DNA of 64,000 nucleotides from an uncultured Gemmatimonadales bacterium (GTDB taxonomy: Bacteria; Gemmatimonadota; Gemmatimonadetes; Gemmatimonadales; GWC2-71-9): assembly GCA_963704805.1 (NCBI GenBank), contig CAVPHS010000001.1, positions 1,234,496 to 1,298,495 on the forward strand. The letters are read 5' to 3'. Positions within the stretch are counted from its first letter, which is position 1; every line of letters starts with the position of its first letter. The translations under genes and the position numbers were made by a program. Of this stretch, positions 1-64,000 are shown in pieces. The notes under the pieces were generated by a model. That model searched no databases. It had not been told where the DNA came from and saw nothing but the letters and a program-made list of their open reading frames with translations.

Positions 1-52
1 CGCTGCGGGAGATTCTGGCCATCGCGGAAGACCGCTTGAAACAGGAGGAAGC

Positions 53-382
53 TTGATGGACGGTATCTCGCGGAGGATGTTCGCGGAGCAGTTGGCCCTC
101 GCGGTAGCGGCCCCGTACTTCGTCGATGAGTCCCCCCTCTCCCGCAGGGAGAGGGGGCCAGGGGGTGAGGTCCAGCAACAACAAGAACCCTCTGCGCTCG
201 CCAAAGCCCTCGCCGAGGGCGTCCGCCTCCGTTACCCCGATCGTTTTTCTGCCGACGACATCGCCACGATCACGCGCGGAATCGACAGCCGGCTGCGGCA
301 GATCGAGCGGCTGTATCAAACGGTGCTCACGAATGCCGACGAGCCCGATTTTGTGTACTCGGTCTATCGTGGGGCGGACTGA
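53..382 (+). CDS. hypothetical small protein (109 aa) containing an in-frame copy of the GC-rich hairpin repeat
   Basis: The ORF stop overlaps the amidase start (TGATG at 380-384). Residues SPLSRRERGPGGEV are encoded by the repeat at 132-170. Confidence 0.4.
   Translation: MMDGISRRMFAEQLALAVAAPYFVDESPLSRRERGPGGEVQQQQEPSALAKALAEGVRLRYPDRFSADDIATITRGIDSRLRQIERLYQTVLTNADEPDFVYSVYRGAD
132..170 (+). repeat. GC-rich hairpin repeat, copy 1 (CCCCCCTCTCCC-GCAG-GGAGAGGGGG-CCA-GGGGGTGAGG)
   Basis: The stem CCCTCTCCC/GGAGAGGG is visible. The same unit occurs at 1126-1162 (inverted), 62372-62410 and 62413-62451. Confidence 0.85.
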
Positions 383-1791
383 TGCCTGACGATTTTGCGT
401 TCGCGCCTGCGGTCGAGTTGGGACGTCTGCTGCGCCACAAGAAAACGTCGGCTACCGAGCTCGCGAATCACTTCCTCGACCGCCTGGAACGTCTCGGCCC
501 TCGCTTCAACGCCGTCGTCACCGTGACCCGCGAGCGCGCACTGGCCGAGGCTGCGCAGGCCGATCGCGAGATTCGTCAGGGGAAGTGGCGCGGACCGCTG
601 CACGGAATCCCCTACGGCGTAAAAGACCTGATCGCGACCAAGGGCTATCCGACCACGTGGGGCGCGGAGCCGTATCGGCTGCAGCGATTCGAAGCGGACG
701 CGACGGTGGTCGAGCGGCTTGGCGCGGCTGGAGCGGTGCTCGTCGCCAAGCTCGCGATGGTCGAATTGGCCGGTGGCATGGGCTACAATCAGGCGAACGC
801 ATCGTTCACAGGGCCGGGCAAGACCCCGTGGAATACGAATTACTGGAGCGGCGGCTCCTCGAGTGGGCCGGGAGCGGCCGTCGCCGCGGGACTCGTGCCT
901 TTCGCCATCGGCTCGGAAACGTCGGGCTCGATTCTCACGCCCGCGGCGTACTGCGGCGTCACCGGGCTGCGCCCGACGTACGGTCTCGTCAGCCGCCATG
1001 GCGCGATGGCGCTCGCGTGGACGATGGACAAGCTGGGACCGATGGCTCGCACCGCCGAGGATTGCGCGAACGTGCTCGCGGTCATCGCCGGGAAAGATCC
1101 GAACGATCCATCGTCGGTGGATCGTCCTCACCCCCTAACCCCCTCTCCCTTCGGGAGAGGGGTGACGAAATGGAGAATTGGGATCCCTAAAGGCGCCGAC
1201 AAGGACATCCAGCCTGAGGTCGCGACAAACTTCCGGGCCGCGCTGAAAGTGCTCGAGGATCAGGTGGAGCTCGTCGAGGATGTCGAGCTGCCCGATCTGC
1301 CCTATGGCGCCGTCGCCGGCATGATCATCGCCGCCGAAGGCGCCAGCGCGTTCGACGACCTGCTGAAAGACGGCCGCCTGTCACAGCTCACCGCGCCCGA
1401 AGACCGCACCGGCGGGTATCCTGCCCTCGCCGTCTCGGCGCCGGACTATCTGCGCGCGCTGCGGGTGCGCCGCCCGATGCAACGCGCCCTCGATGACTTC
1501 CTGAAGAAGTTCGATGCCCTGGCGGTCCCGACGCGGACCACGGTGGCGACCCCGCTCGATAAGCCGTTCCGCGACGGGTGGCCGGGCGTCACCGGCGGTG
1601 CGAATGTGATCGGCCCGACGAACGTCGTCGGCGTCCCCGGTGTATCGGTTCCGAACGGATTCGGGGTCCAAGGTTTACCCACTGGCCTGAGCTTCACGGC
1701 GCGGGCCTTCGATGAGGGGAAGCTCGTGGCACTGGCTAAGGCCTATCAGTCGCGCACCGACTGGCACACGCGCCGGCCGCAAATCGACTAG
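382..1791 (+). CDS. amidase (amidase-signature family, GatA-like)
   Basis: The amidase signature GGSSSGPGAAVAAGLVPFAIGSETSGSILTPAAYCGVTGLRPTYG is present. The ORF is 469 aa. Confidence 0.9.
   Translation: MPDDFAFAPAVELGRLLRHKKTSATELANHFLDRLERLGPRFNAVVTVTRERALAEAAQADREIRQGKWRGPLHGIPYGVKDLIATKGYPTTWGAEPYRLQRFEADATVVERLGAAGAVLVAKLAMVELAGGMGYNQANASFTGPGKTPWNTNYWSGGSSSGPGAAVAAGLVPFAIGSETSGSILTPAAYCGVTGLRPTYGLVSRHGAMALAWTMDKLGPMARTAEDCANVLAVIAGKDPNDPSSVDRPHPLTPSPFGRGVTKWRIGIPKGADKDIQPEVATNFRAALKVLEDQVELVEDVELPDLPYGAVAGMIIAAEGASAFDDLLKDGRLSQLTAPEDRTGGYPALAVSAPDYLRALRVRRPMQRALDDFLKKFDALAVPTRTTVATPLDKPFRDGWPGVTGGANVIGPTNVVGVPGVSVPNGFGVQGLPTGLSFTARAFDEGKLVALAKAYQSRTDWHTRRPQID
1126..1162 (-). repeat. 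GC-rich hairpin repeat, copy 2 (inverted orientation), inside the amidase CDS
   Basis: The reverse complement reads CCCCTCTCCCGAAGGGAGAGGGGGTTAGGGGGTGAGG. It encodes HPLTPSPFGRGV in the amidase frame. Confidence 0.8.
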
Positions 1792-1794
1792 CGA

Positions 1795-2310
1795 ATGTTC
1801 GCACTCATCAAGCTGATCCAGTCGCTGTTCGGCGCCCTGCACTCCGAGGGCACGCCGGGACAGTTCGCCGCGGGAATCGTGCTGGGTTCGTTCCTTGGCC
1901 TCACGCCGCTGATCAACCTTCATAACGCGGTGATCTTCGGGGCGCTGATGCTGCTCAACGTCTCGTTTGCGGGCGGGATGCTCGGATGGGCGCTGTTCAT
2001 CCCCTTCGGTTTCCTGCTCGACCCGCTGTTCGACTGGATCGGCCACAGCCTGCTGGTCGCGCCGGGGCTGCGGCCGTTGTGGACGTCGCTCTACAACATG
2101 CCGATCGTGCCGCTCACCAACTTCAACAACACCGTGGTCCTCGGCAGCGTCGTCTTCGCGGCGCTCTTCGCCATCCCATTCTTCTTCGCAACGCGCTGGG
2201 CCGTCAGGCGCTATCGCGCCACCGTCGGAGAGCGCGTGCGTCAGTCGCGCTTTTATCGCGCGGTCATGGCGTCCAAGGCCTACAACGTCTACAAGATGTT
2301 CCGTCCATGA
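1795..2310 (+). CDS. TIGR03546-like small membrane protein (DUF2062-like)
   Basis: The N-terminus is MFALIKLIQSLFGALHSEGTPGQFAAG and the protein contains FNNTVVLGS. It is paired with, and overlaps by ATGA, the next gene. Family name recalled from memory. Confidence 0.65.
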   Translation: MFALIKLIQSLFGALHSEGTPGQFAAGIVLGSFLGLTPLINLHNAVIFGALMLLNVSFAGGMLGWALFIPFGFLLDPLFDWIGHSLLVAPGLRPLWTSLYNMPIVPLTNFNNTVVLGSVVFAALFAIPFFFATRWAVRRYRATVGERVRQSRFYRAVMASKAYNVYKMFRP

Positions 2311-4094
2311 GCGCGCCCGCCGCGGCCCCCAGATTGAAGATCTTTCGCTGGCGCGCGATCGGGCCGCTGCTGGTGCTCTTCGTGATCGGTGTGATCCTGT
2401 GGCTCATCTTTGCCGATACAATCGCGCGGCACGAGACGCAAAAGGTCGGCACGCAGGTGCTCGGCGCGAAGGTCGAGATCAACGATCTCCATCTGGATTT
2501 GCCCCACGGCAAGGTGATGATCCGCGGCCTGACCGTCGCGAGCCCCCACGAGGCGCTCCGCAATCTCCTGCAGGCCGACGAGCTGGTCGCGGACCTCGAC
2601 GTGGTGCCGCTCACCGAAAAGAAGATCATCATCAACCGCCTCGCCGCGAACGGCCTCCGCTTCGGCACGCCGCGGGAGACGGACGGTCGTGTGGCCACGA
2701 AATCGGGGGAGGGGATCGCGGGCCAGGTGCTCGCCGAGACGCGGGAGTGGGCGAGTCAATTCCAGTTTCCCGCACTGCAGCTCGCCACCGGCAAGATCAA
2801 CATCGATTCACTCGATCCACGCCGGCTCTCGACCATTCCAGCCGCCGAGGCGCTCGGCGCGCAGGCCGACTCGAGCCAACGTGCCTGGAAGGCGGCGTTC
2901 GATACGCTGCGCATCGGCCCGACGCTCGATTCGGCCAGCGCCACGCTCGAGAAGCTGCGGCATGCGCGCGCCACCGACCTCGCGACGATCAACGAAGCGC
3001 GGCAAGCCATCGAGCGCCTGAAACGCGCGGAGCAACGCGTCACGACGCTCGAACGTGGCGTCAAGTCGGGCGTCGCCAGGCTCCAGGCAGGCCTGGTCGG
3101 GCTGGACAGCGCAAAGCAGCGCGACTACGCGTTCGCGCGCAGCCTGCTGCATCTGCCGAGTCTCGACGCACCCAACGTGGGGGCGGCTCTGTTCGGTGCG
3201 GGCGCAGTCAAGCCGTTCGAGCGCGTACTGTACTGGGCGCAGCTCGCGCGCCGGTATATGCCTCCCGGTCTCTTGCCGAGAGCGACGACGGGGCCGGCGC
3301 GGGTGCGCCGCGCCGGTGAGGACGTGCGCTTCCCCAAGGAGCGCGCTTTGCCCGCGTTCCTCCTCCGCACTGCCGAGCTGTCGTTCGTCCTGAAGCCGAC
3401 GTCGGATCAGCCGCAGCGGTACGCGGGCAGCCTGACGGGTTTGACGAGCGACCCGGCGCTCTACGGGCGGCCGACGCTGGCGAGTGCCACGGGGCCGCAG
3501 TTCAGCGCGGGCGCGATGATGAACCATGTGCGCTCGGTCCCCCTGGACACCGCGGGCGCGATCGTCGGTGGCATTCCCCTGCCGGCGCTCGACGTGCCGG
3601 GCGTGGGGTTGCGGATCGATCCGGGCGCCGGTAGCACCCAGCTGGGCTTCCGTCTCAACGGTGACACGATTCACGCGCGCTTTGCGCTGCGTTCGTTGAA
3701 TGCTCGCTGGGCGCGCGACTCCGGTCTCACCAATTCGACGATGGGCAGCCTGATCTGGCAGGTCGTGTCCGGCATCTCGAACCTCGATCTCGAAGCGCGC
3801 GTCTCGGGTGCGCTTCACAATCCGACGCTCGCCGTCCGTTCCAATCTCGACCAGGCCATCGCGTCGCGAGTCCGGGCCGTGCTCGGTGATCAAATCGCCG
3901 CGGCGGAGAAGCAGGTGCGTGCGCGTGTCGACTCGCTCGTCAACGACAAGGTCACGCCCGTGCGTGCGCATGTGAACGAGCTGCAGGCGCAGGCGCAGAC
4001 ACAGATTGCGCAGCAACGCGCCCGCATCGGCGAGCTGCAGAAGCAGCTCGAGCAGCAGCTTCGAAGCCTCACGCGCGGCATTCGCCTGCCGTGA
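2307..4094 (+). CDS. TIGR03545-like protein (conserved partner of TIGR03546)
   Basis: The start at 2307 (MSAPAAAPRLKIFRWRAIGPLLVLF, N-terminal TM) overlaps the upstream stop. The tracked ORF beginning at 1986 is an over-extension. Confidence 0.6.
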   Translation: MSAPAAAPRLKIFRWRAIGPLLVLFVIGVILWLIFADTIARHETQKVGTQVLGAKVEINDLHLDLPHGKVMIRGLTVASPHEALRNLLQADELVADLDVVPLTEKKIIINRLAANGLRFGTPRETDGRVATKSGEGIAGQVLAETREWASQFQFPALQLATGKINIDSLDPRRLSTIPAAEALGAQADSSQRAWKAAFDTLRIGPTLDSASATLEKLRHARATDLATINEARQAIERLKRAEQRVTTLERGVKSGVARLQAGLVGLDSAKQRDYAFARSLLHLPSLDAPNVGAALFGAGAVKPFERVLYWAQLARRYMPPGLLPRATTGPARVRRAGEDVRFPKERALPAFLLRTAELSFVLKPTSDQPQRYAGSLTGLTSDPALYGRPTLASATGPQFSAGAMMNHVRSVPLDTAGAIVGGIPLPALDVPGVGLRIDPGAGSTQLGFRLNGDTIHARFALRSLNARWARDSGLTNSTMGSLIWQVVSGISNLDLEARVSGALHNPTLAVRSNLDQAIASRVRAVLGDQIAAAEKQVRARVDSLVNDKVTPVRAHVNELQAQAQTQIAQQRARIGELQKQLEQQLRSLTRGIRLP

Positions 4095-4139
4095 GCGAAC
4101 GACTTCAAACGCTGCAGCCCCCAACGGCATCTTAAGTCT

Positions 4140-4664
4140 GTGCCGAGTCCGGACGATCTCGTCGCCCGAGCGCAGGCTGGCGACCAGACGGCCTTCCGGG
4201 AGCTGTACCGCCAGCACGTGGGGCGGGTCTACGCGCTCTGCCTGCGCCTCACCGGCAACGCCGGCGACGCCGAGGAACGAACCCAGGATGTGTTCGTGCG
4301 ACTGTGGGACAAGGTCCGCAGCTTTCGGGGTGAAAGCGCGTTCTCTTCCTGGCTGCATCGCCTGGCCGTCAATGTGGTGTTGAACGAGCGTCGCACGACG
4401 TATCGCCGGGAGCAGCGCGTCGCCCTGGCGGAGGACCCGGCGGTGCTCGAGAAGAGCAACAGGACATCGACTGAGGGTTTGAGCATCGATCTCGAGCGGG
4501 CGATTGCCGAGCTGCCGGACGGAGCGCGCGAGGTGTTCGTGCTGTTCGACATCGAGGGCTACGCACACGCCGAGATCGCGCAGCTCGTGGGAATTGCCGA
4601 AGGAACGTCGAAGGCGCAATTGTTTCGGGCACGGCAGCTATTACGGGAGAAGCTGGACGCATGA
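4140..4664 (+). CDS. ECF-type RNA polymerase sigma-70 family factor
   Basis: Region 2 (FRELYRQHVGRVYALCLRLTGNAGDAEERTQDVFVRLW) and region 4 (ELPDGAREVFVLFDIEGYAHAEIAQLVGIAEGTSKAQLFRAR) are both recognisable. Confidence 0.9.
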   Translation: MPSPDDLVARAQAGDQTAFRELYRQHVGRVYALCLRLTGNAGDAEERTQDVFVRLWDKVRSFRGESAFSSWLHRLAVNVVLNERRTTYRREQRVALAEDPAVLEKSNRTSTEGLSIDLERAIAELPDGAREVFVLFDIEGYAHAEIAQLVGIAEGTSKAQLFRARQLLREKLDA

Positions 4665-5596
4665 ACGAGCAGGAGCTGGAACGGGCGGTCAGCCGACTGC
4701 CCAAGAGTATCGAACCACGGCGCGATCTCTGGCCCGGCATTGCGGCGCGGCTGGGGAGAAGGCGGGTCTGGTACTGGCTCCCGCTCGCGGCGGCCGCGGT
4801 GCTCGCCATCGTGCTGATCGGCCGGTCGATGGAGACGCAGGCGGCGTGGGACGTGACGATGCTCGCGGGGCGGCCGCTGCTGGGCAGCAATCCACTTACC
4901 GCGTCCGGTCGCCTGCGTGTCGGGGACTGGTTGCAGACGGACGATTCCTCGCGTGCGCTGGTCGCCGTCGGCCATATCGGTCGGGTCGAGGTGAAGCCCG
5001 GCACGCGACTGCAGCTCGTGGCTGCGCGCCCCACCGATCACCGCCTTGCACTCGCACGCGGCGCGATCGAGGCCACGGTGGATGCCGTGCCGCGTCTCTT
5101 CTTCGTGGAGACTCCCGCGGGGACTGCCATCGATCTCGGCTGCGCCTACACGCTCGAGACCGACTCCCTCGGCACCGGCCGGCTCCACGTCACGAAGGGT
5201 GAGGTGGAGTTCGCAACGGGGTCACGGTCCTCCCGCGTACTGCTCGGCGCCATCATTGGGACACGGCCGACCATCGGTCCCGGCATTCCCTACGTCGAGG
5301 ATGCGCCGGCGCCACTGGTGCGGGCGCTGACGGCATTCGACTTCGAGAAGGGCGGGGCGCGTGCCGCGCGCAACGTGCTGGCGCTCGCCCGGCCGCAGGA
5401 TGCGATGTCGCTCTGGCACTTACTGCAACGCGTCGATCCCACGCTGCGCGCGACGGTCTATGATCGCCTGGCGGCGCTGTTGCCGCCCCCCCCCCTCCAG
5501 GAGTCACGCGCTCGGGCGCGATCGCGCTCGATTCGCGCGCCCTCGAGGCCTACTGGACCAAGATCCATCGCATCCATTTCCGGCGCATGGTCCTGA
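4661..5596 (+). CDS. anti-sigma factor, FecR-domain-like
   Basis: It overlaps the sigma gene by ATGA. It has a single TM helix after about 30 aa and FecR-like beta-rich segments (GTRLQLVAA..., HVTKGEVEF). Confidence 0.6.
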   Translation: MNEQELERAVSRLPKSIEPRRDLWPGIAARLGRRRVWYWLPLAAAAVLAIVLIGRSMETQAAWDVTMLAGRPLLGSNPLTASGRLRVGDWLQTDDSSRALVAVGHIGRVEVKPGTRLQLVAARPTDHRLALARGAIEATVDAVPRLFFVETPAGTAIDLGCAYTLETDSLGTGRLHVTKGEVEFATGSRSSRVLLGAIIGTRPTIGPGIPYVEDAPAPLVRALTAFDFEKGGARAARNVLALARPQDAMSLWHLLQRVDPTLRATVYDRLAALLPPPPLQESRARARSRSIRAPSRPTGPRSIASISGAWS

Positions 5597-5727
5597 AGGG
5601 CGTGCGCGACATCGATCCGCGGACGGGGACCACGGCTCGGTGACCCGGAGCTTGACGGGCGCTTGACGGGCGTCGGGAATGCTGGTACGTCGAAGTCAAC
5701 GTACCGCACGTCAACCCGGAGCCCGTT

Positions 5728-6843
5728 ATGCGTCATGCATTGGCCTGTTTACTCCTCGCGCTCGCCGCCGCCTGCAACGACTACCCCTTCGAACCCCCCG
5801 AGGGCTCGTTCGCGCCGATAACCGAACACCGCGTGAGCTCGGATCGGGAATCAGGGATCCGCGTCATGACCCAGAACCTCTACGTCGGTGCGGACGTCGA
5901 TCTCGTAATTCAGGCGCTCGGGACGCCGGATCCCGCCGATGACTTCCCCGCGCTCCTGTTTGCGATCGAAACTGTGAACAAGACCGATTTTCCCGCGCGC
6001 GCCGAGGCGATTGCCGACAAGATCGCGCGCTCCCGGCCACACGCGGTTGGCCTCCAGGAGGTCTCGGAGATCAACATCGATCTCCGGCCACTGGGCGTGA
6101 ATGCGGTCGTGGACCAGAATTTCCTCGAGCTGTTGCAGAGCGCGCTTGCGGCCCGCGGTCTGCATTACCAGGTCGCCGCGATGTCCGACAACATCAACGT
6201 GTCCCTCGTGTCGGGGCTCGTCCGGTTGCGGGACCACGACGCGCTCCTGGTCGACGCCGATCGCGTGAGCGTCGAGGCCGCGAGCGGCCAGAACTTCGCG
6301 GTCAATCTGGGCCAGGTGGCCGATGGCGTGGTGTTGATTCGCGGCTGGGTTTACGCGCGCACGACGATTGGCCGCCAAGCCGTCACGTTTGCGAGCGCGC
6401 ACACCGAAGCAAACCTGGCAGGTGCGCCTCCCGGGATGCTGGAGCAGATTCGCGCGGCGCAGGTGGGCGAGATAGTCGCCACGCTCGCCTCGAGCGAGCG
6501 TGTGATCTTGCTGGGCGATCTGAACGACACGCCGGGGTCGCCGATGTACACCGTCTTGACGAACTCGGGGTATACCGACGCATGGCGCGCGCTGCGGCCG
6601 GGCGCCGCAGGACTCACCTGTTGCCATCCGGCCGATCTTTCAGATCGGGTCGCCCACTTCGACCAGCGCATCGACTACATCTGGACGCGCGGCTTCAGCC
6701 GAGACCACGGCAAGGTGAAGGGCGTGGTGGACCGGTTCGGCGACGTACCGGCCGACCGGGTGGCCGGGCCGGAGTATCCGATTTGGCCGTCAGATCACGC
6801 GGGATTACTCGCGGCCTTGAAGTCGTTCGACACCTGGTTCTAA
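5728..6843 (+). CDS. endonuclease/exonuclease/phosphatase (EEP) family lipoprotein
   Basis: A lipobox (LALAAAC) is present, and the C-terminal WPSDHAGL is typical of EEP enzymes. Confidence 0.8.
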   Translation: MRHALACLLLALAAACNDYPFEPPEGSFAPITEHRVSSDRESGIRVMTQNLYVGADVDLVIQALGTPDPADDFPALLFAIETVNKTDFPARAEAIADKIARSRPHAVGLQEVSEINIDLRPLGVNAVVDQNFLELLQSALAARGLHYQVAAMSDNINVSLVSGLVRLRDHDALLVDADRVSVEAASGQNFAVNLGQVADGVVLIRGWVYARTTIGRQAVTFASAHTEANLAGAPPGMLEQIRAAQVGEIVATLASSERVILLGDLNDTPGSPMYTVLTNSGYTDAWRALRPGAAGLTCCHPADLSDRVAHFDQRIDYIWTRGFSRDHGKVKGVVDRFGDVPADRVAGPEYPIWPSDHAGLLAALKSFDTWF

Positions 6844-8969
6844 CTCACTTTTCCAACCGGCAGCTTTCGGATCCGTTTGCCGGTCGCCGCAAAGATCGCG
6901 TTGCACACCGCCGGCGCGATGGGTGGGACGGACGGTTCACCGATCCCCCCCAACGCGTCGGTGCTGGGCACGATGTGGACCTCCACCACCGGCATATCCC
7001 CAATCCGGGGCAACGGGTAATCGTGGAAGTTGCCCTGCTGGACCCGGCCCTGGTCGATCGTGATCTCGCCGTACAGCGCGGCCGATAACCCGTATACCAC
7101 GCCGCCCTGCAGCTGTGCCTCGATCGTGTAGGGATTGACGACGGGGCCGCAGTCGACGGCGCACACCACGCGATGCACCCGCACCGACCCGTCCGGCGCA
7201 ACCGACACCTCGGCAACCTCGGCGCACGTCGTCGGCTCCCACTCGGCGATCGCAATGCCCCGGCCGCGTCCCGGCGGCAGCGGCGTCCCCCAGCCCGCTT
7301 TGGTCGCGGCGAGCTCCAGGGTACGAAGATGACGCGGCTTGGCCTGCAGCAGCTCCCGCCGGAACTCATAGGGATCGCGGCCGGCCAGCACCGCGAGCTC
7401 ATCTACGAACGATTCGACGACGAACGCATTTTGTGATGCACCGACCGAGCGCCAGAATCCCAGCGGGATCCCGGACAGGTCTGCCGCGACTTGATCCACG
7501 GAGACGTTGGGGAACGCGTACGGTAGGTCAGCGGCGGCGCCGTCGATCGACGTCCTATCGATACCGTCTTGTAGCGGGCCGAACTTGAGGAGAATCGGCG
7601 GCGCCACGATGTGATGCGTCCACGCGATCGGCTTATTCTGAGCGTCGAGTCCCGCGGTCAGATGGTTGTAAGTCGCCGGCCGATAGAAGCCGTGCTTCGT
7701 GTCGTCCTCGCGCGACCAGATGACTTTGACCGGCGCGTTCACCGCTTTCGACAGGCGTACCGCTTCGAACACAAAGTCAGACTCGAGTCGCCGTCCAAAG
7801 CCGCCCCCCAGCAGAGTGGTATGGATGCGGACTTTCTCCTTGGGTAGTCCCGCAGCTTCCGCGGCGACCTCCTGGGCGCGGCTCTGGTTCTGTGTCGGGG
7901 CCCACACGTCGCAGCCATCCGCCCGCACATGCGCGGTGCAGTTCATCGGCTCCATCGTCGCGTGATGCTGGAACGGGACTGTGTAGACCGCGTCGATCTT
8001 CTTCGCGGCACCGGCGAGCGCTGCGGCCGCGTCACCATCTTTGCGCGCGCTGACACCTGCTTGTGTCGCGAGTGCCGCCAGCTTCCCGGGGATGTCGCCG
8101 AGCGTGGCGTTGGGTCCTTCGTCCCACGTGATCTGCAGCGCGTCACGGCCTGTGACAGCCTGCCAGTAGGTGTCGGCGACGACGGCGACGCCACTCTCGC
8201 TGCCAATCCCCCACGCCCCGCCGGTTCCCAGCCACGGCGTGCCGTCGAGCTGCACGACGTGCCGTACGCCCGGCGTCGTCTTGGCGCGCGCGGCGTCGAA
8301 GCTCTTTACCTTGCCGCCGAACACCGGTGAGCGCTCGATACTCGCGACGAGCATGCCCGGCACACGGACGTCGATGCCGAATTGCGCGGTCCCGTTCACC
8401 TTGGACGGAGTGTCCAGCCTCTGCGTGCGGTGGCCGATGAGCCGGAAGTCTTTCGGATCTTTGAGCGGCGGATTCTCGGGAACTGCAACCGTTGCCGCTT
8501 TCGCTGCGAGCTTGCCAAACTCGAGCCGATGGCTGGCGTGCGTCACCACCCCGTTCTCGGTGCGACATGCGCTCGGCTCGACGCCCCACGTTTGCGCCGC
8601 GGCGGTGACGAGCATCGCGCGCGCGCTCGCGCCGGCCTTGCGCAAAATGTCCCACGACGTGCGCACGCTCGTGCTGCCGCCAGTCGACATCCGGCGCGAC
8701 CAAGCCGCCGGATTGTCCGGCAGCGGTCCAACCTTCACCTTCGACCAATCGGCGTCGAGCTCCTCGGCGACGATCATCGCGAGGGCCGTGTGATTGCCCT
8801 CGCCCATTTCAGACTTGTCGATGGTCACCGTAACGGCGCCCGTCGGATCGATCTGGAGCCAGGCGTTCGGCGCAAACGGGACGATGCCACGACGATCGGG
8901 AATTCTGAAACCGATCACCAATCCGGCACTGACGGTGCCGGTGACCTGGAGAAAGGCGCGCCGTTCCAT
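6840..8969 (-). CDS. molybdopterin-binding oxidoreductase large subunit (xanthine dehydrogenase family, IorB-like)
   Basis: The Tat-type N-terminus [21 protein letters not shown] starts at 8969 and overlaps the stop of the 2Fe-2S subunit by ATGA. The tracked ORF extending to 9158 is an over-extension. Confidence 0.85.
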
Positions 8970-9424
8970 CAGGCCTCCTTCGCCGCGCGATGAATCGCGG
9001 CCCGGATGCGCTGGTAGGTCCCGCAGCGGCAGATGTTCGTCATCGCGCCATCGATCTCGGCGTCGGTCGGCTGCGGGGCGTGGCCCAGCAGCGCGGCGGC
9101 GGCCATGATCTGTCCCGGCTGGCAGTAGCCGCATTGCGGCACGTCCTCGGCGATCCACGCTTTCTGTACGCGATGCGTTGCGGTCGGACTGAGACCCTCG
9201 ATTGTCGTAATCGGCATGCTACCGACCGCGGCGACCGGCAGCAGGCAGGAGCGAATCGCCTGGCCGCCGACGTGCACCGTGCAGGCACCGCACTGGGCGA
9301 TGCCGCATCCGAACTTTGTGCCGGTCAGGCCAAGGTTATCGCGGAGCACCCACAAGAGCGGCGTGTTGGCCGCTACGTCGACGGTGCGGCTTTGGCCATT
9401 CACGAGGAGCGAGTAGGGCGGCAT
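8969..9424 (-). CDS. (2Fe-2S)-binding small subunit (IorA-like)
   Basis: The cluster motifs [12 protein letters not shown] and CGYCQPG ... CRCGTY are present. Confidence 0.9.
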
Positions 9425-9493
9425 GAGGCGCCTCGGTTGGAGAGTAGCTCAAACGTGGCGAGGAAACCGGGAAGGCGCTAGTTAGAGTCCCCC

Positions 9494-10786
9494 ATGACGA
9501 CTTATGCACGGCGCCTCGGTGTCTTTTCCGCAACGATGGCGGTCGTGGGTGGAATCATCGGCGGCGGCATCTTCCGCACACCGGCGACCGTCGCCGAGCG
9601 GCTGCGATCGCCGGGACTGGTGCTCGTGGCATGGGGAATTGGCGGCGTTGTGGCGTTGATTGGCGCTTTCTGTTTCGGTGAATTAGGCCAACGCCGGCCG
9701 CGCGCCGGTGGCGGGTATGTGTACTTGCGCGAGACGTGGGGTGCGCTGCCTGCATTTCTGTACGGCTGGACCCTCGTGCTCGTGATTGCGACCGGCGCGA
9801 TCGCCGCGGTGGCGGTCACGTTTGCCGACTACACGCTCGCGTTGCTGGGCCTGCCGCACCGGTTCTCGGTGCCCCTCGCCGTTGCAGCGATCGTTCTTCT
9901 CAGCGGAATCAATTACATCGGGGTTCGACCAGCCGCGATCACCACGAACATCTTCACGGTGCTGAAACTGGTTGCGCTTGCGGTGCTCATAGGGGTGGGT
10001 CTCGTCGTTGCCGCTCCTGCGCCGCCCTCTGCCGCCTCCTCGCCGCCGCCTCACCTCGCCGCCCTTGGTCCAGCTCTCGTTCCGGTTCTCTTCACGTATG
10101 GCGGCTGGCAACAGACCAACTTCATTGCCGAAGAGATCATCGATGCGCAGCGCAACCTGCCGCGCGCCCTGGCGCTCGGTGTCGGCATCGTGGTGACGGT
10201 CTATATTCTCACGAATTACGTGTATCTGCACGTATTGGGCGTGGACGCGCTGGGAGCGAGCACGGCGCCGGCGGCCGAGACAATGCAGCGCCTGCTCGGT
10301 CCCGCTGGCGGCAAGATCATCGCTGCCGGCATCGCCCTCTCGACATTCGGTTTTCTGAACCTGGTGATTTTGGTGACGCCGCGGGTGCTCCAAGCCATGG
10401 CGGCCGACGGAGCGTTCTTTCAGCGCTTCGCGATCCTCCACCCAACGTATCAAGCACCGACGGCGGCGATCGTCGCGCTCGCAGTTTTCGCGGTCACATT
10501 GACGCTCACCGGCACGTTCGGGCAACTGGTGGACTACGTGACCTTTGGCGATTGGATCTTTTTTGGCTCGACGGTTGCTGGGCTATACGTGTACCGCGCG
10601 CGCGACCAGGGTCGCTGGACCGGCTTCGGCGTGCCTGGCTATCCCGTGACACCGGCGCTGTTCGTGGTCGCCGCGGGTTTCGTCGTTTGCAGCGCGATTG
10701 TCTCGAATCCCCGGAATGCGGCAATCGGCACCGGACTGATTGTCTTGGGGATTCCAGCGTTCCTCTATTGGCGGAGCCGCTCATGA
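9494..10786 (+). CDS. APC-family amino acid permease
   Basis: About 12 hydrophobic segments are visible. The N-terminal GGIIGGGIFRTP motif is present. Confidence 0.85.
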   Translation: MTTYARRLGVFSATMAVVGGIIGGGIFRTPATVAERLRSPGLVLVAWGIGGVVALIGAFCFGELGQRRPRAGGGYVYLRETWGALPAFLYGWTLVLVIATGAIAAVAVTFADYTLALLGLPHRFSVPLAVAAIVLLSGINYIGVRPAAITTNIFTVLKLVALAVLIGVGLVVAAPAPPSAASSPPPHLAALGPALVPVLFTYGGWQQTNFIAEEIIDAQRNLPRALALGVGIVVTVYILTNYVYLHVLGVDALGASTAPAAETMQRLLGPAGGKIIAAGIALSTFGFLNLVILVTPRVLQAMAADGAFFQRFAILHPTYQAPTAAIVALAVFAVTLTLTGTFGQLVDYVTFGDWIFFGSTVAGLYVYRARDQGRWTGFGVPGYPVTPALFVVAAGFVVCSAIVSNPRNAAIGTGLIVLGIPAFLYWRSRS

Positions 10787-12393
10787 AACGTGCCGTCCTG
10801 CTGCCGATCCTGTTAACGATCTCGCTTGCCCCCAGGTTGTCAGCCCAGCACGACCACGAGCAGCTGGGGCATGTCGTGTTTCCCGTCTCATGTAATCAGG
10901 CAGCGCAGCAGCAATTCGAGCGCGCGATGACGATGCTGCACTCCTTCTGGTGGGAGCAGGGGCAGACTGCCTTTCAAGCGGTCATCACGGCGGACTCGAC
11001 GTGCGCGATGGGCTACTGGGGCCTCGCGCTGAACGCGTGGGGAAATCCCGTGGCAGGCGGTCCGGGCGGCATGGCGGGGAAGGGGGAAGCATTGCGGCGC
11101 GGTGCCACTGCGACTGTGCGGGCTGTAGCCCTCGGCGCGCCGACACCGCGCGAGCAGGGATTTCTGGCCGCCGCCGCGGCACTGTATCGCGGCTCCGATT
11201 CGGTCCCCAATGGCCGGCGCCTGCAGGCGTATTCCGATACGCTGGCGCGTCTCTACCGCGACCAGCCGAACGACACCGAAGTCGCCATTTACTATGCGTT
11301 GTCGCTCGTCGTGACCGCGCCCAAGACCGACACGACGTTCTCACGTCAGAAACACGCGGCGCAAATCCTGAACCCGCTGTTTGCGCGCTTCCCCGATCAT
11401 CCCGGTCTCGCGCATTACATCATCCACGCCTACGACTCGCCTCAGCTCGCCGAGCTCGGTCTCGATGCGGCGCGCCGCTACGCGCAAGTAGCGCCGGCCG
11501 CCCCCCACGCCCAGCACATGCCGTCGCACATCTTCATTCGGCGCGGCCTCTGGGATGAAACGATCGCGGCCAACCAGCGCGCGTTCGACGCCGGCGTCGC
11601 GTACGCAACCGCCCACCAAATTGGTGTCGCACCCGAGCAGCTGCATGCCCTGGACTACATGGTGTACGCGTATCTGCAACAAGGCCGAGACAGCGAGGCG
11701 CGACGCACGATCGCGCACGGGCTCGAGCTCCAGACGACGCTCACGCAGGACGCGCTGGTGGCGAACTACAACCGGGTCGCCATGGAAGTGCGACTGCCGC
11801 TCGAGCGCAGTGACTGGTCGGCGGCGTCTCAGCTGCCGGTGCGCGGCAGCGCGATGACGATCGGCGCGGCGCTGGGCCACTTCACGCGCGGCATCGGAGC
11901 CGCCCGCGTGCTCGACACCGCGCGCGCCAACGTGGAAGTCGCGGCCCTCGCCGCCATCGAAGCCGACATGACCCGGCGCGGGGACAGCGATTGGGGCCGG
12001 GTGGTCACGATCAAACGGCAGCTCGTGACGGCCTGGTCCACGTTCGCCGTCGGTGACACGGCACGCGCGCTTCAGCAAGTCAAAGCGGCCGCTGATCTGG
12101 AGGATGTCACGGAGAAACAGCCGATTACGCCGGGCGAGCCGCTCCCCGCGCGCGAGCTCGAGGCCGACATGCTGCTCGCGTCGCGCCAGTACTCCGAAGC
12201 GCGCGCCGCGTATGAAGCCGCGTTGAGACGCGAGCCCAACCGCGCGCGCAGCCTGTATGGCGCGGGGCGGGCCGCGCAGCTGGCCGGCGACTCAGCCGGA
12301 GCTCGACAACACTTTCTGGCATTTCTGGCGCAGATGCAGGAAGGCGACGGGGCCCGCGTGGAGATCGCGCGCGCGCGAGAGGCGCTGCGCTAG
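10783..12393 (+). CDS. secreted TPR-like repeat protein
   Basis: The start at 10783 (MKRAVLLPILLTISLAPRLSAQ signal) overlaps the permease stop. The C-terminal region is TPR-like (AAYEAALRREPNRARSLYGAGRAAQLAGD). Confidence 0.55.
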   Translation: MKRAVLLPILLTISLAPRLSAQHDHEQLGHVVFPVSCNQAAQQQFERAMTMLHSFWWEQGQTAFQAVITADSTCAMGYWGLALNAWGNPVAGGPGGMAGKGEALRRGATATVRAVALGAPTPREQGFLAAAAALYRGSDSVPNGRRLQAYSDTLARLYRDQPNDTEVAIYYALSLVVTAPKTDTTFSRQKHAAQILNPLFARFPDHPGLAHYIIHAYDSPQLAELGLDAARRYAQVAPAAPHAQHMPSHIFIRRGLWDETIAANQRAFDAGVAYATAHQIGVAPEQLHALDYMVYAYLQQGRDSEARRTIAHGLELQTTLTQDALVANYNRVAMEVRLPLERSDWSAASQLPVRGSAMTIGAALGHFTRGIGAARVLDTARANVEVAALAAIEADMTRRGDSDWGRVVTIKRQLVTAWSTFAVGDTARALQQVKAAADLEDVTEKQPITPGEPLPARELEADMLLASRQYSEARAAYEAALRREPNRARSLYGAGRAAQLAGDSAGARQHFLAFLAQMQEGDGARVEIARAREALR

Positions 12394-13415
12394 GCCACTT
12401 CCCGCTCGAGATACTCCTGGCGGTACATGCGACCGAGCTCGAAGAAATAGCTGAGCGCGAGCGGTCCGATCAGCAGTCCGAGCAGGCCGAAGTAGCTCAC
12501 GCCCGCGATCGCGCCGATCAGGGTGATGAGTGGGTGAATCGTGGAGAAGCGCCGGTAGATCAGCGGCCGGATGAAGTTGTCTACGCTGCCGACAACGACG
12601 ATCCCCCAGACGATGAGCAACACGCCGGCCACCGGCCGTCCCTGCATGATGAGCACCACCGCCGCCGGACCCCACACCAGACCGCTGCCGACAACGGGCA
12701 GGATCGCGAGCACCATCGTGACGACGCTCCAGAACAGCACATTGGGCAGTCCCGCGATCCAGAACGCCATGCCGAGCAGCGCTCCCTGCAGCGCGGCGAC
12801 CACACCCGTTCCGATCACGGTCGATACCGTGACGTCCTTGAAGCGCTGGCCGAGCTTCTCGGTGTTCTCGGGCGAGAACGGGATGTAGGGCTGGGCGTCG
12901 AGCCACACGCCACCTGGATGCTTCAGGACGTAGTAGAGCCCGAAGAACGAAATCGTGAGATTCAACGTGAGCCGCGTCGCGGTGCCGACCAGCCCGAACG
13001 CGCTGGTGCCGATCATCGTCACGAGCCGGCCTCCCGCTTCCGCCAGCCGCGGGCCAATCGGAATGCCGCGAATCTGGAGGCTCTGAAGGCGCTCGAGAAT
13101 CGGACTTTGCAGCACGCTCCCGGTCACCTGCTGTGCTTCGTTGATCAGCAAACCGGCGAATAGGAGGCCGGGGACGATGAGCAGCACCGCCCCGAACAGC
13201 GTCACCCCCAGCGCGGCGAATCCCGCCGGCGCGCCATGCTTCACGAGCCAGTCGTGCAGCGACCCGAACAGTACCGCGAGCACCGGGATGCCAATGATTC
13301 CGGTAGCGTAGGGCGCCAGGAAATAGACCGTTATCACGCCTAACGCGATGACGATGAACGCGGCGCGTTGATGCTTGGTGTCTAGGAAAGACAGGCTACC
13401 GCCCGCGTTCGACAC
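12390..13415 (-). CDS. AI-2E family transporter (PerM/UPF0118)
   Basis: The protein is 341 aa with multiple TM helices. The C-terminal DNFIRPLIY motif is typical of the family. Confidence 0.85.
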   Translation of the reverse strand: MSNAGGSLSFLDTKHQRAAFIVIALGVITVYFLAPYATGIIGIPVLAVLFGSLHDWLVKHGAPAGFAALGVTLFGAVLLIVPGLLFAGLLINEAQQVTGSVLQSPILERLQSLQIRGIPIGPRLAEAGGRLVTMIGTSAFGLVGTATRLTLNLTISFFGLYYVLKHPGGVWLDAQPYIPFSPENTEKLGQRFKDVTVSTVIGTGVVAALQGALLGMAFWIAGLPNVLFWSVVTMVLAILPVVGSGLVWGPAAVVLIMQGRPVAGVLLIVWGIVVVGSVDNFIRPLIYRRFSTIHPLITLIGAIAGVSYFGLLGLLIGPLALSYFFELGRMYRQEYLEREVA

Positions 13416-16400
13416 GCAGCACGCGAGTCAGTGTCTTCCCATCGACGGTGATCGTGACGAGATAATCGCCCGTCGCGACCGGCGGTGCGCCGCCGCCGAA
13501 GCCTCCGAATCCGCCCCCCCCCCCACCGGCGGGCGCGCGCCCGAACGCTTGGGCCACGAAGCCGAGCGCACCGAAGCCACCGCCACCGCCGCCCCCTTGT
13601 TGGCCGGGCCGGCGCAGCAGGTTGCCGAGGGTCTGCAAAAAGCTCGCGTCGGGCGGTGCATCACCGGATTCACCACCGCTCTCGCTGCCTGCGGCCGGCA
13701 GGGACCCACCGGGCGTCGGAGTGCGCGCCGTCGTCTCGCCGGGGCGTTCGTTGAACCGGCCGGTGGCCGTAAACGGCGATCCGCCGCCACCACCACCGCC
13801 CCCACCGCCCCCCCCACCGAATCCAAACCGCTGCGCGATCCCCTGCACGTCACCGGCCAGCAGCAGCTTCTTGATGGGGTCGAGCTGCTCGGCATTGCCG
13901 CCCGCTTTGGTCAGCGAATCGAACACCACGTTGATCCGCGCCACGAGCCACGCGCTATCCCGTTTCTGCGAGGGCGAAAGCGCTACCGGCGGCGGGGTCC
14001 GACCCTGGAAATTCCAGACGACCCGATGCAGGCCGGCGCCGGCCGGTCCCTGCACCGTGCGCACCGTATCGCCCCGAACGTCACGAATGACGATCTGCGT
14101 CCGCGCCCGCCGATCCGGATTGCCCTTGGTGAGCCGGTACACGATCTCGGCACCGTATTGGGGACTCGGGGAGCGGAACGCTTTCTGGCCTGCGTTGCCA
14201 CCGCCGAGCGGCGGCTGACCGTACTGGTACGCCGTCTTCGGCTGGAAGAGGTAGGCATCGGCGGTCAGCGCGCTGTCAGTGAGCTGCTCGAGCGGCGCGA
14301 TGTCCACGATCCAGAGCGCGCGGCCGTGCGTCGCCGCGATCAGCTCGCGCTCGCGCGGATGAATCGTGAGATCGTGCACCGGCACGGTCGGCAGGCCGTT
14401 CATGAACCGCTGCCACGATTTGCCGCGATCGAACGAGACGTAGAGCGCCGACATCGGTGCCCACGAACAGCAGGTCGCGGTTCGCCACGTCCTCGCGAAT
14501 CACGTGCACGTAGTTCGGCAGCGTCGCTCGGCGGGCAGGTTGTTCACGATCGAGCGGAACGTCTTGCCGAAATCGGTCGTCACGAACACGTACGGCGTGA
14601 AGTCGCCGTTGCGGTGGTTGTCGAACGTGACGTAGAACGTCGCCGTGTCGAACTGCGACGGCTCGATGCGGCTCACGTAGGTTCCGGCCGGGACGCCGGG
14701 GAAGCGGCCCGCCGTCAGATTCTCCCAGGTGCCGCCGTCGTTCCGGGTCAGCCACACGTTGCCGTCGTCGGTGCCGGCGTACAGCAGGCCGGGCCGGAGC
14801 GGCGACTCGGCCAGCGACACGATTGTGCAGTAGGTCTCGGCGCCCGTGACGTCGGGCGTGACGCCGCCGGTCGTGCGCGTGCTCACCCGGATCTTCATCG
14901 TGTCTTCGTGGTCAGGTCCGGCGAGATCGGATACAGGTCGTCCCCGCGCTGCGTGGACTTCATCACCTGGTTCGCGCCGGCGTAGAACGTCTCCGGATTG
15001 TGCGCCGAGATGAGGAAGGGCGTGTTCCAGTTCCAGCGCAGATCGGTTCGTCGGAGTCGGTGCTGTCTGCCGCACGCTTCAGCTCGGCGATGCGGCGCTT
15101 CTGTGCCGCTGTCTCGCGGCTTGGTCGGTGTCGGGGCGCTCGATGACGATCGAGTCCTCGTACAGTCGTGTAGCGCGGCCGCCACTGCGGCTTCTGCAGC
15201 GACGGTGCGCTCGCCGGTCGCGAGGTTGAGCCGCGACATGTTGCCGCCCTGCGACTCGACGTAGATCGATGTTCGGATCGGTGGGGTCCTGCGCCGTGTG
15301 GAAGCCGTCGCCGCCGCCGATCGTCGAACCAGTCGGCGTTGGTGATGTCGCCCTGGCGCCGGCGCTCGGCCCGCACCAGGAGCCGTTGTCCTGCAAGCCC
15401 GCGCAGACGCTGTAGGGGACGTCCATGTCGTAGCTGACGTTGTAGAACTGTCCGATCGCGAACGTGTTCAGGAAGTCCCAGTTGCCGCCCCTGTCCCAGG
15501 TCTGCGCCACGCCGCCGTCGTTGCCGACGATGATGTGATTCGGGATCGTTGGGATCGATCCACATCGCAGTGATGGTCGACGTGGATGCCCGACCGTCGC
15601 GTTGCCGACCGTCTTGCCGCCGTCATTCGAGTAATTCACCGGCGTCGACGACCAGTAGACGCGATTCGGGTTCTTCGGATCGACGCGCACCTGCGAGTAG
15701 TAGAAGGGACGCACGTCGTGCCGTTCATCTTTGCCCACGTCGCGCCGCCGTCGGTGGAGCGATACAGTCCGGAGGGCCGCGTCTGCGGGGCCTTGCCCGC
15801 GCCACCTTTCGCGTTGGCCGTCGTGTCGGCTTCGACCATCGGGTAGATGACCTTCGGGTCGGAGGCGCGCGATCGCGAGACCGATGCGGCCCTTGGTCGT
15901 TTCGGGGAGACCGCCGCCCTTGACCTCGGTCCACGTCTTGCCGCCGTCGGTCGTCTTCCAGAGTGCGCTGCCGGGGCCACCGCTGTTCAGGAAGTAGGGA
16001 CCGCGCACCCGCTGCCAGCTCGCGGCGAACAGTACTTCCGGATTCGACGGATCCATCGCGACGTCGACGAAGCCGGCCTGGTCGCAGATGAACTTGATGA
16101 GCTGCCAGGTCTGGCCGCCGTCGGTCGTCTTGTAGAGTCCGCGCTCGGGGTTGGCCGTCCACGGCTGCCCAGCGCCGCGACGTAGACGATGTTGGGATTG
16201 GTCGGATGCACGACGATGCGGCCGATCGCCCCGCCTTCTCGAGGCCCGATCGCGCTTCCAGGTGAGCCCGCCGTCGGTCGATTTGAAGATGCCGCAGCCC
16301 GGCGAGATCGTGTTGCGCGAGTCCTCCTCACCGGTGCCGGCCCAGACCTGCATCGTGTCGGACGGCGCGATGGCCAGCTCGCCCATCGAGATGCAGGGCT

Positions 16401-16689
16401 AGTTGTCGAACACCGGGCGGAACGTCGTGCCCGCGTTGGTCGTCTTCCAGATTCCACCCGCGGCGGCCGCGACAAAGAACGTGCGCGACGGGCTCGGGAT
16501 GCCGACGACGCTCGAGACTCGACCCTGCATGTTGGCCGGGCCGAGGTTGCGCCAGCGGAAGCCGGCGAGGAGCGTCGAGTCGAGCACGCCCGTCGTCACC
16601 GTGACGTTCTGCGGCGGCTGACGTTGAGGCGGGGGAAGCGTTGGTTGCGTTGGTGCCTGGATCAATGCGGCGAGCAGCATGACGAACAT
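13396..16689 (-). pseudogene. sortilin/VPS10-BNR repeat glycosyl-hydrolase-like secreted protein, disrupted (about 17 frame changes and one in-frame TAG)
   Basis: BNR/Asp-box motifs (S/TxDGGxTW) recur across ORF pieces in all three minus frames: 16399-16689, 15079-16386, 15987-16475, 15636-15980, 14963-15565, 14895-15239, 14500-15075, 14276-14755 and 13396-14454. A signal peptide lies at 16689. An amber codon lies at 16399-16401. Confidence 0.75.
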
Positions 16690-16696
16690 GACGGCC

Positions 16697-17608
16697 TCAA
16701 GATGAGAGGTTGTGGAGTGCCGAACCTGCAGCCATTGAAGTGCGAAGGGAAGGGGTGACGAGCGCGGCGGTGGAACGCGCGTCGGCGGCGATCGCGGTAC
16801 GCGCCACCACGGTCATCTGTCGCCGGCCGCTGGCCGGCCGCCCCGTCGCCGGGTCCATGACGTGGCCGAGGACCTGGCCCCCCAGGCGGATCACCGAGAC
16901 GGCATTCGATGAGGTGGCGAGGCCGGCGTCTCGCAGGCGCGCGGTTTGTGACGTCCCGGCGATGTCCACCCGCCACCCTTCGGGTTCACCCGGCGGGGCG
17001 CCGAGTCCGTAGCAGTCGCCACTCACGTCTACGAAGGCGCGCCGAATCCCCAGCGAGCGCAGGACTCGGACGGCGCGGTCGATTCCATACCCGACGCCGA
17101 TGCCGCCGAAATCGAGCTGCGTGTGCGAGCTGGGCAGCGAGACGAGGTCACCGTCCAGCCGTACCACCGCCGCTGCAACCGCCGCGCGCGCCTCTGCGAT
17201 CTCGGCGTCGGTCGGCAGAGCGCGGCGCGGCCGGTGAAACCCCCACGCGCGCATCAGCGGCTCGACGGCGGGGTCGAACGCCCGCGCGGTCGCGTTCCGG
17301 AACGCCTCCGCGGCGCCGAGGATGTCGCGCAGATCGCGGTCGGCCCGCATGGGACGCCGGCCCGCGTGCCGGTTCAGCTCGCACAGGTCGCTGGCGTCAT
17401 CAAATAGCGAGAGGCGCGCCTCGACGCGCCGCAGCTCGGCGAGTGCGCCCGCGCACGCTTCCTGCCCCGCGTCCTCCGAATCCGCGAACACCATAACGTG
17501 GACTGCCTGCCCCATCGCCCACGACCAGCGCTCGACAAATCGCTCGGTCCGGAAGCGCAGCGGTACCCAGATTCCCATAGCCGTGGCAACGAACTCGCGC
17601 CGTTTCAC
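16697..17608 (-). CDS. apbE: FAD:protein FMN transferase (ApbE family)
   Basis: ApbE-like sequence is present (AFDPAVEPLMRAWGF, LDFGGIGVGYGIDRAV, ATSSN, HVMDPATGRP). The likely GTG start at 17608 overlaps the upstream stop. Confidence 0.85.
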   Translation of the reverse strand: MKRREFVATAMGIWVPLRFRTERFVERWSWAMGQAVHVMVFADSEDAGQEACAGALAELRRVEARLSLFDDASDLCELNRHAGRRPMRADRDLRDILGAAEAFRNATARAFDPAVEPLMRAWGFHRPRRALPTDAEIAEARAAVAAAVVRLDGDLVSLPSSHTQLDFGGIGVGYGIDRAVRVLRSLGIRRAFVDVSGDCYGLGAPPGEPEGWRVDIAGTSQTARLRDAGLATSSNAVSVIRLGGQVLGHVMDPATGRPASGRRQMTVVARTAIAADARSTAALVTPSLRTSMAAGSALHNLSS

Positions 17609-18105
17609 GCCTGCTCCCCGCTCCCGGCTCCCAGCTCCCGCAGAATGAGGAAGGACTGCACGTAGAACGTGACGGCAAGCGTCGCGCTCGATGCTTCGAG
17701 CAGCCACGCGAAGCGCGCGTCGACGTAGCGCATCAGCCACATGGCGGTGAACGAGACGAGCAGCGTAACAAAGGGCTCCGCAATGAGGAAACGCCGCAAC
17801 CGCTGGGAGAGTCGCTCACACAGTGCCACGCCGATCCCCGTAAAGGCGAAGATCACCGCCATGCTGAGCAGGTGTGTGTGCGTGATCGTGAGCATCTCTC
17901 CGATCGACTTGGGGAACTGCATTGGCGCGGTTGCCGTCGTGTCGACGATCGCGCCCCGGTAGCGGGAGGCGATACCCGGCGGAGTGAGGTGCGTCGTGTG
18001 CCACACGAAGATGAGCGACGTGGTGTAGCCCACGAGCTGCACGATGGTCAGCCAGCGTGCGAGCGTGCGCCACGGCGCGGGCAATGTGCGCCAGGACCAC
18101 GTCAC
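17605..18105 (-). CDS. His-rich 4-TM membrane protein of unknown function
   Basis: The GTG start at 18105 overlaps the FMN-binding gene stop. WHTTH and THTH motifs occur in or near the TM helices. Confidence 0.5.
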   Translation of the reverse strand: MTWSWRTLPAPWRTLARWLTIVQLVGYTTSLIFVWHTTHLTPPGIASRYRGAIVDTTATAPMQFPKSIGEMLTITHTHLLSMAVIFAFTGIGVALCERLSQRLRRFLIAEPFVTLLVSFTAMWLMRYVDARFAWLLEASSATLAVTFYVQSFLILRELGAGSGEQA

Positions 18106-18566
18106 TTGATCGCTCCCGTGCGGTGCCACGTCGTGAGATCCGCCAACGCGCGCCGCACCCCGTTGGTCACCGCGTTCACGCTGATCGTCGCGCCGGAAAT
18201 GCTGCGAATCTGGCGCCCCACGTCGAGGGTATCCTGTGCTGTCTTGCCGCGGAATTGCCGGCGCCACGATTCATAGGCGACTTCGCCGCCGTAGGGTTCT
18301 CGATAGACGAGGATGTCGATGTCCTTCAGGTGGTCCGCCGTATCCGTGGCAACCAGAAATGTGATCGGTTGATCCTTGCCAATGACGTTGCGGACCACCG
18401 CGAAGCCGAGCACCGAGTCGCCGCGGGTCACACGAAAGGCGGTGTCGGCGTTGACCGGCACCGGTGTCGCGATCGCGCCGCGGCCAAAAATGCGCGTGAC
18501 CGACGCCGCCACCTTCGGCGGCGCGGCCACGCTGATCTGCGCCAGGATCAGTGCCATCAACGGCAT
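18102..18566 (-). CDS. secreted FMN-binding domain protein with an ApbE flavinylation motif
   Basis: A signal peptide is present. The SISGATISVNAV motif ([S/T]GAT) is encoded at about 18186-18197. Confidence 0.75.
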   Translation of the reverse strand: MPLMALILAQISVAAPPKVAASVTRIFGRGAIATPVPVNADTAFRVTRGDSVLGFAVVRNVIGKDQPITFLVATDTADHLKDIDILVYREPYGGEVAYESWRRQFRGKTAQDTLDVGRQIRSISGATISVNAVTNGVRRALADLTTWHRTGAIK

Positions 18567-19684
18567 CAGAACTGGTACCCCACGCCCAGGCGCAACGTCT
18601 CGCCGGTGCCGCCACCAGCCGCGGTGCGCCGAATCTCGTAGTCACCCTTGAAGGCCGTATTCCAGGTCGGCTTGTAGGTCAATCCGAACGTCGTGATCCG
18701 CCGCGCGAGCTCTGGGTCGCGTGGCGTTCCCGCCGGGACGGCGGCGTGGGTATCGTAGTGTTCATAGCGGACGAATGCAGTCAGGCGCTGCTTGCTGCTT
18801 GCGGCAAGCAGTCGCAGCAGGTTATACGCCCCCTCGACATATGCGCCCGTGATACGGCTTCCCACGCCGCCACCGTACAGCGCGTTGATCGTGTCGGCGT
18901 CGCTGACGCTGATCGTGGCGAAGACGCCACGCACCGCGAGCGCGCCGCGTTCATATCGTCCGTCTGCCGACACCACCGCGACTGGTGCGGTGAACGTGCC
19001 GGTGCCGAGTAGCGTGTCACCGGCGCTCGTGCCGCCGTACCAGAACGACCCACCCAGTTTGAGCCCCGGACGTGCCCATTCGAGCCGGCCGGTGAGCGAC
19101 GGATTGGCGAACGTCGCGTTCTGTCCCTCCTGCCGCCCCTCGCGAATGCCCTCCTCTGCCGAGAACCCACTCGCCTTGAGACCATTTACGAGGTACACGC
19201 GGTAGCTCCATCCTTCCATCGGGAGCGTGCCCACCAGACCGATGCCGAGCTCGCGCCAGGTGGTGGGAATGACATCGTTATCGAATGCCGGCCGATCGAC
19301 GCCGTTGAACGTCGGCGGCTCGTGTGTTTCGTTGATGATGCCGACCGGCATGAGCACGAGACCCGTGCGGATGGTCGTGCGATCGGAGATACGATAATCG
19401 AGGAATGCCTGCTCGAGGCCGACTTCGCCGCCCGACCCGCCGGCTTCGATCTTTGCGTCTTCGATTTCGAGCTCGGAACGGAAGCTCAGCTTGTCGTTGA
19501 ACGTGTGGGCGAGGTAGACGACGAAACGGCGGAGGTTGATTACAGCAGGCGTGTTTGGCCCCGACAGATTCGTATAGTGGATTTCGCCGTATCCTCCGAG
19601 CGTGGTGGATTCCTGGGCGACGGTGGGCCGGAGCGGGAGGGCAACGAGCGCAGCCGCGATAAGGCCGATCAGGGGTCGACACAT
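18566..19684 (-). CDS. outer-membrane porin-like beta-barrel protein
   Basis: The start at 19684 (MCRPLIGLIAAALVALPLRPTVAQ signal) is followed by an alternating beta-strand pattern. The C-terminus ends in GVGYQF. Confidence 0.6.
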   Translation of the reverse strand: MCRPLIGLIAAALVALPLRPTVAQESTTLGGYGEIHYTNLSGPNTPAVINLRRFVVYLAHTFNDKLSFRSELEIEDAKIEAGGSGGEVGLEQAFLDYRISDRTTIRTGLVLMPVGIINETHEPPTFNGVDRPAFDNDVIPTTWRELGIGLVGTLPMEGWSYRVYLVNGLKASGFSAEEGIREGRQEGQNATFANPSLTGRLEWARPGLKLGGSFWYGGTSAGDTLLGTGTFTAPVAVVSADGRYERGALAVRGVFATISVSDADTINALYGGGVGSRITGAYVEGAYNLLRLLAASSKQRLTAFVRYEHYDTHAAVPAGTPRDPELARRITTFGLTYKPTWNTAFKGDYEIRRTAAGGGTGETLRLGVGYQF

Positions 19685-19787
19685 GGGGTGCAAAGACTCC
19701 TGTTTAAAGTTGAGAGAAATTGTCGGGATATACCCGAATGTATTTATCGGATATTTTGGGTCAAGATCTCTTGATCTGGAGGTCGAC

Positions 19788-20267
19788 ATGCAACTCGGGA
19801 CGGTAGCAGCCGTCGCTCTATTTCTGACGGTTCTAGGGTCGCAGGCTTCCGCGCAAGAGACGGAAAAGGAAAAGAAGGTCAAACGGTCCGACCTGCCGGC
19901 GGCCGTACAGCGGACTGCTGACGAACAGAGCGCCGGCGCAACGGTCAAGGGTTATTCGATCGAGGAGGACAACGGCCAGGTCGTCTATGAGGTCGAAATG
20001 ACCATGCGCGGCCACGGGCGCGACGTGCTCATTGGCGCCGATGGGACCGTGCTGGAAATCGAGGAGGAAGTCGCGCTCGACTCACTGCCCGCGGCCGTGC
20101 GGACGGGACTCAAGCAACTCGCCGGGTCCGGCACCATCGGGAAGGTGGAGTCGCTGACCAAGCGGGGCACGCTCGTGGCGTACGAAGCCCACGTGAAGAC
20201 GGGCGACAAGCGCTCAGAGATCCAGGTTGGTCCCGACGGCAAGCCGCTCGCGCACCCAGAGGACTGA
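19788..20267 (+). CDS. PepSY-like secreted protein
   Basis: A signal peptide is present. Two repeats of the pattern LPAAV...G..I...E.....G..VYEV occur. Confidence 0.55.
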   Translation: MQLGTVAAVALFLTVLGSQASAQETEKEKKVKRSDLPAAVQRTADEQSAGATVKGYSIEEDNGQVVYEVEMTMRGHGRDVLIGADGTVLEIEEEVALDSLPAAVRTGLKQLAGSGTIGKVESLTKRGTLVAYEAHVKTGDKRSEIQVGPDGKPLAHPED

Positions 20268-20473
20268 GTAGGGACAATCTGACACCTTCCTAGGCGCAAT
20301 CGGGGCGTGACAACCGTCACGCCCCGCTCTGCTACTCCCCCCCACATTTGACCGCGGCACGCATCTGCCGTCGTAAGGCGGGACCTCGCCCCCCCCTCCC
20401 TCGCTTCATCTGTAGGTGCCGCGCACTCGGCTCCCGCGCTCGCTCGCGGAGCCCTTTTGTGAGGGATCGGACC

Positions 20474-23122
20474 ATGGCCGCCTGGAATATCTTCGGTCGC
20501 GACACCACGCCCGAACAGCTCCCTGCCGAGCTCCGCGCGATCCTCGCCGAGATGAAGCGCGAGCGCGTGGCGTTCGAAGCACTGACCAACGCCGCCCGCG
20601 ACTCCGGTCAAAGCCTGTCACAGCTCATGCAGCCGATCACGGAAGCGCAGAAGGTCATGGGCGAGCTGCAGGCGCGCGTCAAATCGCTCGAGCGGCTGGT
20701 CCCCGTCCTGGCGACGCTCGACGAGCAGACCGAGACCGTCTCGAAGACTCAGCGCCGCACCGAAACCCAGCTCACCCAGAACTCCGAGAGTGCCAAGCAG
20801 CTGCGCACCGAGATCGACGAGCTGCGCGGCGTGCTCGAGCAAGCGCTGGCGCTCAAGAACGACGTCGCCGGCTTCCTCGAGCTTGGCGGCGGGTTCAAGG
20901 CGTTGCGCATGGACGCCGACACGCTGAGCGGCGCAGTGCGCGAGCTGACTCAAGGGTTCGACCAGGTGCGCGCGCGCCAGGAGGAGCTGCGCAAAACGGG
21001 CGATGCCGTTGCGGCGCGGTTCAGCGCGTTTGAAGACCGCCAGCACGACGTACAGCGCAGCGTCGCCGAGACCGAGTCGCGCACCACCGCGGTCGGACAG
21101 ACGCTGAAGGACCTGTCGGCGGCAGCGGCCGAGGCCCTGCAAACCAAACGCCAGCTCACGACACTGAAAGCGTTGGCCGACGGCGTCTCGGAGAAAGTCG
21201 CTGCGCTTGAGTCGCAGCGCGACGTGGTCGAGCGCGCCACGGCCGAAGTGGGCAGGCTCCATGAGCTGATGCGCGACGTCGATGCCAAGATCCGCCGGCA
21301 TGAGGAGAGCGCAAAGGGGCTCAAAGACCTCGAGTCGAAAGTTGGCGAGCTCAAGGAGCTGCATGCTGAAGTCCTGGAGCGCTCGACCGAGATCACGGCC
21401 AATCACACTGCTGTGAAGCAAGCCGATGATGAGCTGCGCGTCCGTCTCGCCGCGCTGCGCGACGACGTGCAGCGGGCCGTGAAGCGGTTTGAGCTCGAGA
21501 ACCAGGGGCTGGACGCCGTCGGCCAGCGGATCGTCGATCTGCGCGGCGGACTCACCGCGATGGAAGGCCGGTTCAAGTCCATGGAGGAGTCGAGCCGCAC
21601 GATCACGGATGTCAACACCAAGGCGGACAGTCTGGCCACGCAGCTCGAGAGCATTGCCGAGAGCGTGGCGACTCTGGGCACACAGGCCGAGCGGGTGCGC
21701 ACGATGGAAGCGAGCACCGGGCGGCTCGGGAATACAGTAGAAGAGATGACGCAGCGGGTGGCGCAGCTGGAAAAGGCCCACCCCGGCGTGAAGGCGGCGC
21801 TGGAGGATATCGCGATGCTCCGGGGCACGCACGAATCGGTCAGGGGCGCGCTGGAGCATGTGGAGGGTGCCGCCAGCGAGATGGCGCGCGTACTCGAGCA
21901 GCAATCAGGCACCAAGGCATGGCTCTCCGGCGTGACCGACCAGATCAAGGCGCTGCGCGGCGAGCTGGCCGCAATCGAGGAGTTGAAGCCGACCGTTGAA
22001 TCGGTGCGCGGCGAAGCCGATCGGGTGTCACAGGCCATGGGGCAGATCGACGCCCGCAGCCGCATGGTGGACGATCTCAACAAGCGACTCTCCGATCTCG
22101 CGACACTCGGCACGCAGCTCGATGAGCGGAGTCGTGAGCTGCTGACGCGGATGCAGGGCGCGGACGAGCGCTTCGGTGAGCTCGCCGCTCGTGCCGATGA
22201 AGCGGCACGGATCGAGAAGCTCGTCCCGGCGGCGGTCACGACCGTCGAACGTGCGGAGCGGCGCGTCGGGGAAGTCGACTCGGCCGTGACGGCGATCGAA
22301 TCGCGCGCCCACAACCTCGAAGGCCTGGCCGAGCGCACCCGCGCGCTGGGTCAGGAGCTCGAGCTCAGGCAGAGCGCGCTGGACAAAGCGTCGGAGCATC
22401 TGGACCGGGTGGCCCAGCTGCGCGAGCAAGCGGCGACTGCCGCCCAGCAGCTCGAAGAGCGCTCGTCCCAGCTGAGCACCGCGGTCACCACCGCGAGCAA
22501 CCGGATGCTCGAGCTGACGGCCATGGTGGACGACCTCGACAATCGTGCCGGCGGCCTGCGCTTCGCCCAGAAGCGCATGGCGAAGTTCGAGGAACGCCTC
22601 GCCAAATGGGAAGCCGTCGAATCGCACTTGACGAGCGCGCTCGAGCAGATGAATCAGCGTCAGGCCACAGTCGATGCCGTGCAGGCCGACATGCACCGCT
22701 TGTACGAGGTCGCCGAGAAGACGACCGATGACGTGCGCTCGATCGCGGGCGCAAAGGAAGAGATTGGCCAGACCCGCGCGATGTTGGAGACGGTGCTGAG
22801 TATGGTGACGCACGTCCACGATGCGGCGAACGGCCTCGATCATCGCAAGCGCCAGGTCGAGCAAGCCGAGGAGCGGCTGGCGCGCGCCGAGGCGATGCTC
22901 GCGGAGGTGCAGGCCGGCTTGGAGCGCCTGCATGGCCAGAAAGCGCTATTCGATCAAGCGGTGACCCAGGCGAGCGCGCTCGAGTTCCATACCAAGCAGG
23001 CGGAGACGGTGATCGCGGCGCTGCGGCGGGAGCGCGAGATCACGGATAACGTGCGGACTGCCGTGTCGCATCTGCGCGAGGAGCGGCGGTCGCAGGAGCG
23101 GCCGACCATAAAATCGGCCTAG
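20474..23122 (+). CDS. large coiled-coil protein (882 aa), function unknown
   Basis: Heptad-rich E/R/L/A/Q sequence runs throughout, with no recognisable NTPase motif. The start at 20474 (MAAWNIFGRD) is preferred over the tracked 20348. Confidence 0.65.
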   Translation: MAAWNIFGRDTTPEQLPAELRAILAEMKRERVAFEALTNAARDSGQSLSQLMQPITEAQKVMGELQARVKSLERLVPVLATLDEQTETVSKTQRRTETQLTQNSESAKQLRTEIDELRGVLEQALALKNDVAGFLELGGGFKALRMDADTLSGAVRELTQGFDQVRARQEELRKTGDAVAARFSAFEDRQHDVQRSVAETESRTTAVGQTLKDLSAAAAEALQTKRQLTTLKALADGVSEKVAALESQRDVVERATAEVGRLHELMRDVDAKIRRHEESAKGLKDLESKVGELKELHAEVLERSTEITANHTAVKQADDELRVRLAALRDDVQRAVKRFELENQGLDAVGQRIVDLRGGLTAMEGRFKSMEESSRTITDVNTKADSLATQLESIAESVATLGTQAERVRTMEASTGRLGNTVEEMTQRVAQLEKAHPGVKAALEDIAMLRGTHESVRGALEHVEGAASEMARVLEQQSGTKAWLSGVTDQIKALRGELAAIEELKPTVESVRGEADRVSQAMGQIDARSRMVDDLNKRLSDLATLGTQLDERSRELLTRMQGADERFGELAARADEAARIEKLVPAAVTTVERAERRVGEVDSAVTAIESRAHNLEGLAERTRALGQELELRQSALDKASEHLDRVAQLREQAATAAQQLEERSSQLSTAVTTASNRMLELTAMVDDLDNRAGGLRFAQKRMAKFEERLAKWEAVESHLTSALEQMNQRQATVDAVQADMHRLYEVAEKTTDDVRSIAGAKEEIGQTRAMLETVLSMVTHVHDAANGLDHRKRQVEQAEERLARAEAMLAEVQAGLERLHGQKALFDQAVTQASALEFHTKQAETVIAALRREREITDNVRTAVSHLREERRSQERPTIKSA

Positions 23123-23156
23123 ATCTTTCCATAAGGCAGGGATGCTGACGGGTTTC

Positions 23157-23826
23157 GATGTAGGGGCGCAGCATGCTGCGCCCCTACGTCATTCGCGGAC
23201 CGCTATCTGCGCGAAAATGGTTATCCGTGCGTGCCCACCGAATCACATCGTGTACCAATGGACGGGCGATGGCATCCCGGCGTCAGCATGCACCGCCGGT
23301 CGATCAGACTACGTGGACGCGACTATTCAGCTCCCGGCACCTATCTGCTGACGATCTGCGCATGCTCTCACTTGTTTGGTCGTGTGCAAACTGGCGCGAT
23401 GATCCTGAGTCGATTTGGTGAGATCGCCCGTGAGTGTTGGACGGACCTTGCAAATCATTTCTCGCACGTCCGTTTAGACGCATTCGTTGTCATGCCTGAC
23501 CATATGCATGGCATTCTGGTCCTGGGCCGTCGCTCTGGACGTGCGTCCGCGGTAGGACGAATAGGCCCCGGATCGCTCGGCGCCGTCGTTAGATCGTTCA
23601 AATCAGCGGTTACGGCGCGGATCAATTCCGAGCGCGGCGCTTGCCCTGGTGGGATCTGGCAGCGGAATTATTTCGATCAAATCATTCGCAGTCGTACAGA
23701 TCTCGATCGTGTGCGACGGTATATTCGGGATAATCCGGTCAGGTGGGATCGCAAACGGCGCGCTCGGTTGGGTCGAAACAGCGCGACGTCTGAATGATGT
23801 AGGGGCGCAGCATGCTGCGCCCCTAC
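23157..23826 (+). mobile_element. RAYT unit: an IS200-like Y1 transposase gene bracketed by two identical REP palindromes
   Basis: GATGTAGGGGCGCAGCATGCTGCGCCCCTAC occurs at 23157-23187 and again at 23796-23826 in direct orientation. Each copy contains a perfect 28-bp palindrome. Confidence 0.8.
23231..23797 (+). CDS. REP-associated tyrosine transposase (RAYT, IS200/Y1_Tnp-like)
   Basis: An HUH motif (MPDHMHGILVL) and a catalytic-Tyr region (WQRNYFDQIIR) are present. The true start may be 23288. Confidence 0.8.
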   Translation: MPTESHRVPMDGRWHPGVSMHRRSIRLRGRDYSAPGTYLLTICACSHLFGRVQTGAMILSRFGEIARECWTDLANHFSHVRLDAFVVMPDHMHGILVLGRRSGRASAVGRIGPGSLGAVVRSFKSAVTARINSERGACPGGIWQRNYFDQIIRSRTDLDRVRRYIRDNPVRWDRKRRARLGRNSATSE

Positions 23827-23922
23827 CTACATCCCCTGCGTCCCTACCTAACGATTCGACGTCCACCCATGATCAGCGACGCCCCTGCCGAACGATCCGA
23901 CGCCGTCCTATGGGAGGATGCC

Positions 23923-24438
23923 CTAGCGGCTCCGTCGCGGCGCAGGTGCGGGCGGCGGCGCCGGTGCCATGGGCAGCGGCAAGTCGCTGTTCCAGATGTC
24001 GTCCACCATCACCCACTTCCCGTTCTGTTGGGCCCAGCGGGCGATGTACTTCCCCGAGTCCACCGCGGTCGTGCCCGGCGGCAGCTTGGCACCGGGAGCG
24101 TAGGCCCAGTGCCAACGGCCTACCTCGATGGCGACGGGTCCGGTGGCCACCACGCGCTCGGACCGCAGCGTCAGGGTCGGTCGTGGGTCGATCGTATTGA
24201 TGGTCGCGAAGAACGCGCGAACGGCGTCCTTGCCTTTCATCGTCGCCATGTTCGGCGGCATGATCACCGCGTCGGCCGCGTAAAACTCCGCGATCGAATC
24301 GGCATGGCCGGTGCTCGTGAGCCGGGGCCATTGGGCGTTGGCGGCGTCGATCGCGTGCTTCGCATCGGCCGTGGTGTCGGCCGGCTGGCAGGCGAAGGCG
24401 GCGGTCACGAGAATGGCGAAATAGCTGTGGGCGCGCAT
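23923..24438 (-). CDS. DUF4440/SnoaL-like (NTF2 fold) secreted protein
   Basis: The size is right and the pattern AEFYAADAVIMPPN...GKYIARWAQQNGKWVMVDDIWN is present. Confidence 0.65.
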   Translation of the reverse strand: MRAHSYFAILVTAAFACQPADTTADAKHAIDAANAQWPRLTSTGHADSIAEFYAADAVIMPPNMATMKGKDAVRAFFATINTIDPRPTLTLRSERVVATGPVAIEVGRWHWAYAPGAKLPPGTTAVDSGKYIARWAQQNGKWVMVDDIWNSDLPLPMAPAPPPAPAPRRSR

Positions 24439-24451
24439 CTAATCTCTCCGA

Positions 24452-25105
24452 CTAAAGGGAAGGGGGGAGAAACCGTTCGAATCGATACGCCAATTCTGGA
24501 CCGTCTTCGCCCTCATACGCAAGCTGCGCGATGAGCAGTGTGAACGGCTCGGTGTAGCGCGCGATCCGGAGTGGCCCCGCGTCCACGGGATCGAACCCCA
24601 CATCGCGGATCAACTCAGCGGCAATCTTTTTGCCCTTGGAATCGTCCCCGCAATACACGAGGCTGGGCTTGGTGGCTTTGCGCCGAGCCGCGAAGACACC
24701 GAACAGCACTTCGCTCGGCACGGTGCCGAATGCGGAGACGACCCGCGCTTTCGGGACCTTCTTTGCCAACTCCTCCGCGCCGGATGAGGTGTGGGCGACG
24801 ACGAGATCAGTATCGTCGGCGTTCATCGGCAGTGAGCAGGTCACGATGACTTTGCCGGTCAGGTCACCCGCCTGTTTCAGGACGTCATCGACACGTGACC
24901 AGTGCACGGCCAGGAGAAGCGCATCCGCATCTTGCGCGGCCTCGGCCGGTGTGCCGGCGCGCGCCTTGCCCTTCGCCTCGCGCGCGAGCTTCTCGAGCTT
25001 CTGTCGGGTGCGGGCATAGCTGAACACCACCTCGTGGCCCGCGCGCGCGAAGATCGTGCCGAGCTTGCCGCCCATCAGGCCGGAACCCAGGATGCCGATT
25101 CGCAT
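24452..25105 (-). CDS. NADP oxidoreductase, coenzyme F420-dependent family (NpdG-like)
   Basis: The N-terminal Rossmann motif MRIGILGSGLMGGKLG is present. The protein is 217 aa. Confidence 0.75.
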   Translation of the reverse strand: MRIGILGSGLMGGKLGTIFARAGHEVVFSYARTRQKLEKLAREAKGKARAGTPAEAAQDADALLLAVHWSRVDDVLKQAGDLTGKVIVTCSLPMNADDTDLVVAHTSSGAEELAKKVPKARVVSAFGTVPSEVLFGVFAARRKATKPSLVYCGDDSKGKKIAAELIRDVGFDPVDAGPLRIARYTEPFTLLIAQLAYEGEDGPELAYRFERFLPPSL

Positions 25106-26092
<987 letters not shown>

Positions 26093-26224
26093 TCAACCTA
26101 CCCCCGAGACGTGAGCCTGGGTAAGTTGGTGCAACGCGCCGCCGGCAATGCATGCGGGAGAGCCGCAAGTGGGTTGCAAGTGAAAGACGCCAAGGCGGTG
26201 TGATGGATCCGGGAAGGGAAAGAA

Positions 26225-26298
26225 CGGGACGTAGCGCAGCCCGGTAGCGCACCTGAATGGGGTTCAGGGGGTCGCGGGTTCAAATCCCGCCGTCCCGA
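26225..26298 (+). tRNA. tRNA-Pro (anticodon GGG), no encoded CCA
   Basis: A manual cloverleaf fits: acceptor CGGGACG/CGTCCCG, D stem GCGC/GCGC, anticodon stem CCTGA/TCAGG with loop ATGGGGT, and T arm GCGGG-TTCAAAT-CCCGC. Confidence 0.85.
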
Positions 26299-26431
26299 TT
26301 GTCGAAGTCGTTGTCTCCGCTGCAACTCCGGGGCGCGCGTCCGCGCGCTCCGAAATGCCTCCGCTCCCTTCTCCGCTACATTCATCGAAACTGCTACTGG
26401 GTCGGGTCACGCGACTGCGGGAGACGAACCG

Positions 26432-26653
26432 ATGAAAGGACAGGACCTGTATTACTGCCGGACGTGCGGCAAGGCGACGCTGCACATCGAGGACCAGACG
26501 AACCACCTGCTGCACCTGCTGCTGTCGGTGCTCACCGCGGGGGCGTGGATCATCGTGTGGATTCTCGCCGCGGCCAGCTTTCGCAAGCCCCGCTGTACGA
26601 TCTGCGGGACGTACGCCAAGTATCGCTATTTCCTTGGATACCGGCGGTCGTAA
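26432..26653 (+). CDS. small zinc-ribbon membrane protein
   Basis: CRTC...CTIC cysteine pairs flank one TM helix. Confidence 0.4.
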   Translation: MKGQDLYYCRTCGKATLHIEDQTNHLLHLLLSVLTAGAWIIVWILAAASFRKPRCTICGTYAKYRYFLGYRRS

Positions 26654-26983
26654 CCCGTCGAGGGTGGGGAGCTGGGCATCGCACGCTGAGAGCCGATCCG
26701 AAACGGCGCCACGTTTCGAATTTTCGTTTTCGATCGGCTCCGCGCGGGTGTAATCGACGAATTCGGTCGAAAAACGCGTCGAGGGAACGCGTTTTTTCCT
26801 CCCATTTGGCTCGCGATTTTCGAATTGCTCGCGAACGACCGAAAAACGCGCGATGGACTGCGCGCGCTCGGTCTCTGCTTCCAAATCAGGGGGTCGCTCA
26901 CCGCAACACGTTGACGGCGCAGCGTCTTAGCGAAGCGCTCCGCCATCTTCTCCGCCGAAAGTGGCCGCAAACCTGCGCCCCGC

Positions 26984-27361
26984 GTGCGCCTCGCGCGTTG
27001 CCTGCCCGTCACCTACCGCTGCGTGCGCACCGTGCCGGGTAACCCGAATTTGCGAGACTACGCGAGCGCTGGGGGGCATGCCCGCGCGCGTCGGCGGCTC
27101 ACGCTCGACCGCGTCGAGCGGGAGTTACCGCCGATGGACACGCCCGAGCATGTGCGCGCGGGACTGCAAACCGTCCAACGGTGGGCCGCCGCGGGGATGC
27201 TCGCGGGCACCGTCGCGGGCGCCTGCGTGCGCGCCGCGGAGGCGTGGCTCAAGCTCCACGAGCACGAGCTGGACCGGCAGCGGATGAAAGCGCTGGAGCA
27301 CCGAGTACGTGAGCTGGAGGCCGAGCTGGCGCAGCGTCCTCAGAGGGGGAGACTCCCGTGA
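26984..27361 (+). CDS. hypothetical protein with a C-terminal coiled coil (position suggests a small terminase, unproven)
   Basis: The ORF lies immediately upstream of TerL. No diagnostic motif was seen. Confidence 0.3.
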   Translation: MRLARCLPVTYRCVRTVPGNPNLRDYASAGGHARARRRLTLDRVERELPPMDTPEHVRAGLQTVQRWAAAGMLAGTVAGACVRAAEAWLKLHEHELDRQRMKALEHRVRELEAELAQRPQRGRLP

Positions 27362-27527
27362 CCGCGGACCGTAGTCGTGTCCCTGTGTCCCATGAGTGCC
27401 GGGACACGCGGACACGAGTCTCGACTCGGCCTCGGAAGGCCGTCACCGCGCCACGTTCTCGTGTCCCGCTGGTCTGGGGATCGGGGCAGGGCGGCCGATC
27501 CACGGGACACGATTCTCGGAGGGTCCA

Positions 27528-29054
27528 GTGAGTGGCCGGGACAGGCGGCTCGACGCACTGGAGCAGCGTGTGGGACGCGTGCACGTCCCGCGCAGCGGCA
27601 CGCACGCCGAGCCGTTCGCGGGCACGATGCTCGACGCCATGGACGCCGCGGGGCTCAGTGGACCGAGCTGGGCGGCGTGGCGCACGTTCTGGCGCGCCGT
27701 GTTCGCGTTGCCGCTGGGCGACGCCGAGCGCGCTGTGTTCGAGCGGCATACCGCGCGCAGTGCCGCGCCGCCCGCGCCGGTGCGCGAGGCGTGGCAGATC
27801 GTCGGGCGGCGCGGCGGCAAGAGCCGCAACGCGGCGGTTGCCGCCGCGTTCCTCGCAGTGCGCCAGGACTACGCGCCGCTGCTCGCGCCCGGCGAGCGCG
27901 GCGTCATTCCGATTCTCGCGGCCGATCGCACACAGGCGGGCCAAGTGCTCGGCTATCTCAAAGGACTGGCGCGCCGCGAGCAGTTCGCGCCGCACGTGGC
28001 GCGCATCCTCAAGGAAGCCGTGGAATTCCGGACCGGTGTCACGGTGCGCGTGCACACGGCGAGCTACCGGACCACGCGCGGCTACACCGTCGTCGGCCTC
28101 GTCGCCGACGAAATCGCGTTCTGGCGGTCCGACGACGAGGGCGTCAACCCGGACAGCGAAGTGCTCGCGGCGCTGCGGCCCGGCATGCTCACCATTCCCG
28201 GCGCGCTGCTGCTCGCCATGTCCACGCCGTACGCGTGCCGCGGCGAGCTGTACCGGGCGCACGAGCGGTATTTCGGCCGCGACGATCCGCGCGTGCTCGT
28301 GTGGAATGCCGACACGCGCAGCATGAACCCCGGCGCCGACGCGGGCGCGATCCGCGAGGCGTTCGAGGAGGACCCGGCGCGTGCCGCGGCGGAATACGGC
28401 GAGGACGGCCGCGTGCAGTTCCGCCGCGACGTGCAGGCGCTGCTCGATGCGGAGGCCGTGCGGGCGGCGATGGTTCCCGGCCGGCGCGAGCTGCCACCCG
28501 TTGGCGGTGTGTCCTACGTCGCGTTCACGGACCCGAGCGGCGGCAGCCAGGACGCCATGACGCTCGCCGTCGCGCACCGGGCGGGCGAGCGCGCCGTGCT
28601 CGACTGCCTGCGCGAGGTGCAGCCGCCGTTTTCGCCGGAGGCCGTCGTCGAGGAGTTTGCGGCGGTGCTCCGCGCGTACGGCGTGACCGAGGTGTGCGGC
28701 GACCGCTACGCGGGCGAGTGGCCGCGCGAGCGCTTCGCCGTGCACGGCCTCCGCTACGTGCCGAGCGAGCTGTCCAAGAGTGACCTCTACCGCGAGCTGG
28801 TGCCGCTGGTGAACGGCGCGCGGGTCGAGCTGCTCGACCTGCCGCGCCTCTACGGCCAGCTCGTCGGGCTCGAGCGCCGGGTCGCGCGCGGCGGGCGGGA
28901 CAGCGTGGACCATCCGCCCGGGGGCCGGGACGACGTGGCGAACGCCGCGGCCGGGGCGCTCGCCTTCGCAGCGGGCACGCCGTCGCCGCTGCTCGCGGCG
29001 TTGCTGGAGCGCGCGGTGTCGGCTGCGCTGCCGCCCTTGGAGCTGCCGGCATGA
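27528..29054 (+). CDS. phage terminase large subunit
   Basis: Walker A (GRRGGKS) and Walker B (VVGLVADEIAFW) are present. The GTG at 27528 is preceded by GGAGGG. The tracked start at 27396 lies inside the GTGTCC repeat region. Confidence 0.75.
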   Translation: MSGRDRRLDALEQRVGRVHVPRSGTHAEPFAGTMLDAMDAAGLSGPSWAAWRTFWRAVFALPLGDAERAVFERHTARSAAPPAPVREAWQIVGRRGGKSRNAAVAAAFLAVRQDYAPLLAPGERGVIPILAADRTQAGQVLGYLKGLARREQFAPHVARILKEAVEFRTGVTVRVHTASYRTTRGYTVVGLVADEIAFWRSDDEGVNPDSEVLAALRPGMLTIPGALLLAMSTPYACRGELYRAHERYFGRDDPRVLVWNADTRSMNPGADAGAIREAFEEDPARAAAEYGEDGRVQFRRDVQALLDAEAVRAAMVPGRRELPPVGGVSYVAFTDPSGGSQDAMTLAVAHRAGERAVLDCLREVQPPFSPEAVVEEFAAVLRAYGVTEVCGDRYAGEWPRERFAVHGLRYVPSELSKSDLYRELVPLVNGARVELLDLPRLYGQLVGLERRVARGGRDSVDHPPGGRDDVANAAAGALAFAAGTPSPLLAALLERAVSAALPPLELPA

Positions 29055-29695
29055 GCGCGCCGGTTATTGGCGTGCATTTGCCCGGCCCGGGCGGGGATGC
29101 GGCGGCACTCGCCGTGGTGCAGCGGCGCGAGCAGACCATCCGCGCGGACGAGCGCGACGAGCAGCGGGCCGTCGAGCAGGCGCTGCTACTGCGCGCGGAG
29201 CCCGCCCTGCTGCGGCGAGGCGTGCAGCGGCGCGTGTCCTGCTTTGATGTGGTGCACCTCGGCCAGCTCGCGTCCGACAGTTCAGTGGCGACCGTCGCGG
29301 GCGAAATCCTGCGGCTGAAGCGTGTGGCCGGGCTCGCGCGCGCGGACCTCGTGGCGGATGGGAGCGCCGTCGGCGCGCCGGTCGTCGAGGAGCTGCGGGC
29401 GCGGGGCTTGGACCCGCGGCACCTCCTCGTTACAGACAGCGGACCGGCGGGCCTGGGCGACGACGGCATCCGGCGCGTCCCGGCCGCGGACCTCGCGGGC
29501 CTGCTGCTCGTCTTGCTGGAAGCGGGCCGCCTGAAAATCGCGGCGGCGTTGCCGGACGCGCCGGTCGTCGTTGAGCAGTTGCGGCGCGTCGGCGCGCGCC
29601 CGGGGCCGCTCGCGGTGGCGCTGCTGCTCGCGGTGTGGTGGGCCGAGCAGCACGGGGCGTACGAGCCGGAGGACTGGCCGGTGCTGCAGTTCTAA
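29051..29695 (+). CDS. hypothetical phage protein (214 aa)
   Basis: It overlaps the TerL stop by ATGA. No motif was recognised. Confidence 0.4.
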   Translation: MSAPVIGVHLPGPGGDAAALAVVQRREQTIRADERDEQRAVEQALLLRAEPALLRRGVQRRVSCFDVVHLGQLASDSSVATVAGEILRLKRVAGLARADLVADGSAVGAPVVEELRARGLDPRHLLVTDSGPAGLGDDGIRRVPAADLAGLLLVLLEAGRLKIAAALPDAPVVVEQLRRVGARPGPLAVALLLAVWWAEQHGAYEPEDWPVLQF

Positions 29696-29772
29696 ACCGC
29701 TCGGGGTCCCTGTCCGGCTAGTCACCGGCGGGGCGTAAGGGGCTACGGACTCCAGCCCGCCCCGGGGCCGGG

Positions 29773-30156
29773 CTACTGCCTAGGTTCCGACCAACCGTCA
29801 ACCTTCTCGTCAACGAACGTGACCCTGGCGCCGGGATAGTGCCAGATGGTGAGGTATCCGGCATCCACGCTCTCGGGCTCGCCGAGCAATTTGCGGACCT
29901 CATCCATCTTCATCCCGCGGCGCAGTCGGCGCCAGTTCGCAAGCGACGTTGGGACTGCCCGGCTTCCCGATGGCTCAACCCTGATGAGGGCCTCCAGTTC
30001 ACTGACGCGTCGTTCGAGGTCGGCAGTCCTGCGCTGGAGAGAATCGATCCGGCGCAGAAGGCTGTCGGCTGACACGTTCTGTCCGACCGCGACGGTCGGG
30101 ATGGAGGCGGCCGTAAACGCGGCGACGAGCGCTGCACGGAATATGGCGGTCATCAT
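29773..30156 (-). CDS. secreted protein with a coiled coil and a BamE/SmpA-like C-terminus
   Basis: A signal peptide (MMTAIFRAALVAAFTAASIPTVAVG) and the segment MDEVRKLLGEPESV are present. Confidence 0.45.
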   Translation of the reverse strand: MMTAIFRAALVAAFTAASIPTVAVGQNVSADSLLRRIDSLQRRTADLERRVSELEALIRVEPSGSRAVPTSLANWRRLRRGMKMDEVRKLLGEPESVDAGYLTIWHYPGARVTFVDEKVDGWSEPRQ

Positions 30157-30255
30157 GGGCCTCCTTCGGCAAGGCACAGCGGCGCTCTGCCAGTAGGGAT
30201 TTGAGTGGACGGCGTGGGTGAGCGGCATAACGAGATGCGCCTAAGCTCTGGTTGA

Positions 30256-31002
30256 TCACCACCGTTCCTTTGGCTTCCAAGCCGGGTCGGTGAGGTAACC
30301 GTAGAGCATCGATGCGGCGGCGGTGGGCCAATCCGCGCCGTCCTTCGGCCAGTTCGTTTTGACCAGCATAACGCCAAACGTGACCCTCAACAGATTAGCG
30401 AGCGAATCCCTTTCGGTAGTCGTCAGCTTGATGAATTCGAGCCGATGCGTCGCAGGGTTGGAGGTCACGATCCCGTCCGCAGCCTCCGCAGTGGCGACGA
30501 GAAGCATCTCGCCGTTCGCGTGCTCTTTTTGCGAAAGGGAGGCCAAGCTATCGGCCATAGTGCCGGAGCCCATCATGGGGGCGAGCTGATCGATGGCATC
30601 GAGCCCGCGCTTGAACATGTCGGCTTTGGCGCGGGTGATTCTCGCGAGGCCGTCAAACGCCTCAGCCGCCCACGAGGCACTTCTGTAGAAGCCGCTGTCC
30701 TTGGCGGTGCTCATGGAACGGCGCAGCAAGCTCGCTGCGCAGTCGTACTCGCTTGCCGTCACTCTGAATTTGTAGAGTAAATCAGTCGGATTCGTTGTCG
30801 TGTCGTCGCGGGTTGGTTCATTGTCCACGGCAGCTTTCGCATGCCGCAGACTGGCAACATAAAGTGCCGTGAAGCCAGCTGGTGTGGTTGAACCTGCCAG
30901 CGGTGGTACACACATCCACTGTGCGCCCGCGTCCCGGTTCCCCATCGGGGACAAGATGGCCGTGGCCAGGAGGGTGATGTATCGACGCGAAAGGCACCGC
31001 AT
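30256..31002 (-). CDS. hypothetical secreted protein
   Basis: The likely start is MRCLSRRYITLLATAILSP. The upstream part of the tracked ORF runs through a repeat. Confidence 0.4.
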   Translation of the reverse strand: MRCLSRRYITLLATAILSPMGNRDAGAQWMCVPPLAGSTTPAGFTALYVASLRHAKAAVDNEPTRDDTTTNPTDLLYKFRVTASEYDCAASLLRRSMSTAKDSGFYRSASWAAEAFDGLARITRAKADMFKRGLDAIDQLAPMMGSGTMADSLASLSQKEHANGEMLLVATAEAADGIVTSNPATHRLEFIKLTTTERDSLANLLRVTFGVMLVKTNWPKDGADWPTAAASMLYGYLTDPAWKPKERW

Positions 31003-31225
31003 GTCGATTGAGTCTACAACTCCCGCCACGATGCGCCAATCAATGCGGCCTACTGTCGAAAGGACCAGCCTGGTAGGGCGGCAGTCAGTCAGGGGTCTCG
31101 GTCCGGGCTGATCACCGGCGGGGCGTAGGGGGCTGCGGCATCTAGCCCGCCCCGGAGCTGAGAACGCCGCAACTTCGCCTCTCAATGCCGCAAAATCGCC
31201 CTAAACCCCGGGCCCGGGCGTTATC

Positions 31226-32422
31226 ATGATATGCCCCATGCCCACGCATCGCCCGACGATCAATCCGGCCCTGCTCGTCTGGGCGCGCCGCTCGCTGAAC
31301 CTCACCGAGGAACAGGCGGCGACGCGGGTAGGCGTGTCGCTCGACATCTTGCGCGGGTGGGAGAAAGGCGATCCGCTCCCCACAATCGCGCAACTCCGCA
31401 ACGCCGCCGAGAAGTACCGCCGGCCGCTCGGCGTATTCTTTCTGCCGACACCGCCCGCAGACCCGGCTCCCCCGCATGACTTTCGGACAGTTTCCGACCG
31501 GGAAGCCGAGGAGCTTAGTCCCGAGTTACTCGTCGAGCTGCGGCGCGCGCACTATCGCCGTCAACTCGCGCTAGAGCTGCACGAGGACCTCGAACGCCGA
31601 CCGCCGCGCTTCCAACTGCGCGCGCAGCTTGACGACGACGAGGAGGAGACGGGCCGACGTGTCCGCCACGCGCTCGGCGCTCGGCTCGCGGATCAAGAGC
31701 GGTGGCGCGAGGGGAGCGCCTTCAACGAGTGGAAGGCGCTCGTTGAGGCGCACGGGGTGCTCGTGTTCCAGGCGCGCGGCGTGTCCTTTCGCGAGGCGCG
31801 CGGGTTTTCGATTGCCGAGCACCCGTTGCCCGCCATCGTCGTCAACGGTTCGGATTTCCCCAACGCCAAGACGTTCACGCTCCTGCATGAGTTTGTGCAC
31901 CTCATGCTGCATCTCGGCGGCATCTGCGATCCGTACGCACATGTTGCCCGTGGCCGCTCTCGCAACAGCCGCGTCGAAGTGTTCTGCAACCACGTCGCGG
32001 GGGCGGCGCTCGTGCCCGCGGCGGCGCTGGTCAATCATGGTCTGGTGCAATCGAACGAGGAGCCCGAGGGATGGACGGAGGCGACGCTCGACCGGCTCGC
32101 GCGCGACTTCGCCGTTAGCTCGCTCGTCATCCTCCGCCGGCTGCTCATGCTCGGCCGGACCACAACACGCTTCTATGAGAGCTTTCAAACGCAGGTCATC
32201 GCGCGGGCGGAACGACACCGCGCCGAGCGCCCGCCGCAGGAAGGCGGACCGCCGCGGCCCGTTATGGTCGTCGCCGACTTGGGCCGAGCCTTCACCGGAA
32301 CCGTGCTCGATGCGTACAAGAGCCGCGTCATTACCGCCTCGGACGTATCGGAGTACCTCCGCGTCCGCGTTCCGCAGATCGGCGCGGTACAGGAGCGCCT
32401 TACCCTGGGCGCTGGTGAGTAA
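31226..32422 (+). CDS. XRE-type HTH fused to an ImmA/IrrE family metallopeptidase
   Basis: An N-terminal HTH (LTEEQAATRVGVSLDILRGWEKG) and the zinc motif HEFVHLMLH are present. Confidence 0.8.
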   Translation: MICPMPTHRPTINPALLVWARRSLNLTEEQAATRVGVSLDILRGWEKGDPLPTIAQLRNAAEKYRRPLGVFFLPTPPADPAPPHDFRTVSDREAEELSPELLVELRRAHYRRQLALELHEDLERRPPRFQLRAQLDDDEEETGRRVRHALGARLADQERWREGSAFNEWKALVEAHGVLVFQARGVSFREARGFSIAEHPLPAIVVNGSDFPNAKTFTLLHEFVHLMLHLGGICDPYAHVARGRSRNSRVEVFCNHVAGAALVPAAALVNHGLVQSNEEPEGWTEATLDRLARDFAVSSLVILRRLLMLGRTTTRFYESFQTQVIARAERHRAERPPQEGGPPRPVMVVADLGRAFTGTVLDAYKSRVITASDVSEYLRVRVPQIGAVQERLTLGAGE

Positions 32423-32469
32423 CGCTGTTCTCATTCGATACCAGCGCACTTATTGGCGCACATAACGAG

Positions 32470-32880
32470 TTGTATCGGCCGCAGACGTTCCCCGGTCTGT
32501 GGCGAAAGCTGGAAGCGATGATCGCCGAGGGTGAGCTGCGCTGTTCGGAGGAGGTGCTCCACGAGCTGGAGCGCCAGGACGATGACTTGCTCAAATGGGC
32601 GAAGGCTCAGAACGGCCTCTTTGTCCCAATGGACGCCGAGATTGAAGCGGCGGTCAAAACCGTCGTTGTGATTCCCAACGTCGTAAAGAACGCCTCGACC
32701 GACAACTCGGCAGACCCGTTCGTTGTGGCGGTTGGCATAGCGCGGAAGGCGACGGTTGTGAGCAGGGAGAAGCCCGGTAGCGCGCAACGCCCCAAAATCC
32801 CGTACATCTGTAGTGCGTTGAGTGTGCCTCACCAAACACTGGAGGAGTTTGTGACCGGGCAGGGGTGGTCATTTGAGTAG
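32470..32880 (+). CDS. DUF4411 (PIN-like) protein, partner of ImmA/IrrE
   Basis: The pairing is typical and the sequence fits (FPGLW...SEEVLHELERQDDDL...ADPFVVA). The conserved-looking N-terminus (LFSFDTSALIGAHNEL) extends upstream to about 32425 with no ATG/GTG/TTG. Confidence 0.65.
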   Translation: MYRPQTFPGLWRKLEAMIAEGELRCSEEVLHELERQDDDLLKWAKAQNGLFVPMDAEIEAAVKTVVVIPNVVKNASTDNSADPFVVAVGIARKATVVSREKPGSAQRPKIPYICSALSVPHQTLEEFVTGQGWSFE

Positions 32881-32901
32881 CTACTCCGCGAGGAGGCATT
32901 A

Positions 32902-33924
32902 GTGGGAGACTGTCTGTATTGCGGGAAACCCGCCGGTTGGTTCCGCTCAAAGCACAAAGAGTGCGAGACCAAAAACCAGATAGGCCGCGAACAGATCGTC
33001 GCGCTCGCTCAGCGGGCCGTCAGAGACGGGAGCGACCTGACCGCCGTTCAGAGCGAGGTCGGGCGACTGGCGGCAACCGCCTTCGTCCCCCCGGATGAAC
33101 TGCCCAAGTTGTGGCTGACGGCGTGGGAGAACGCCGTGCAAAGCGCGTTGGAGGATAACGTAGTCACAGCCGACGAGGAAAAAGCACTCGTTCGGGCGGC
33201 GGAGCACCTCGGCTGGAAACAAGAAGACTTCTACACTAACGGCGCGTTCGTGAAGCTCGTGCAGGCAGGTGTGTTGCGGGACCTCATGGAGGGAAAACTT
33301 CCTGCGAGGTTTGAAGTCAAAGGACAGCTACCATTCAACTTCCAAAAAGGCGAGGAATTGCTCTGGGCGTTCCCCGGCGTGAAGTACTTCGAAACGCGGA
33401 TGCGACGGACGTTCGTCGGCGGTTCGCAAGGATTCAGCGTGCGGGTTGCGCGCGGCGTCTATTACCGGGTCGGAGGTTTTCGGGGCGAGGCCATACAGAA
33501 TCCCGAGACCGTGTTGGTGGACACGGGAACGCTCGGTGTGACGCAGAAGCACCTCTACTTTGCCGGGCCGTTGAAAAGTTTTCGAGTGCGGTTCGACAAG
33601 ATCGTGTCGTTTACGCCGTATTCCGACGGAATCGGCTTTCAGCGAGACGCGTTGACGGCGAAGCCCCAGGCGTTGCTCACTGGCGACGGGTGGTTCATTT
33701 ACAATCTGGTCACAAACCTCGCCAGCATGGAAACAGAGGAGCCGTCGAACGTGGAGCGACGCGCCCGGAAGTTTATTCCCGCTCGGGTGGAAATTGAGGA
33801 AGAAGCACCGGCACCGACCTGGACAAGATGTTCTCGCTCGCAATTGTCGGTGAATCACACTATCAGGACGCGCTGGAAGCAATCTGCGGCGAGCGGGACG
33901 ACGATGGCGTTGACCGCGTCGTGA
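32902..33924 (+). CDS. hypothetical protein with an N-terminal zinc ribbon
   Basis: CLYCGKPAGWFRSKHKEC is present. The 3' end overlaps the HIRAN ORF by about 97 nt in another frame. Confidence 0.4.
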   Translation: MGDCLYCGKPAGWFRSKHKECETKNQIGREQIVALAQRAVRDGSDLTAVQSEVGRLAATAFVPPDELPKLWLTAWENAVQSALEDNVVTADEEKALVRAAEHLGWKQEDFYTNGAFVKLVQAGVLRDLMEGKLPARFEVKGQLPFNFQKGEELLWAFPGVKYFETRMRRTFVGGSQGFSVRVARGVYYRVGGFRGEAIQNPETVLVDTGTLGVTQKHLYFAGPLKSFRVRFDKIVSFTPYSDGIGFQRDALTAKPQALLTGDGWFIYNLVTNLASMETEEPSNVERRARKFIPARVEIEEEAPAPTWTRCSRSQLSVNHTIRTRWKQSAASGTTMALTAS

Positions 33925-34169
33925 ACGCGTCGCTCGTGCTGGAAGGCTCCAACCCCTACGATCCGCAGGCGGTTCGTGTCGACATCGACGGCAAGACAGT
34001 GGGCTACCTGAGCCGACCTACCGCCCGCGCCTTCCGCCAACAGGTTGCAGCTGGCCAACCCGAAGGAACAGCGTTGCCGTGTAAGGCTAGGATCAAAGGC
34101 GGTTGGGATCGCGGCCCGGAGGACCAAGGCCAATTCGGCGTCTGGCTCAACCTGTCGTTGGAAGGCTGA
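33828..34169 (+). CDS. HIRAN domain protein
   Basis: IVGESHYQDAL...NPYDPQAVRV...GKTVGYL is present. Confidence 0.7.
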   Translation: MFSLAIVGESHYQDALEAICGERDDDGVDRVVNASLVLEGSNPYDPQAVRVDIDGKTVGYLSRPTARAFRQQVAAGQPEGTALPCKARIKGGWDRGPEDQGQFGVWLNLSLEG

Positions 34170-34389
34170 CCAGCGACGCCGAGACTTTTGGTAGTTTTGG
34201 CACTACAAAATCGGAGAATCTTCTACTTGCAGCCGTTCGGCTGCTCACTAAATTGCGTCTTACCATAGCGGCATCGGCCGCGTGACTGGCGGACCCCTCG
34301 CTCCGGCGGAGCGAGGACACAGCCGCAAGACCTCAGTGACTGCCACTTGGAGCCAACTGCTCCGGGTGGCTTTCGTTTTTGGGGGGACA

Positions 34390-34584
34390 ATGCCCGCAAC
34401 GCGCCTACATCGTCTGACCATTCGGTTTCGTGGGCAAGAGGCGCAGCTCGTCAAGGTCGTCGCCGGGCGTCAGGGATTGTCGTTCGCCGAGTGGGCGCGC
34501 GCGGCGTTGCTGCGTCATGCGCAGCTCGAACTCGACCCGGCACCGGTGAACGGTCGCCGCGCCGAGCCGAGCCGGCAGGCCTGA
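34390..34584 (+). CDS. ribbon-helix-helix (CopG-like) DNA-binding protein
   Basis: RLTIRFRGQEAQLVKVVAGRQGLSFAEWARAALL is present. Confidence 0.5.
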   Translation: MPATRLHRLTIRFRGQEAQLVKVVAGRQGLSFAEWARAALLRHAQLELDPAPVNGRRAEPSRQA

Positions 34585-34585
34585 C

Positions 34586-35971
34586 GTGCCTGACGGCGAC
34601 TTGTTTCTCGCGCTGCGCGAAGCTCTTGGAAGCGTGGAGGGCGAGAACAACGGCCACTTCACAGCACAGTGTCCGGCAGGTGATCATCGGCTCGTGGTCC
34701 GCCGTGGTCCCGACCGGAGCGCGTTCGTCGCGTGTCCGACCTGCGGTAGCGCTGCCGGACCCGCGCTCGCCCACCTGCTCGATGTGCCCGTACACGTCGC
34801 GCCGACAGCGGCGGACACGAATCACCGTGCGGATGCGCCCCGGAGACCCGCGCGCGTGCCTGACCGCTTGACGCATATCCGCCACTTTCTCGCCGAGCCT
34901 GACGACCCGGTGTCGTGGATCGTGGACGGCCTGCTGCCCGCGGGCGGGATGTCGGTGCTCGCTGGAAAGCCGAAGGGCGGCAAGAGCACGCTCGCGCGCG
35001 CGATGGTCCTCCGGGTCTGCCGGGGTGAGCCAATCCTGGGCCGCATCACGACGGCAGGGCCGGTGATTTACTTGGGCATCGAGGACCCGCGCCGCGTGAC
35101 GAAGAATCATTTGCGCACGCTTGGCGCTCGACCCGACGACGATCTGTACGTGTTCACGGGGCACCGTCCCGACGAGGCGGTGCTGTGGCTGGAAGATGTT
35201 CTGGCGACGGTGGACCCGGTGCTCGTCGTAGTTGACACGCTCCAGCATCTGCTCGGCGTGAGCGACCTCAACGACTACGCGCGGGTCGTCGCCGCGCTCG
35301 GTCCAGTGTTGGCGCTCGTGCGGCCACGCCGGGCGCACATGCTGCTGATTCACCACGCCGGCAAGGGTGACCGCACGGGCTTCGACGCAATTCTCGGTTC
35401 CACGGCGATTGTCGGGACCGTGGACGTGGCGCTCTTGCTCAAGCGCGGAGCGGACAACGTCCGCACCCTGACCTCGCTGCAACGCACCGGCGAGGACCTG
35501 CCCGAGCGCGTCGTAACGCTCAACGATCAGCAGGAGCCTCAGCTCGGCCCCGCGAAAGAGGCATACGACACGCAACAGGCCGGGGAACGCGTGCTCGCGT
35601 GGCTCCGCACGCAGACCGAGCCGGTGACCCGAAAGGCCGTCGAGGAAACCGTCGAGGGTCGCGCCGAGCTGGTCCGCGGGGCGCTGTACCAACTCGTGCG
35701 GGACGACAAGGTGACGCGGACCGGCGGCGGGAGGCCGGGCGACCCTTACCTGTTCTCGTGTCCGCGTGTCCCTGTGTCCGGGCCTATACCGGGACACGCG
35801 GACACGACGTCGCAAACGGGCGAAACGTCCCGCGCTTCTGCCACTTCCTCGTGTCCCGTTAATCCGGCAACCGCGTCGCCCCAGGACACAATCCGTGACG
35901 CGAATTCTGGCGATGCCGCCGAGCCCGACGGTCCGGCGGACACGTCGTTTGACTTCCCGAGGGAGGATTGA
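34586..35971 (+). CDS. RepA/AAA_25-like replicative ATPase with an N-terminal zinc finger
   Basis: Walker A (AGKPKGGKST), Walker B (VLVVVDTLQ), LLIHHAGKG and CPAGDH...CPTCG are present. Confidence 0.7.
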   Translation: MPDGDLFLALREALGSVEGENNGHFTAQCPAGDHRLVVRRGPDRSAFVACPTCGSAAGPALAHLLDVPVHVAPTAADTNHRADAPRRPARVPDRLTHIRHFLAEPDDPVSWIVDGLLPAGGMSVLAGKPKGGKSTLARAMVLRVCRGEPILGRITTAGPVIYLGIEDPRRVTKNHLRTLGARPDDDLYVFTGHRPDEAVLWLEDVLATVDPVLVVVDTLQHLLGVSDLNDYARVVAALGPVLALVRPRRAHMLLIHHAGKGDRTGFDAILGSTAIVGTVDVALLLKRGADNVRTLTSLQRTGEDLPERVVTLNDQQEPQLGPAKEAYDTQQAGERVLAWLRTQTEPVTRKAVEETVEGRAELVRGALYQLVRDDKVTRTGGGRPGDPYLFSCPRVPVSGPIPGHADTTSQTGETSRASATSSCPVNPATASPQDTIRDANSGDAAEPDGPADTSFDFPRED

Positions 35972-36666
35972 TGCCGATGCCCAACAACCTGAAATCGCTG
36001 ATCAAACATCGCGACGCCGCGGCTGCGAAGGTGGCCGCGCTGGAAGCGCGCCGCGCGGAGCGGCGGCGCGAGCACGCGACACTCACCGACGACATCGCGG
36101 CGCTGGACGAGCAGCTCGTCACCGCGGACGCCGCGGGCGAGGCGGTCACGGTGCTGGAGGCCGAGCGTGCGCAGCGGCTGCAGCGCCAGCGCGACCTCGC
36201 GGCCGTCCTGCCGCTCTTGGAGCAGCAGCTCGCCGAAGCGCGCGCCGAGTTGCACGCGGCCCGCCTCCAGGTGGGGGGCGCGCAGCTCGCGGCGGACGAG
36301 CGCGCGCTCATTGCGGACGGGCTCGCGTTCGCGGAGGAATTCGGTCGTGACGTGCTCGCGGTCTACGGGCCGCGTGCGACGGAGTTACTCAGCCGCCTGG
36401 AGCACCTGGGGCGGGACGAGCATGAGGTAGACCAACTGAACGGCCGCCGCGCCCGCGGCTGGACGGCGCGGGACCGCTTCATCCGCGACACGCGGCTGCT
36501 CATGCAGCAACTCATCGTCCTATGCGAGTGGGCACACGGCCGGCCGACGCAGCTCGACCGGTCGCAGCCTGCCGAGTCGGACCGGCCAGAGACTGAGTTG
36601 GACCGGCGGCTACGGCTGCACTCGACCGTCGCTGAGGCGTCGCGTCGGCTGGGATTGTCACGCTGA
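35968..36666 (+). CDS. coiled-coil hypothetical protein
   Basis: It overlaps the upstream stop. The N-terminal half is heptad-rich. Confidence 0.45.
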   Translation: MMPMPNNLKSLIKHRDAAAAKVAALEARRAERRREHATLTDDIAALDEQLVTADAAGEAVTVLEAERAQRLQRQRDLAAVLPLLEQQLAEARAELHAARLQVGGAQLAADERALIADGLAFAEEFGRDVLAVYGPRATELLSRLEHLGRDEHEVDQLNGRRARGWTARDRFIRDTRLLMQQLIVLCEWAHGRPTQLDRSQPAESDRPETELDRRLRLHSTVAEASRRLGLSR

Positions 36667-36696
36667 AGTAGTGAACCTGAAACAGAGGAGCGAGTC

Positions 36697-36915
36697 ATGG
36701 CATTCACGAAACCTGTTCGCCGGGCGATGTGGCATTTGGACCGGCGACTCCGCGCGTACAAGAGAGCCGTCACGCAGCACCTCGCCAACCTGGACGCGAC
36801 GATCGCCGAGAACGGAGGCGAAGCAGATGCCGAGATCGTCGCTGGCTGGACGGCTCCGGAGTTTCTGGCCGGGTTCAAGGCGCTGCGCGATGCCCTGAAA
36901 AACTTCCCGGCCTGA
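36697..36915 (+). CDS. hypothetical protein (72 aa)
   Basis: The ORF is preceded by GAGGAG. No motif was recognised. Confidence 0.35.
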   Translation: MAFTKPVRRAMWHLDRRLRAYKRAVTQHLANLDATIAENGGEADAEIVAGWTAPEFLAGFKALRDALKNFPA

Positions 36916-36922
36916 GCATTGT

Positions 36923-37252
36923 GTGACGAGTGCCGAGCTGGCCGAGCTGACCAAGCTGGTCGCGTTCTGGCGCGAGCAGGCCGCCGCCTACGAACAAGAC
37001 GGCCAGCCCGGCACGGCCTTGCTCCGCAGAGTGGCCACCGAGCTGGACGAGGCGGTGCGGGGCCTCGGCCTGGAGGAGTTGACGGTGGCGCAGGCGGCGG
37101 CGGAGAGCGGTTACAGCGCCTCGCAGCTCCGGCGGCGGTTCCCGGGCCAGCGGACAATCCGCCGGGCGGACCTGCCCCGGAAGGGGCGGCACGGTGGGCC
37201 GGACCTGGCGGGGGCCGTCTTGCGAGGGACCTACCATGGTGGTAGGTTATAG
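36923..37252 (+). CDS. HTH protein, excisionase-like
   Basis: LTVAQAAAESGYSASQLRRRF is present. The gene lies near the integrase. Confidence 0.45.
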   Translation: MTSAELAELTKLVAFWREQAAAYEQDGQPGTALLRRVATELDEAVRGLGLEELTVAQAAAESGYSASQLRRRFPGQRTIRRADLPRKGRHGGPDLAGAVLRGTYHGGRL

Positions 37253-37257
37253 GGACG

Positions 37258-37530
37258 ATGACCCTACAGAATGTTGTCCGCCAAGCGATTGCCGACGCCC
37301 CGCGCTCTTTGCGTTCGTTGCGGGCGTTGGCCAAGGCCGCCGGTATCTCGCACGTCACCCTGATGCGTATTCGCGATGGGGACGAGCCAGCGAGTGCGCG
37401 CGTCGCCGCAAAGCTCGCCCAGGTGCTTGATGCCTGGGCGGCCGAGCACGCGCGCGATGCCGAGAAGTGTGCGCGGTCCTCCTCGCGGATTCGGACGGCG
37501 TTGCGGGGTTCGACAGGGAGGGCAGAATGA
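37258..37530 (+). CDS. HTH DNA-binding protein
   Basis: LRALAKAAGISHVTLMRIRDG is present. It overlaps the integrase start by ATGA. Confidence 0.45.
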   Translation: MTLQNVVRQAIADAPRSLRSLRALAKAAGISHVTLMRIRDGDEPASARVAAKLAQVLDAWAAEHARDAEKCARSSSRIRTALRGSTGRAE

Positions 37531-38819
37531 CCACGACAGCAGCACAGCTCCCCACCGCCAAGACTCGACGCCGCACGCGCTGGTCGTGGTCGGTCGGAGA
37601 GTACGGCGAGCGCGTCCTCGTGTTCGAGGAGCGGAACGGGCGCCTGTACGGCCAGATTCGCGGCCGCCGCGTCGCGCTTGGCCACAAGGACCGCGACCGG
37701 GCGAAGACGTGGGCGAAGGATCAGGAGAAGCAGCTCCGCGACGGGCTCGCGACCGCGGCCGACCCGACGCCGACCGTCGCCAAGGTGTTCGCGGCGTACC
37801 TCGCGGCGCGCGCGGAGCAGGACCTCTCCGCCACGTCGCGGTACGTGGACGAGCGGTGCGGCGGCCGCCTGCCCGATCCCAAGGTGCCCGGCGACGCAGG
37901 CGACCCCGGCCTGTTCGCCCGCGTGCTCGGCGCGGGCCGCGACCTCTCCAAGCTCACGCTCGGCGAGTGGCAGCACTTCATCCGCCAGCGGCTGACCGGC
38001 GCCGTGGACGCGTGGGGCCGGGACGTGCCCGCCCCGGTGACGCCCGAGGACGCGAAGCGGCGACCGGTCCGCGCCCGCACGGTGGAGGCCGACTGCGAGT
38101 GGCTCGCGATTGTCTGCAACTGGGCGACCGAGTGGGAGGACCGCGAGACCGGCCAGCCGCTCCTCCGCGAGCATCCGCTCAAGCGGGAGCGCTTCCGCGA
38201 CGCCGTGCCGCACGAGCAGAACCCGCGTCGGCCGGTCGCGACGCAGGACCGCTACGAGGCCATCGTGGCCAAGGCGGCGACCGTGCACCCGTACCTCGTG
38301 CCTCTGCTCGCCATCGTGAACGGCGCGGGCCGCCGCATCTCCGCGGTGCTCCAGCTTCGCTACGAGGACGTGCGGCTCGCCAAGACGGCGGGCGCGCCCT
38401 ACGGCGCGATTCAGTGGCCGGGGGAGTCGGACAAGATGGGGAAGGCGTGGGCCGCGCCGATCAACGCCGCGGTGCGCGCGACGCTCGACGCAGTGCTCGC
38501 CGCGCGGCCCGGACTCGGCGGGGCGTACCTGTTTCCGTCGCCGATGGACCCGGCGCAGCCGATGGACCGGTGGTTCGCCTCGAAGCTGCTGCGCCGCGCC
38601 GAGCGGCTCGCCAAAGTGCCGAAGCACCACGGCTCACTCTGGCACGCCTACCGGCGGAAGTGGGGCACGGAGCGGAAGCACCTGCCGGTCCAGGACGTGG
38701 CGCAGGCGGGCGGATGGAAAAACACGGCGACGCTGGAGACGATTTACCAGCAGCCCGACGAGGCGACGCTCTACCGCGTCGTGTCCGAGCCAGCCGAATT
38801 GCGGGAAGCGCACGCGTGA
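37527..38819 (+). CDS. tyrosine-type site-specific integrase
   Basis: The C-terminal catalytic region (LWHAYRRKW...GGWKNTATLETIYQQ) is present. The gene ends 131 nt before attR. Confidence 0.85.
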   Translation: MTTTAAQLPTAKTRRRTRWSWSVGEYGERVLVFEERNGRLYGQIRGRRVALGHKDRDRAKTWAKDQEKQLRDGLATAADPTPTVAKVFAAYLAARAEQDLSATSRYVDERCGGRLPDPKVPGDAGDPGLFARVLGAGRDLSKLTLGEWQHFIRQRLTGAVDAWGRDVPAPVTPEDAKRRPVRARTVEADCEWLAIVCNWATEWEDRETGQPLLREHPLKRERFRDAVPHEQNPRRPVATQDRYEAIVAKAATVHPYLVPLLAIVNGAGRRISAVLQLRYEDVRLAKTAGAPYGAIQWPGESDKMGKAWAAPINAAVRATLDAVLAARPGLGGAYLFPSPMDPAQPMDRWFASKLLRRAERLAKVPKHHGSLWHAYRRKWGTERKHLPVQDVAQAGGWKNTATLETIYQQPDEATLYRVVSEPAELREAHA

Positions 38820-38950
38820 GCGCGCTCCGCTATTTCCTCCGCCAAGTCTTGCGCGCATCCTGCGTGTCTAGCGTGCGGCGCGCGCGTATGGCGCGCATCG
38901 TTGAGCACGAACCCGCGCACGATGCGCGAATCCGGCGCCACCGGCGACGG

Positions 38951-38992
38951 ATGGGGTTCAGGGGGTCGCGGGTTCAAATCCCGCCGTCCCGA
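38951..38992 (+). repeat. attR: 42-bp copy of tRNA-Pro positions 32-73
   Basis: It is identical to 26257-26298. Confidence 0.85.
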
Positions 38993-38997
38993 CTCGG

Positions 38998-39027
38998 CCT
39001 CCGCGAAGACGCGGGGGCTTTGTCGTT
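38998..39027 (+). terminator. hairpin plus T-rich tail, likely the ancestral tRNA-Pro terminator (possibly bidirectional with the kinase gene)
   Basis: The sequence reads CCTCCGCG-AAGA-CGCGGGGG followed by CTTTGTCGTT. Confidence 0.5.
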
Positions 39028-39036
39028 CCGGCGACC

Positions 39037-41997
39037 TTAGTCAATCGGTAGCGTAGCCCGAACGATTGTGCCCTGTCCCGGCTCGCTCGTGATGTGCAGA
39101 CTGCCTGCGACGCGATCCGCCCGGGCGCGCATCCCTGCCAAACCAAGGTGCCCGTCGGTCGCCGCCGCCTCGGCGGCGCCCGGAGGCATCCCTCGGCCAT
39201 CATCCCGGACCTGGAGCGTGAGCACGCGCGGCCCGTAGTCGAGCTGAACCTGAATCTTCTGTGCATCCGCATGCTTCAGCGCGTTGAGCACAGCCTCGCG
39301 ACCAATGCGCAGCGCCGTCGTGGCCACCTGCGGCGTGAGCGGCCGACGGTCACCCTGCACCGTGAACTCAAGAGCCACCGGTGCCTGCGCGGTGACCGAA
39401 CGCACGGCTCCCTCAAGGGCCGCCGGCAGATCGTGACCCTCGAGCTCCACCGCGCGCATGTCCCAGATCGAATTCCGGGCGTCTCGCAGCGCGGTATCGG
39501 CCGCGGACAACGCGCCGTCGAGTGCCGCGACTCCCTCCTGCGGCCGCACGGCGATGGTGCGCTGAATCGCGCGCAGCTGAATCGTGATGCCGGTGAACCC
39601 CTGGAGCAGGGTGTCGTGCAGCTCCTGCGCGATCCGAGCCCGCTCCCCCAGCGCAGCTTCGTACTGACCCTTCAGCGTCTCCTGCGCGAGCCGCTGACGC
39701 CGCCGCTGCACCAGCACCGCCGCGGCGGCGCCGAGCACCCCGATCAGGACGACGACACCAATCCGGAACACCAGGGTCTGGTACCAAGCGGGCAGGACAC
39801 GGAAGTGCCAAGCCGCTCCAGTCGCCGCCTCGTTCCAGACCCCGTCACCATTGCTGGCGATCACGCGGAAGCTGTACCGGCCGGGCGCCAGGCTGGTGTA
39901 ATAAGCCCGACGCCGCGTGCCCGCGTCGTGCCACGTCGGATCTTCGCCTTCCAATTGATAGCGGAACTGAACCCGCTCAGGCGTCGACAGCGTAGTCGCC
40001 GTGTAATCGATCTCAAGATTGCGGCTCTCGGGGCGAATGCTTGTTCCGTCTGAAGGCGCAGTCTCTCGGCCATCGATCCGTACCGTCTCGATGAGTACCG
40101 GAGGCGGGACGTTAGGTGGAAGCTCGCGCGGATCGACATTGGCCACGCCACCGTCTGTCGCCACCCAGATTCTGCCGTCCATGGACCGGGTCACCCACTG
40201 ACCGTAGGTCCAGCGTGGGATCATGCCGCCCAGGCCGTCCCGCCGATCAAAAAGGCGATACGGAGCGACATAATCGGAGTCCGACAGGGCACGATCGATC
40301 GCTCCAGGTGGCAGCAGCAGCACGCCGTCGCGGGTCACGATCCACCACGCGCCCGCGTCGTCGGCGGCGATTCCATACACCGACCGCCCCGGCACGCCTT
40401 GGCGCTCCGGCAAGGTTCGGAAGCGGCCGTCCTCGAATCTGCTCAGACCGCCGTCGCCGGAAGCCCAGACCTGGCCGCTGCGATCCTGAAAGAAGGCGCG
40501 GACCTCGCCGAGCGTCATTCCCTGCGCCGGAGTGAACAGGCTCACCTGCCCGTGATCGTAGAGCGCCACACGGTTCGACTGGCCAACCCAGATTCTTCCT
40601 TCGCGGTCACTGAACATCACCGCCGCCTGTCCATGCGCCGGTTGGCCCAGGGGTGCCACCCGAACCAGCCCACTCGGCGTAAAGCGAAGCAACCCCAACT
40701 CCTCATCGAAGAACCAGATGGTTCCCTGCGAGTCAACCGCAACCTCCGCCAGATGCTGCGCATCGCGGCCGCTTAGCGGGACACGGCTGAGGCGCCCTCC
40801 CTGGATTCGGAGTACCTCTTTCGCGTCAACCGACCAGAGGGTCCCGGTGGTATCCTCAGCGAGATTTGTCAGGGCGTCGGGTATGTGGATCGTGTCCCGA
40901 CTGCGAGGGCCAATCCGGATGAGCTCAAACGTGTTGTAAGCGCCGGTCCAGACCGATGAGTCCCGCGTGGCGAAGACGAACCGTTGACGAACTCCACCGG
41001 GCGTAGCGCTCGGTGTGAAGGCGCCTTCCCGGAACCGTTCCAGGCCCCGTGCCGTGCTGACCCAAATGTTGCCCTCATCATCTTCCAGTAGCGCATAGAC
41101 GATGTCGGACAACAGTCCGTCCTTCTCAGTGAAGTGCTCCGCCTCGTGACCGAACTGCTCGATGCGTCGTCCGCGGATCCGGGTCGGATCGAGGACGCGG
41201 CGCAAGCCGTCGCCGAGCGAACCGATCCAGAGACTCCCCTTCTTGTCGATCAGTAGCGTCCAAGCGCCGACTCTCACTTCGGTGATCGGAGCCCGGTCGC
41301 CGAACCGGGGAATGGTGTGCGCGGATCGGTAGAACTCCGCCATCCAGATCGCGCCATCCCTGGCCTGGGCAAACACCGTCTGCGCCGATTGCGCCAAGAG
41401 TCGCACGCCCGGATCGATGAACCGGTGTGCGTTCGTCGGGAGATAGACCACCCGGTCTTCAGTCTCCACCCACAGCGTATCCCCACGGTCGAACCACACG
41501 CCGTCGGCCTTGGTACCACGAAAGCCCAATTCGCGGCCGAACGATTCCCATCTGCCGGCGACGAAGCGGGACAAACCCCGCGCAGTCCCGGCCACCAGCA
41601 TGCCAGTGCTGGACTCGGTCAGTTGCATCGTCGGTGGCAGATCGTCATCTGCGCCATAGGAGCTCAGGTGAGCCCCGTTGAGGTGGCTGACCACACCACT
41701 GGCCCACGCGATCCAGAGACTGCCGTCACGCGCCCCCAGCAGGGTCCGGACTCCGCCAATCGGAATCGTGTCGCCACTCGGCGCTGAGAACGGGACGAAC
41801 CGGACCCCATCGAAGCGGACTAAGCCGGACACAGTTCCCAGCCAGAGGTAGCCGTCCCCCGTTTGCGCCAGGGCGCGGATCTCGGTAGGCGCGCCGTCGT
41901 CTGGCGTCCACCGCGTGTGTACCAGCTCGTGGATGGGACGAGGCGTGGAGTCGATCGCGGACAGCGCGATCAGCAGAGTTGAGAGGCAGGGCCACAT
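39037..41997 (-). CDS. sensor histidine kinase with a periplasmic two-component-regulator-propeller/Y_Y_Y region, HisKA_3 and HATPase
   Basis: Repeated beta-propeller motifs (G.LW.GT..GL) are present, along with one TM helix, an H-box (IAQELHDTLLQ) and a C-terminal ATPase domain. Confidence 0.85.
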   Translation of the reverse strand: MWPCLSTLLIALSAIDSTPRPIHELVHTRWTPDDGAPTEIRALAQTGDGYLWLGTVSGLVRFDGVRFVPFSAPSGDTIPIGGVRTLLGARDGSLWIAWASGVVSHLNGAHLSSYGADDDLPPTMQLTESSTGMLVAGTARGLSRFVAGRWESFGRELGFRGTKADGVWFDRGDTLWVETEDRVVYLPTNAHRFIDPGVRLLAQSAQTVFAQARDGAIWMAEFYRSAHTIPRFGDRAPITEVRVGAWTLLIDKKGSLWIGSLGDGLRRVLDPTRIRGRRIEQFGHEAEHFTEKDGLLSDIVYALLEDDEGNIWVSTARGLERFREGAFTPSATPGGVRQRFVFATRDSSVWTGAYNTFELIRIGPRSRDTIHIPDALTNLAEDTTGTLWSVDAKEVLRIQGGRLSRVPLSGRDAQHLAEVAVDSQGTIWFFDEELGLLRFTPSGLVRVAPLGQPAHGQAAVMFSDREGRIWVGQSNRVALYDHGQVSLFTPAQGMTLGEVRAFFQDRSGQVWASGDGGLSRFEDGRFRTLPERQGVPGRSVYGIAADDAGAWWIVTRDGVLLLPPGAIDRALSDSDYVAPYRLFDRRDGLGGMIPRWTYGQWVTRSMDGRIWVATDGGVANVDPRELPPNVPPPVLIETVRIDGRETAPSDGTSIRPESRNLEIDYTATTLSTPERVQFRYQLEGEDPTWHDAGTRRRAYYTSLAPGRYSFRVIASNGDGVWNEAATGAAWHFRVLPAWYQTLVFRIGVVVLIGVLGAAAAVLVQRRRQRLAQETLKGQYEAALGERARIAQELHDTLLQGFTGITIQLRAIQRTIAVRPQEGVAALDGALSAADTALRDARNSIWDMRAVELEGHDLPAALEGAVRSVTAQAPVALEFTVQGDRRPLTPQVATTALRIGREAVLNALKHADAQKIQVQLDYGPRVLTLQVRDDGRGMPPGAAEAAATDGHLGLAGMRARADRVAGSLHITSEPGQGTIVRATLPID

Positions 41998-42076
41998 GGA
42001 AAGGAGATGATGAAGGGCAGGGGCCTTCCTCGGAAGAGGTATGCCGCCGCGCGCAGCACCTGATACTGTTCTCTGC

Positions 42077-42703
42077 ATGGTTACGGCGATTCGAATCCTC
42101 ACCGTAGACGATCATCCCCTGATGCGGGCGGGAGTCGCGTCCTTCCTCGCGACCGAGCCCGGGTTGCAGGTGGTGGCGGAGGCCGCCAATGGCGAGGAAG
42201 CCCTCGAGAAGTATCGTGAGCTCCGTCCGGATCTTGTTCTCATGGACCTCAGCATGCCGGTCATGGATGGCCTGGAGGCGACCCGAGCGATCCTCGAGGA
42301 GTTTCCGGACGCGCGCATCATCGTGCTGACCACCTATGCGGGGGACGAAGACGTTCACCGGGCCCTCGATGCCGGCGCATTGGGCTACCTGCTCAAGGAC
42401 ATGTTGGTCGCCGATATCCTCAAAGTCATCCGATCGGTCGTCGCCGGGCGCCGCGGTATTCCGCCGGCCATCGCCGCAACGTTGGCCCAGCACACGCCGC
42501 GCGTCGCGCTGACGCCGCGAGAGACGGAAGTGATCTCGCTGATCGCGACGGGACTCACCAACGCGCAAGTCGCGCAACGCATCGGACGGACCGAGGAAAC
42601 GGTCAAGGTTCACGTGAAGAACATCCTGCAGAAGCTCGACGCGCAGGACCGCACCGAAGCGGTCACGCAAGCGGTGCGGCGCGGATTCATTCGCCTCTCG
42701 TAA
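42077..42703 (+). CDS. NarL/FixJ-type response regulator (REC plus LuxR HTH)
   Basis: ILTVDDHPLMR, DLVLMDLSMP and LTPRETEVISLIATGLTNAQVA are present. It is divergent from the kinase gene. Confidence 0.9.
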   Translation: MVTAIRILTVDDHPLMRAGVASFLATEPGLQVVAEAANGEEALEKYRELRPDLVLMDLSMPVMDGLEATRAILEEFPDARIIVLTTYAGDEDVHRALDAGALGYLLKDMLVADILKVIRSVVAGRRGIPPAIAATLAQHTPRVALTPRETEVISLIATGLTNAQVAQRIGRTEETVKVHVKNILQKLDAQDRTEAVTQAVRRGFIRLS

Positions 42704-42851
42704 CTCCTCCCTCTAGCGAGTTAGGAAAAGACTACTGGCGTTGGGGACGCGACGTGACCCTCCCGGGCGCTAGCGTGTGGGTACGACAACGGTCGATGCC
42801 GGTCACCGACTCGCGGCGGCTCGCGCTCGACCCTCGCTCCTGGAGACTCGT

Positions 42852-43625
42852 ATGACACAGCAGGCACTCATGGCGGCGTTGGCGCTGGGCGCCGCGGCCC
42901 CGGTCCACGGCCAGACACAGCAGTCGACGCAGCGTCCCACGATCGTGCTCGTGCATGGCGGCTTCGTGGACGGTTCCGGCTGGGAAGGTGTGTTCAAGCG
43001 TCTGCGGAAGAACGGCTACAACGTCACCATCGTTCAGAACCCCACCACCTCTTTGAGCGACGACGTTGCCGCCACGCGTCAGGCCATCGCGGCGAGTAGC
43101 GGTTCGGTGATCCTGGTTGGTCATTCGTACGGCGGCGTCGTGATCACTGAAGCCGGCAACGACCCCAAGGTCGTGGGACTCGTCTACATCGCGGCCTTCG
43201 CCCCCGACAACGGGGAATCGGTCGCGAAGTTGATCGCGAATCCCGCGCCGGGCGCGCCCGTGCCTCCGATTCTGCCGCCACAGGACGGATTCCTCTTCCT
43301 CGACAAGGCCAAGTTCGCGGCGTCGTTTGCCGCTGATGTCGATGCGCCAACGGCGGAGTTCATGGCGCAATCCCAGGTGCCTTGGGGCCTCAATGCCCTC
43401 AACGGCGAGGTCACGCAAGCATCCTGGCGGACCAAGCCGAGCTGGTACCTCGTCGCCACTGACGATCGGATGATTCCGCCGGCAGCTCAGCGCGCGATGT
43501 CCAAGCGGGCAGGTTCGACCGTGATCGAGTCGCCGGGCAGTCATGCAGTCTACGTGTCGCGTCCGGCGTCGGTTGCTGCGCTGATCGAACAGGCTGCGAG
43601 CAAGATCGAAACGGCGTCTCGCTGA
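42852..43625 (+). CDS. secreted alpha/beta hydrolase
   Basis: A signal peptide, VLVHGG and the nucleophile elbow GHSYGG are present. Confidence 0.8.
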   Translation: MTQQALMAALALGAAAPVHGQTQQSTQRPTIVLVHGGFVDGSGWEGVFKRLRKNGYNVTIVQNPTTSLSDDVAATRQAIAASSGSVILVGHSYGGVVITEAGNDPKVVGLVYIAAFAPDNGESVAKLIANPAPGAPVPPILPPQDGFLFLDKAKFAASFAADVDAPTAEFMAQSQVPWGLNALNGEVTQASWRTKPSWYLVATDDRMIPPAAQRAMSKRAGSTVIESPGSHAVYVSRPASVAALIEQAASKIETASR

Positions 43626-43632
43626 ACTCCAA

Positions 43633-43643
43633 CGCCGTCCCGA
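43633..43643 (+). repeat. degenerate core: last 11 nt of tRNA-Pro (CGCCGTCCCGA)
   Basis: It is followed by ATGAGTGAAAGATCAAGCCTCAC, homologous to the sequence after element A. Confidence 0.6.
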
Positions 43644-43660
43644 ATGAGTGAAAGATCAAG

Positions 43661-43694
43661 CCTCACTGCAATTGTCGCGGTGGGGCTTCTTCTT
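43661..43694 (+). terminator. rho-independent-type terminator
   Basis: The sequence reads CCTCACTGC-AATTGTC-GCGGTGGGG followed by CTTCTTCTT. Confidence 0.55.
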
Positions 43695-43712
43695 GCGCAT
43701 AGCTCGCGCTTG

Positions 43713-43837
43713 TTTGCCGTAATGTTTGCCGGTCCATCGCTACCGATGCGTGCCAATACGGTCCTTGGACGCACGTACGTGCCAATAAAACAACGGCCCC
43801 GCATGGAGGCCGTTGCATTCAAATCCCGCCGTCCCGA
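43713..43837 (+). repeat. conserved ~126-nt element, copy A, ending in the 20-nt tRNA-Pro 3' end
   Basis: It starts at TTTGCCGTAATGTTTGCCGG and ends at TTCAAATCCCGCCGTCCCGA. It aligns with copies B-E. Confidence 0.85.
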
Positions 43838-43853
43838 CTGAGTGAAGATCAAG

Positions 43854-43888
43854 CCTCACAGTGGTTTTCGACTGTGGGGCTTTTTCTT
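43854..43888 (+). terminator. rho-independent-type terminator after element A
   Basis: The sequence reads CCTCACAGT-GGTTTTCG-ACTGTGGGG followed by CTTTTTCTT. Confidence 0.6.
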
Positions 43889-44093
43889 CGGTTGCGACCC
43901 CCTGATGACCTTGCATGGGGTCGCAAGCTGCGAGCGGCTGAAGGTCTGGCGCTGTTGTGAATCTTGTTGTGACTGCATGGCTCTAAGCGACTGCTCAGGC
44001 CGACTCAAAACTCTGCCCTCAACCCGCGCACAATCCCATGCTATTCTAACGACTTCAATGGTCACGTCCCCCGCGCCCCTCGCGAGTACAGCG

Positions 44094-45236
44094 ATGGAGA
44101 AACGCCCCCTACGGTTCGACCGCAACGAGCTCGCCGGCGCCTTTGGCGACCTCGGCACCGATCTGCCCCTCATCGTGGGCATGGTCCTCGCCGCCAAGCT
44201 CGACAGCGCCAGTGTCCTCATCGCCTACGGCGTCATGCAGCTGCTCACCGGGTTCGTCTATCGCCTCCCGATGCCGGTCCAGCCGCTCAAAGCCGTCGCG
44301 GCGCTCGTCATCACGCAGCACATCGCCGCCAACACTATCTACGGGGCGGGTCTCGCGATCGGTCTCGCGATGCTGCTCATCACCGCGTTCCGACTGATCG
44401 ATTGGCTTGCCTGGGCGATTCCCAAGAGCGTCGTCCGCGGCATCCAGCTCGGGCTCGGCATCCAGCTCGCGTCGCTCGCGCTGCGCGAATACGTCGGCGC
44501 CGATCGGCTTCCTGGCTATGTCTTCGCCGCAATCGCGTTCGCGATCGTGATCGCGCTGATCCGGAACCGGCGTCTGCCCGCAGCGCTCCCGGTCGTGGCG
44601 CTGGGCGTCGTGTATGCGCTGGTGTTCAAACTCCCGCCCGCCGCGCTCGTTCAGAGCGTCGGCCTCGACCTTCCCCGGCTCCACGTCCCAACCGTAGCCG
44701 ACGTGGCGACAGGATTCGTCATACTGGCTCTGCCACAGCTGCCCCTGTCGCTCGGCAACTCGATCCTCGCGACGCAGCAGATCGTCAAAGACCTGTATCC
44801 CGACGTCCCGCTCCCTGTGCGCAAGATCGGGTACACCTACGCCCTGATGAATCTCGTAAGTCCGTTCTTGAGTGGCGTCCCGGTGTGCCACGGATCGGGT
44901 GGGTTCGCCGGGCACTACGCATTCGGCGGGCGCACCGGCGGCTCCGTCGTCATTTACGGTGCGCTGTTTATGGTGCTCGGGCTGTTCTTCAGCAGCGGAT
45001 TTGCGCGCGTCGTGAACGTGTTCCCGCTGCCGATGCTAGGCGTGCTGCTCCTGTTCGAGGGTCTCGCGCTGATCGTGTTGGTGCGCGACCTCGCCGCCGA
45101 GCGGTCGGACTTTTTCATCGCGGCTCTGGTCGCGCTGTGTGCCGCCTTCCTGCCGTATGGCTACGTCGTCGGACTCGTGATCGGGGCGCCGCTCGCCCAT
45201 CTCGCTCGACGCGGAACTGTCATATCGGTCGGATAA
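44094..45236 (+). CDS. MOT1/MOT2-like putative molybdate (sulfate-family) transporter
   Basis: ELAGAFGDLGTDLPLIV and LPMPVQPLKAVAALVI resemble the MFS_MOT1 signature as I recall it. The start is 44094 or 44058. Confidence 0.65.
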   Translation: MEKRPLRFDRNELAGAFGDLGTDLPLIVGMVLAAKLDSASVLIAYGVMQLLTGFVYRLPMPVQPLKAVAALVITQHIAANTIYGAGLAIGLAMLLITAFRLIDWLAWAIPKSVVRGIQLGLGIQLASLALREYVGADRLPGYVFAAIAFAIVIALIRNRRLPAALPVVALGVVYALVFKLPPAALVQSVGLDLPRLHVPTVADVATGFVILALPQLPLSLGNSILATQQIVKDLYPDVPLPVRKIGYTYALMNLVSPFLSGVPVCHGSGGFAGHYAFGGRTGGSVVIYGALFMVLGLFFSSGFARVVNVFPLPMLGVLLLFEGLALIVLVRDLAAERSDFFIAALVALCAAFLPYGYVVGLVIGAPLAHLARRGTVISVG

Positions 45237-45259
45237 CGCGCGTCTCATCCCGACGGGGC

Positions 45260-45385
45260 TTTGCCGTAATGTTTGCCGGTCCATGCCCGCCAATGCCTAC
45301 CGATGCGGTCATTCCGCGCACATATGTGCCAATAAAAACAACGGCCCCGCATGGGAGCCGTTGAATTCAAATCCCGCCGTCCCGA
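45260..45385 (+). repeat. conserved ~126-nt element, copy B
   Basis: It has the same boundaries and the same 3' 20-mer as copy A. Confidence 0.85.
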
Positions 45386-45394
45386 TTAGCGAAG

Positions 45395-47560
45395 TCATTG
45401 CTGTGTGTGCACCGCCTCGACCGGCGGCAGGCCGTTCAACTCGCGCGCCGCCCCCACCACATCCCCGATCCCGGCGAAGTCCACGGCGAGCATGGTCGGC
45501 AGCATGTGCCGCTCGCGCTGGCACTGCCGCGCCCGCCGCACCAGCACGTCCCGCTGATTCACGATCTCGGCGTTGCTCGGTCGCGGGGTGGGCGTGGTCT
45601 CGATCCAGTGGTTAATGAGGAACAGCTCGCCTGTGGGCGTGCCCCGGTTGGGCCGGCAGTTGAACTCCTGCGGCGTGTGGAACGTGTAGGGCGTTTCCGT
45701 CACCAGCCCGCCCATCGAGTGGTGATACCACGGCACGTCGCCCACGTCGGTGTCGCCCAGCACGACCACACGGCCGCCGCTGGCGATCATCTCGCCCAGG
45801 GTGGGCCACGTGGGTCCCAGCGGCCCGCGATACACGAAGTCGATCAGCCCGCTCTCCTCGAACGCGGCCGCGATGTCCGCCGGCGGCGCGTAGTCCTCGA
45901 ACGAGATGATGACGACTTCGCCGGGGTGCAGGACGAGGAACTCCACGAACGTGCGCAGCGTGGGCACCATGGGAATGGCGCCGAGCTCGCAGAACCCGTG
46001 GCAGAAGTACCCGGCGCTCGCCCCGGGCGCACCCGTCAGCCGCTCGCGCACGCGCATTCCCGCCTGCCACGCCGCGTTGCCGATGACCTCGGCGATCTTG
46101 CGGTTGGCGTGCGGAACGGCGTCGAAGTCGGTGCGCACGCGGTCGCCCATGGCGTTGCCCCGATAGGGGTCGAGCAGGAACGCGCGCACACCGCGGTCGA
46201 GCAGTGGCCCGATGTCCAAGTCCTGATTGGGGAACAGCCAGGTCGGGTTGGTGGCCGCGCCCATCGCGTTGTGGGCGGCGGGGAACACGACCCGGTTGAA
46301 CCGCCGCGCGCACAGCTCGACGGCGCCGTTGCATGCGTCACTCTCGGTTGCGGCCACCGCTTGTGGCGGGCGCAGGCGGAGGAGTACGGCCGCCGCGCCG
46401 ACGCCCAGCGCCAGCAGCGCGACCACGCGCACCCCCACCAGGACGGGAGTCGCCACGCGCGTCTCGCCAGCCGCACCCCCCCCCATGGTCGTGGGCAGGT
46501 ACGGCTGCACGAGGCGTCGCACCTCCGCCAGACTCAGCAGGAGGAGCGCCGCGCCGGCGGCGACGACCACGACCGTCCCCGCGGCGCTCGGCGCGAGAAA
46601 CGCCGCCAGACCGGCGATGCCGAGCCCGAGCAGGCGACCGGCCTCCGCCCAGGGGTTCTGGCGCCGCTGAGTCACGAAGGTCCAGATACGGTCACGCAGC
46701 GCCGCGGGGTCCACCGAGTCGCCGGGCTGGGCGATCAGCGCGACGGTCGCGCCGACGAGCGCCACCACGATACCCGCGATGCGCAGCGGGCCGAAGAACG
46801 CATCCCACAGGCCTGCCGCGGCGTCCGAGGCGGCGTGATCGGCGATCACGGACGACACGAGGACGCGACCCGCCGGGACGGTGAGTGCGAGGACCGCGCC
46901 CACGGTGGCGATCCCCACGCCGGCCGTGAGCAGCGCCGAGCGCTTGTGTGGCGACAGCACGACCGCTGCCGCGAGGACGAGGATCGCGGCCACCAAGCCG
47001 AGCCGGCCGAACGGCCGCAACGCGCCCGCGATTCCGAGCCCCGCGCGGGCGGCGCCCCTCCACGCTGCACCGGGGCGCGACTGCAGCACGGGCTGGAGCC
47101 GCGGCGGCAGCCGATCCGCGGCGCCCGCGCCGACGTTCTTCAGGGCCTCGTGGATCAGGACTCGCGCGTCGGGGAGCGCGAGCAAGATGTTCTCGGTGGT
47201 GGATGAGGTCACGGCGCGGTGGGCCTGCCGCACGGCGGGGCGCACCAGCGCGCCGAACGGCTTGGAGGTCACCACGCCGCGCGTCACCACGACGAGGATC
47301 GGTCGCAGCGCGGTGAGGTCGGGCTTCTGCGCGATGACGGCATCAGTCATCTTGAGGGCGACGAACTCGCCCACGCGCGGATCCTGGAGACTGGCGCTCA
47401 CCCTATCGGCGAACGTGTCCTCGCGCACCAGCACCCGGCCCACGTACATCATCAGGAGGCTGATGGTCAGCACCGTCAGGCCGGCGCCCGCGAGGAGTCC
47501 GGCGATTCGTGATTTCCAGGTATGCCCGCGTGGTTGGTCAGCCATCTTCCCTAGCCCCAA
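45395..47560 (-). CDS. multi-TM protein with a C-terminal PI-PLC-X-like phosphodiesterase domain
   Basis: The N-terminal two thirds are hydrophobic. The C-terminal part contains FNRVVFPAAHNAMGAATNP...RAFLLDPY. Confidence 0.55.
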   Translation of the reverse strand: MGLGKMADQPRGHTWKSRIAGLLAGAGLTVLTISLLMMYVGRVLVREDTFADRVSASLQDPRVGEFVALKMTDAVIAQKPDLTALRPILVVVTRGVVTSKPFGALVRPAVRQAHRAVTSSTTENILLALPDARVLIHEALKNVGAGAADRLPPRLQPVLQSRPGAAWRGAARAGLGIAGALRPFGRLGLVAAILVLAAAVVLSPHKRSALLTAGVGIATVGAVLALTVPAGRVLVSSVIADHAASDAAAGLWDAFFGPLRIAGIVVALVGATVALIAQPGDSVDPAALRDRIWTFVTQRRQNPWAEAGRLLGLGIAGLAAFLAPSAAGTVVVVAAGAALLLLSLAEVRRLVQPYLPTTMGGGAAGETRVATPVLVGVRVVALLALGVGAAAVLLRLRPPQAVAATESDACNGAVELCARRFNRVVFPAAHNAMGAATNPTWLFPNQDLDIGPLLDRGVRAFLLDPYRGNAMGDRVRTDFDAVPHANRKIAEVIGNAAWQAGMRVRERLTGAPGASAGYFCHGFCELGAIPMVPTLRTFVEFLVLHPGEVVIISFEDYAPPADIAAAFEESGLIDFVYRGPLGPTWPTLGEMIASGGRVVVLGDTDVGDVPWYHHSMGGLVTETPYTFHTPQEFNCRPNRGTPTGELFLINHWIETTPTPRPSNAEIVNQRDVLVRRARQCQRERHMLPTMLAVDFAGIGDVVGAARELNGLPPVEAVHTQQ

Positions 47561-48045
47561 GCAGGCTGGCCGAGCGCCAGCGGCATGCAGCCTACGTACT
47601 TTCCCGGCACCCGCACGTAGCGGAGCGCCTTCGTCATTCCGGTCTCGGACGAGAAGTACGCGCCGAGTGCGAGATCACGCACCGGCTCGAACCACGCTTG
47701 CCTGCCAACCGAGCGCACGAACGTCTCACGATCCGCACGCGAGAGCTCGAGGAAGTTCTCGGCGCGAAAGCGCGCGAGCCCCTCACGGACCATGCGCTGC
47801 TCCGCCGGCTTGTAGCAGTCGCTGAGAATCAAGTTCATCGCCGCGCCCGTGCCCGCCGCCTTCGCGCCTGGTGAGCCCCCCCCGGCAGTCGTGGGGAGCA
47901 AGGTGTCGGCGATTTCCTCCGCCAGCACCTGATCCTCGTCCGAGAGCACGCGTGCGCTCGAAGCGCGGCGCGTGCGACATGCCGCCAGGATGCCACTGGA
48001 CGCGATGAGCGCGGCCCCCGCCTTGAGGGCGTCGCGTCGATTCAC
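47551..48045 (-). CDS. gluconate 2-dehydrogenase subunit 3 family protein (Tat signal)
   Basis: MNRRDALKAGAALIASSGILAAC is present. It overlaps the GMC oxidoreductase gene. Confidence 0.7.
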   Translation of the reverse strand: MNRRDALKAGAALIASSGILAACRTRRASSARVLSDEDQVLAEEIADTLLPTTAGGGSPGAKAAGTGAAMNLILSDCYKPAEQRMVREGLARFRAENFLELSRADRETFVRSVGRQAWFEPVRDLALGAYFSSETGMTKALRYVRVPGKYVGCMPLALGQPAWG

Positions 48046-49739
48046 AGATTCCTCCGCTTCAGCTCAGCCACGGCGTGGTTCGCCGCGCGCGCGGTCAACG
48101 CCATATAAAGGATGGAAGGACTCTGGTTCCCGGTCGACGTCATGCACGCGCCGTCGGTGACGAACACGTTCGGGCAGCCATGCACCTGGTTCCATTGATT
48201 GAGGACAGACGCCCTCGGATCCTTCCCCATGCGCGCGCCGCCCATCTCGTGGATGTCGAGCCCCGGCGCCCATCCCTTGTCGTGTGTTTCGACGTCTTTG
48301 CACCCCGCGGCCTCGAGCATCTCGGCTGCCTGCGTGCGCCAGTCCGCGATCATCCGCGCGTCGTTGTCGTCGTAGTCCACGTTCATCACCAGCAAGGGGA
48401 TCCCCCATTGGTCCTTCTTCGTCTCATGGAGACGCACGTGGTTCGACTCCTTGGGGATCGTCTCACCCTGCATATACATGTAGATCCCCCACGGCCCCGG
48501 CTCGGTCTGAGCGTTCTTGAATGCTTCGCCCGCTAGGGTCTCGGTCGCCACTCCGCGCTCGCGATAGGCGCCGGTGAACGTGGTATAACCGCCAACGAAG
48601 TCGGTGTCCTGCCTCCCGAGGTTCCGGAAGTTCACGAGGATGCACTCCGTCGGGTTGCGGCCGAAGAAGTACTTGTCGGTGTACCCGTCGATGCGTCCGT
48701 GTCCTTCGACGCGATAGTTGTGGTGCATCACGTACTTGCCGAGCAGCCCGCTGTCGTTGCCGAGCCCCTGGGGGAAGCGCGACGACGTAGAGTTGAGCAG
48801 CACGAGCGTGGAGTTGAGCGCTGACCCGTTCACGAAAATGATACGCGCGGCGAACTCCAACTGTTCGTGCGTATTGGCATCGACGACGCGTACGCCGGAC
48901 GCCTTGCCGGACTTGTCGTCGTACACAATCGAGTGCACGACCGAGTGCGGCCGCAGCGTGAGGTTGCCCGTCTTCGCTGCCCAGGGCAGCGTCGATGAGT
49001 TGGAGCTAAAGTATCCCCCGTACGGGCACCCGCGCATGCAGAGATTGCGCGCCTGACAGCTGCCCCGCCCCTGCTGGAGGTGGATCGGCTTCGGCTGCGA
49101 GAGGTGCGCCCAGCGTCCCTGCACGACCCACCGGTTCTTGTACTTCGCGTGAATCGCCTGACTCATGTGCTTCTCGACGCAGTTGAAGTCGAAGGGCGGG
49201 AGGAAGTCGCCGTCCGGCATCGCGTCGAGATGGTCGTAGTTGCCGCAGACTCCGATGAACCGCTCGACATGCGTGTACCACGGCGCGATGTCGTCGTACG
49301 TGATCGGCCAGTTCATCCCGTAGCCGAGCTTCTCGGGGGCGACGAACTCGTACTTGCTCCAGCGCTGCGTCGCTCGTCCCCAGATGAGCGACTTCCCGCC
49401 GACCTGATAACCGCGGATCCAGTCGAAGGGCTTTTCCTGCACGTACGGGTGGTCGGCGTCCTTCACGAAGAAATGGGCGGTGTCTTCGCCGTAGCCGGCC
49501 GCCTTACTGATGAGCGGATTCTCGGTCGTCAGCTTGCGCGGGTTGTAGCCCCGGTGCGGCAGATCCCATGGTGCCATGTTCGCCGTGGGGTAATCCTTGA
49601 TGTGCTGCACGTCGCGGCCGCGCTCGAGCACGAGGGTCTTGAGGCCGTGGTCGCAAAGCTCCTTCGCGGCCCAACCCCCGGAAATTCCGGAGCCGATGAC
49701 GATGGCGTCGTACGTTCGATCGAGTTTTGTCATGCCCAT
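48042..49739 (-). CDS. GMC family FAD oxidoreductase
   Basis: YDAIVIGSGISGGWAAKEL is present, and the C-terminal region is GMC-like. Confidence 0.9.
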   Translation of the reverse strand: MGMTKLDRTYDAIVIGSGISGGWAAKELCDHGLKTLVLERGRDVQHIKDYPTANMAPWDLPHRGYNPRKLTTENPLISKAAGYGEDTAHFFVKDADHPYVQEKPFDWIRGYQVGGKSLIWGRATQRWSKYEFVAPEKLGYGMNWPITYDDIAPWYTHVERFIGVCGNYDHLDAMPDGDFLPPFDFNCVEKHMSQAIHAKYKNRWVVQGRWAHLSQPKPIHLQQGRGSCQARNLCMRGCPYGGYFSSNSSTLPWAAKTGNLTLRPHSVVHSIVYDDKSGKASGVRVVDANTHEQLEFAARIIFVNGSALNSTLVLLNSTSSRFPQGLGNDSGLLGKYVMHHNYRVEGHGRIDGYTDKYFFGRNPTECILVNFRNLGRQDTDFVGGYTTFTGAYRERGVATETLAGEAFKNAQTEPGPWGIYMYMQGETIPKESNHVRLHETKKDQWGIPLLVMNVDYDDNDARMIADWRTQAAEMLEAAGCKDVETHDKGWAPGLDIHEMGGARMGKDPRASVLNQWNQVHGCPNVFVTDGACMTSTGNQSPSILYMALTARAANHAVAELKRRNL

Positions 49740-49809
49740 AAAGTATCAGCAGCCCGTTTTTTCTAAGTTGTCCTAGCCCCCGCCAACCACTCCTACTCGA
49801 CCATGTAGC

Positions 49810-50718
49810 CTACTCCGGCCCGGCGCGGGCCACGAGTGCCAGCGGCACCTTGCGTAGTCCCTTCCAGGCTCTCGCCTGACCGGTCGAGTCGACGATCGTC
49901 AGTTGCGCCGAGATTCCGCCGTCGAGCAGCATCGCATGCTGTGCGCCAAGCTCGCCCATCACCGCCGCCATCTCGACAACCGTGAGCCCGAACGGCAGAC
50001 GGTCTGCGCCGGGGATTGGAACGTCGAGCCGTGTCATGGCGACGAGCAAGCGCCCCTGACGATCGAGACCGACCGCCAGTCGCGCGTCGCGATGCGTGAC
50101 ATTGATGGTCCTGTTGCGCAGCGCTGCCGGCAACGCGCCGTCGCCCGCGAGCAGAGCGGGGTACGATTGAAACGCGAAGCGCACGTCTCCCAGGGCTCGG
50201 CCGCGCCAGGTCGAAACATCGTCACCGTCCACCCACACGAGCCGGCCGTCCGCAAGGCCGATCAGTGCCGATGAAAGCGGTCCGTCACCAGGGGGGAGAC
50301 GCTCGTGGCCATCCATCACCACCCAACCCCACGGCAGCCGGTCCACGAACATCCCGGCGTTGAGGGCGAGGGCCGCGTCGCCCGCCCGATCGATCGTCCA
50401 GGCGGGCCGATCGCGCTCCATGCGCCACACTAAATCAAAGGAGACCGCCCGAAGATCGATGCGCGCGAGCACGAGCGTGAGTGCGTGCGCTTCGCCTTGC
50501 CCCTCGATCGGCAGCGTGGCCCACTCGACGCCCGGCTGCCCGGGCTGCCAGGTGACCAGTCCGCTGAGCGTTGCATCCGCCGCAGTCCAGCGCGCGGGCG
50601 CGCGCGACGCGCGCCACACCACGCGCCACGACCCGGAGGGTAGCCGAACGGCCAGCGTGGCGTCGTCGCGACGAGCCGTGGGGGACCCCGCAGCCGCCGC
50701 GAACAGCGCGACCGCCAT
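49810..50718 (-). CDS. phosphodiester glycosidase family (DUF2233-like) secreted protein
   Basis: ALALNAGMF...GWVVMDG...MLLDGGISAQL is present. Confidence 0.55.
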   Translation of the reverse strand: MAVALFAAAAGSPTARRDDATLAVRLPSGSWRVVWRASRAPARWTAADATLSGLVTWQPGQPGVEWATLPIEGQGEAHALTLVLARIDLRAVSFDLVWRMERDRPAWTIDRAGDAALALNAGMFVDRLPWGWVVMDGHERLPPGDGPLSSALIGLADGRLVWVDGDDVSTWRGRALGDVRFAFQSYPALLAGDGALPAALRNRTINVTHRDARLAVGLDRQGRLLVAMTRLDVPIPGADRLPFGLTVVEMAAVMGELGAQHAMLLDGGISAQLTIVDSTGQARAWKGLRKVPLALVARAGPE

Positions 50719-50757
50719 GACGCTGGCCGCCCGGAGTCTTCTAATAACGGTGTCCGA

Positions 50758-51660
50758 TCACCCGAGGTATTTCTTCAGGTCAACGAGCCGCGCCGTGAGC
50801 GCCTGCTCTTCGATCGAGGTGAACACCCAGCGAGCCCCGACGTTCCCGGCAGCCTGGAGCGCCACGAACCCCTCAGCGCGCTCAGCCGCCATCGCAAATT
50901 GCTCGGCTGTCATCGCCGCCGCGCGAGCGGCAGCGGTGTCTGCCGCCCCTTCCGCTGCCCGCGCCTGAACGAGCAGCGTATCGGAAATCGCGGCGAGCGA
51001 ATCGGCGCGCCGCATCCAGGCCGGCATCGGTGGCACATGGCACGTGGCGCGCGCCTTGGCACTGTCGGCCTGCGGGTCCACCCCCATCAGGGTATTCATC
51101 TTTTCCTGCGCGCGTCGCAGCGCTGCCGTGTCGTTCGCCGCCGTCGCCTGCTGCATTTCCTGCGACGCCGCCGTGAAATCCTGCATGAATTTCGTCTTGG
51201 CGGGCGTGTTCACGCCCGTCATGCCCATGAAGCGCTGCTGCATTTCCTGGTAGTGCCGCTGCTCCATGGTGTGGAGCTCTTCGCTCACGCAGTTCTCGGC
51301 CTCGCCGTTTGCGTTCACCCACTGGGCGCGGTCGTCGCTGTGCTGGCCGTTGATGTTCGCCGCTTCGTCAGCGGCGGCGGACGAGCGCCGTCGTAATTCG
51401 CCGGCGGTGTGGCCGCCTGCCCCGCGCGTGGTGCTGCGGGCCTCGAGGCCTGTGATGAGCCGCGCGACGACCTGCGGATTCAACTCGAGCATGGTGTTGT
51501 CGAACTTGGGCGGCGCGCCACGCTGCTGTGGCTGCTGGGGGGTGACGGCCTGACGGCCGGCGTCTTTCGCCTTCCGACGGAGGCTGGGGAGTTGCGCCTG
51601 CGCGATGGAGGCGCCGAGGACGAAGGCGGCGAACATGAGCACCGTGAGGCGGGAAGACAT
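50758..51660 (-). CDS. hypothetical secreted protein (300 aa)
   Basis: A signal peptide (MSSRLTVLMFAAFVLGASIAQAQ) is present. No motif was recognised. Confidence 0.5.
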   Translation of the reverse strand: MSSRLTVLMFAAFVLGASIAQAQLPSLRRKAKDAGRQAVTPQQPQQRGAPPKFDNTMLELNPQVVARLITGLEARSTTRGAGGHTAGELRRRSSAAADEAANINGQHSDDRAQWVNANGEAENCVSEELHTMEQRHYQEMQQRFMGMTGVNTPAKTKFMQDFTAASQEMQQATAANDTAALRRAQEKMNTLMGVDPQADSAKARATCHVPPMPAWMRRADSLAAISDTLLVQARAAEGAADTAAARAAAMTAEQFAMAAERAEGFVALQAAGNVGARWVFTSIEEQALTARLVDLKKYLG

Positions 51661-51709
51661 AGCGATCCTTCGGTGGAGGTGGTGGTGATGGATATTCTCT
51701 CTCCCGCTC

Positions 51710-51742
51710 TCGAATCCCGCCAGTCAAACCCAGCCATCCCGA
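51710..51742 (+). repeat. degenerate, internally duplicated tRNA-Pro T-loop/acceptor remnant
   Basis: TCGAATCCCGCC-A-GTCAAACCCAGCC-ATCCCGA is followed by TTGTC, as occurs after the intact tRNA. Confidence 0.5.
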
Positions 51743-51919
51743 TTGTCTTCGTGGTCCTAGCCTGCAATTTGGATGACGGTCTGACCCTGGGCGTGTCGCT
51801 CGCCAACGTGCCGGAGCGGCAAGATCCCAGGTCCGGTGCTCGAGGGCCAGATCGGCGACGTCCTCGAGCATCACGCGTCCGGGATGATGGGGCACTTCGA
51901 CGTGGTGCGATGAAAGGTG

Positions 51920-52045
51920 TTTGCCGGAATGTTTGCCGGTCCATGATCGCCAGTGACTACCAATGCGGTCGTTAAGACACCCATACGTGCGAATAAAACA
52001 ACGGCTCCGCATGGGAGCCGTTGAATTCAAATCCCGCCGTCCCGA
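51920..52045 (+). repeat. conserved ~126-nt element, copy C
   Basis: It has the same boundaries. This is the most divergent copy but it retains both hairpins. Confidence 0.85.
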
Positions 52046-52251
52046 TTGGAGTTAGGCATCTTCCAAGCCGACTGATCAATAGTCGGCTCAATAGTTCCGC
52101 AGTCTCGTTAAGCCGTGTCCGCAGGACTTAAGACGTATGAAAACTGCCCTCGACCCTAGGACGACTTTCTGACACGCTGACCCAATGCCGCGCGGAACCG
52201 CAGGCGTCCTCCACTGTTTTCTACAACACTCTTTCGACTCGGACCTGCGAC

Positions 52252-53250
52252 GTGAGAAATGCCTTGCGACCGTGGGCGGTCGCGTTCCTCGGACTGCTTG
52301 GCTGTCGCGGTGAACCCCTGGTTTCGCCGGAAGGCGAGCCGGGCGTCTACCCGGTCGGCAGCACCATGCTCACGAGTCTTGCGGCGCTGGATGTGCTCGG
52401 TGACACCCGCCGCGACCTCGTCGCCGTCGCCCGCGGTGACCTGACAATCCGCATCCTGCCGGGCGACACCGCGGGTACCTTCGCGGCGCCGCTCGCCCTC
52501 ACGGCGGGAAACGACGCCCGCCGGGCGACCGCCGGAGATGTGAACGGCGACGGCGTCCCCGACCTGCTCGTAATCGGGCACGACAACGTGTTCATCGTGC
52601 GGCTCGGCCTGGGCAGCGGCCGCTTCGCCGATGGGGTGAAGTACCCCCTCCGCAACCACGGGAACTTCATCCTCGTCGCCGATCTCAACGGGGACGCGTT
52701 CGACGATGTCGTGGCCGTGCACGACGGCTCGGGGAACCCGGTGTACGTCACGGCCTACCTCGGCTCCGCGAGCGGAGCGCTGCAGCCGGTGTGGGAGATG
52801 GGCACGACCTACTTCACCTCGATGGGGCTCGCCGCCGGCGACTTCGACGCCGACGGCAAGACCGACGTCGCAGTCGCCGTCGGCGACAACCGCGCCGCGG
52901 TGTTGGTGTTCCGCGGACAGGGGACGGGGGAGTTCGCCGCGCCGCTCGTACTGCCGACGCTCTCGCCCGATCCCCGCACAACCGACGGCACGACCGCGCT
53001 GGCCGTGGGGGATCTCGACGGGGACGGCCGCGACGACGTCGTCGTGGCCTGCTACGCCTTCAGCAACCGGCTCGTCATCCGGGGGTCGCGGGTTGAGCTG
53101 CGGCCGCTTCGCGGCCTCGCTCCGCTTGACCGGCTGCAGCCGGTCACCGGCGCTTCGCGCCGGACGCGTCAAATCCCGCCGTCCCGACTGAGTGAAGCCC
53201 TGCAACGTTGCTGGTTGCAGGGCCTCTTTTCAGGCGAGGTTAAACGATAA
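52252..53250 (+). CDS. FG-GAP/VCBS repeat lipoprotein, with a 3' end that reads through a tRNA-derived site
   Basis: A lipobox (LLGC) is present. The repeats GDVNGDGVPDLLV, ADLNGDAFDDVV, GDFDADGKTDVAV and GDLDGDGRDDVVV occur. The tail from about 53082 is tRNA-fragment and terminator sequence. Confidence 0.65.
   Translation: MRNALRPWAVAFLGLLGCRGEPLVSPEGEPGVYPVGSTMLTSLAALDVLGDTRRDLVAVARGDLTIRILPGDTAGTFAAPLALTAGNDARRATAGDVNGDGVPDLLVIGHDNVFIVRLGLGSGRFADGVKYPLRNHGNFILVADLNGDAFDDVVAVHDGSGNPVYVTAYLGSASGALQPVWEMGTTYFTSMGLAAGDFDADGKTDVAVAVGDNRAAVLVFRGQGTGEFAAPLVLPTLSPDPRTTDGTTALAVGDLDGDGRDDVVVACYAFSNRLVIRGSRVELRPLRGLAPLDRLQPVTGASRRTRQIPPSRLSEALQRCWLQGLFSGEVKR
53082..53188 (+). repeat. tRNA-Pro 3' fragment (GGGGGTCGCGGGTT ... 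TCAAATCCCGCCGTCCCGA) interrupted by a ~74-nt GC-rich insertion
   Basis: 14 nt plus 19 nt match tRNA positions 44-73. The insert at 53096-53169 contains three short hairpins. Confidence 0.7.
53199..53231 (+). terminator. rho-independent-type terminator
   Basis: The sequence reads CCCTGCAAC-GTTGCTG-GTTGCAGGG followed by CCTCTTTT. Confidence 0.55.
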
Positions 53251-53280
53251 GGGCCTCGCTATGGCGAGGCCCCGGAATTG

Positions 53281-53787
53281 CTATCGCGACTGCTGTTCGA
53301 CTTCGACGGACCGTTTGGACTCGCCGCCGTTTCCAGTTTTCACTTCGATCTGGCGCGGCTTCGCCTTTTCGGTCTTGGGGAGCGTGATCGTCAGCACGCC
53401 GTTGTCGTAGTTGGCCTTGATGTCCTTCGGCTCGACCGACGACGGCAGCGTGAACGACCGCTCGAACACGCCGTACATCCGCTCATAGCGGTGGACGCGC
53501 TTCGTGTTCTCTTCGCGCTCGTCCTGCTTCGTCCCCTGAATCGTCAGGACATTGCCTTCGAGCGAGATTCTCATGTCCTCGGGTCGTACGCCCGGAATCT
53601 CGGCCGTAATGCGGATCGCATCGGGCTCTTCCACGACATCGACGGCAGGGACCCACGCCGCCGCCGCGCTGTCGCGGTACATCCAGTCCGACCCGCCCAG
53701 CGTTTCGTTCAGGACTCGCTGAATCCTGTCGGTCAGGGCCGGCAATGCGCCTGCCGATTCCCGCGGGTTAGTTCTCGTCACATACAT
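53281..53787 (-). CDS. Hsp20/alpha-crystallin small heat-shock protein
   Basis: The ACD core is present (VDVVEEPDAIRITAEIPGV...FERSFTLP...ANYDNGVLTITLPK). GGAGGGAGAC lies upstream of the ATG at 53787. Confidence 0.9.
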   Translation of the reverse strand: MYVTRTNPRESAGALPALTDRIQRVLNETLGGSDWMYRDSAAAAWVPAVDVVEEPDAIRITAEIPGVRPEDMRISLEGNVLTIQGTKQDEREENTKRVHRYERMYGVFERSFTLPSSVEPKDIKANYDNGVLTITLPKTEKAKPRQIEVKTGNGGESKRSVEVEQQSR

Positions 53788-54085
53788 GTCTCCCTCCAAG
53801 GGAAAAGGTTGCGTCCTCGGGGGCAGCAACCCGCATGCCACATTCCGGGGCCTTTCTCTTGCCGTTTTGACAACCGGGGGATCGAACTCTGGCAGTCACC
53901 CTGTCAGGATTGCCGGGTGATCGCGATCGCCATCGCGGCGTCGGTATTCGAGGGGGTCTGCAGTCAGACTGACCGGCCTCCTGTCACACTGACCATCGGC
54001 GTTTGTCAGCCCGACAAGCCACCCCCTTCAGGTTCTGGCACGCCGGTTGCCGGGAGGCAGAGCGCCACTGTCAGAGGAGGATGTT

Positions 54086-54757
54086 ATGCGTACCGATATG
54101 GACATTCAGAAGGACGTCGTCGCGGCGCTCAAGTGGGAGCCGAGCCTCCGGGATGACGACATCGCCGTGGGTGTGCGGGATGGCGTAGTCACGCTCGCGG
54201 GCTTCGTCGACAGCTACGCCGACAAGCTGACCGCCGAGCGGGTGGCCAGCAAGGTCAAAGGAGTGAAGGCCCTCGCAAACGATCTCGCGGTGAAACTTCC
54301 GTCGAGCTCGACGCGGCCGGACCCCGACCTCGCCCACGCCGCCGTCGACGCCCTCAAGTGGAGCGTCGCCGTGCCGCAGGACCGCATTCAGGTGAAGGTC
54401 AAGAACGGCTGGCTCGTACTCGAAGGGGAAGTAGACTGGTACTACCAGAAGGAGGCCGCCCAGCGTGCGGTCCGCGACCTCACGGGCATCAGCGGTGTGT
54501 CGAACCTGATCACCGTGCGGGCGCGGCCGACCCCGACCGACGTGAAGCAGCGGATCCGGCAGGCGTTGCAACGGGGCGCCCAGTTCGATGCTGAGCGCAT
54601 CAGTGTCGAGATCCAGGGTAATAGGGCGATCCTGCGCGGCACCGTGCGCTCGTACGCCGAGATGAAGGATGCGGAGCGCGCCGCCCGCGATGCCCCCGGT
54701 GTCACCGAAGTGGAGAACGATCTTACGATCGACGCGGGCGTGTACGTTGACGTCTGA
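54086..54757 (+). CDS. BON-domain protein (three BON repeats, OsmY-like)
   Basis: The pattern I.V.V.DGVVTL.G.V occurs three times. GAGGAGG lies upstream of the ATG at 54086. Confidence 0.85.
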   Translation: MRTDMDIQKDVVAALKWEPSLRDDDIAVGVRDGVVTLAGFVDSYADKLTAERVASKVKGVKALANDLAVKLPSSSTRPDPDLAHAAVDALKWSVAVPQDRIQVKVKNGWLVLEGEVDWYYQKEAAQRAVRDLTGISGVSNLITVRARPTPTDVKQRIRQALQRGAQFDAERISVEIQGNRAILRGTVRSYAEMKDAERAARDAPGVTEVENDLTIDAGVYVDV

Positions 54758-54888
54758 CGGCGCGAAAAAAGGGGGACCGGGTTCATCCCCGGTCCCCCAT
54801 TCACAGGAGGGAAACAAATGAGGCGGGCTACGACGCAGCCGGGGGCCAGCCTTCGATGACCAGGCGCCGCCTACACGATTGGGCCGTA

Positions 54889-55320
54889 ATGAGCTTCTAC
54901 GAGCGCTTCGAAGCGCTCGTGGCGTTGGTGCTCACGGCGGTTATCACCATCGTCATCGTGGTCGCCCTGTGGCGTCTCATCGTTAGCGTGGTGGATAAGT
55001 TGTTGCTCCAAAGCCTGAACCCGCTGGAGCACAATGTGTTTCAGGCCGTCTTCGGGGAAATCCTGACCCTATTGATTGCATTGGAGTTCAACCACACGCT
55101 GCGCTACGTCGTCACCCGGGGCTGGGGGATCATCCAGGCAAAGATCGTCATTCTGATCGCGGTGCTGGCTCAGGTGCGCAAGATCATCGTGTCGGATGTC
55201 TCGGCACTGCCGCCGGCAACGCTGGGGGCCGAAGCCGGCCTGCTCCTCGCCTTGGGCATAACGTATTTGTTGATGCGCGAAGGGAAAGACGGGCTCGAGC
55301 CGCCATCAGCGGATCGCTAG
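54889..55320 (+). CDS. PsiE-like phosphate-starvation-inducible membrane protein
   Basis: Four TM helices are present, along with LIALEFNHTLRYV. The start is 54889 or 54856. Confidence 0.55.
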   Translation: MSFYERFEALVALVLTAVITIVIVVALWRLIVSVVDKLLLQSLNPLEHNVFQAVFGEILTLLIALEFNHTLRYVVTRGWGIIQAKIVILIAVLAQVRKIIVSDVSALPPATLGAEAGLLLALGITYLLMREGKDGLEPPSADR

Positions 55321-55369
55321 TCAGAGAATCGACGGGGGACGGGACGGCCGCTTCCTAGTTCGCGTTTTG

Positions 55370-55494
55370 TTTGCCGTAATGTCTGCCGGTCCATACCCGC
55401 CGATGCCTACCAATGCGGTCTGTTCGCGCACGTAAGTGCCGGAAAAACAACGGCCCCGCATGGGGGCCGTTGAATTCAAATCCCGCCGTCCCGA
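55370..55494 (+). repeat. conserved ~126-nt element, copy D
   Basis: It has the same boundaries. The inner hairpin AACGGCCCC-GCATG-GGGGCCGTT is perfect in this copy. Confidence 0.85.
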
Positions 55495-55511
55495 CTCGTA
55501 AGGAGCTTCAA

Positions 55512-55547
55512 CCCCTACAACGAGTTCCCTCGTTGTGGGGCTTTTGC
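55512..55547 (+). terminator. rho-independent-type terminator after element D
   Basis: The sequence reads CCCCTACAACGAG-TTCCC-TCGTTGTGGGG followed by CTTTTGC. Confidence 0.6.
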
Positions 55548-55552
55548 AAGCA

Positions 55553-55814
55553 GGTCCTTCCCTTCGCTCCCTTTTCTCTTACACAAAGACGCGCGCGGCA
55601 TGTCATCCTGAGCGAAGCGAAGGACCTGCTTTTGACAGGTGCGCGAGCGCGAGAAGCAGATCCTTCGTGCTGCGCACTCAGGAGGTCCCTCGCGCCTGTG
55701 GCGCTCCCCAATCCCAAAGCAGGTCCTTCGCTACGCGCGCCTGCGGCGCGCTCCGCTCAGGATGACAAGCGCGCTCGCTGTCGCAACAAAAAAAGATCAG
55801 CGAAGGGAAGGATC
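55553..55814. repeat. nested imperfect palindrome (MITE/REP-cluster-like) built from GTCATCCTGAGCGAAGCGAAGGACC-type units
   Basis: The outer arms are 55553-55568 and 55799-55814. The inner arms are 55602-55629 paired with 55719-55732 plus 55754-55766. Confidence 0.7.
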
Positions 55815-57185
55815 TGCCATAGAGCCCAACTGGCTCTCGCTGGGCTCCGCTCAGCAGAACCACGGCTCGGTGAGCCGTGCGGGGATCGGCCGCTCGGGGG
55901 GCGGGCGTCGCACGCCCCCTGCTCGTTGTTGCGCGCTGACTTCGGCGTGCAGCGCGTCCATGCGCGGGTCGGGGTGGGTCCAGCGGTAGGTGAACGCCGC
56001 GGGGTCGAGCGCGCCGAGGAAGGGCTGGATGGCGGGGCGGGTGAGCAGCGCCGAGCCTGGGGGGATGAGCAGGCGGATGGTCAGCTGCACCGGGTCCACT
56101 TGATCTACGAGGTCCCTCGCGTGAAAGAAGTCCACCAGATCGCGGTAGCTGTCGAGTGTTTCCCACGGCGTGAACGGGATCAGCGAGGGGCGCAGCGGGA
56201 TGCCGGCGCGGCGCGTCAGGTCGAACGCGGTAAGCGCGTCGGCGCGGGTGTGGCCTTTCTCTAATTCCGAGAGCACGACGTCGCTCAGCGACTCGACGGC
56301 CGACACGATGAACGCGCAGCCCGTCCGGGCGAATTCCGGGAGATGCGCGCGGTGGCGGAGCAGGTGCTCGATCTTGGCCGTGAAGTCGTAGGTGACGCCG
56401 GGGAATTCGGCGTGCAGCGCGCGGACCAGCTTCAGCGCGTGGCCGGGGCCGTTCAGGAAGTCGGGGTCGCCGAAGGTGATGTGTCCCGCGCCGGCGGCGA
56501 CTAGGCGGCGGATATCAGCAAGGACGATCTCGGGCGGCACGACAAAGAATCGCCCGTCGTAGACGGGAGGAATGGGGCAGTGGAGGCAGTGGTGCAGACA
56601 CCCTCGACTTGCCTCGACGTAACCCGCTGGAATCTCGACTTCATTGCGCTGGAGTTTGACATACCTGGTGAGCCCTGGCAGCGAGGCGCGACTGGGAGCT
56701 GGAAAGTCGAGGCGTTTGCGTGCGGCGTGCGGCGTGTGGCGTGGCGATTCACCACGTTCGAGGCGATCGACGTGCTCGACGAACTCCTCCTCGAATTCCC
56801 CTCCGAAAACCTCATCAGCCAACCCGCCCAGGAGGTAGTCCGCGTTGAGCAGGGCGTAGAGGCCGTGAAACACGATGCGGCAGCGCGGGTTTTCGCGGCG
56901 GATCCGCTCGGCGGCGCGGACGCCCAGGCGCAGCGCGGTGTGCATCGGGACCGCGATGGCGACCAGTTGGGCGCGGCGGATCTTGGTGTCGTCCCAGGGC
57001 TCGAGCGCGAGGTCGAGGGAGTCGGGCGCGAAGCCGGCGCGCTCGAGGAAGGCTTTGGGCCAGGCGATGCCGAGAGGCTGGTGGCCGAGCTCGTAGCAGG
57101 AAAGCAGGACGATCGCGCCGGGGTCGCGGAGGGGGGGCGAGGCCGGGGCCTGGGTGGTCTGGATTGCGACGTCGGGTATGGCCAT
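55797..57185 (-). CDS. B12-binding-domain radical SAM protein, candidate selenoprotein (C-U-A-E-P tail with in-frame TGA at 55851-55853)
   Basis: The radical SAM motif CLHHCLHC (CX3CX2C) is present. The tracked ORF stops at TGA after ...EPWFC, and the next codons read AEP. A 9-bp hairpin lies 3 nt downstream. The frame then runs to a TGA at 55797. The start is 57185 (MAIPD) or 57314. Confidence 0.7.
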
Positions 57186-57249
57186 CGATATGAAGTTAAT
57201 CCGGCCTCGTTGGTGCAGCTCCCGCATCACTTCGGCTGGGCAGCTCTCG

Positions 57250-57480
57250 CCAAGGCCGCCGGGGCCAAGGACCGCGTCGCCGAGTTGGCGAAGGATCTCC
57301 TCGCGCATTTCCAAAGCCGGATTGCAACGCTCGACGGTAAAGGGATGGTTGTGTGTATGACGCGGCGAACTGCGTCCGGGTATTCGACGCGCTCACTGCG
57401 CTGCCAGGGTGCCCTGAGGTAAAGGTGGTGATGACCGGAGACCTCGGCATAGACCCGCCGCAGTGGAGCGAAGCCGGCGT
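57250..57480 (+). pseudogene. hsdR: fragment of a type I restriction enzyme R subunit (hsdR) with one frameshift
   Basis: LAKDLLAHFQSRIATLDGKGMVVCMTRR is followed in another frame by CVRVFDALTALPGCPEVKVVMTGDLG. This resembles the HsdR segment ...MDGKAMIVCMSRRICV.LY..I..LRP......IKVVMTGS as I recall it. Confidence 0.45.
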
Positions 57481-57657
57481 TCTACCCAGCCCTGATACCG
57501 AGCGGCGAGATAACCTAAGCCGGCAGCAAGGATGGCAAGGATTCCGCCTGCCAGGATGTCTGAATCCATAGAGATGTTTTGGAGACCGTGGCCGCCCGGT
57601 GAACTAGAAAGACCTGCCTATTCACCACTTCCTCGATCATCATAATCGCTGAGCATG

Positions 57658-57782
57658 TTTGCCGTAATGTTTGCCGTTCCATGTCCGCCAATGCCTACCA
57701 ATATGGTCACTGCGCGCATGTAAGTGCATATAAAACAACGGCCCCGCATGGAGGCCGTTGCATTCAAATCCCGCCGTCCCGA
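57658..57782 (+). repeat. conserved ~126-nt element, copy E (last of the array)
   Basis: It has the same boundaries and the same 3' 20-mer. Confidence 0.85.
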
Positions 57783-57831
57783 CTCGAGTAAACCAACGGC
57801 GCGATCGTCGCTTGACGGTCGAGCCGTGCGT

Positions 57832-59712
57832 TCAGCTAGACTCGAGCCCCACCGCCCCCGCCGGCCGCAGCCCCGCCAAAAGGCGCTCATAACGCGGATT
57901 GCCATGCAGGGCGTCGAACTCCGGCCGACGCAGCGCGGCCCAGAGGTAGGGGACGGGTGACGCGCGCTCCAACCGATCCAGTGCGGCCGCTGTATCGCCC
58001 ACCGCCACCAACGCCGCCATGACGAGCCAATGCTCGGTCCGCCCCGGCCAGTGCGCAGTCAGGGCCCGAGCTCGGGTGCTGTCTCCCGCGCGGGCGAGGA
58101 CAGTGGCGAGCACGCTTTCCATAACCATGTCCCCAGGCTGCAGCTGGTTGGCCAGCTCAGCGTCCTCCTGAGCTCCGCGCACGTCGCCCGCCCGAAGGCG
58201 GGCTAACGCCCGCCACCGCCGCGAGAAAGCCGAGCCAGGGTCGAGCGCGACGGCGCTGTCGGTCAGCGCCACGGCGAGCGCGGTTTCGCGAACGTGCGTC
58301 CACGCCAGATCGACGAAGGAGATCGCGCGTCCCGGATCGAGCGCGAGCGCCAGGCGCTGCTCCCGATCGGCCTCATCGGACCGCCCGAGCCAGTTGAGGA
58401 TCGAGCCGTATTGATGGTGCGCCTCTGCGTTCTTGGGGTCGAGGGCGATGGACTGCTCGAACGCCTGCACCGAGCCGTCCAAGGTGCGGGGGTGGGCGAA
58501 GGCGAGGAGGTAGCCGCGTGCCATCCAGGCGTCGGAGCAGGTCGAATCGCGGCGCAGCGCGCGGTCGGCGACGGCGAGCCCGCGGATTGCCAGGCTCTCG
58601 ATCGGTGTGTCAGGCAGCCGATAGTGGTTGCCGCGCGCGATCGCGTGCGCGTAGGCCGCTCGTCCGATCGCCGCGGCAAACCCGGAGTCGAGCCGCTCGG
58701 CTTCCCGATACTCAGCGAGGGCCCGGGCGGTCCCATCCGGTGACCGGCGCGCCAGAAAGAAGTTGCCTCGCAGAAAATGGTCGTAGGCAGCCGGGCTCTG
58801 GGTGCGCACCGCGCCTAGCACGGTTTCCCACGACGAGGCCGAGCCGCCCACGTGCAGCGCCACCTCCCGGGCGATGACCGAGGGCAACGCGAGCAGCTCG
58901 TCCGGCGACCGATCGAACACGTCGCCCCACGCCGCAAGCGCCGTCGTCCCATTCAGGAGCCGGATCGACACCCGGACGCGCGCGCCCACGCGCCGCACAT
59001 TGCCGTCCACCAGGTAGCGCACACCGAGCGCACGGGCGATCGCCGGCACGTCGCCCGGCGACGCCCGCTGCGCGCGCCGCACCACGCCGGGCGACTTCAC
59101 CTGCACACTTGCCACGCTGCCGAGGAGGCTCGTGAGGTCTTCCGTCAAGCCGTCGGCCAGATAGGCGTCGGCCGTGTCGCGTGCTGCGAAATACAGCACG
59201 GCGACTCCGTTCGCGACATCGGCCCCCGGCGCAGTTGCCTGGGGACGGCTCCAGGGATGCCACAGGCCGGCGATGGATGCGAGGGCGACCGCACCCGCGA
59301 TGACGGCAACCGTGGCTGCCCTGGACGGGTGCTCCTCAGAACGGACACTCGGCACCGCTTCCGAGGCGACCACGGCATCGATCGGCGCGATGAACCGGTA
59401 CCCGCGACGCGGCAGCGTCTCCACCAGTCGCGGGTTCTCGGCCGAGTCGCCCAGGGCGCTGCGGAGTCTGTGAATCGCTTTGTCGAGGCCGACATCGAAT
59501 TCCACAAACGTGCCGGCGGGCCAAATCGTCTGGCGCAGGTCCTCCCGCGTCACCACTTCGCCGGGATGCTCCAGGAGGAGCGCCAAGATCCGAAACGGCT
59601 GCTGCTGCAGCTTGATTTTGATCCCCTGCTTGAAGAGCTCGCCCGCATGAAGGTCGACTTGGAACACGCCGAACCGGACGACTCGTCGAGCAGATCGCTG
59701 GGGATTCTCCAC
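57832..59712 (-). CDS. CadC/OmpR-type winged-helix regulator with one TM helix and a C-terminal TPR region
   Basis: The N-terminal region FGVFQVDLHAGELFKQG..IKLQQQPFRILALLLEHPGEVVTREDL...LPRRGYRF is present. Confidence 0.8.
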   Translation of the reverse strand: MENPQRSARRVVRFGVFQVDLHAGELFKQGIKIKLQQQPFRILALLLEHPGEVVTREDLRQTIWPAGTFVEFDVGLDKAIHRLRSALGDSAENPRLVETLPRRGYRFIAPIDAVVASEAVPSVRSEEHPSRAATVAVIAGAVALASIAGLWHPWSRPQATAPGADVANGVAVLYFAARDTADAYLADGLTEDLTSLLGSVASVQVKSPGVVRRAQRASPGDVPAIARALGVRYLVDGNVRRVGARVRVSIRLLNGTTALAAWGDVFDRSPDELLALPSVIAREVALHVGGSASSWETVLGAVRTQSPAAYDHFLRGNFFLARRSPDGTARALAEYREAERLDSGFAAAIGRAAYAHAIARGNHYRLPDTPIESLAIRGLAVADRALRRDSTCSDAWMARGYLLAFAHPRTLDGSVQAFEQSIALDPKNAEAHHQYGSILNWLGRSDEADREQRLALALDPGRAISFVDLAWTHVRETALAVALTDSAVALDPGSAFSRRWRALARLRAGDVRGAQEDAELANQLQPGDMVMESVLATVLARAGDSTRARALTAHWPGRTEHWLVMAALVAVGDTAAALDRLERASPVPYLWAALRRPEFDALHGNPRYERLLAGLRPAGAVGLESS

Positions 59713-59920
59713 GAAATCTCCTACTAGGACCGCAGCCTAATGTACCGATTCATTCGAAGCGCCGCGCCGGATCAGCTGCCGCCGTAATCGTCGGTCCTCC
59801 AGCCATTTAGCGAGTCAGCATCGGGTCTGCCACGAGTCAGGTGCGCGCCATGGAGCGCTCGGGGGCGTCCGCCTACTCTACCATATCGGCGTATCCACCA
59901 TCTCACAGAGGTAACGAATC

Positions 59921-61174
59921 ATGTTCAAACGAATGCTCGTGCTCGGCCCGGCCGCGCTCCTTGCCGTCGCGTGCGGCATTGACCGCCCCCTCCCGAGCGA
60001 CCCGACCGCGTCCAACGCGAGCCTGGCCTTCTCCGCGGTCAAGTTCCGGGACGCCGGCGCAGCGGTCAGCTGGAACCAGTTGGCCACCGACCTCGCAGCA
60101 GCGGCGCCAGCGCCAGGAATCAACTCGACGCGCCTGTACGCCTACCTCTCGCTCGCGCAGTTCCGCGCTGCTGAGGCGGCACAGGCAGCCCATGGGGCGC
60201 ACCACCCGATCGCGGCGGCTATCGGTGGCGCTTCGGTCGCCGTGCTGGGCTCGTTCTTCCCCAGCAGCGTCGCTCAGCTCGAAGCGGCGCTCGACGCGCA
60301 ACAGGCTTCCGACCCGCGGCGCGGCGCGAAACATGCGAATTTCGCCGCCGGTGAAGCGATCGGTCGGGCGGCCGGGGCGCTGGTGCTCACCTTCGCGCAG
60401 GGCGACCTCGTTGGGCTCACGAATCCACTGGTCCCACCTATCGGGCCGCCACCCGTCGGACCGGGCCACTGGATCTACGCTCCTCCTCCCCTGGTCTCAC
60501 GCGGCAACCTCGGCGCGCGTCCGTTCTTTCTTACGTCCCAGGATCAGCTGCGGCCGGCTCCGCCACCCGCGTTCGGAAGCGCTGCTTTCAACGCAGCACT
60601 GGATGAGGTTTATCAGGTCTCGGTCCACCGGACCCAGGAGCAGATCGACATCGCGAACTACTGGAACGTGAACCAGTCGCCGCGCTCCCAGGCCGCCTTC
60701 ATGGGAGTCGCGCGCGAGCTGATCGTTGCGCACCACCGCAACGACGCGGAGGCCGCGCGGATTCTGTTCCTTATGAGTGCGGCAGCCTTCGACGCGAACA
60801 TCGGATGCTCCGATGCCAAGTTCTACTACTGGTTCATCCGGCCCCCCCAGGCGAACACGGCAATCGTGACCGTGTTCCCGACGCCGCAGCACCCGTCGTA
60901 CCCGTCCGCTCACTCCTGTTTCTCGGGCGCGTTGAGCGACGTACTCACCGCCGCATTCCCACGCGAGCGGGCTCGCTTGGCGGCCATGGCCGAAGAGGCA
61001 AGCCTGTCGCGGCTCTACGCAGGAATTCACTATCGATTCGACATGGAGGCCGGGCTCGAGCTGGGCCGTCGTGCTGCCGCGCTCGCGCTTGCCGCAGACC
61101 TCGACGAGGTCGCCCCGGGGACCAGGTATAGGCCGCCTCGCCCACGCCATCACTCACACGATCGCGACCGCTGA
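59921..61174 (+). CDS. PAP2-superfamily / vanadium-dependent haloperoxidase-like secreted protein
   Basis: HPSYPSAHSCFSGA and SRLYAGIHYRFD motifs are present. Confidence 0.7.
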   Translation: MFKRMLVLGPAALLAVACGIDRPLPSDPTASNASLAFSAVKFRDAGAAVSWNQLATDLAAAAPAPGINSTRLYAYLSLAQFRAAEAAQAAHGAHHPIAAAIGGASVAVLGSFFPSSVAQLEAALDAQQASDPRRGAKHANFAAGEAIGRAAGALVLTFAQGDLVGLTNPLVPPIGPPPVGPGHWIYAPPPLVSRGNLGARPFFLTSQDQLRPAPPPAFGSAAFNAALDEVYQVSVHRTQEQIDIANYWNVNQSPRSQAAFMGVARELIVAHHRNDAEAARILFLMSAAAFDANIGCSDAKFYYWFIRPPQANTAIVTVFPTPQHPSYPSAHSCFSGALSDVLTAAFPRERARLAAMAEEASLSRLYAGIHYRFDMEAGLELGRRAAALALAADLDEVAPGTRYRPPRPRHHSHDRDR

Positions 61175-61338
61175 TTTTGGCGGCACGACTGTAGCTACCA
61201 TCTCGAATCGCTGCTCGCTGCGCTGCGTGCCGCGCTACCGAGTCTCGCATTGAGACGGACGCCCAACTCCAATTCATTCGCCGGTAGCGGCCTAAGAACC
61301 CCCGCCGCTTGGTACACTCCGTGCCTACGTGAGCAGGC

Positions 61339-61625
61339 GTGGACATCCCACGCGCTCCAACCAAGAACCGCAAGCGGTACGTCCAGGCGGGGATCGCCGC
61401 CGGCGGTCTGATCCTCTTCACGATTCTCCTCGCCAGCTTGAAACCCGCGGCGCCCAGCGTGGACCGCGAAGTCGTCTCGCTCGACGGCGTGCGCCGCGGC
61501 ACGATGGTGCGTGAGGTCCGCGGTCCGGGCACGCTCGTCCCTGAGCACATCCGCTGGATCTCGGCGCTCACCCCCGCGCGGGTCGAGCGCATCTTCGTTC
61601 AACCGGCGGGCAACGTCCCCTCGGC
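61339..61625 (+). pseudogene. 5' fragment of a HlyD/MacA-type efflux adaptor gene
   Basis: The typical N-terminus (KRYVQAGIAAGGLILFTILLASL...VRRGTMVREVRGPGTLVPEHIRWISALTPARVERIFVQPG) breaks off near 61625, where the convergent gene begins. Confidence 0.45.
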
Positions 61626-61654
61626 GACAGCTTCGGGTACCACCTCTCATCGTC

Positions 61655-62347
61655 TCACGCCGCCTCCGCCCCAACGCCCCGAATCTCCCCCACCACCGTC
61701 TCCATCTCGGTCTTCGCCCGACCCGGCCCCCCCACCTTCCGTGCGCCCAACCACGCCGCCCTCAGGTCGGCGCTGTCCCAGAACCGGTACCGCACCAGCC
61801 CGTCGAGCACCCGCACACGCGCGCTGATCTGCGCGGCCACAGCCCACAAATCCGCCGTCGCCCCGACGTGCTCGCGCCGCGCCGCCCGCGTCGCCTCCAA
61901 CGTCTGCTCGAACACGACCACCGTTGCCGCGAGATCGCCCAGCAGCTCGGCCGACATCCCGTGGCTCACGAACAGCTCCTTCAGCTCTGTCGCCTTCTCG
62001 AGTATCCCGCGCGCCAGTGTGAGGAACGCGAGATCGGGGACACGAACACGCGGCAGCTTGAAATGCGCCGCGAGCCCCGCGTGGTCCTTCACCGCCAACC
62101 TCGCCACCCCAGACAGATAGTGCAGCAGCGTGCTCTGCAACTCGCGCCGCACCGCCGCGCGCCGGACCGTAGACGCGCGCATCGCGACCAGCCCCGAGCG
62201 CTGCTGTAGCGCGAGCACATCCACCCGCTCGAGTAACCCCTCGAGCCGCCCCAGCGTCGTCGTGCTGTCTCCGTCGGTCCGATGGGCCCGCAGGAAATCG
62301 CGCACCCGCTCAGCCATGTCGAAGCGCCGCCGCAATACCGCGTTCAT
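61655..62347 (-). CDS. hypothetical protein (230 aa)
   Basis: It is a clean ORF. GGAGGAA lies upstream of the ATG at 62347. No motif was recognised. Confidence 0.5.
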   Translation of the reverse strand: MNAVLRRRFDMAERVRDFLRAHRTDGDSTTTLGRLEGLLERVDVLALQQRSGLVAMRASTVRRAAVRRELQSTLLHYLSGVARLAVKDHAGLAAHFKLPRVRVPDLAFLTLARGILEKATELKELFVSHGMSAELLGDLAATVVVFEQTLEATRAARREHVGATADLWAVAAQISARVRVLDGLVRYRFWDSADLRAAWLGARKVGGPGRAKTEMETVVGEIRGVGAEAA

Positions 62348-62371
62348 TGTTCCTCCTTCCTTTCATATCGT

Positions 62372-62451
62372 CCCCCCTCTCCCGACGGGAGAGGGGGTCA
62401 GGGGGTGAGGTTCCCCCCTCTCCCGACGGGAGAGGGGGTCAGGGGGTGAGG
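62372..62451 (+). repeat. two tandem copies of the GC-rich hairpin repeat
   Basis: CCCCCCTCTCCCGACGGGAGAGGGGGTCAGGGGGTGAGG occurs at 62372-62410 and 62413-62451. Confidence 0.9.
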
Positions 62452-62936
62452 ACCCCGACAGCCGTATGGTTGTGGAATAATCGCGCCACGCCGCTCCGTG
62501 CTCGCGCACGCATTGTCCCACTCCGCTGTGTCCTGCGTCGAGGACGCAATCCGAGGGCAGGGGAGCGCCGTAGCCCGCTCAACGCTCCCGTTTTCGCGCG
62601 CAAGGACAGCCGTGCGTTGAATGATCTCGATGTCTTCTTGCGTTACGCAGGCGCGCGCCGGATCGACACACATCGTCGCCGGCAACCGGGCGGCGCATCG
62701 GTGCTCAAGGCCGGCGTTGTGGAGGTCGAGGAAAGCTGACGCCTGCAAAACGTCGTCGGTTTCCCCAACGAACAGCGCTCGCGCCCACATAACGGCGACC
62801 TGGCAGCGCTGAGCCGACGCGCATCGCTGATCGCAGGAATCACGAGAGCACACTCTGAACGCCTGTTCTCGCAAAACGGACCCGTATCGGCGCGTACCGG
62901 AGGCGTACACCCGCACAACGGAGCGTTTGCGAAGAG

Positions 62937-62966
62937 TTGACACCGAGTGCGCTGGCATGGTACAAC
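62937..62966 (+). promoter_or_regulatory. sigma-70-like promoter candidate for the aspartic protease gene
   Basis: TTGACA (62937-62942) is followed by an 18-nt spacer and TACAAC (62961-62966). AGGAG and an ATG at 62990 lie downstream. Confidence 0.35.
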
Positions 62967-62989
62967 TCGGCAGGTTACCAGGAGCGATC

Positions 62990-63382
62990 ATGACGGACGA
63001 TATGGGACTCTTTCGAGTCGACATCGCAGTCGAGAATCCCGCGCGCCCAGGCGAGCGGCGCCCGGTCAACGCCGTCCTCGTCGATACCGGTGCCGAGCTG
63101 TCCTGGATCCCCGCCACTGTCCTCGATCCGCTCGGGATCGAGCGCTACGAGCAGCGGCGATTCCGCCAGGCCAACGGTACGGTCCTGGAGCGGTGGACCG
63201 GACACGCCTTGATCTACCTGGCAGGCAAGCGCACCGCCGACGACGTCGTCTTCGGGGAACCCGGTGACCTCGTGTTGCTCGGCTCGCGCACGCTGGAGGG
63301 GCTGAACGTGCGCATCGAGCCCGTCACCAAACAACTCGTGGATGCGGGACCGGCACCTGCTGCCGCGGTCCTCACGCCCTGA
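62990..63382 (+). CDS. retropepsin-like (clan AA) aspartic protease
   Basis: The active-site context VLVDTGAELSWIP is present. The protein is 130 aa. Confidence 0.7.
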   Translation: MTDDMGLFRVDIAVENPARPGERRPVNAVLVDTGAELSWIPATVLDPLGIERYEQRRFRQANGTVLERWTGHALIYLAGKRTADDVVFGEPGDLVLLGSRTLEGLNVRIEPVTKQLVDAGPAPAAAVLTP

Positions 63383-63393
63383 CGGAGGTGGCC

Positions 63394-64000
63394 GTGCCCT
63401 TCAACGCATCGCTGGGCCGAGCCCTCGTGGTCTTGCTCGCTGCCACGTCCCCGCGTGTGACGGAGCAGATCCACACGAACGACAATCTCCACCCGGCCGG
63501 AACCCTGCGCGACGGCGTCCTGCACCTTCGCCTCGACACGCGCGTCGGGATCTGGCAGCCGGACGGCGACGACGCGCCCGGCGCGATCGGTGCCGGCGTT
63601 CGCGGAGGTCGGGCGAGCGCTCCAGATCCCCGGTCCGCTCATCCGCGTCCCCGCCGGCACCGACGTCGTCCTGACCGTGACGAACTCCCTCCCCGACAGC
63701 GTGCTCACACTGCACGGCCTCGCGTCGCGCCCGCTGCCGCCTGGCGCTCCGGACAGCGTGCAAGTCGCCCCCGGCACGTCGCGCGAAGTCCACTTCCGGC
63801 TCGACGCGCCCGGTACCTACTTCTACTGGGGCACGACCACAGGCCGGAGCTGGCTGGCGCGCACCGGAGCGGACGCGCAACTCTCCGGCGCCATCGTCGT
63901 CGACGAACCCGGCATGACACGCCCGCCGCGATCGCATTCTCGTCATCGGTCAATGGGCCGATACGACGCCGTCCGAGGCGAATCCGGACGCCCTCATGCG
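63394..64000 (+). pseudogene. multicopper oxidase, 5' part (runs off the window), with two apparent frameshifts
   Basis: The N-terminal frame runs to about 63589. IPGPLIRVPAGTDVVLTVTNSL...LHGL...APGTYFYWG follows in a second frame. RDRILVIGQWAD follows in a third frame from about 63927. Confidence 0.45.

Follow-up and report, generated by a model that had tools for sequence, protein, structure and literature searches.

A CUAEP-tail radical SAM gene with an in-frame TGA that is almost certainly a selenocysteine codon, and a candidate SECIS-like hairpin set by covariation

In the 64-kb stretch of DNA analysed here, referred to as the window, a radical SAM reading frame on the minus strand runs into an in-frame TGA (55851..55853) that, judging from homologous sequences, is almost certainly a selenocysteine codon, the U of a C-U-A-E-P motif. 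We consider it highly probable that the product of the gene is a CUAEP-tail radical SAM selenoprotein with a full length of ~462 residues, that recoding occurs via a 17-nt hairpin, designated hairpin B, and that the gene is solitary cargo in a tRNA-Pro array. Once the ribosome has reached the UGA (55853-55851), hairpin B (55837-55821), which starts 13 nt further on, would recruit SelB with Sec-tRNA(Sec), selenocysteine would enter beside Cys, and the 17 further codons of the C-terminal extension AEPSESQLGSMADPSLR (55800..55850, minus strand) would be translated up to the true stop codon, a TGA at 55797..55799 on the same strand. The recoding itself is no discovery because the protein belongs as a standard member to a family for which NCBI already has a model and a name. 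What is added here is a predicted SECIS-like element for the family, set by covariation as a 17-nt hairpin that is not the most stable fold, together with a functional lead for an uncharacterised family, i.e., ArsL as its apparent sister with a Cys-Sec pair at the position of the arsenite-binding cysteines, and a recurrent gene order in other phyla in which the radical SAM gene is followed by genes for Nfu or DUF169 and for an L-amino-acid ligase.

Up to and including the Cys that precedes the recoded codon, the coding region comprises 444 amino acids when counted from the ATG at 57185 (55854..57185, minus strand). It ends ...ARLTEPWFC, with TGC at 55856-55854 followed directly by TGA at 55853-55851. 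The start of the gene is uncertain: in-frame TTG (57314) and ATG (57308) codons lie upstream and the public record holds a 485-aa version, while homologues range from 446 to 470 aa. In a profile search, the protein matched NF040546, "CUAEP/CCAEP-tail radical SAM (seleno)protein", with 635.8 bits (E 3.9e-191) against a curated equivalog cutoff of 500. The best stretch aligns residues 25-421 with positions 1-405 of the 468-position profile; there was also a second matching stretch. An earlier note on this DNA had given the name of this family exactly, and NCBI names the homologues as (seleno)protein. The Pfam Radical_SAM model PF04055 is matched with 48.1 bits, above its cutoff of 29.5. The CX3CX2C [4Fe-4S]/SAM motif that the note had pointed out is present as CLHHCLHC (C196, C200 and C203; 56577..56600, minus strand), and its three cysteines are invariant in the family alignment, including Cys-form and ArsL-type relatives. 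The B12-binding-like N-terminus described in the same note is borne out only as a weak likeness to PF02310 at the level of the fold; with 23.3 bits the match stays below the gathering score of 32.1 for the cobalamin-binding domain of class B radical SAM enzymes. A sequence search of the PDB with the protein returned only the distant AprD4 (6FD2, E 1.5e-6).

With the other proteins of NF040546 the protein shares the CX3CX2C core, the weakly B12-like N-terminal domain, the ...EPWFC-U-AEP tail and the alternation of Sec and Cys in one column. Nothing essential differs, although the distal tail reads MADPSLR here and commonly VEREAGGWR, and the gene, unlike the other loci, is solitary and resides in a tRNA-Pro island array. 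It is an ordinary member of an NCBI-catalogued, uncharacterised selenoprotein family and as such already known: NF040546 is listed among CU-motif selenoproteins in the Haft 2022 preprint (bioRxiv 10.1101/2022.07.06.499078).

The assignment of the TGA rests on a set of 79 sequences, consisting of 78 homologous loci and the window and covering at least five phyla. The recoded codon is TGA in 61 of them, TGC in 14 and TGT in 4, and never TAA or TAG; the genuine downstream stops are TGA in 42 cases, TAG in 24 and TAA in 12. In the Cys forms and in ArsL, the residue aligned with the recoded TGA is the second Cys of the CC pair. This comparison of DNA and the score above the curated cutoff support the selenocysteine recoding that the earlier note had put forward as a candidate. 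The C-(U/C)-A-E-P motif, here TGC TGA GCG GAG CCC (55856-55842), occurs in 78 of 78 evaluable loci, with one SEP and one VEP among them. Its continuation AEP[TS]E[SG]Q[LFV]G is kept in frame in 78 loci. In agreement with the note's reading of the sequence, the TGA is followed in the window by GCG GAG CCC for A-E-P, by 14 further codons (SESQLGSMADPSLR) and by the TGA at 55799-55797. The first four codons after the recoded TGA vary almost only at their third positions (entropy by codon position 0.09/0.16/0.90), and translation therefore continues beyond the TGA. Tails of the homologues comprise 10-29 codons, mostly 12 or 19. When the tails of Sec and Cys homologues are aligned, as the note had proposed, the Cys forms prove to retain the same tail, WFCCAEPT..Q. 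Representatives of clusters at 50% identity include 38 Sec-type truncations and 43 Cys forms.

The public copy of the protein (P0001, 100% identical) stops at ...WFC, so the truncation by standard ORF calling that the note expected has indeed taken place. All of the 120 closest database proteins end ...WFC as well because gene callers stop at the TGA; the note's proposal to count family members ending exactly at ...C against recoding is thus invalid as framed. The practical value of the recoding lies in the correction of annotation because the public copy and these 120 homologues all stop at the Sec codon.

The second-best match of the protein is the model for ArsL, NF040542 (RCCLKC-tail), over the full length and with 285.1 bits (E 1e-84); identity amounts to 33-36%. 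This score is below the ArsL cutoff of 450 bits, and genuine RCC[LI]KC proteins reach 655.6 and 516.4 bits. ArsL, a radical SAM enzyme of arsinothricin biosynthesis, cleaves SAM to methylthioadenosine and passes the 3-amino-3-carboxypropyl group on to arsenite; its RCCLKC tail holds the As(III), and product formation depends on this tail. Sequence comparison identifies the CUAEP/CCAEP family as sister of ArsL, which is its closest characterised relative: Domain order and the CX3CX2C motif are the same, and a vicinal chalcogen pair in the C-terminal tail aligns with the arsenite-binding CC of ArsL. On the other hand, the tail reads C-U-AEPT..Q and continues for 10-20 residues where ArsL has a terminal RCCLKC, Sec is used, and about 45 more residues of linker precede the pair. 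The arsenite-binding RCCLKC (CCxxC) motif itself is missing from the tail WFC-U-AEP, in which the vicinal pair alone aligns and a third Cys is lacking. The genomic neighbourhood is likewise different. ArsL is accompanied by ArsM and ArsQ in the arsQML cluster, whereas the neighbours of the family are Nfu or DUF169 and an L-amino-acid ligase; a partner of the arsM/arsQ type was not seen for the gene studied here. The order radical SAM gene, NifU/Nfu or DUF169, ATP-grasp L-amino-acid ligase was found in 30 of 78 loci. Both Nfu and ligase partners are absent from the locus in this genome and from other Gemmatimonadota loci. Gemmatimonadota neighbours, such as enoyl-CoA hydratase and carboxyltransferase, were judged by eye and taken as lineage synteny, not as functional linkage.

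Given that the Cys-Sec pair occupies the tail position equivalent to that of the arsenite-binding pair in ArsL, its most likely task would be to keep a substrate, a soft metalloid or metal, in place at the active site of the radical SAM enzyme. That the enzyme plays such an ArsL-like role is nevertheless offered here as a tentative proposal. In other phyla, a downstream Nfu-type Fe-S carrier could supply the cluster, and the L-amino-acid ligase could ligate the amino-acid product. A more far-reaching scheme would have the family act as an ArsL-like non-canonical radical SAM enzyme that puts 3-amino-3-carboxypropyl on a soft metalloid or metal held by the tail and, with the Nfu carrier and the ligase in Rokubacteria, Acidobacteria and Nitrospirae, makes, in soil bacteria, a hitherto unknown antimetabolite that is an organo-metalloid amino acid or dipeptide, the gene described here having been captured as a single-gene cassette. 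Taken as a whole, this scheme is speculative and unlikely to be correct. If true, the ArsL lead would suggest that abundant soil phyla with few cultured members harbour new organo-metalloid natural-product chemistry.

In principle, Sec could be inserted and the Cys-Sec pair could still serve a fundamentally different purpose: Instead of forming a metalloid site, it might, as a redox-active selenenylsulfide carried by a flexible C-terminal arm, pass electrons or hydrogen atoms to the radical SAM active site or take them up there, in analogy to the Gly-Cys-Sec-Gly tail of mammalian thioredoxin reductase. Most known selenoproteins put Sec to use in redox chemistry, the tail provides two chalcogen ligands and not three as in the CCxxC of ArsL, and arsenic-related genes were not seen in the neighbourhood. 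The description of the family's function as 'not well known' is also compatible with a redox arm (bioRxiv 10.1101/2022.07.06.499078). Against it stand the sister position to ArsL over the full length, with an aligned CC that in ArsL binds the substrate As(III) and has no role in cluster binding or redox chemistry, and the recurrence of CU motifs in heavy-metal proteins such as HgcA, MerT and the SAO system (bioRxiv 10.1101/2022.07.06.499078). We regard a redox arm as possible but rather doubtful.

We now turn to the RNA element. Covariation identifies hairpin B as the predicted SECIS-like element of the family, distinct from the most stable local fold. It is located at 55821..55837 on the minus strand, i.e., nt 17-33 counted from the U of the UGA, and consists of the arms AGAGCC and GGCUCU and the loop AGUUG (complete 17-mer: AGAGCCAGUUGGGCUCU). 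At this position, 89.7% of cells are paired and compensatory changes occur at five of the six pairs, a result reached by none of 500 shuffles; slid controls attain at most 58.7% pairing. No variation occurs at G24, and conservation at A23 and U26 is 90% or more. The exchange of AGC..UCU for GGC..CCU preserves pairing while two amino acids are altered together, and in variants with the sequence QLAL the stem persists around a loop of 4 nt. All 61 Sec loci have a stem of at least 5 bp, but only 2 of 18 Cys loci do (mean over the Cys loci 2.9 bp), and the mean MFE is -18.4 for Sec loci versus -12.9 for Cys loci; note that the p-values of these contrasts are uncorrected for phylogeny and that the contrasts rest on few independent switches because the distribution of Sec and Cys forms largely follows phylum boundaries, with Cys in Nitrospirae and Sec in Gemmatimonadota, Rokubacteria and Acidobacteria. 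The sequence data show membership in the family, the alternation of TGA with Cys codons, translation beyond the TGA and selection on the hairpin; SelB binding and actual insertion of Sec are inferred.

Hairpin B resembles the SECIS of E. coli fdhF in being a 17-nt stem-loop within the coding sequence just past the UGA, and the geometry is close. Under the fdhF rule, the upper stem-loop has 17 nt, lies 11 nt past the UGA, carries a bulged U17 and has G23 and U24 in its loop (PMC8659212). The loop G-U lies at a similar distance, namely at nt 24-25 in hairpin B and at nt 23-24 in fdhF. Hairpin B differs in its spacing of 13 nt instead of 11 nt, in its perfect 6-bp stem that lacks the bulged U17 and in its AGUU(N) loop. 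A permissive Rfam scan of 55300-55900 returned only sub-threshold noise (sX11, 23.5 versus 70 bits), and thus no known SECIS or sRNA family matches in this region.

The earlier note had assigned the SECIS function to another structure, here called hairpin A, with a 9-bp stem (GAGCCCAGC/GUUGGGCUC) and the 8-nt loop GAGAGCCA (55822..55847, minus strand). This hairpin exists and is the most stable fold. With RNAfold the stem grows to 10 bp and is joined underneath by another of 7 bp in which the UGA takes part (MFE -30.4 kcal/mol in 73 nt, z = -2.38); in free RNA, hairpin A is more stable here than hairpin B (-17.5 versus -9.6 kcal/mol). Its loop moreover begins with G. However, 7 of 200 shuffles fold as well as this region, and the fold alone is therefore only modestly above chance. 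Conservation is lacking: Across the 61 Sec loci, 73.3% of hairpin A is paired, a value equalled by 145 of 500 shuffles, covariation is at shuffle level (0.099 versus 0.093), and four of the nine pairs do not form in 12 to 40 of the 52 distinct sequences. The 5' arm, furthermore, starts 3 nt after the UGA and would sit inside the mRNA channel of the ribosome when the UGA is in the A site. The two hairpins are mutually exclusive because the 3' arm is common to both, and hairpin B is the sole remaining fold once the first 13 nt are masked. Hairpin A (55847-55822, 9-10 bp) is thus very unlikely to be the functional SECIS of the gene, and hairpin B is the element to which we assign this role.

Searches for the selenocysteine machinery covered the surroundings of the genes. 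ARAGORN reported no tRNA-Sec in the window or in any of the homologous loci, and when E. coli SelA, SelB and SelD were used as tblastn queries, neither the 64-kb window nor 1.17 Mb of sequence flanking the homologous loci contained a match for selA, selB or selD. These results show only that the machinery is not co-located. Literature on Sec use in Gemmatimonadetes yielded nothing directly usable. That the TGA is a genuine stop in this organism, with a protein ending ...EPWFC (e.g., in the absence of Sec machinery or in a decaying, horizontally acquired copy) and an inherited but non-functional similarity downstream, would agree with the lack of Sec machinery genes and tRNA-Sec in the window, with the public record of the identical protein that ends at WFC, with the position of the gene in an island array away from the partners seen elsewhere and with the deviation of the distal tail MADPSLR from the common ...VEREAGGWR ending, but is most improbable: the frame, the AEPSESQLGS motif and the perfect 6-bp hairpin B are all intact here, distal tails are variable in many lineages, 64 kb is too small a sample of a genome for a negative, and the short database entries are a gene-calling artefact common to all of the 120 closest homologues, including family members named by NCBI.

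The location of the presumed selenoprotein gene corresponds to what the earlier note had described as a cassette delimited by tRNA cores. It is the sole gene between two copies of a ~131-nt repeat (55368-55498 and 57656-57786) that are 87% identical and each end in the 3' 20 nt of tRNA-Pro. In the low-coordinate repeat unit (55364..55497, plus strand), ~110 conserved nt are accompanied by a perfect hairpin and by the 3' core of tRNA-Pro at 55475-55494; the high-coordinate unit (57652..57785, plus strand) has its core at 57763-57782. In the window as a whole, an intact tRNA-Pro is followed by seven copies of its 3' 20 nt on the same strand, where 0.03 are expected, and tRNA-Pro was the only Rfam match at the gathering threshold. 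A PF00589 tyrosine integrase (37467-38819) is situated beside one of the tRNA-Pro copies, and cargo genes lie between the copies. The radical SAM cassette forms the last unit of this array of tRNA-Pro fragments.

As to horizontal mobility, which the note had suggested, the array and the integrase are real, but the cassette itself lacks an integrase, and the gene was seen in such a cassette at no other locus. Neither the tRNA-Pro core nor the repeat unit occurred in any of the 80 homologous genome loci, the gene was present in none of the 80 examined metagenome contigs that carry the unit, and relatives of the gene on viral contigs were not found; mobility of the cassette is therefore deduced from its structure, plausible but not proven. 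The ~135-nt boundary unit occurs widely in soil metagenomes. It was also considered as a structured RNA gene and rejected, as RNAalifold found compensatory changes at only 1 of 27 pairs. The array is reminiscent of tycheposon islands, which arise by successive integrations at a tRNA gene (bioRxiv 10.1101/2020.12.28.424599), in that partial copies of the target tRNA surround cargo and a tyrosine recombinase resides in the island. It differs from them in having one integrase for seven copies and in an extra arm of ~110 nt with a hairpin that is shared by five copies. Some units of the array consist of a single gene of 1-2 kb and in this respect come closer to integron cassettes.

The minus-strand radical SAM (rSAM) gene reads ...ARLTEPWFC up to its last TGC codon (55856-55854) and then runs into an in-frame TGA (55853-55851), past which GCG GAG CCC for Ala-Glu-Pro and 14 more sense codons (SESQLGSMADPSLR) lead to the next TGA (55799-55797), all as described in an earlier note on this DNA. 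The family name given in the note is exactly that of NCBIfam model NF040546, 'CUAEP/CCAEP-tail radical SAM (seleno)protein', on which the window protein, with U entered as C, scores 635.8 bits against a cutoff of 500. The CX3CX2C motif (CLHHCLHC) reported earlier lies at 56600-56577 on the minus strand, and Pfam Radical_SAM is matched with 48.1 bits. Only a weak resemblance is left of the suggested B12-binding-like N-terminal part, as the Pfam match remains below threshold (23.3 bits vs 32.1). The CUAEP family is described as uncharacterised and listed as one of the rare selenoproteins that contain Cys-Sec (CU) (Haft 2022, bioRxiv 10.1101/2022.07.06.499078), and its name is already attached to some homologues in NCBI. 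With the NCBIfam model, the NCBI naming and the 2022 preprint, the selenoprotein phenomenon in this gene is already known at the family level.

All 120 closest database proteins end in ...LTEPWFC, including P0001 (100% identity to the window gene) and also P0036 and P0054, which carry the family name in NCBI and are likewise truncated at ...WFC. Standard ORF calling thus shortens the protein, as had been predicted. Since such shared ends show only where gene callers stop, DNA was fetched for 80 homologous loci from species-representative genomes of phyla that include Gemmatimonadota, Rokubacteria/Methylomirabilota, Nitrospirae, Acidobacteria, Planctomycetota, Elusimicrobia and Ignavibacteriales. 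In the 79 sequences evaluable for this column (78 loci plus the window), the codon following WFC is TGA in 61, TGC in 14, TGT in 4 and TAA or TAG in none. The genuine downstream stops of these genes are a mixture of TGA (42), TAG (24) and TAA (12), so that a stop at the first position would not be expected always to be TGA. At nearly all loci the frame stays open for 10-29 codons past the selenocysteine (Sec) column, and AEP[TS]E[SG]Q[LFV]G is kept in frame. Entropy by codon position over the four codons after the TGA is 0.09/0.16/0.90; variation is nearly all in third positions, the signature of translated sequence. The more distant Cys forms carry the same motif, WFCCAEPT..Q, internally. The classifiable representatives of 50%-identity clusters comprise 38 Sec-type truncations and 43 Cys forms. 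By the standard comparative criterion for a selenoprotein, the TGA at 55853-55851 is very probably a Sec codon; what the note observed is confirmed, and its reading as Sec recoding is supported. The Sec-containing tail of 12-29 residues is systematically absent from protein databases. ARAGORN and Rfam found tRNA-Pro only and no tRNA-Sec in the window, nor was a tRNA-Sec detected in any homologous-locus flank. Searches by tblastn with E. coli SelA, SelB and SelD (NC_000913.3) gave no match in the 64-kb window or in 1.17 Mb of flanks.

The 9-bp stem with an 8-nt loop previously proposed as the SECIS-like element (hairpin A, 55847-55822) is genuine in the window. RNAfold lengthens the stem to 10 bp and places beneath it a second stem of 7 bp that contains the UGA; at -30.4 kcal/mol (z = -2.38; 7 of 200 shuffles as stable) this fold is modestly unusual for GC-rich sequence. 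When 48 nt from the UGA were folded at every locus, the recurrent structure was hairpin B, a 5-8 bp stem with an AGUU(N) loop that spans nt 17-33 (the U of UGA being nt 1) and in the window is AGAGCC-AGUUG-GGCUCU (55837-55821, minus strand). In an alignment of 61 Sec loci, evaluated against 500 shuffles and slid controls, 89.7% of the hairpin B cells are paired, compensatory changes occur at five of the six pairs and the covariation score is 0.290 (0.176 in shuffles); no shuffle reached these values and the slid controls were at most 58.7% paired. Hairpin A is 73.3% paired over the same loci, which 145 of the 500 shuffles matched, and its covariation score of 0.099 is in no excess over shuffles (0.093). 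We thus correct the SECIS assignment from hairpin A to hairpin B, and this covariation-defined SECIS is an addition of the present analysis. The main covariation, AGC..UCU to GGC..CCU, jointly changes Ser..Ser to Gly..Pro, and QLAL variants, whose register is shifted, still form the stem around a 4-nt loop; both features point to the RNA, not the peptide, as the target of selection.

A contiguous stem of at least 5 bp is present at all Sec loci and at 2 of 18 Cys loci (Cys mean 2.9 bp; Mann-Whitney p ~6e-11, uncorrected for phylogeny: the split into Sec and Cys forms runs mostly along phylum lines, which leaves few independent switches). Folding energies average -18.4 kcal/mol in Sec loci and -12.9 kcal/mol in Cys loci. 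Within Gemmatimonadota a single locus (L022, 6243-6290) has a Cys codon (TGC) in the Sec column, and its hairpin B has decayed to 3 bp (GAGAUCCAACUGGGCUCU); here a within-phylum Sec/Cys difference is accompanied by absence of the SECIS. In free window RNA, hairpin A (-17.5 kcal/mol) is more stable than hairpin B (-9.6 kcal/mol), with which it shares the 3' arm. If the first 13 nt are made unavailable, presumably about the span that a ribosome with UGA in its A site covers, judging from ribosome footprints, only hairpin B folds. G24 of the loop never varies across the 61 Sec loci, and conservation of A23 and U26 is 90% or higher. The minimal SECIS of E. coli fdhF is a 17-nt hairpin (nt 15-31, 11 nt past the UGA) with essential loop residues G23 and U24 (PMC8659212). 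Hairpin B likewise comprises 17 nt, but its position differs by some 2 nt and it has no bulged U.

A lead to function, also added here, comes from the second-best NCBIfam match of the window protein, the arsinothricin-biosynthesis rSAM enzyme ArsL (NF040542, 'rSAM_RCCLKC'), matched over the full length with 285 bits (E 1e-84), short of the model cutoff of 450. Two RCC[LI]KC-tail proteins reach 655.6 and 516.4 bits with the ArsL model, as against 344.8 and 340.5 bits with the CUAEP model. Judged by these reciprocal scores, the CUAEP family and ArsL are sister families. ArsL splits SAM, yielding methylthioadenosine, and As(III) receives the 3-amino-3-carboxypropyl group. The arsenite is bound by the enzyme's C-terminal RCCLKC cysteines, on which product formation depends but SAM cleavage does not. 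Joint alignment with MAFFT plausibly places the CC of RCCLKC on the C-U/C-C column pair, both columns being invariant. Because the arsenite-binding cysteines of ArsL align with the Cys-Sec pair, we infer that the latter, on a flexible tail, may hold a soft metalloid or metal as substrate. A redox-active selenenylsulfide arm, such as thioredoxin reductase possesses, is the main rival reading of the same pair.

At 30 of 78 loci (among L025-L079) the rSAM gene is followed by two further genes on the same strand (e.g., L057, 11439-11721 and 11746-12994; L061, 3153-3861). In Rokubacteria and Acidobacteria the first of these codes for a small Fe-S carrier of the NifU/Nfu type (PF01106), whose place is taken in Nitrospirae by a DUF169 protein (PF02596). 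The second codes for an L-amino-acid ligase of the ATP-grasp class (PF13535, PF18603, PF18130) that weakly resembles BacD and DdaF. Such loci occur in Rokubacteria/Methylomirabilota, Acidobacteria, Nitrospirae and Elusimicrobia, with Sec as well as Cys forms. The gene order fits a small biosynthetic operon for making and then ligating an unusual amino acid. This conserved putative operon is also an addition of the present analysis; its Nfu/DUF169 and ligase partners are absent beside the window gene and other Gemmatimonadota copies.

The island context of the window gene is a further addition. Downstream of an intact tRNA-Pro(GGG) gene (26225-26298, plus strand), the last 20 nt of the tRNA recur in seven same-strand copies, compared with 0.03 expected by chance, starting at 38973, 43818, 45366, 52026, 53168 (one mismatch), 55475 and 57763. 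Between them lie units, 1.1-12.7 kb long, with unrelated cargo, and a single integrase was seen for the entire array. The first copy (38973-38992) has ~45 nt in common with the tRNA 3' half and adjoins this tyrosine integrase (37467-38819, PF00589); the 12.7-kb integrative element so formed (26298-38992) extends from the tRNA-Pro gene to this direct repeat of ~45 nt. It also encodes an HTH and ImmA/IrrE (Peptidase_M78) protein (31226-32422) and an AAA_25 protein (34586-35971), while most of its other large ORFs gave no Pfam match. Cargo between later copies includes a histidine kinase with a LuxR-type regulator and a hydrolase, a MOT1 molybdate transporter and a GMC oxidoreductase, among others. 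The mismatched copy (53168-53187) ends an FG-GAP segment and is followed by a unit with BON and PsiE proteins. The rSAM gene is the sole gene of the last unit (55498-57785), in agreement with the earlier note. The arrangement resembles that of tycheposon-type islands, which are built by successive integrations at a tRNA (bioRxiv 10.1101/2020.12.28.424599). Mobility of the rSAM cassette is plausible.

Five later copies (all except 53168-53187) belong to a ~135-nt unit (43707-43840, 45255-45388, 51915-52048, 55364-55497 and 57652-57785, plus strand) with an extra ~110-nt arm in common. The unit consists of the arm with tandem TTTGCCG..TTTGCCG, a perfect 10-bp hairpin (CAACGGCCCC-GCAT-GGGGGCCGTTG) and the tRNA-Pro 3' core. 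A structured RNA was considered and rejected, as covariation gave no support. A 25-mer of the unit is found in more than 120 metagenome contigs and is absent from viral contigs; the tRNA-Pro core lies at a fixed offset in 66 of 81 full-length copies, and two copies share a contig in four cases. Unit and rSAM gene occur together in none of the 80 homologous rSAM loci and in none of the metagenome contigs checked (L083-L162). The unit may be an att arm, belonging to a widespread element that targets tRNA-Pro, or else a boundary between cassettes that resembles attC. Directly past the last unit, a minus-strand gene (57832-59712) encodes a 626-aa protein that has a winged-helix DNA-binding domain of the OmpR/CadC type (Trans_reg_C) at its N terminus and TPR repeats at its C terminus, and may mark the chromosomal edge of the island. 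REP-like inverted repeats, GTCATCCTGAGCGAAGCGAAGGACCTGC at 55602-55629 (plus strand) and its imperfect complement at about 55719-55766 (inverted), occupy part of the stretch that separates the rSAM gene's true stop from the repeat unit.
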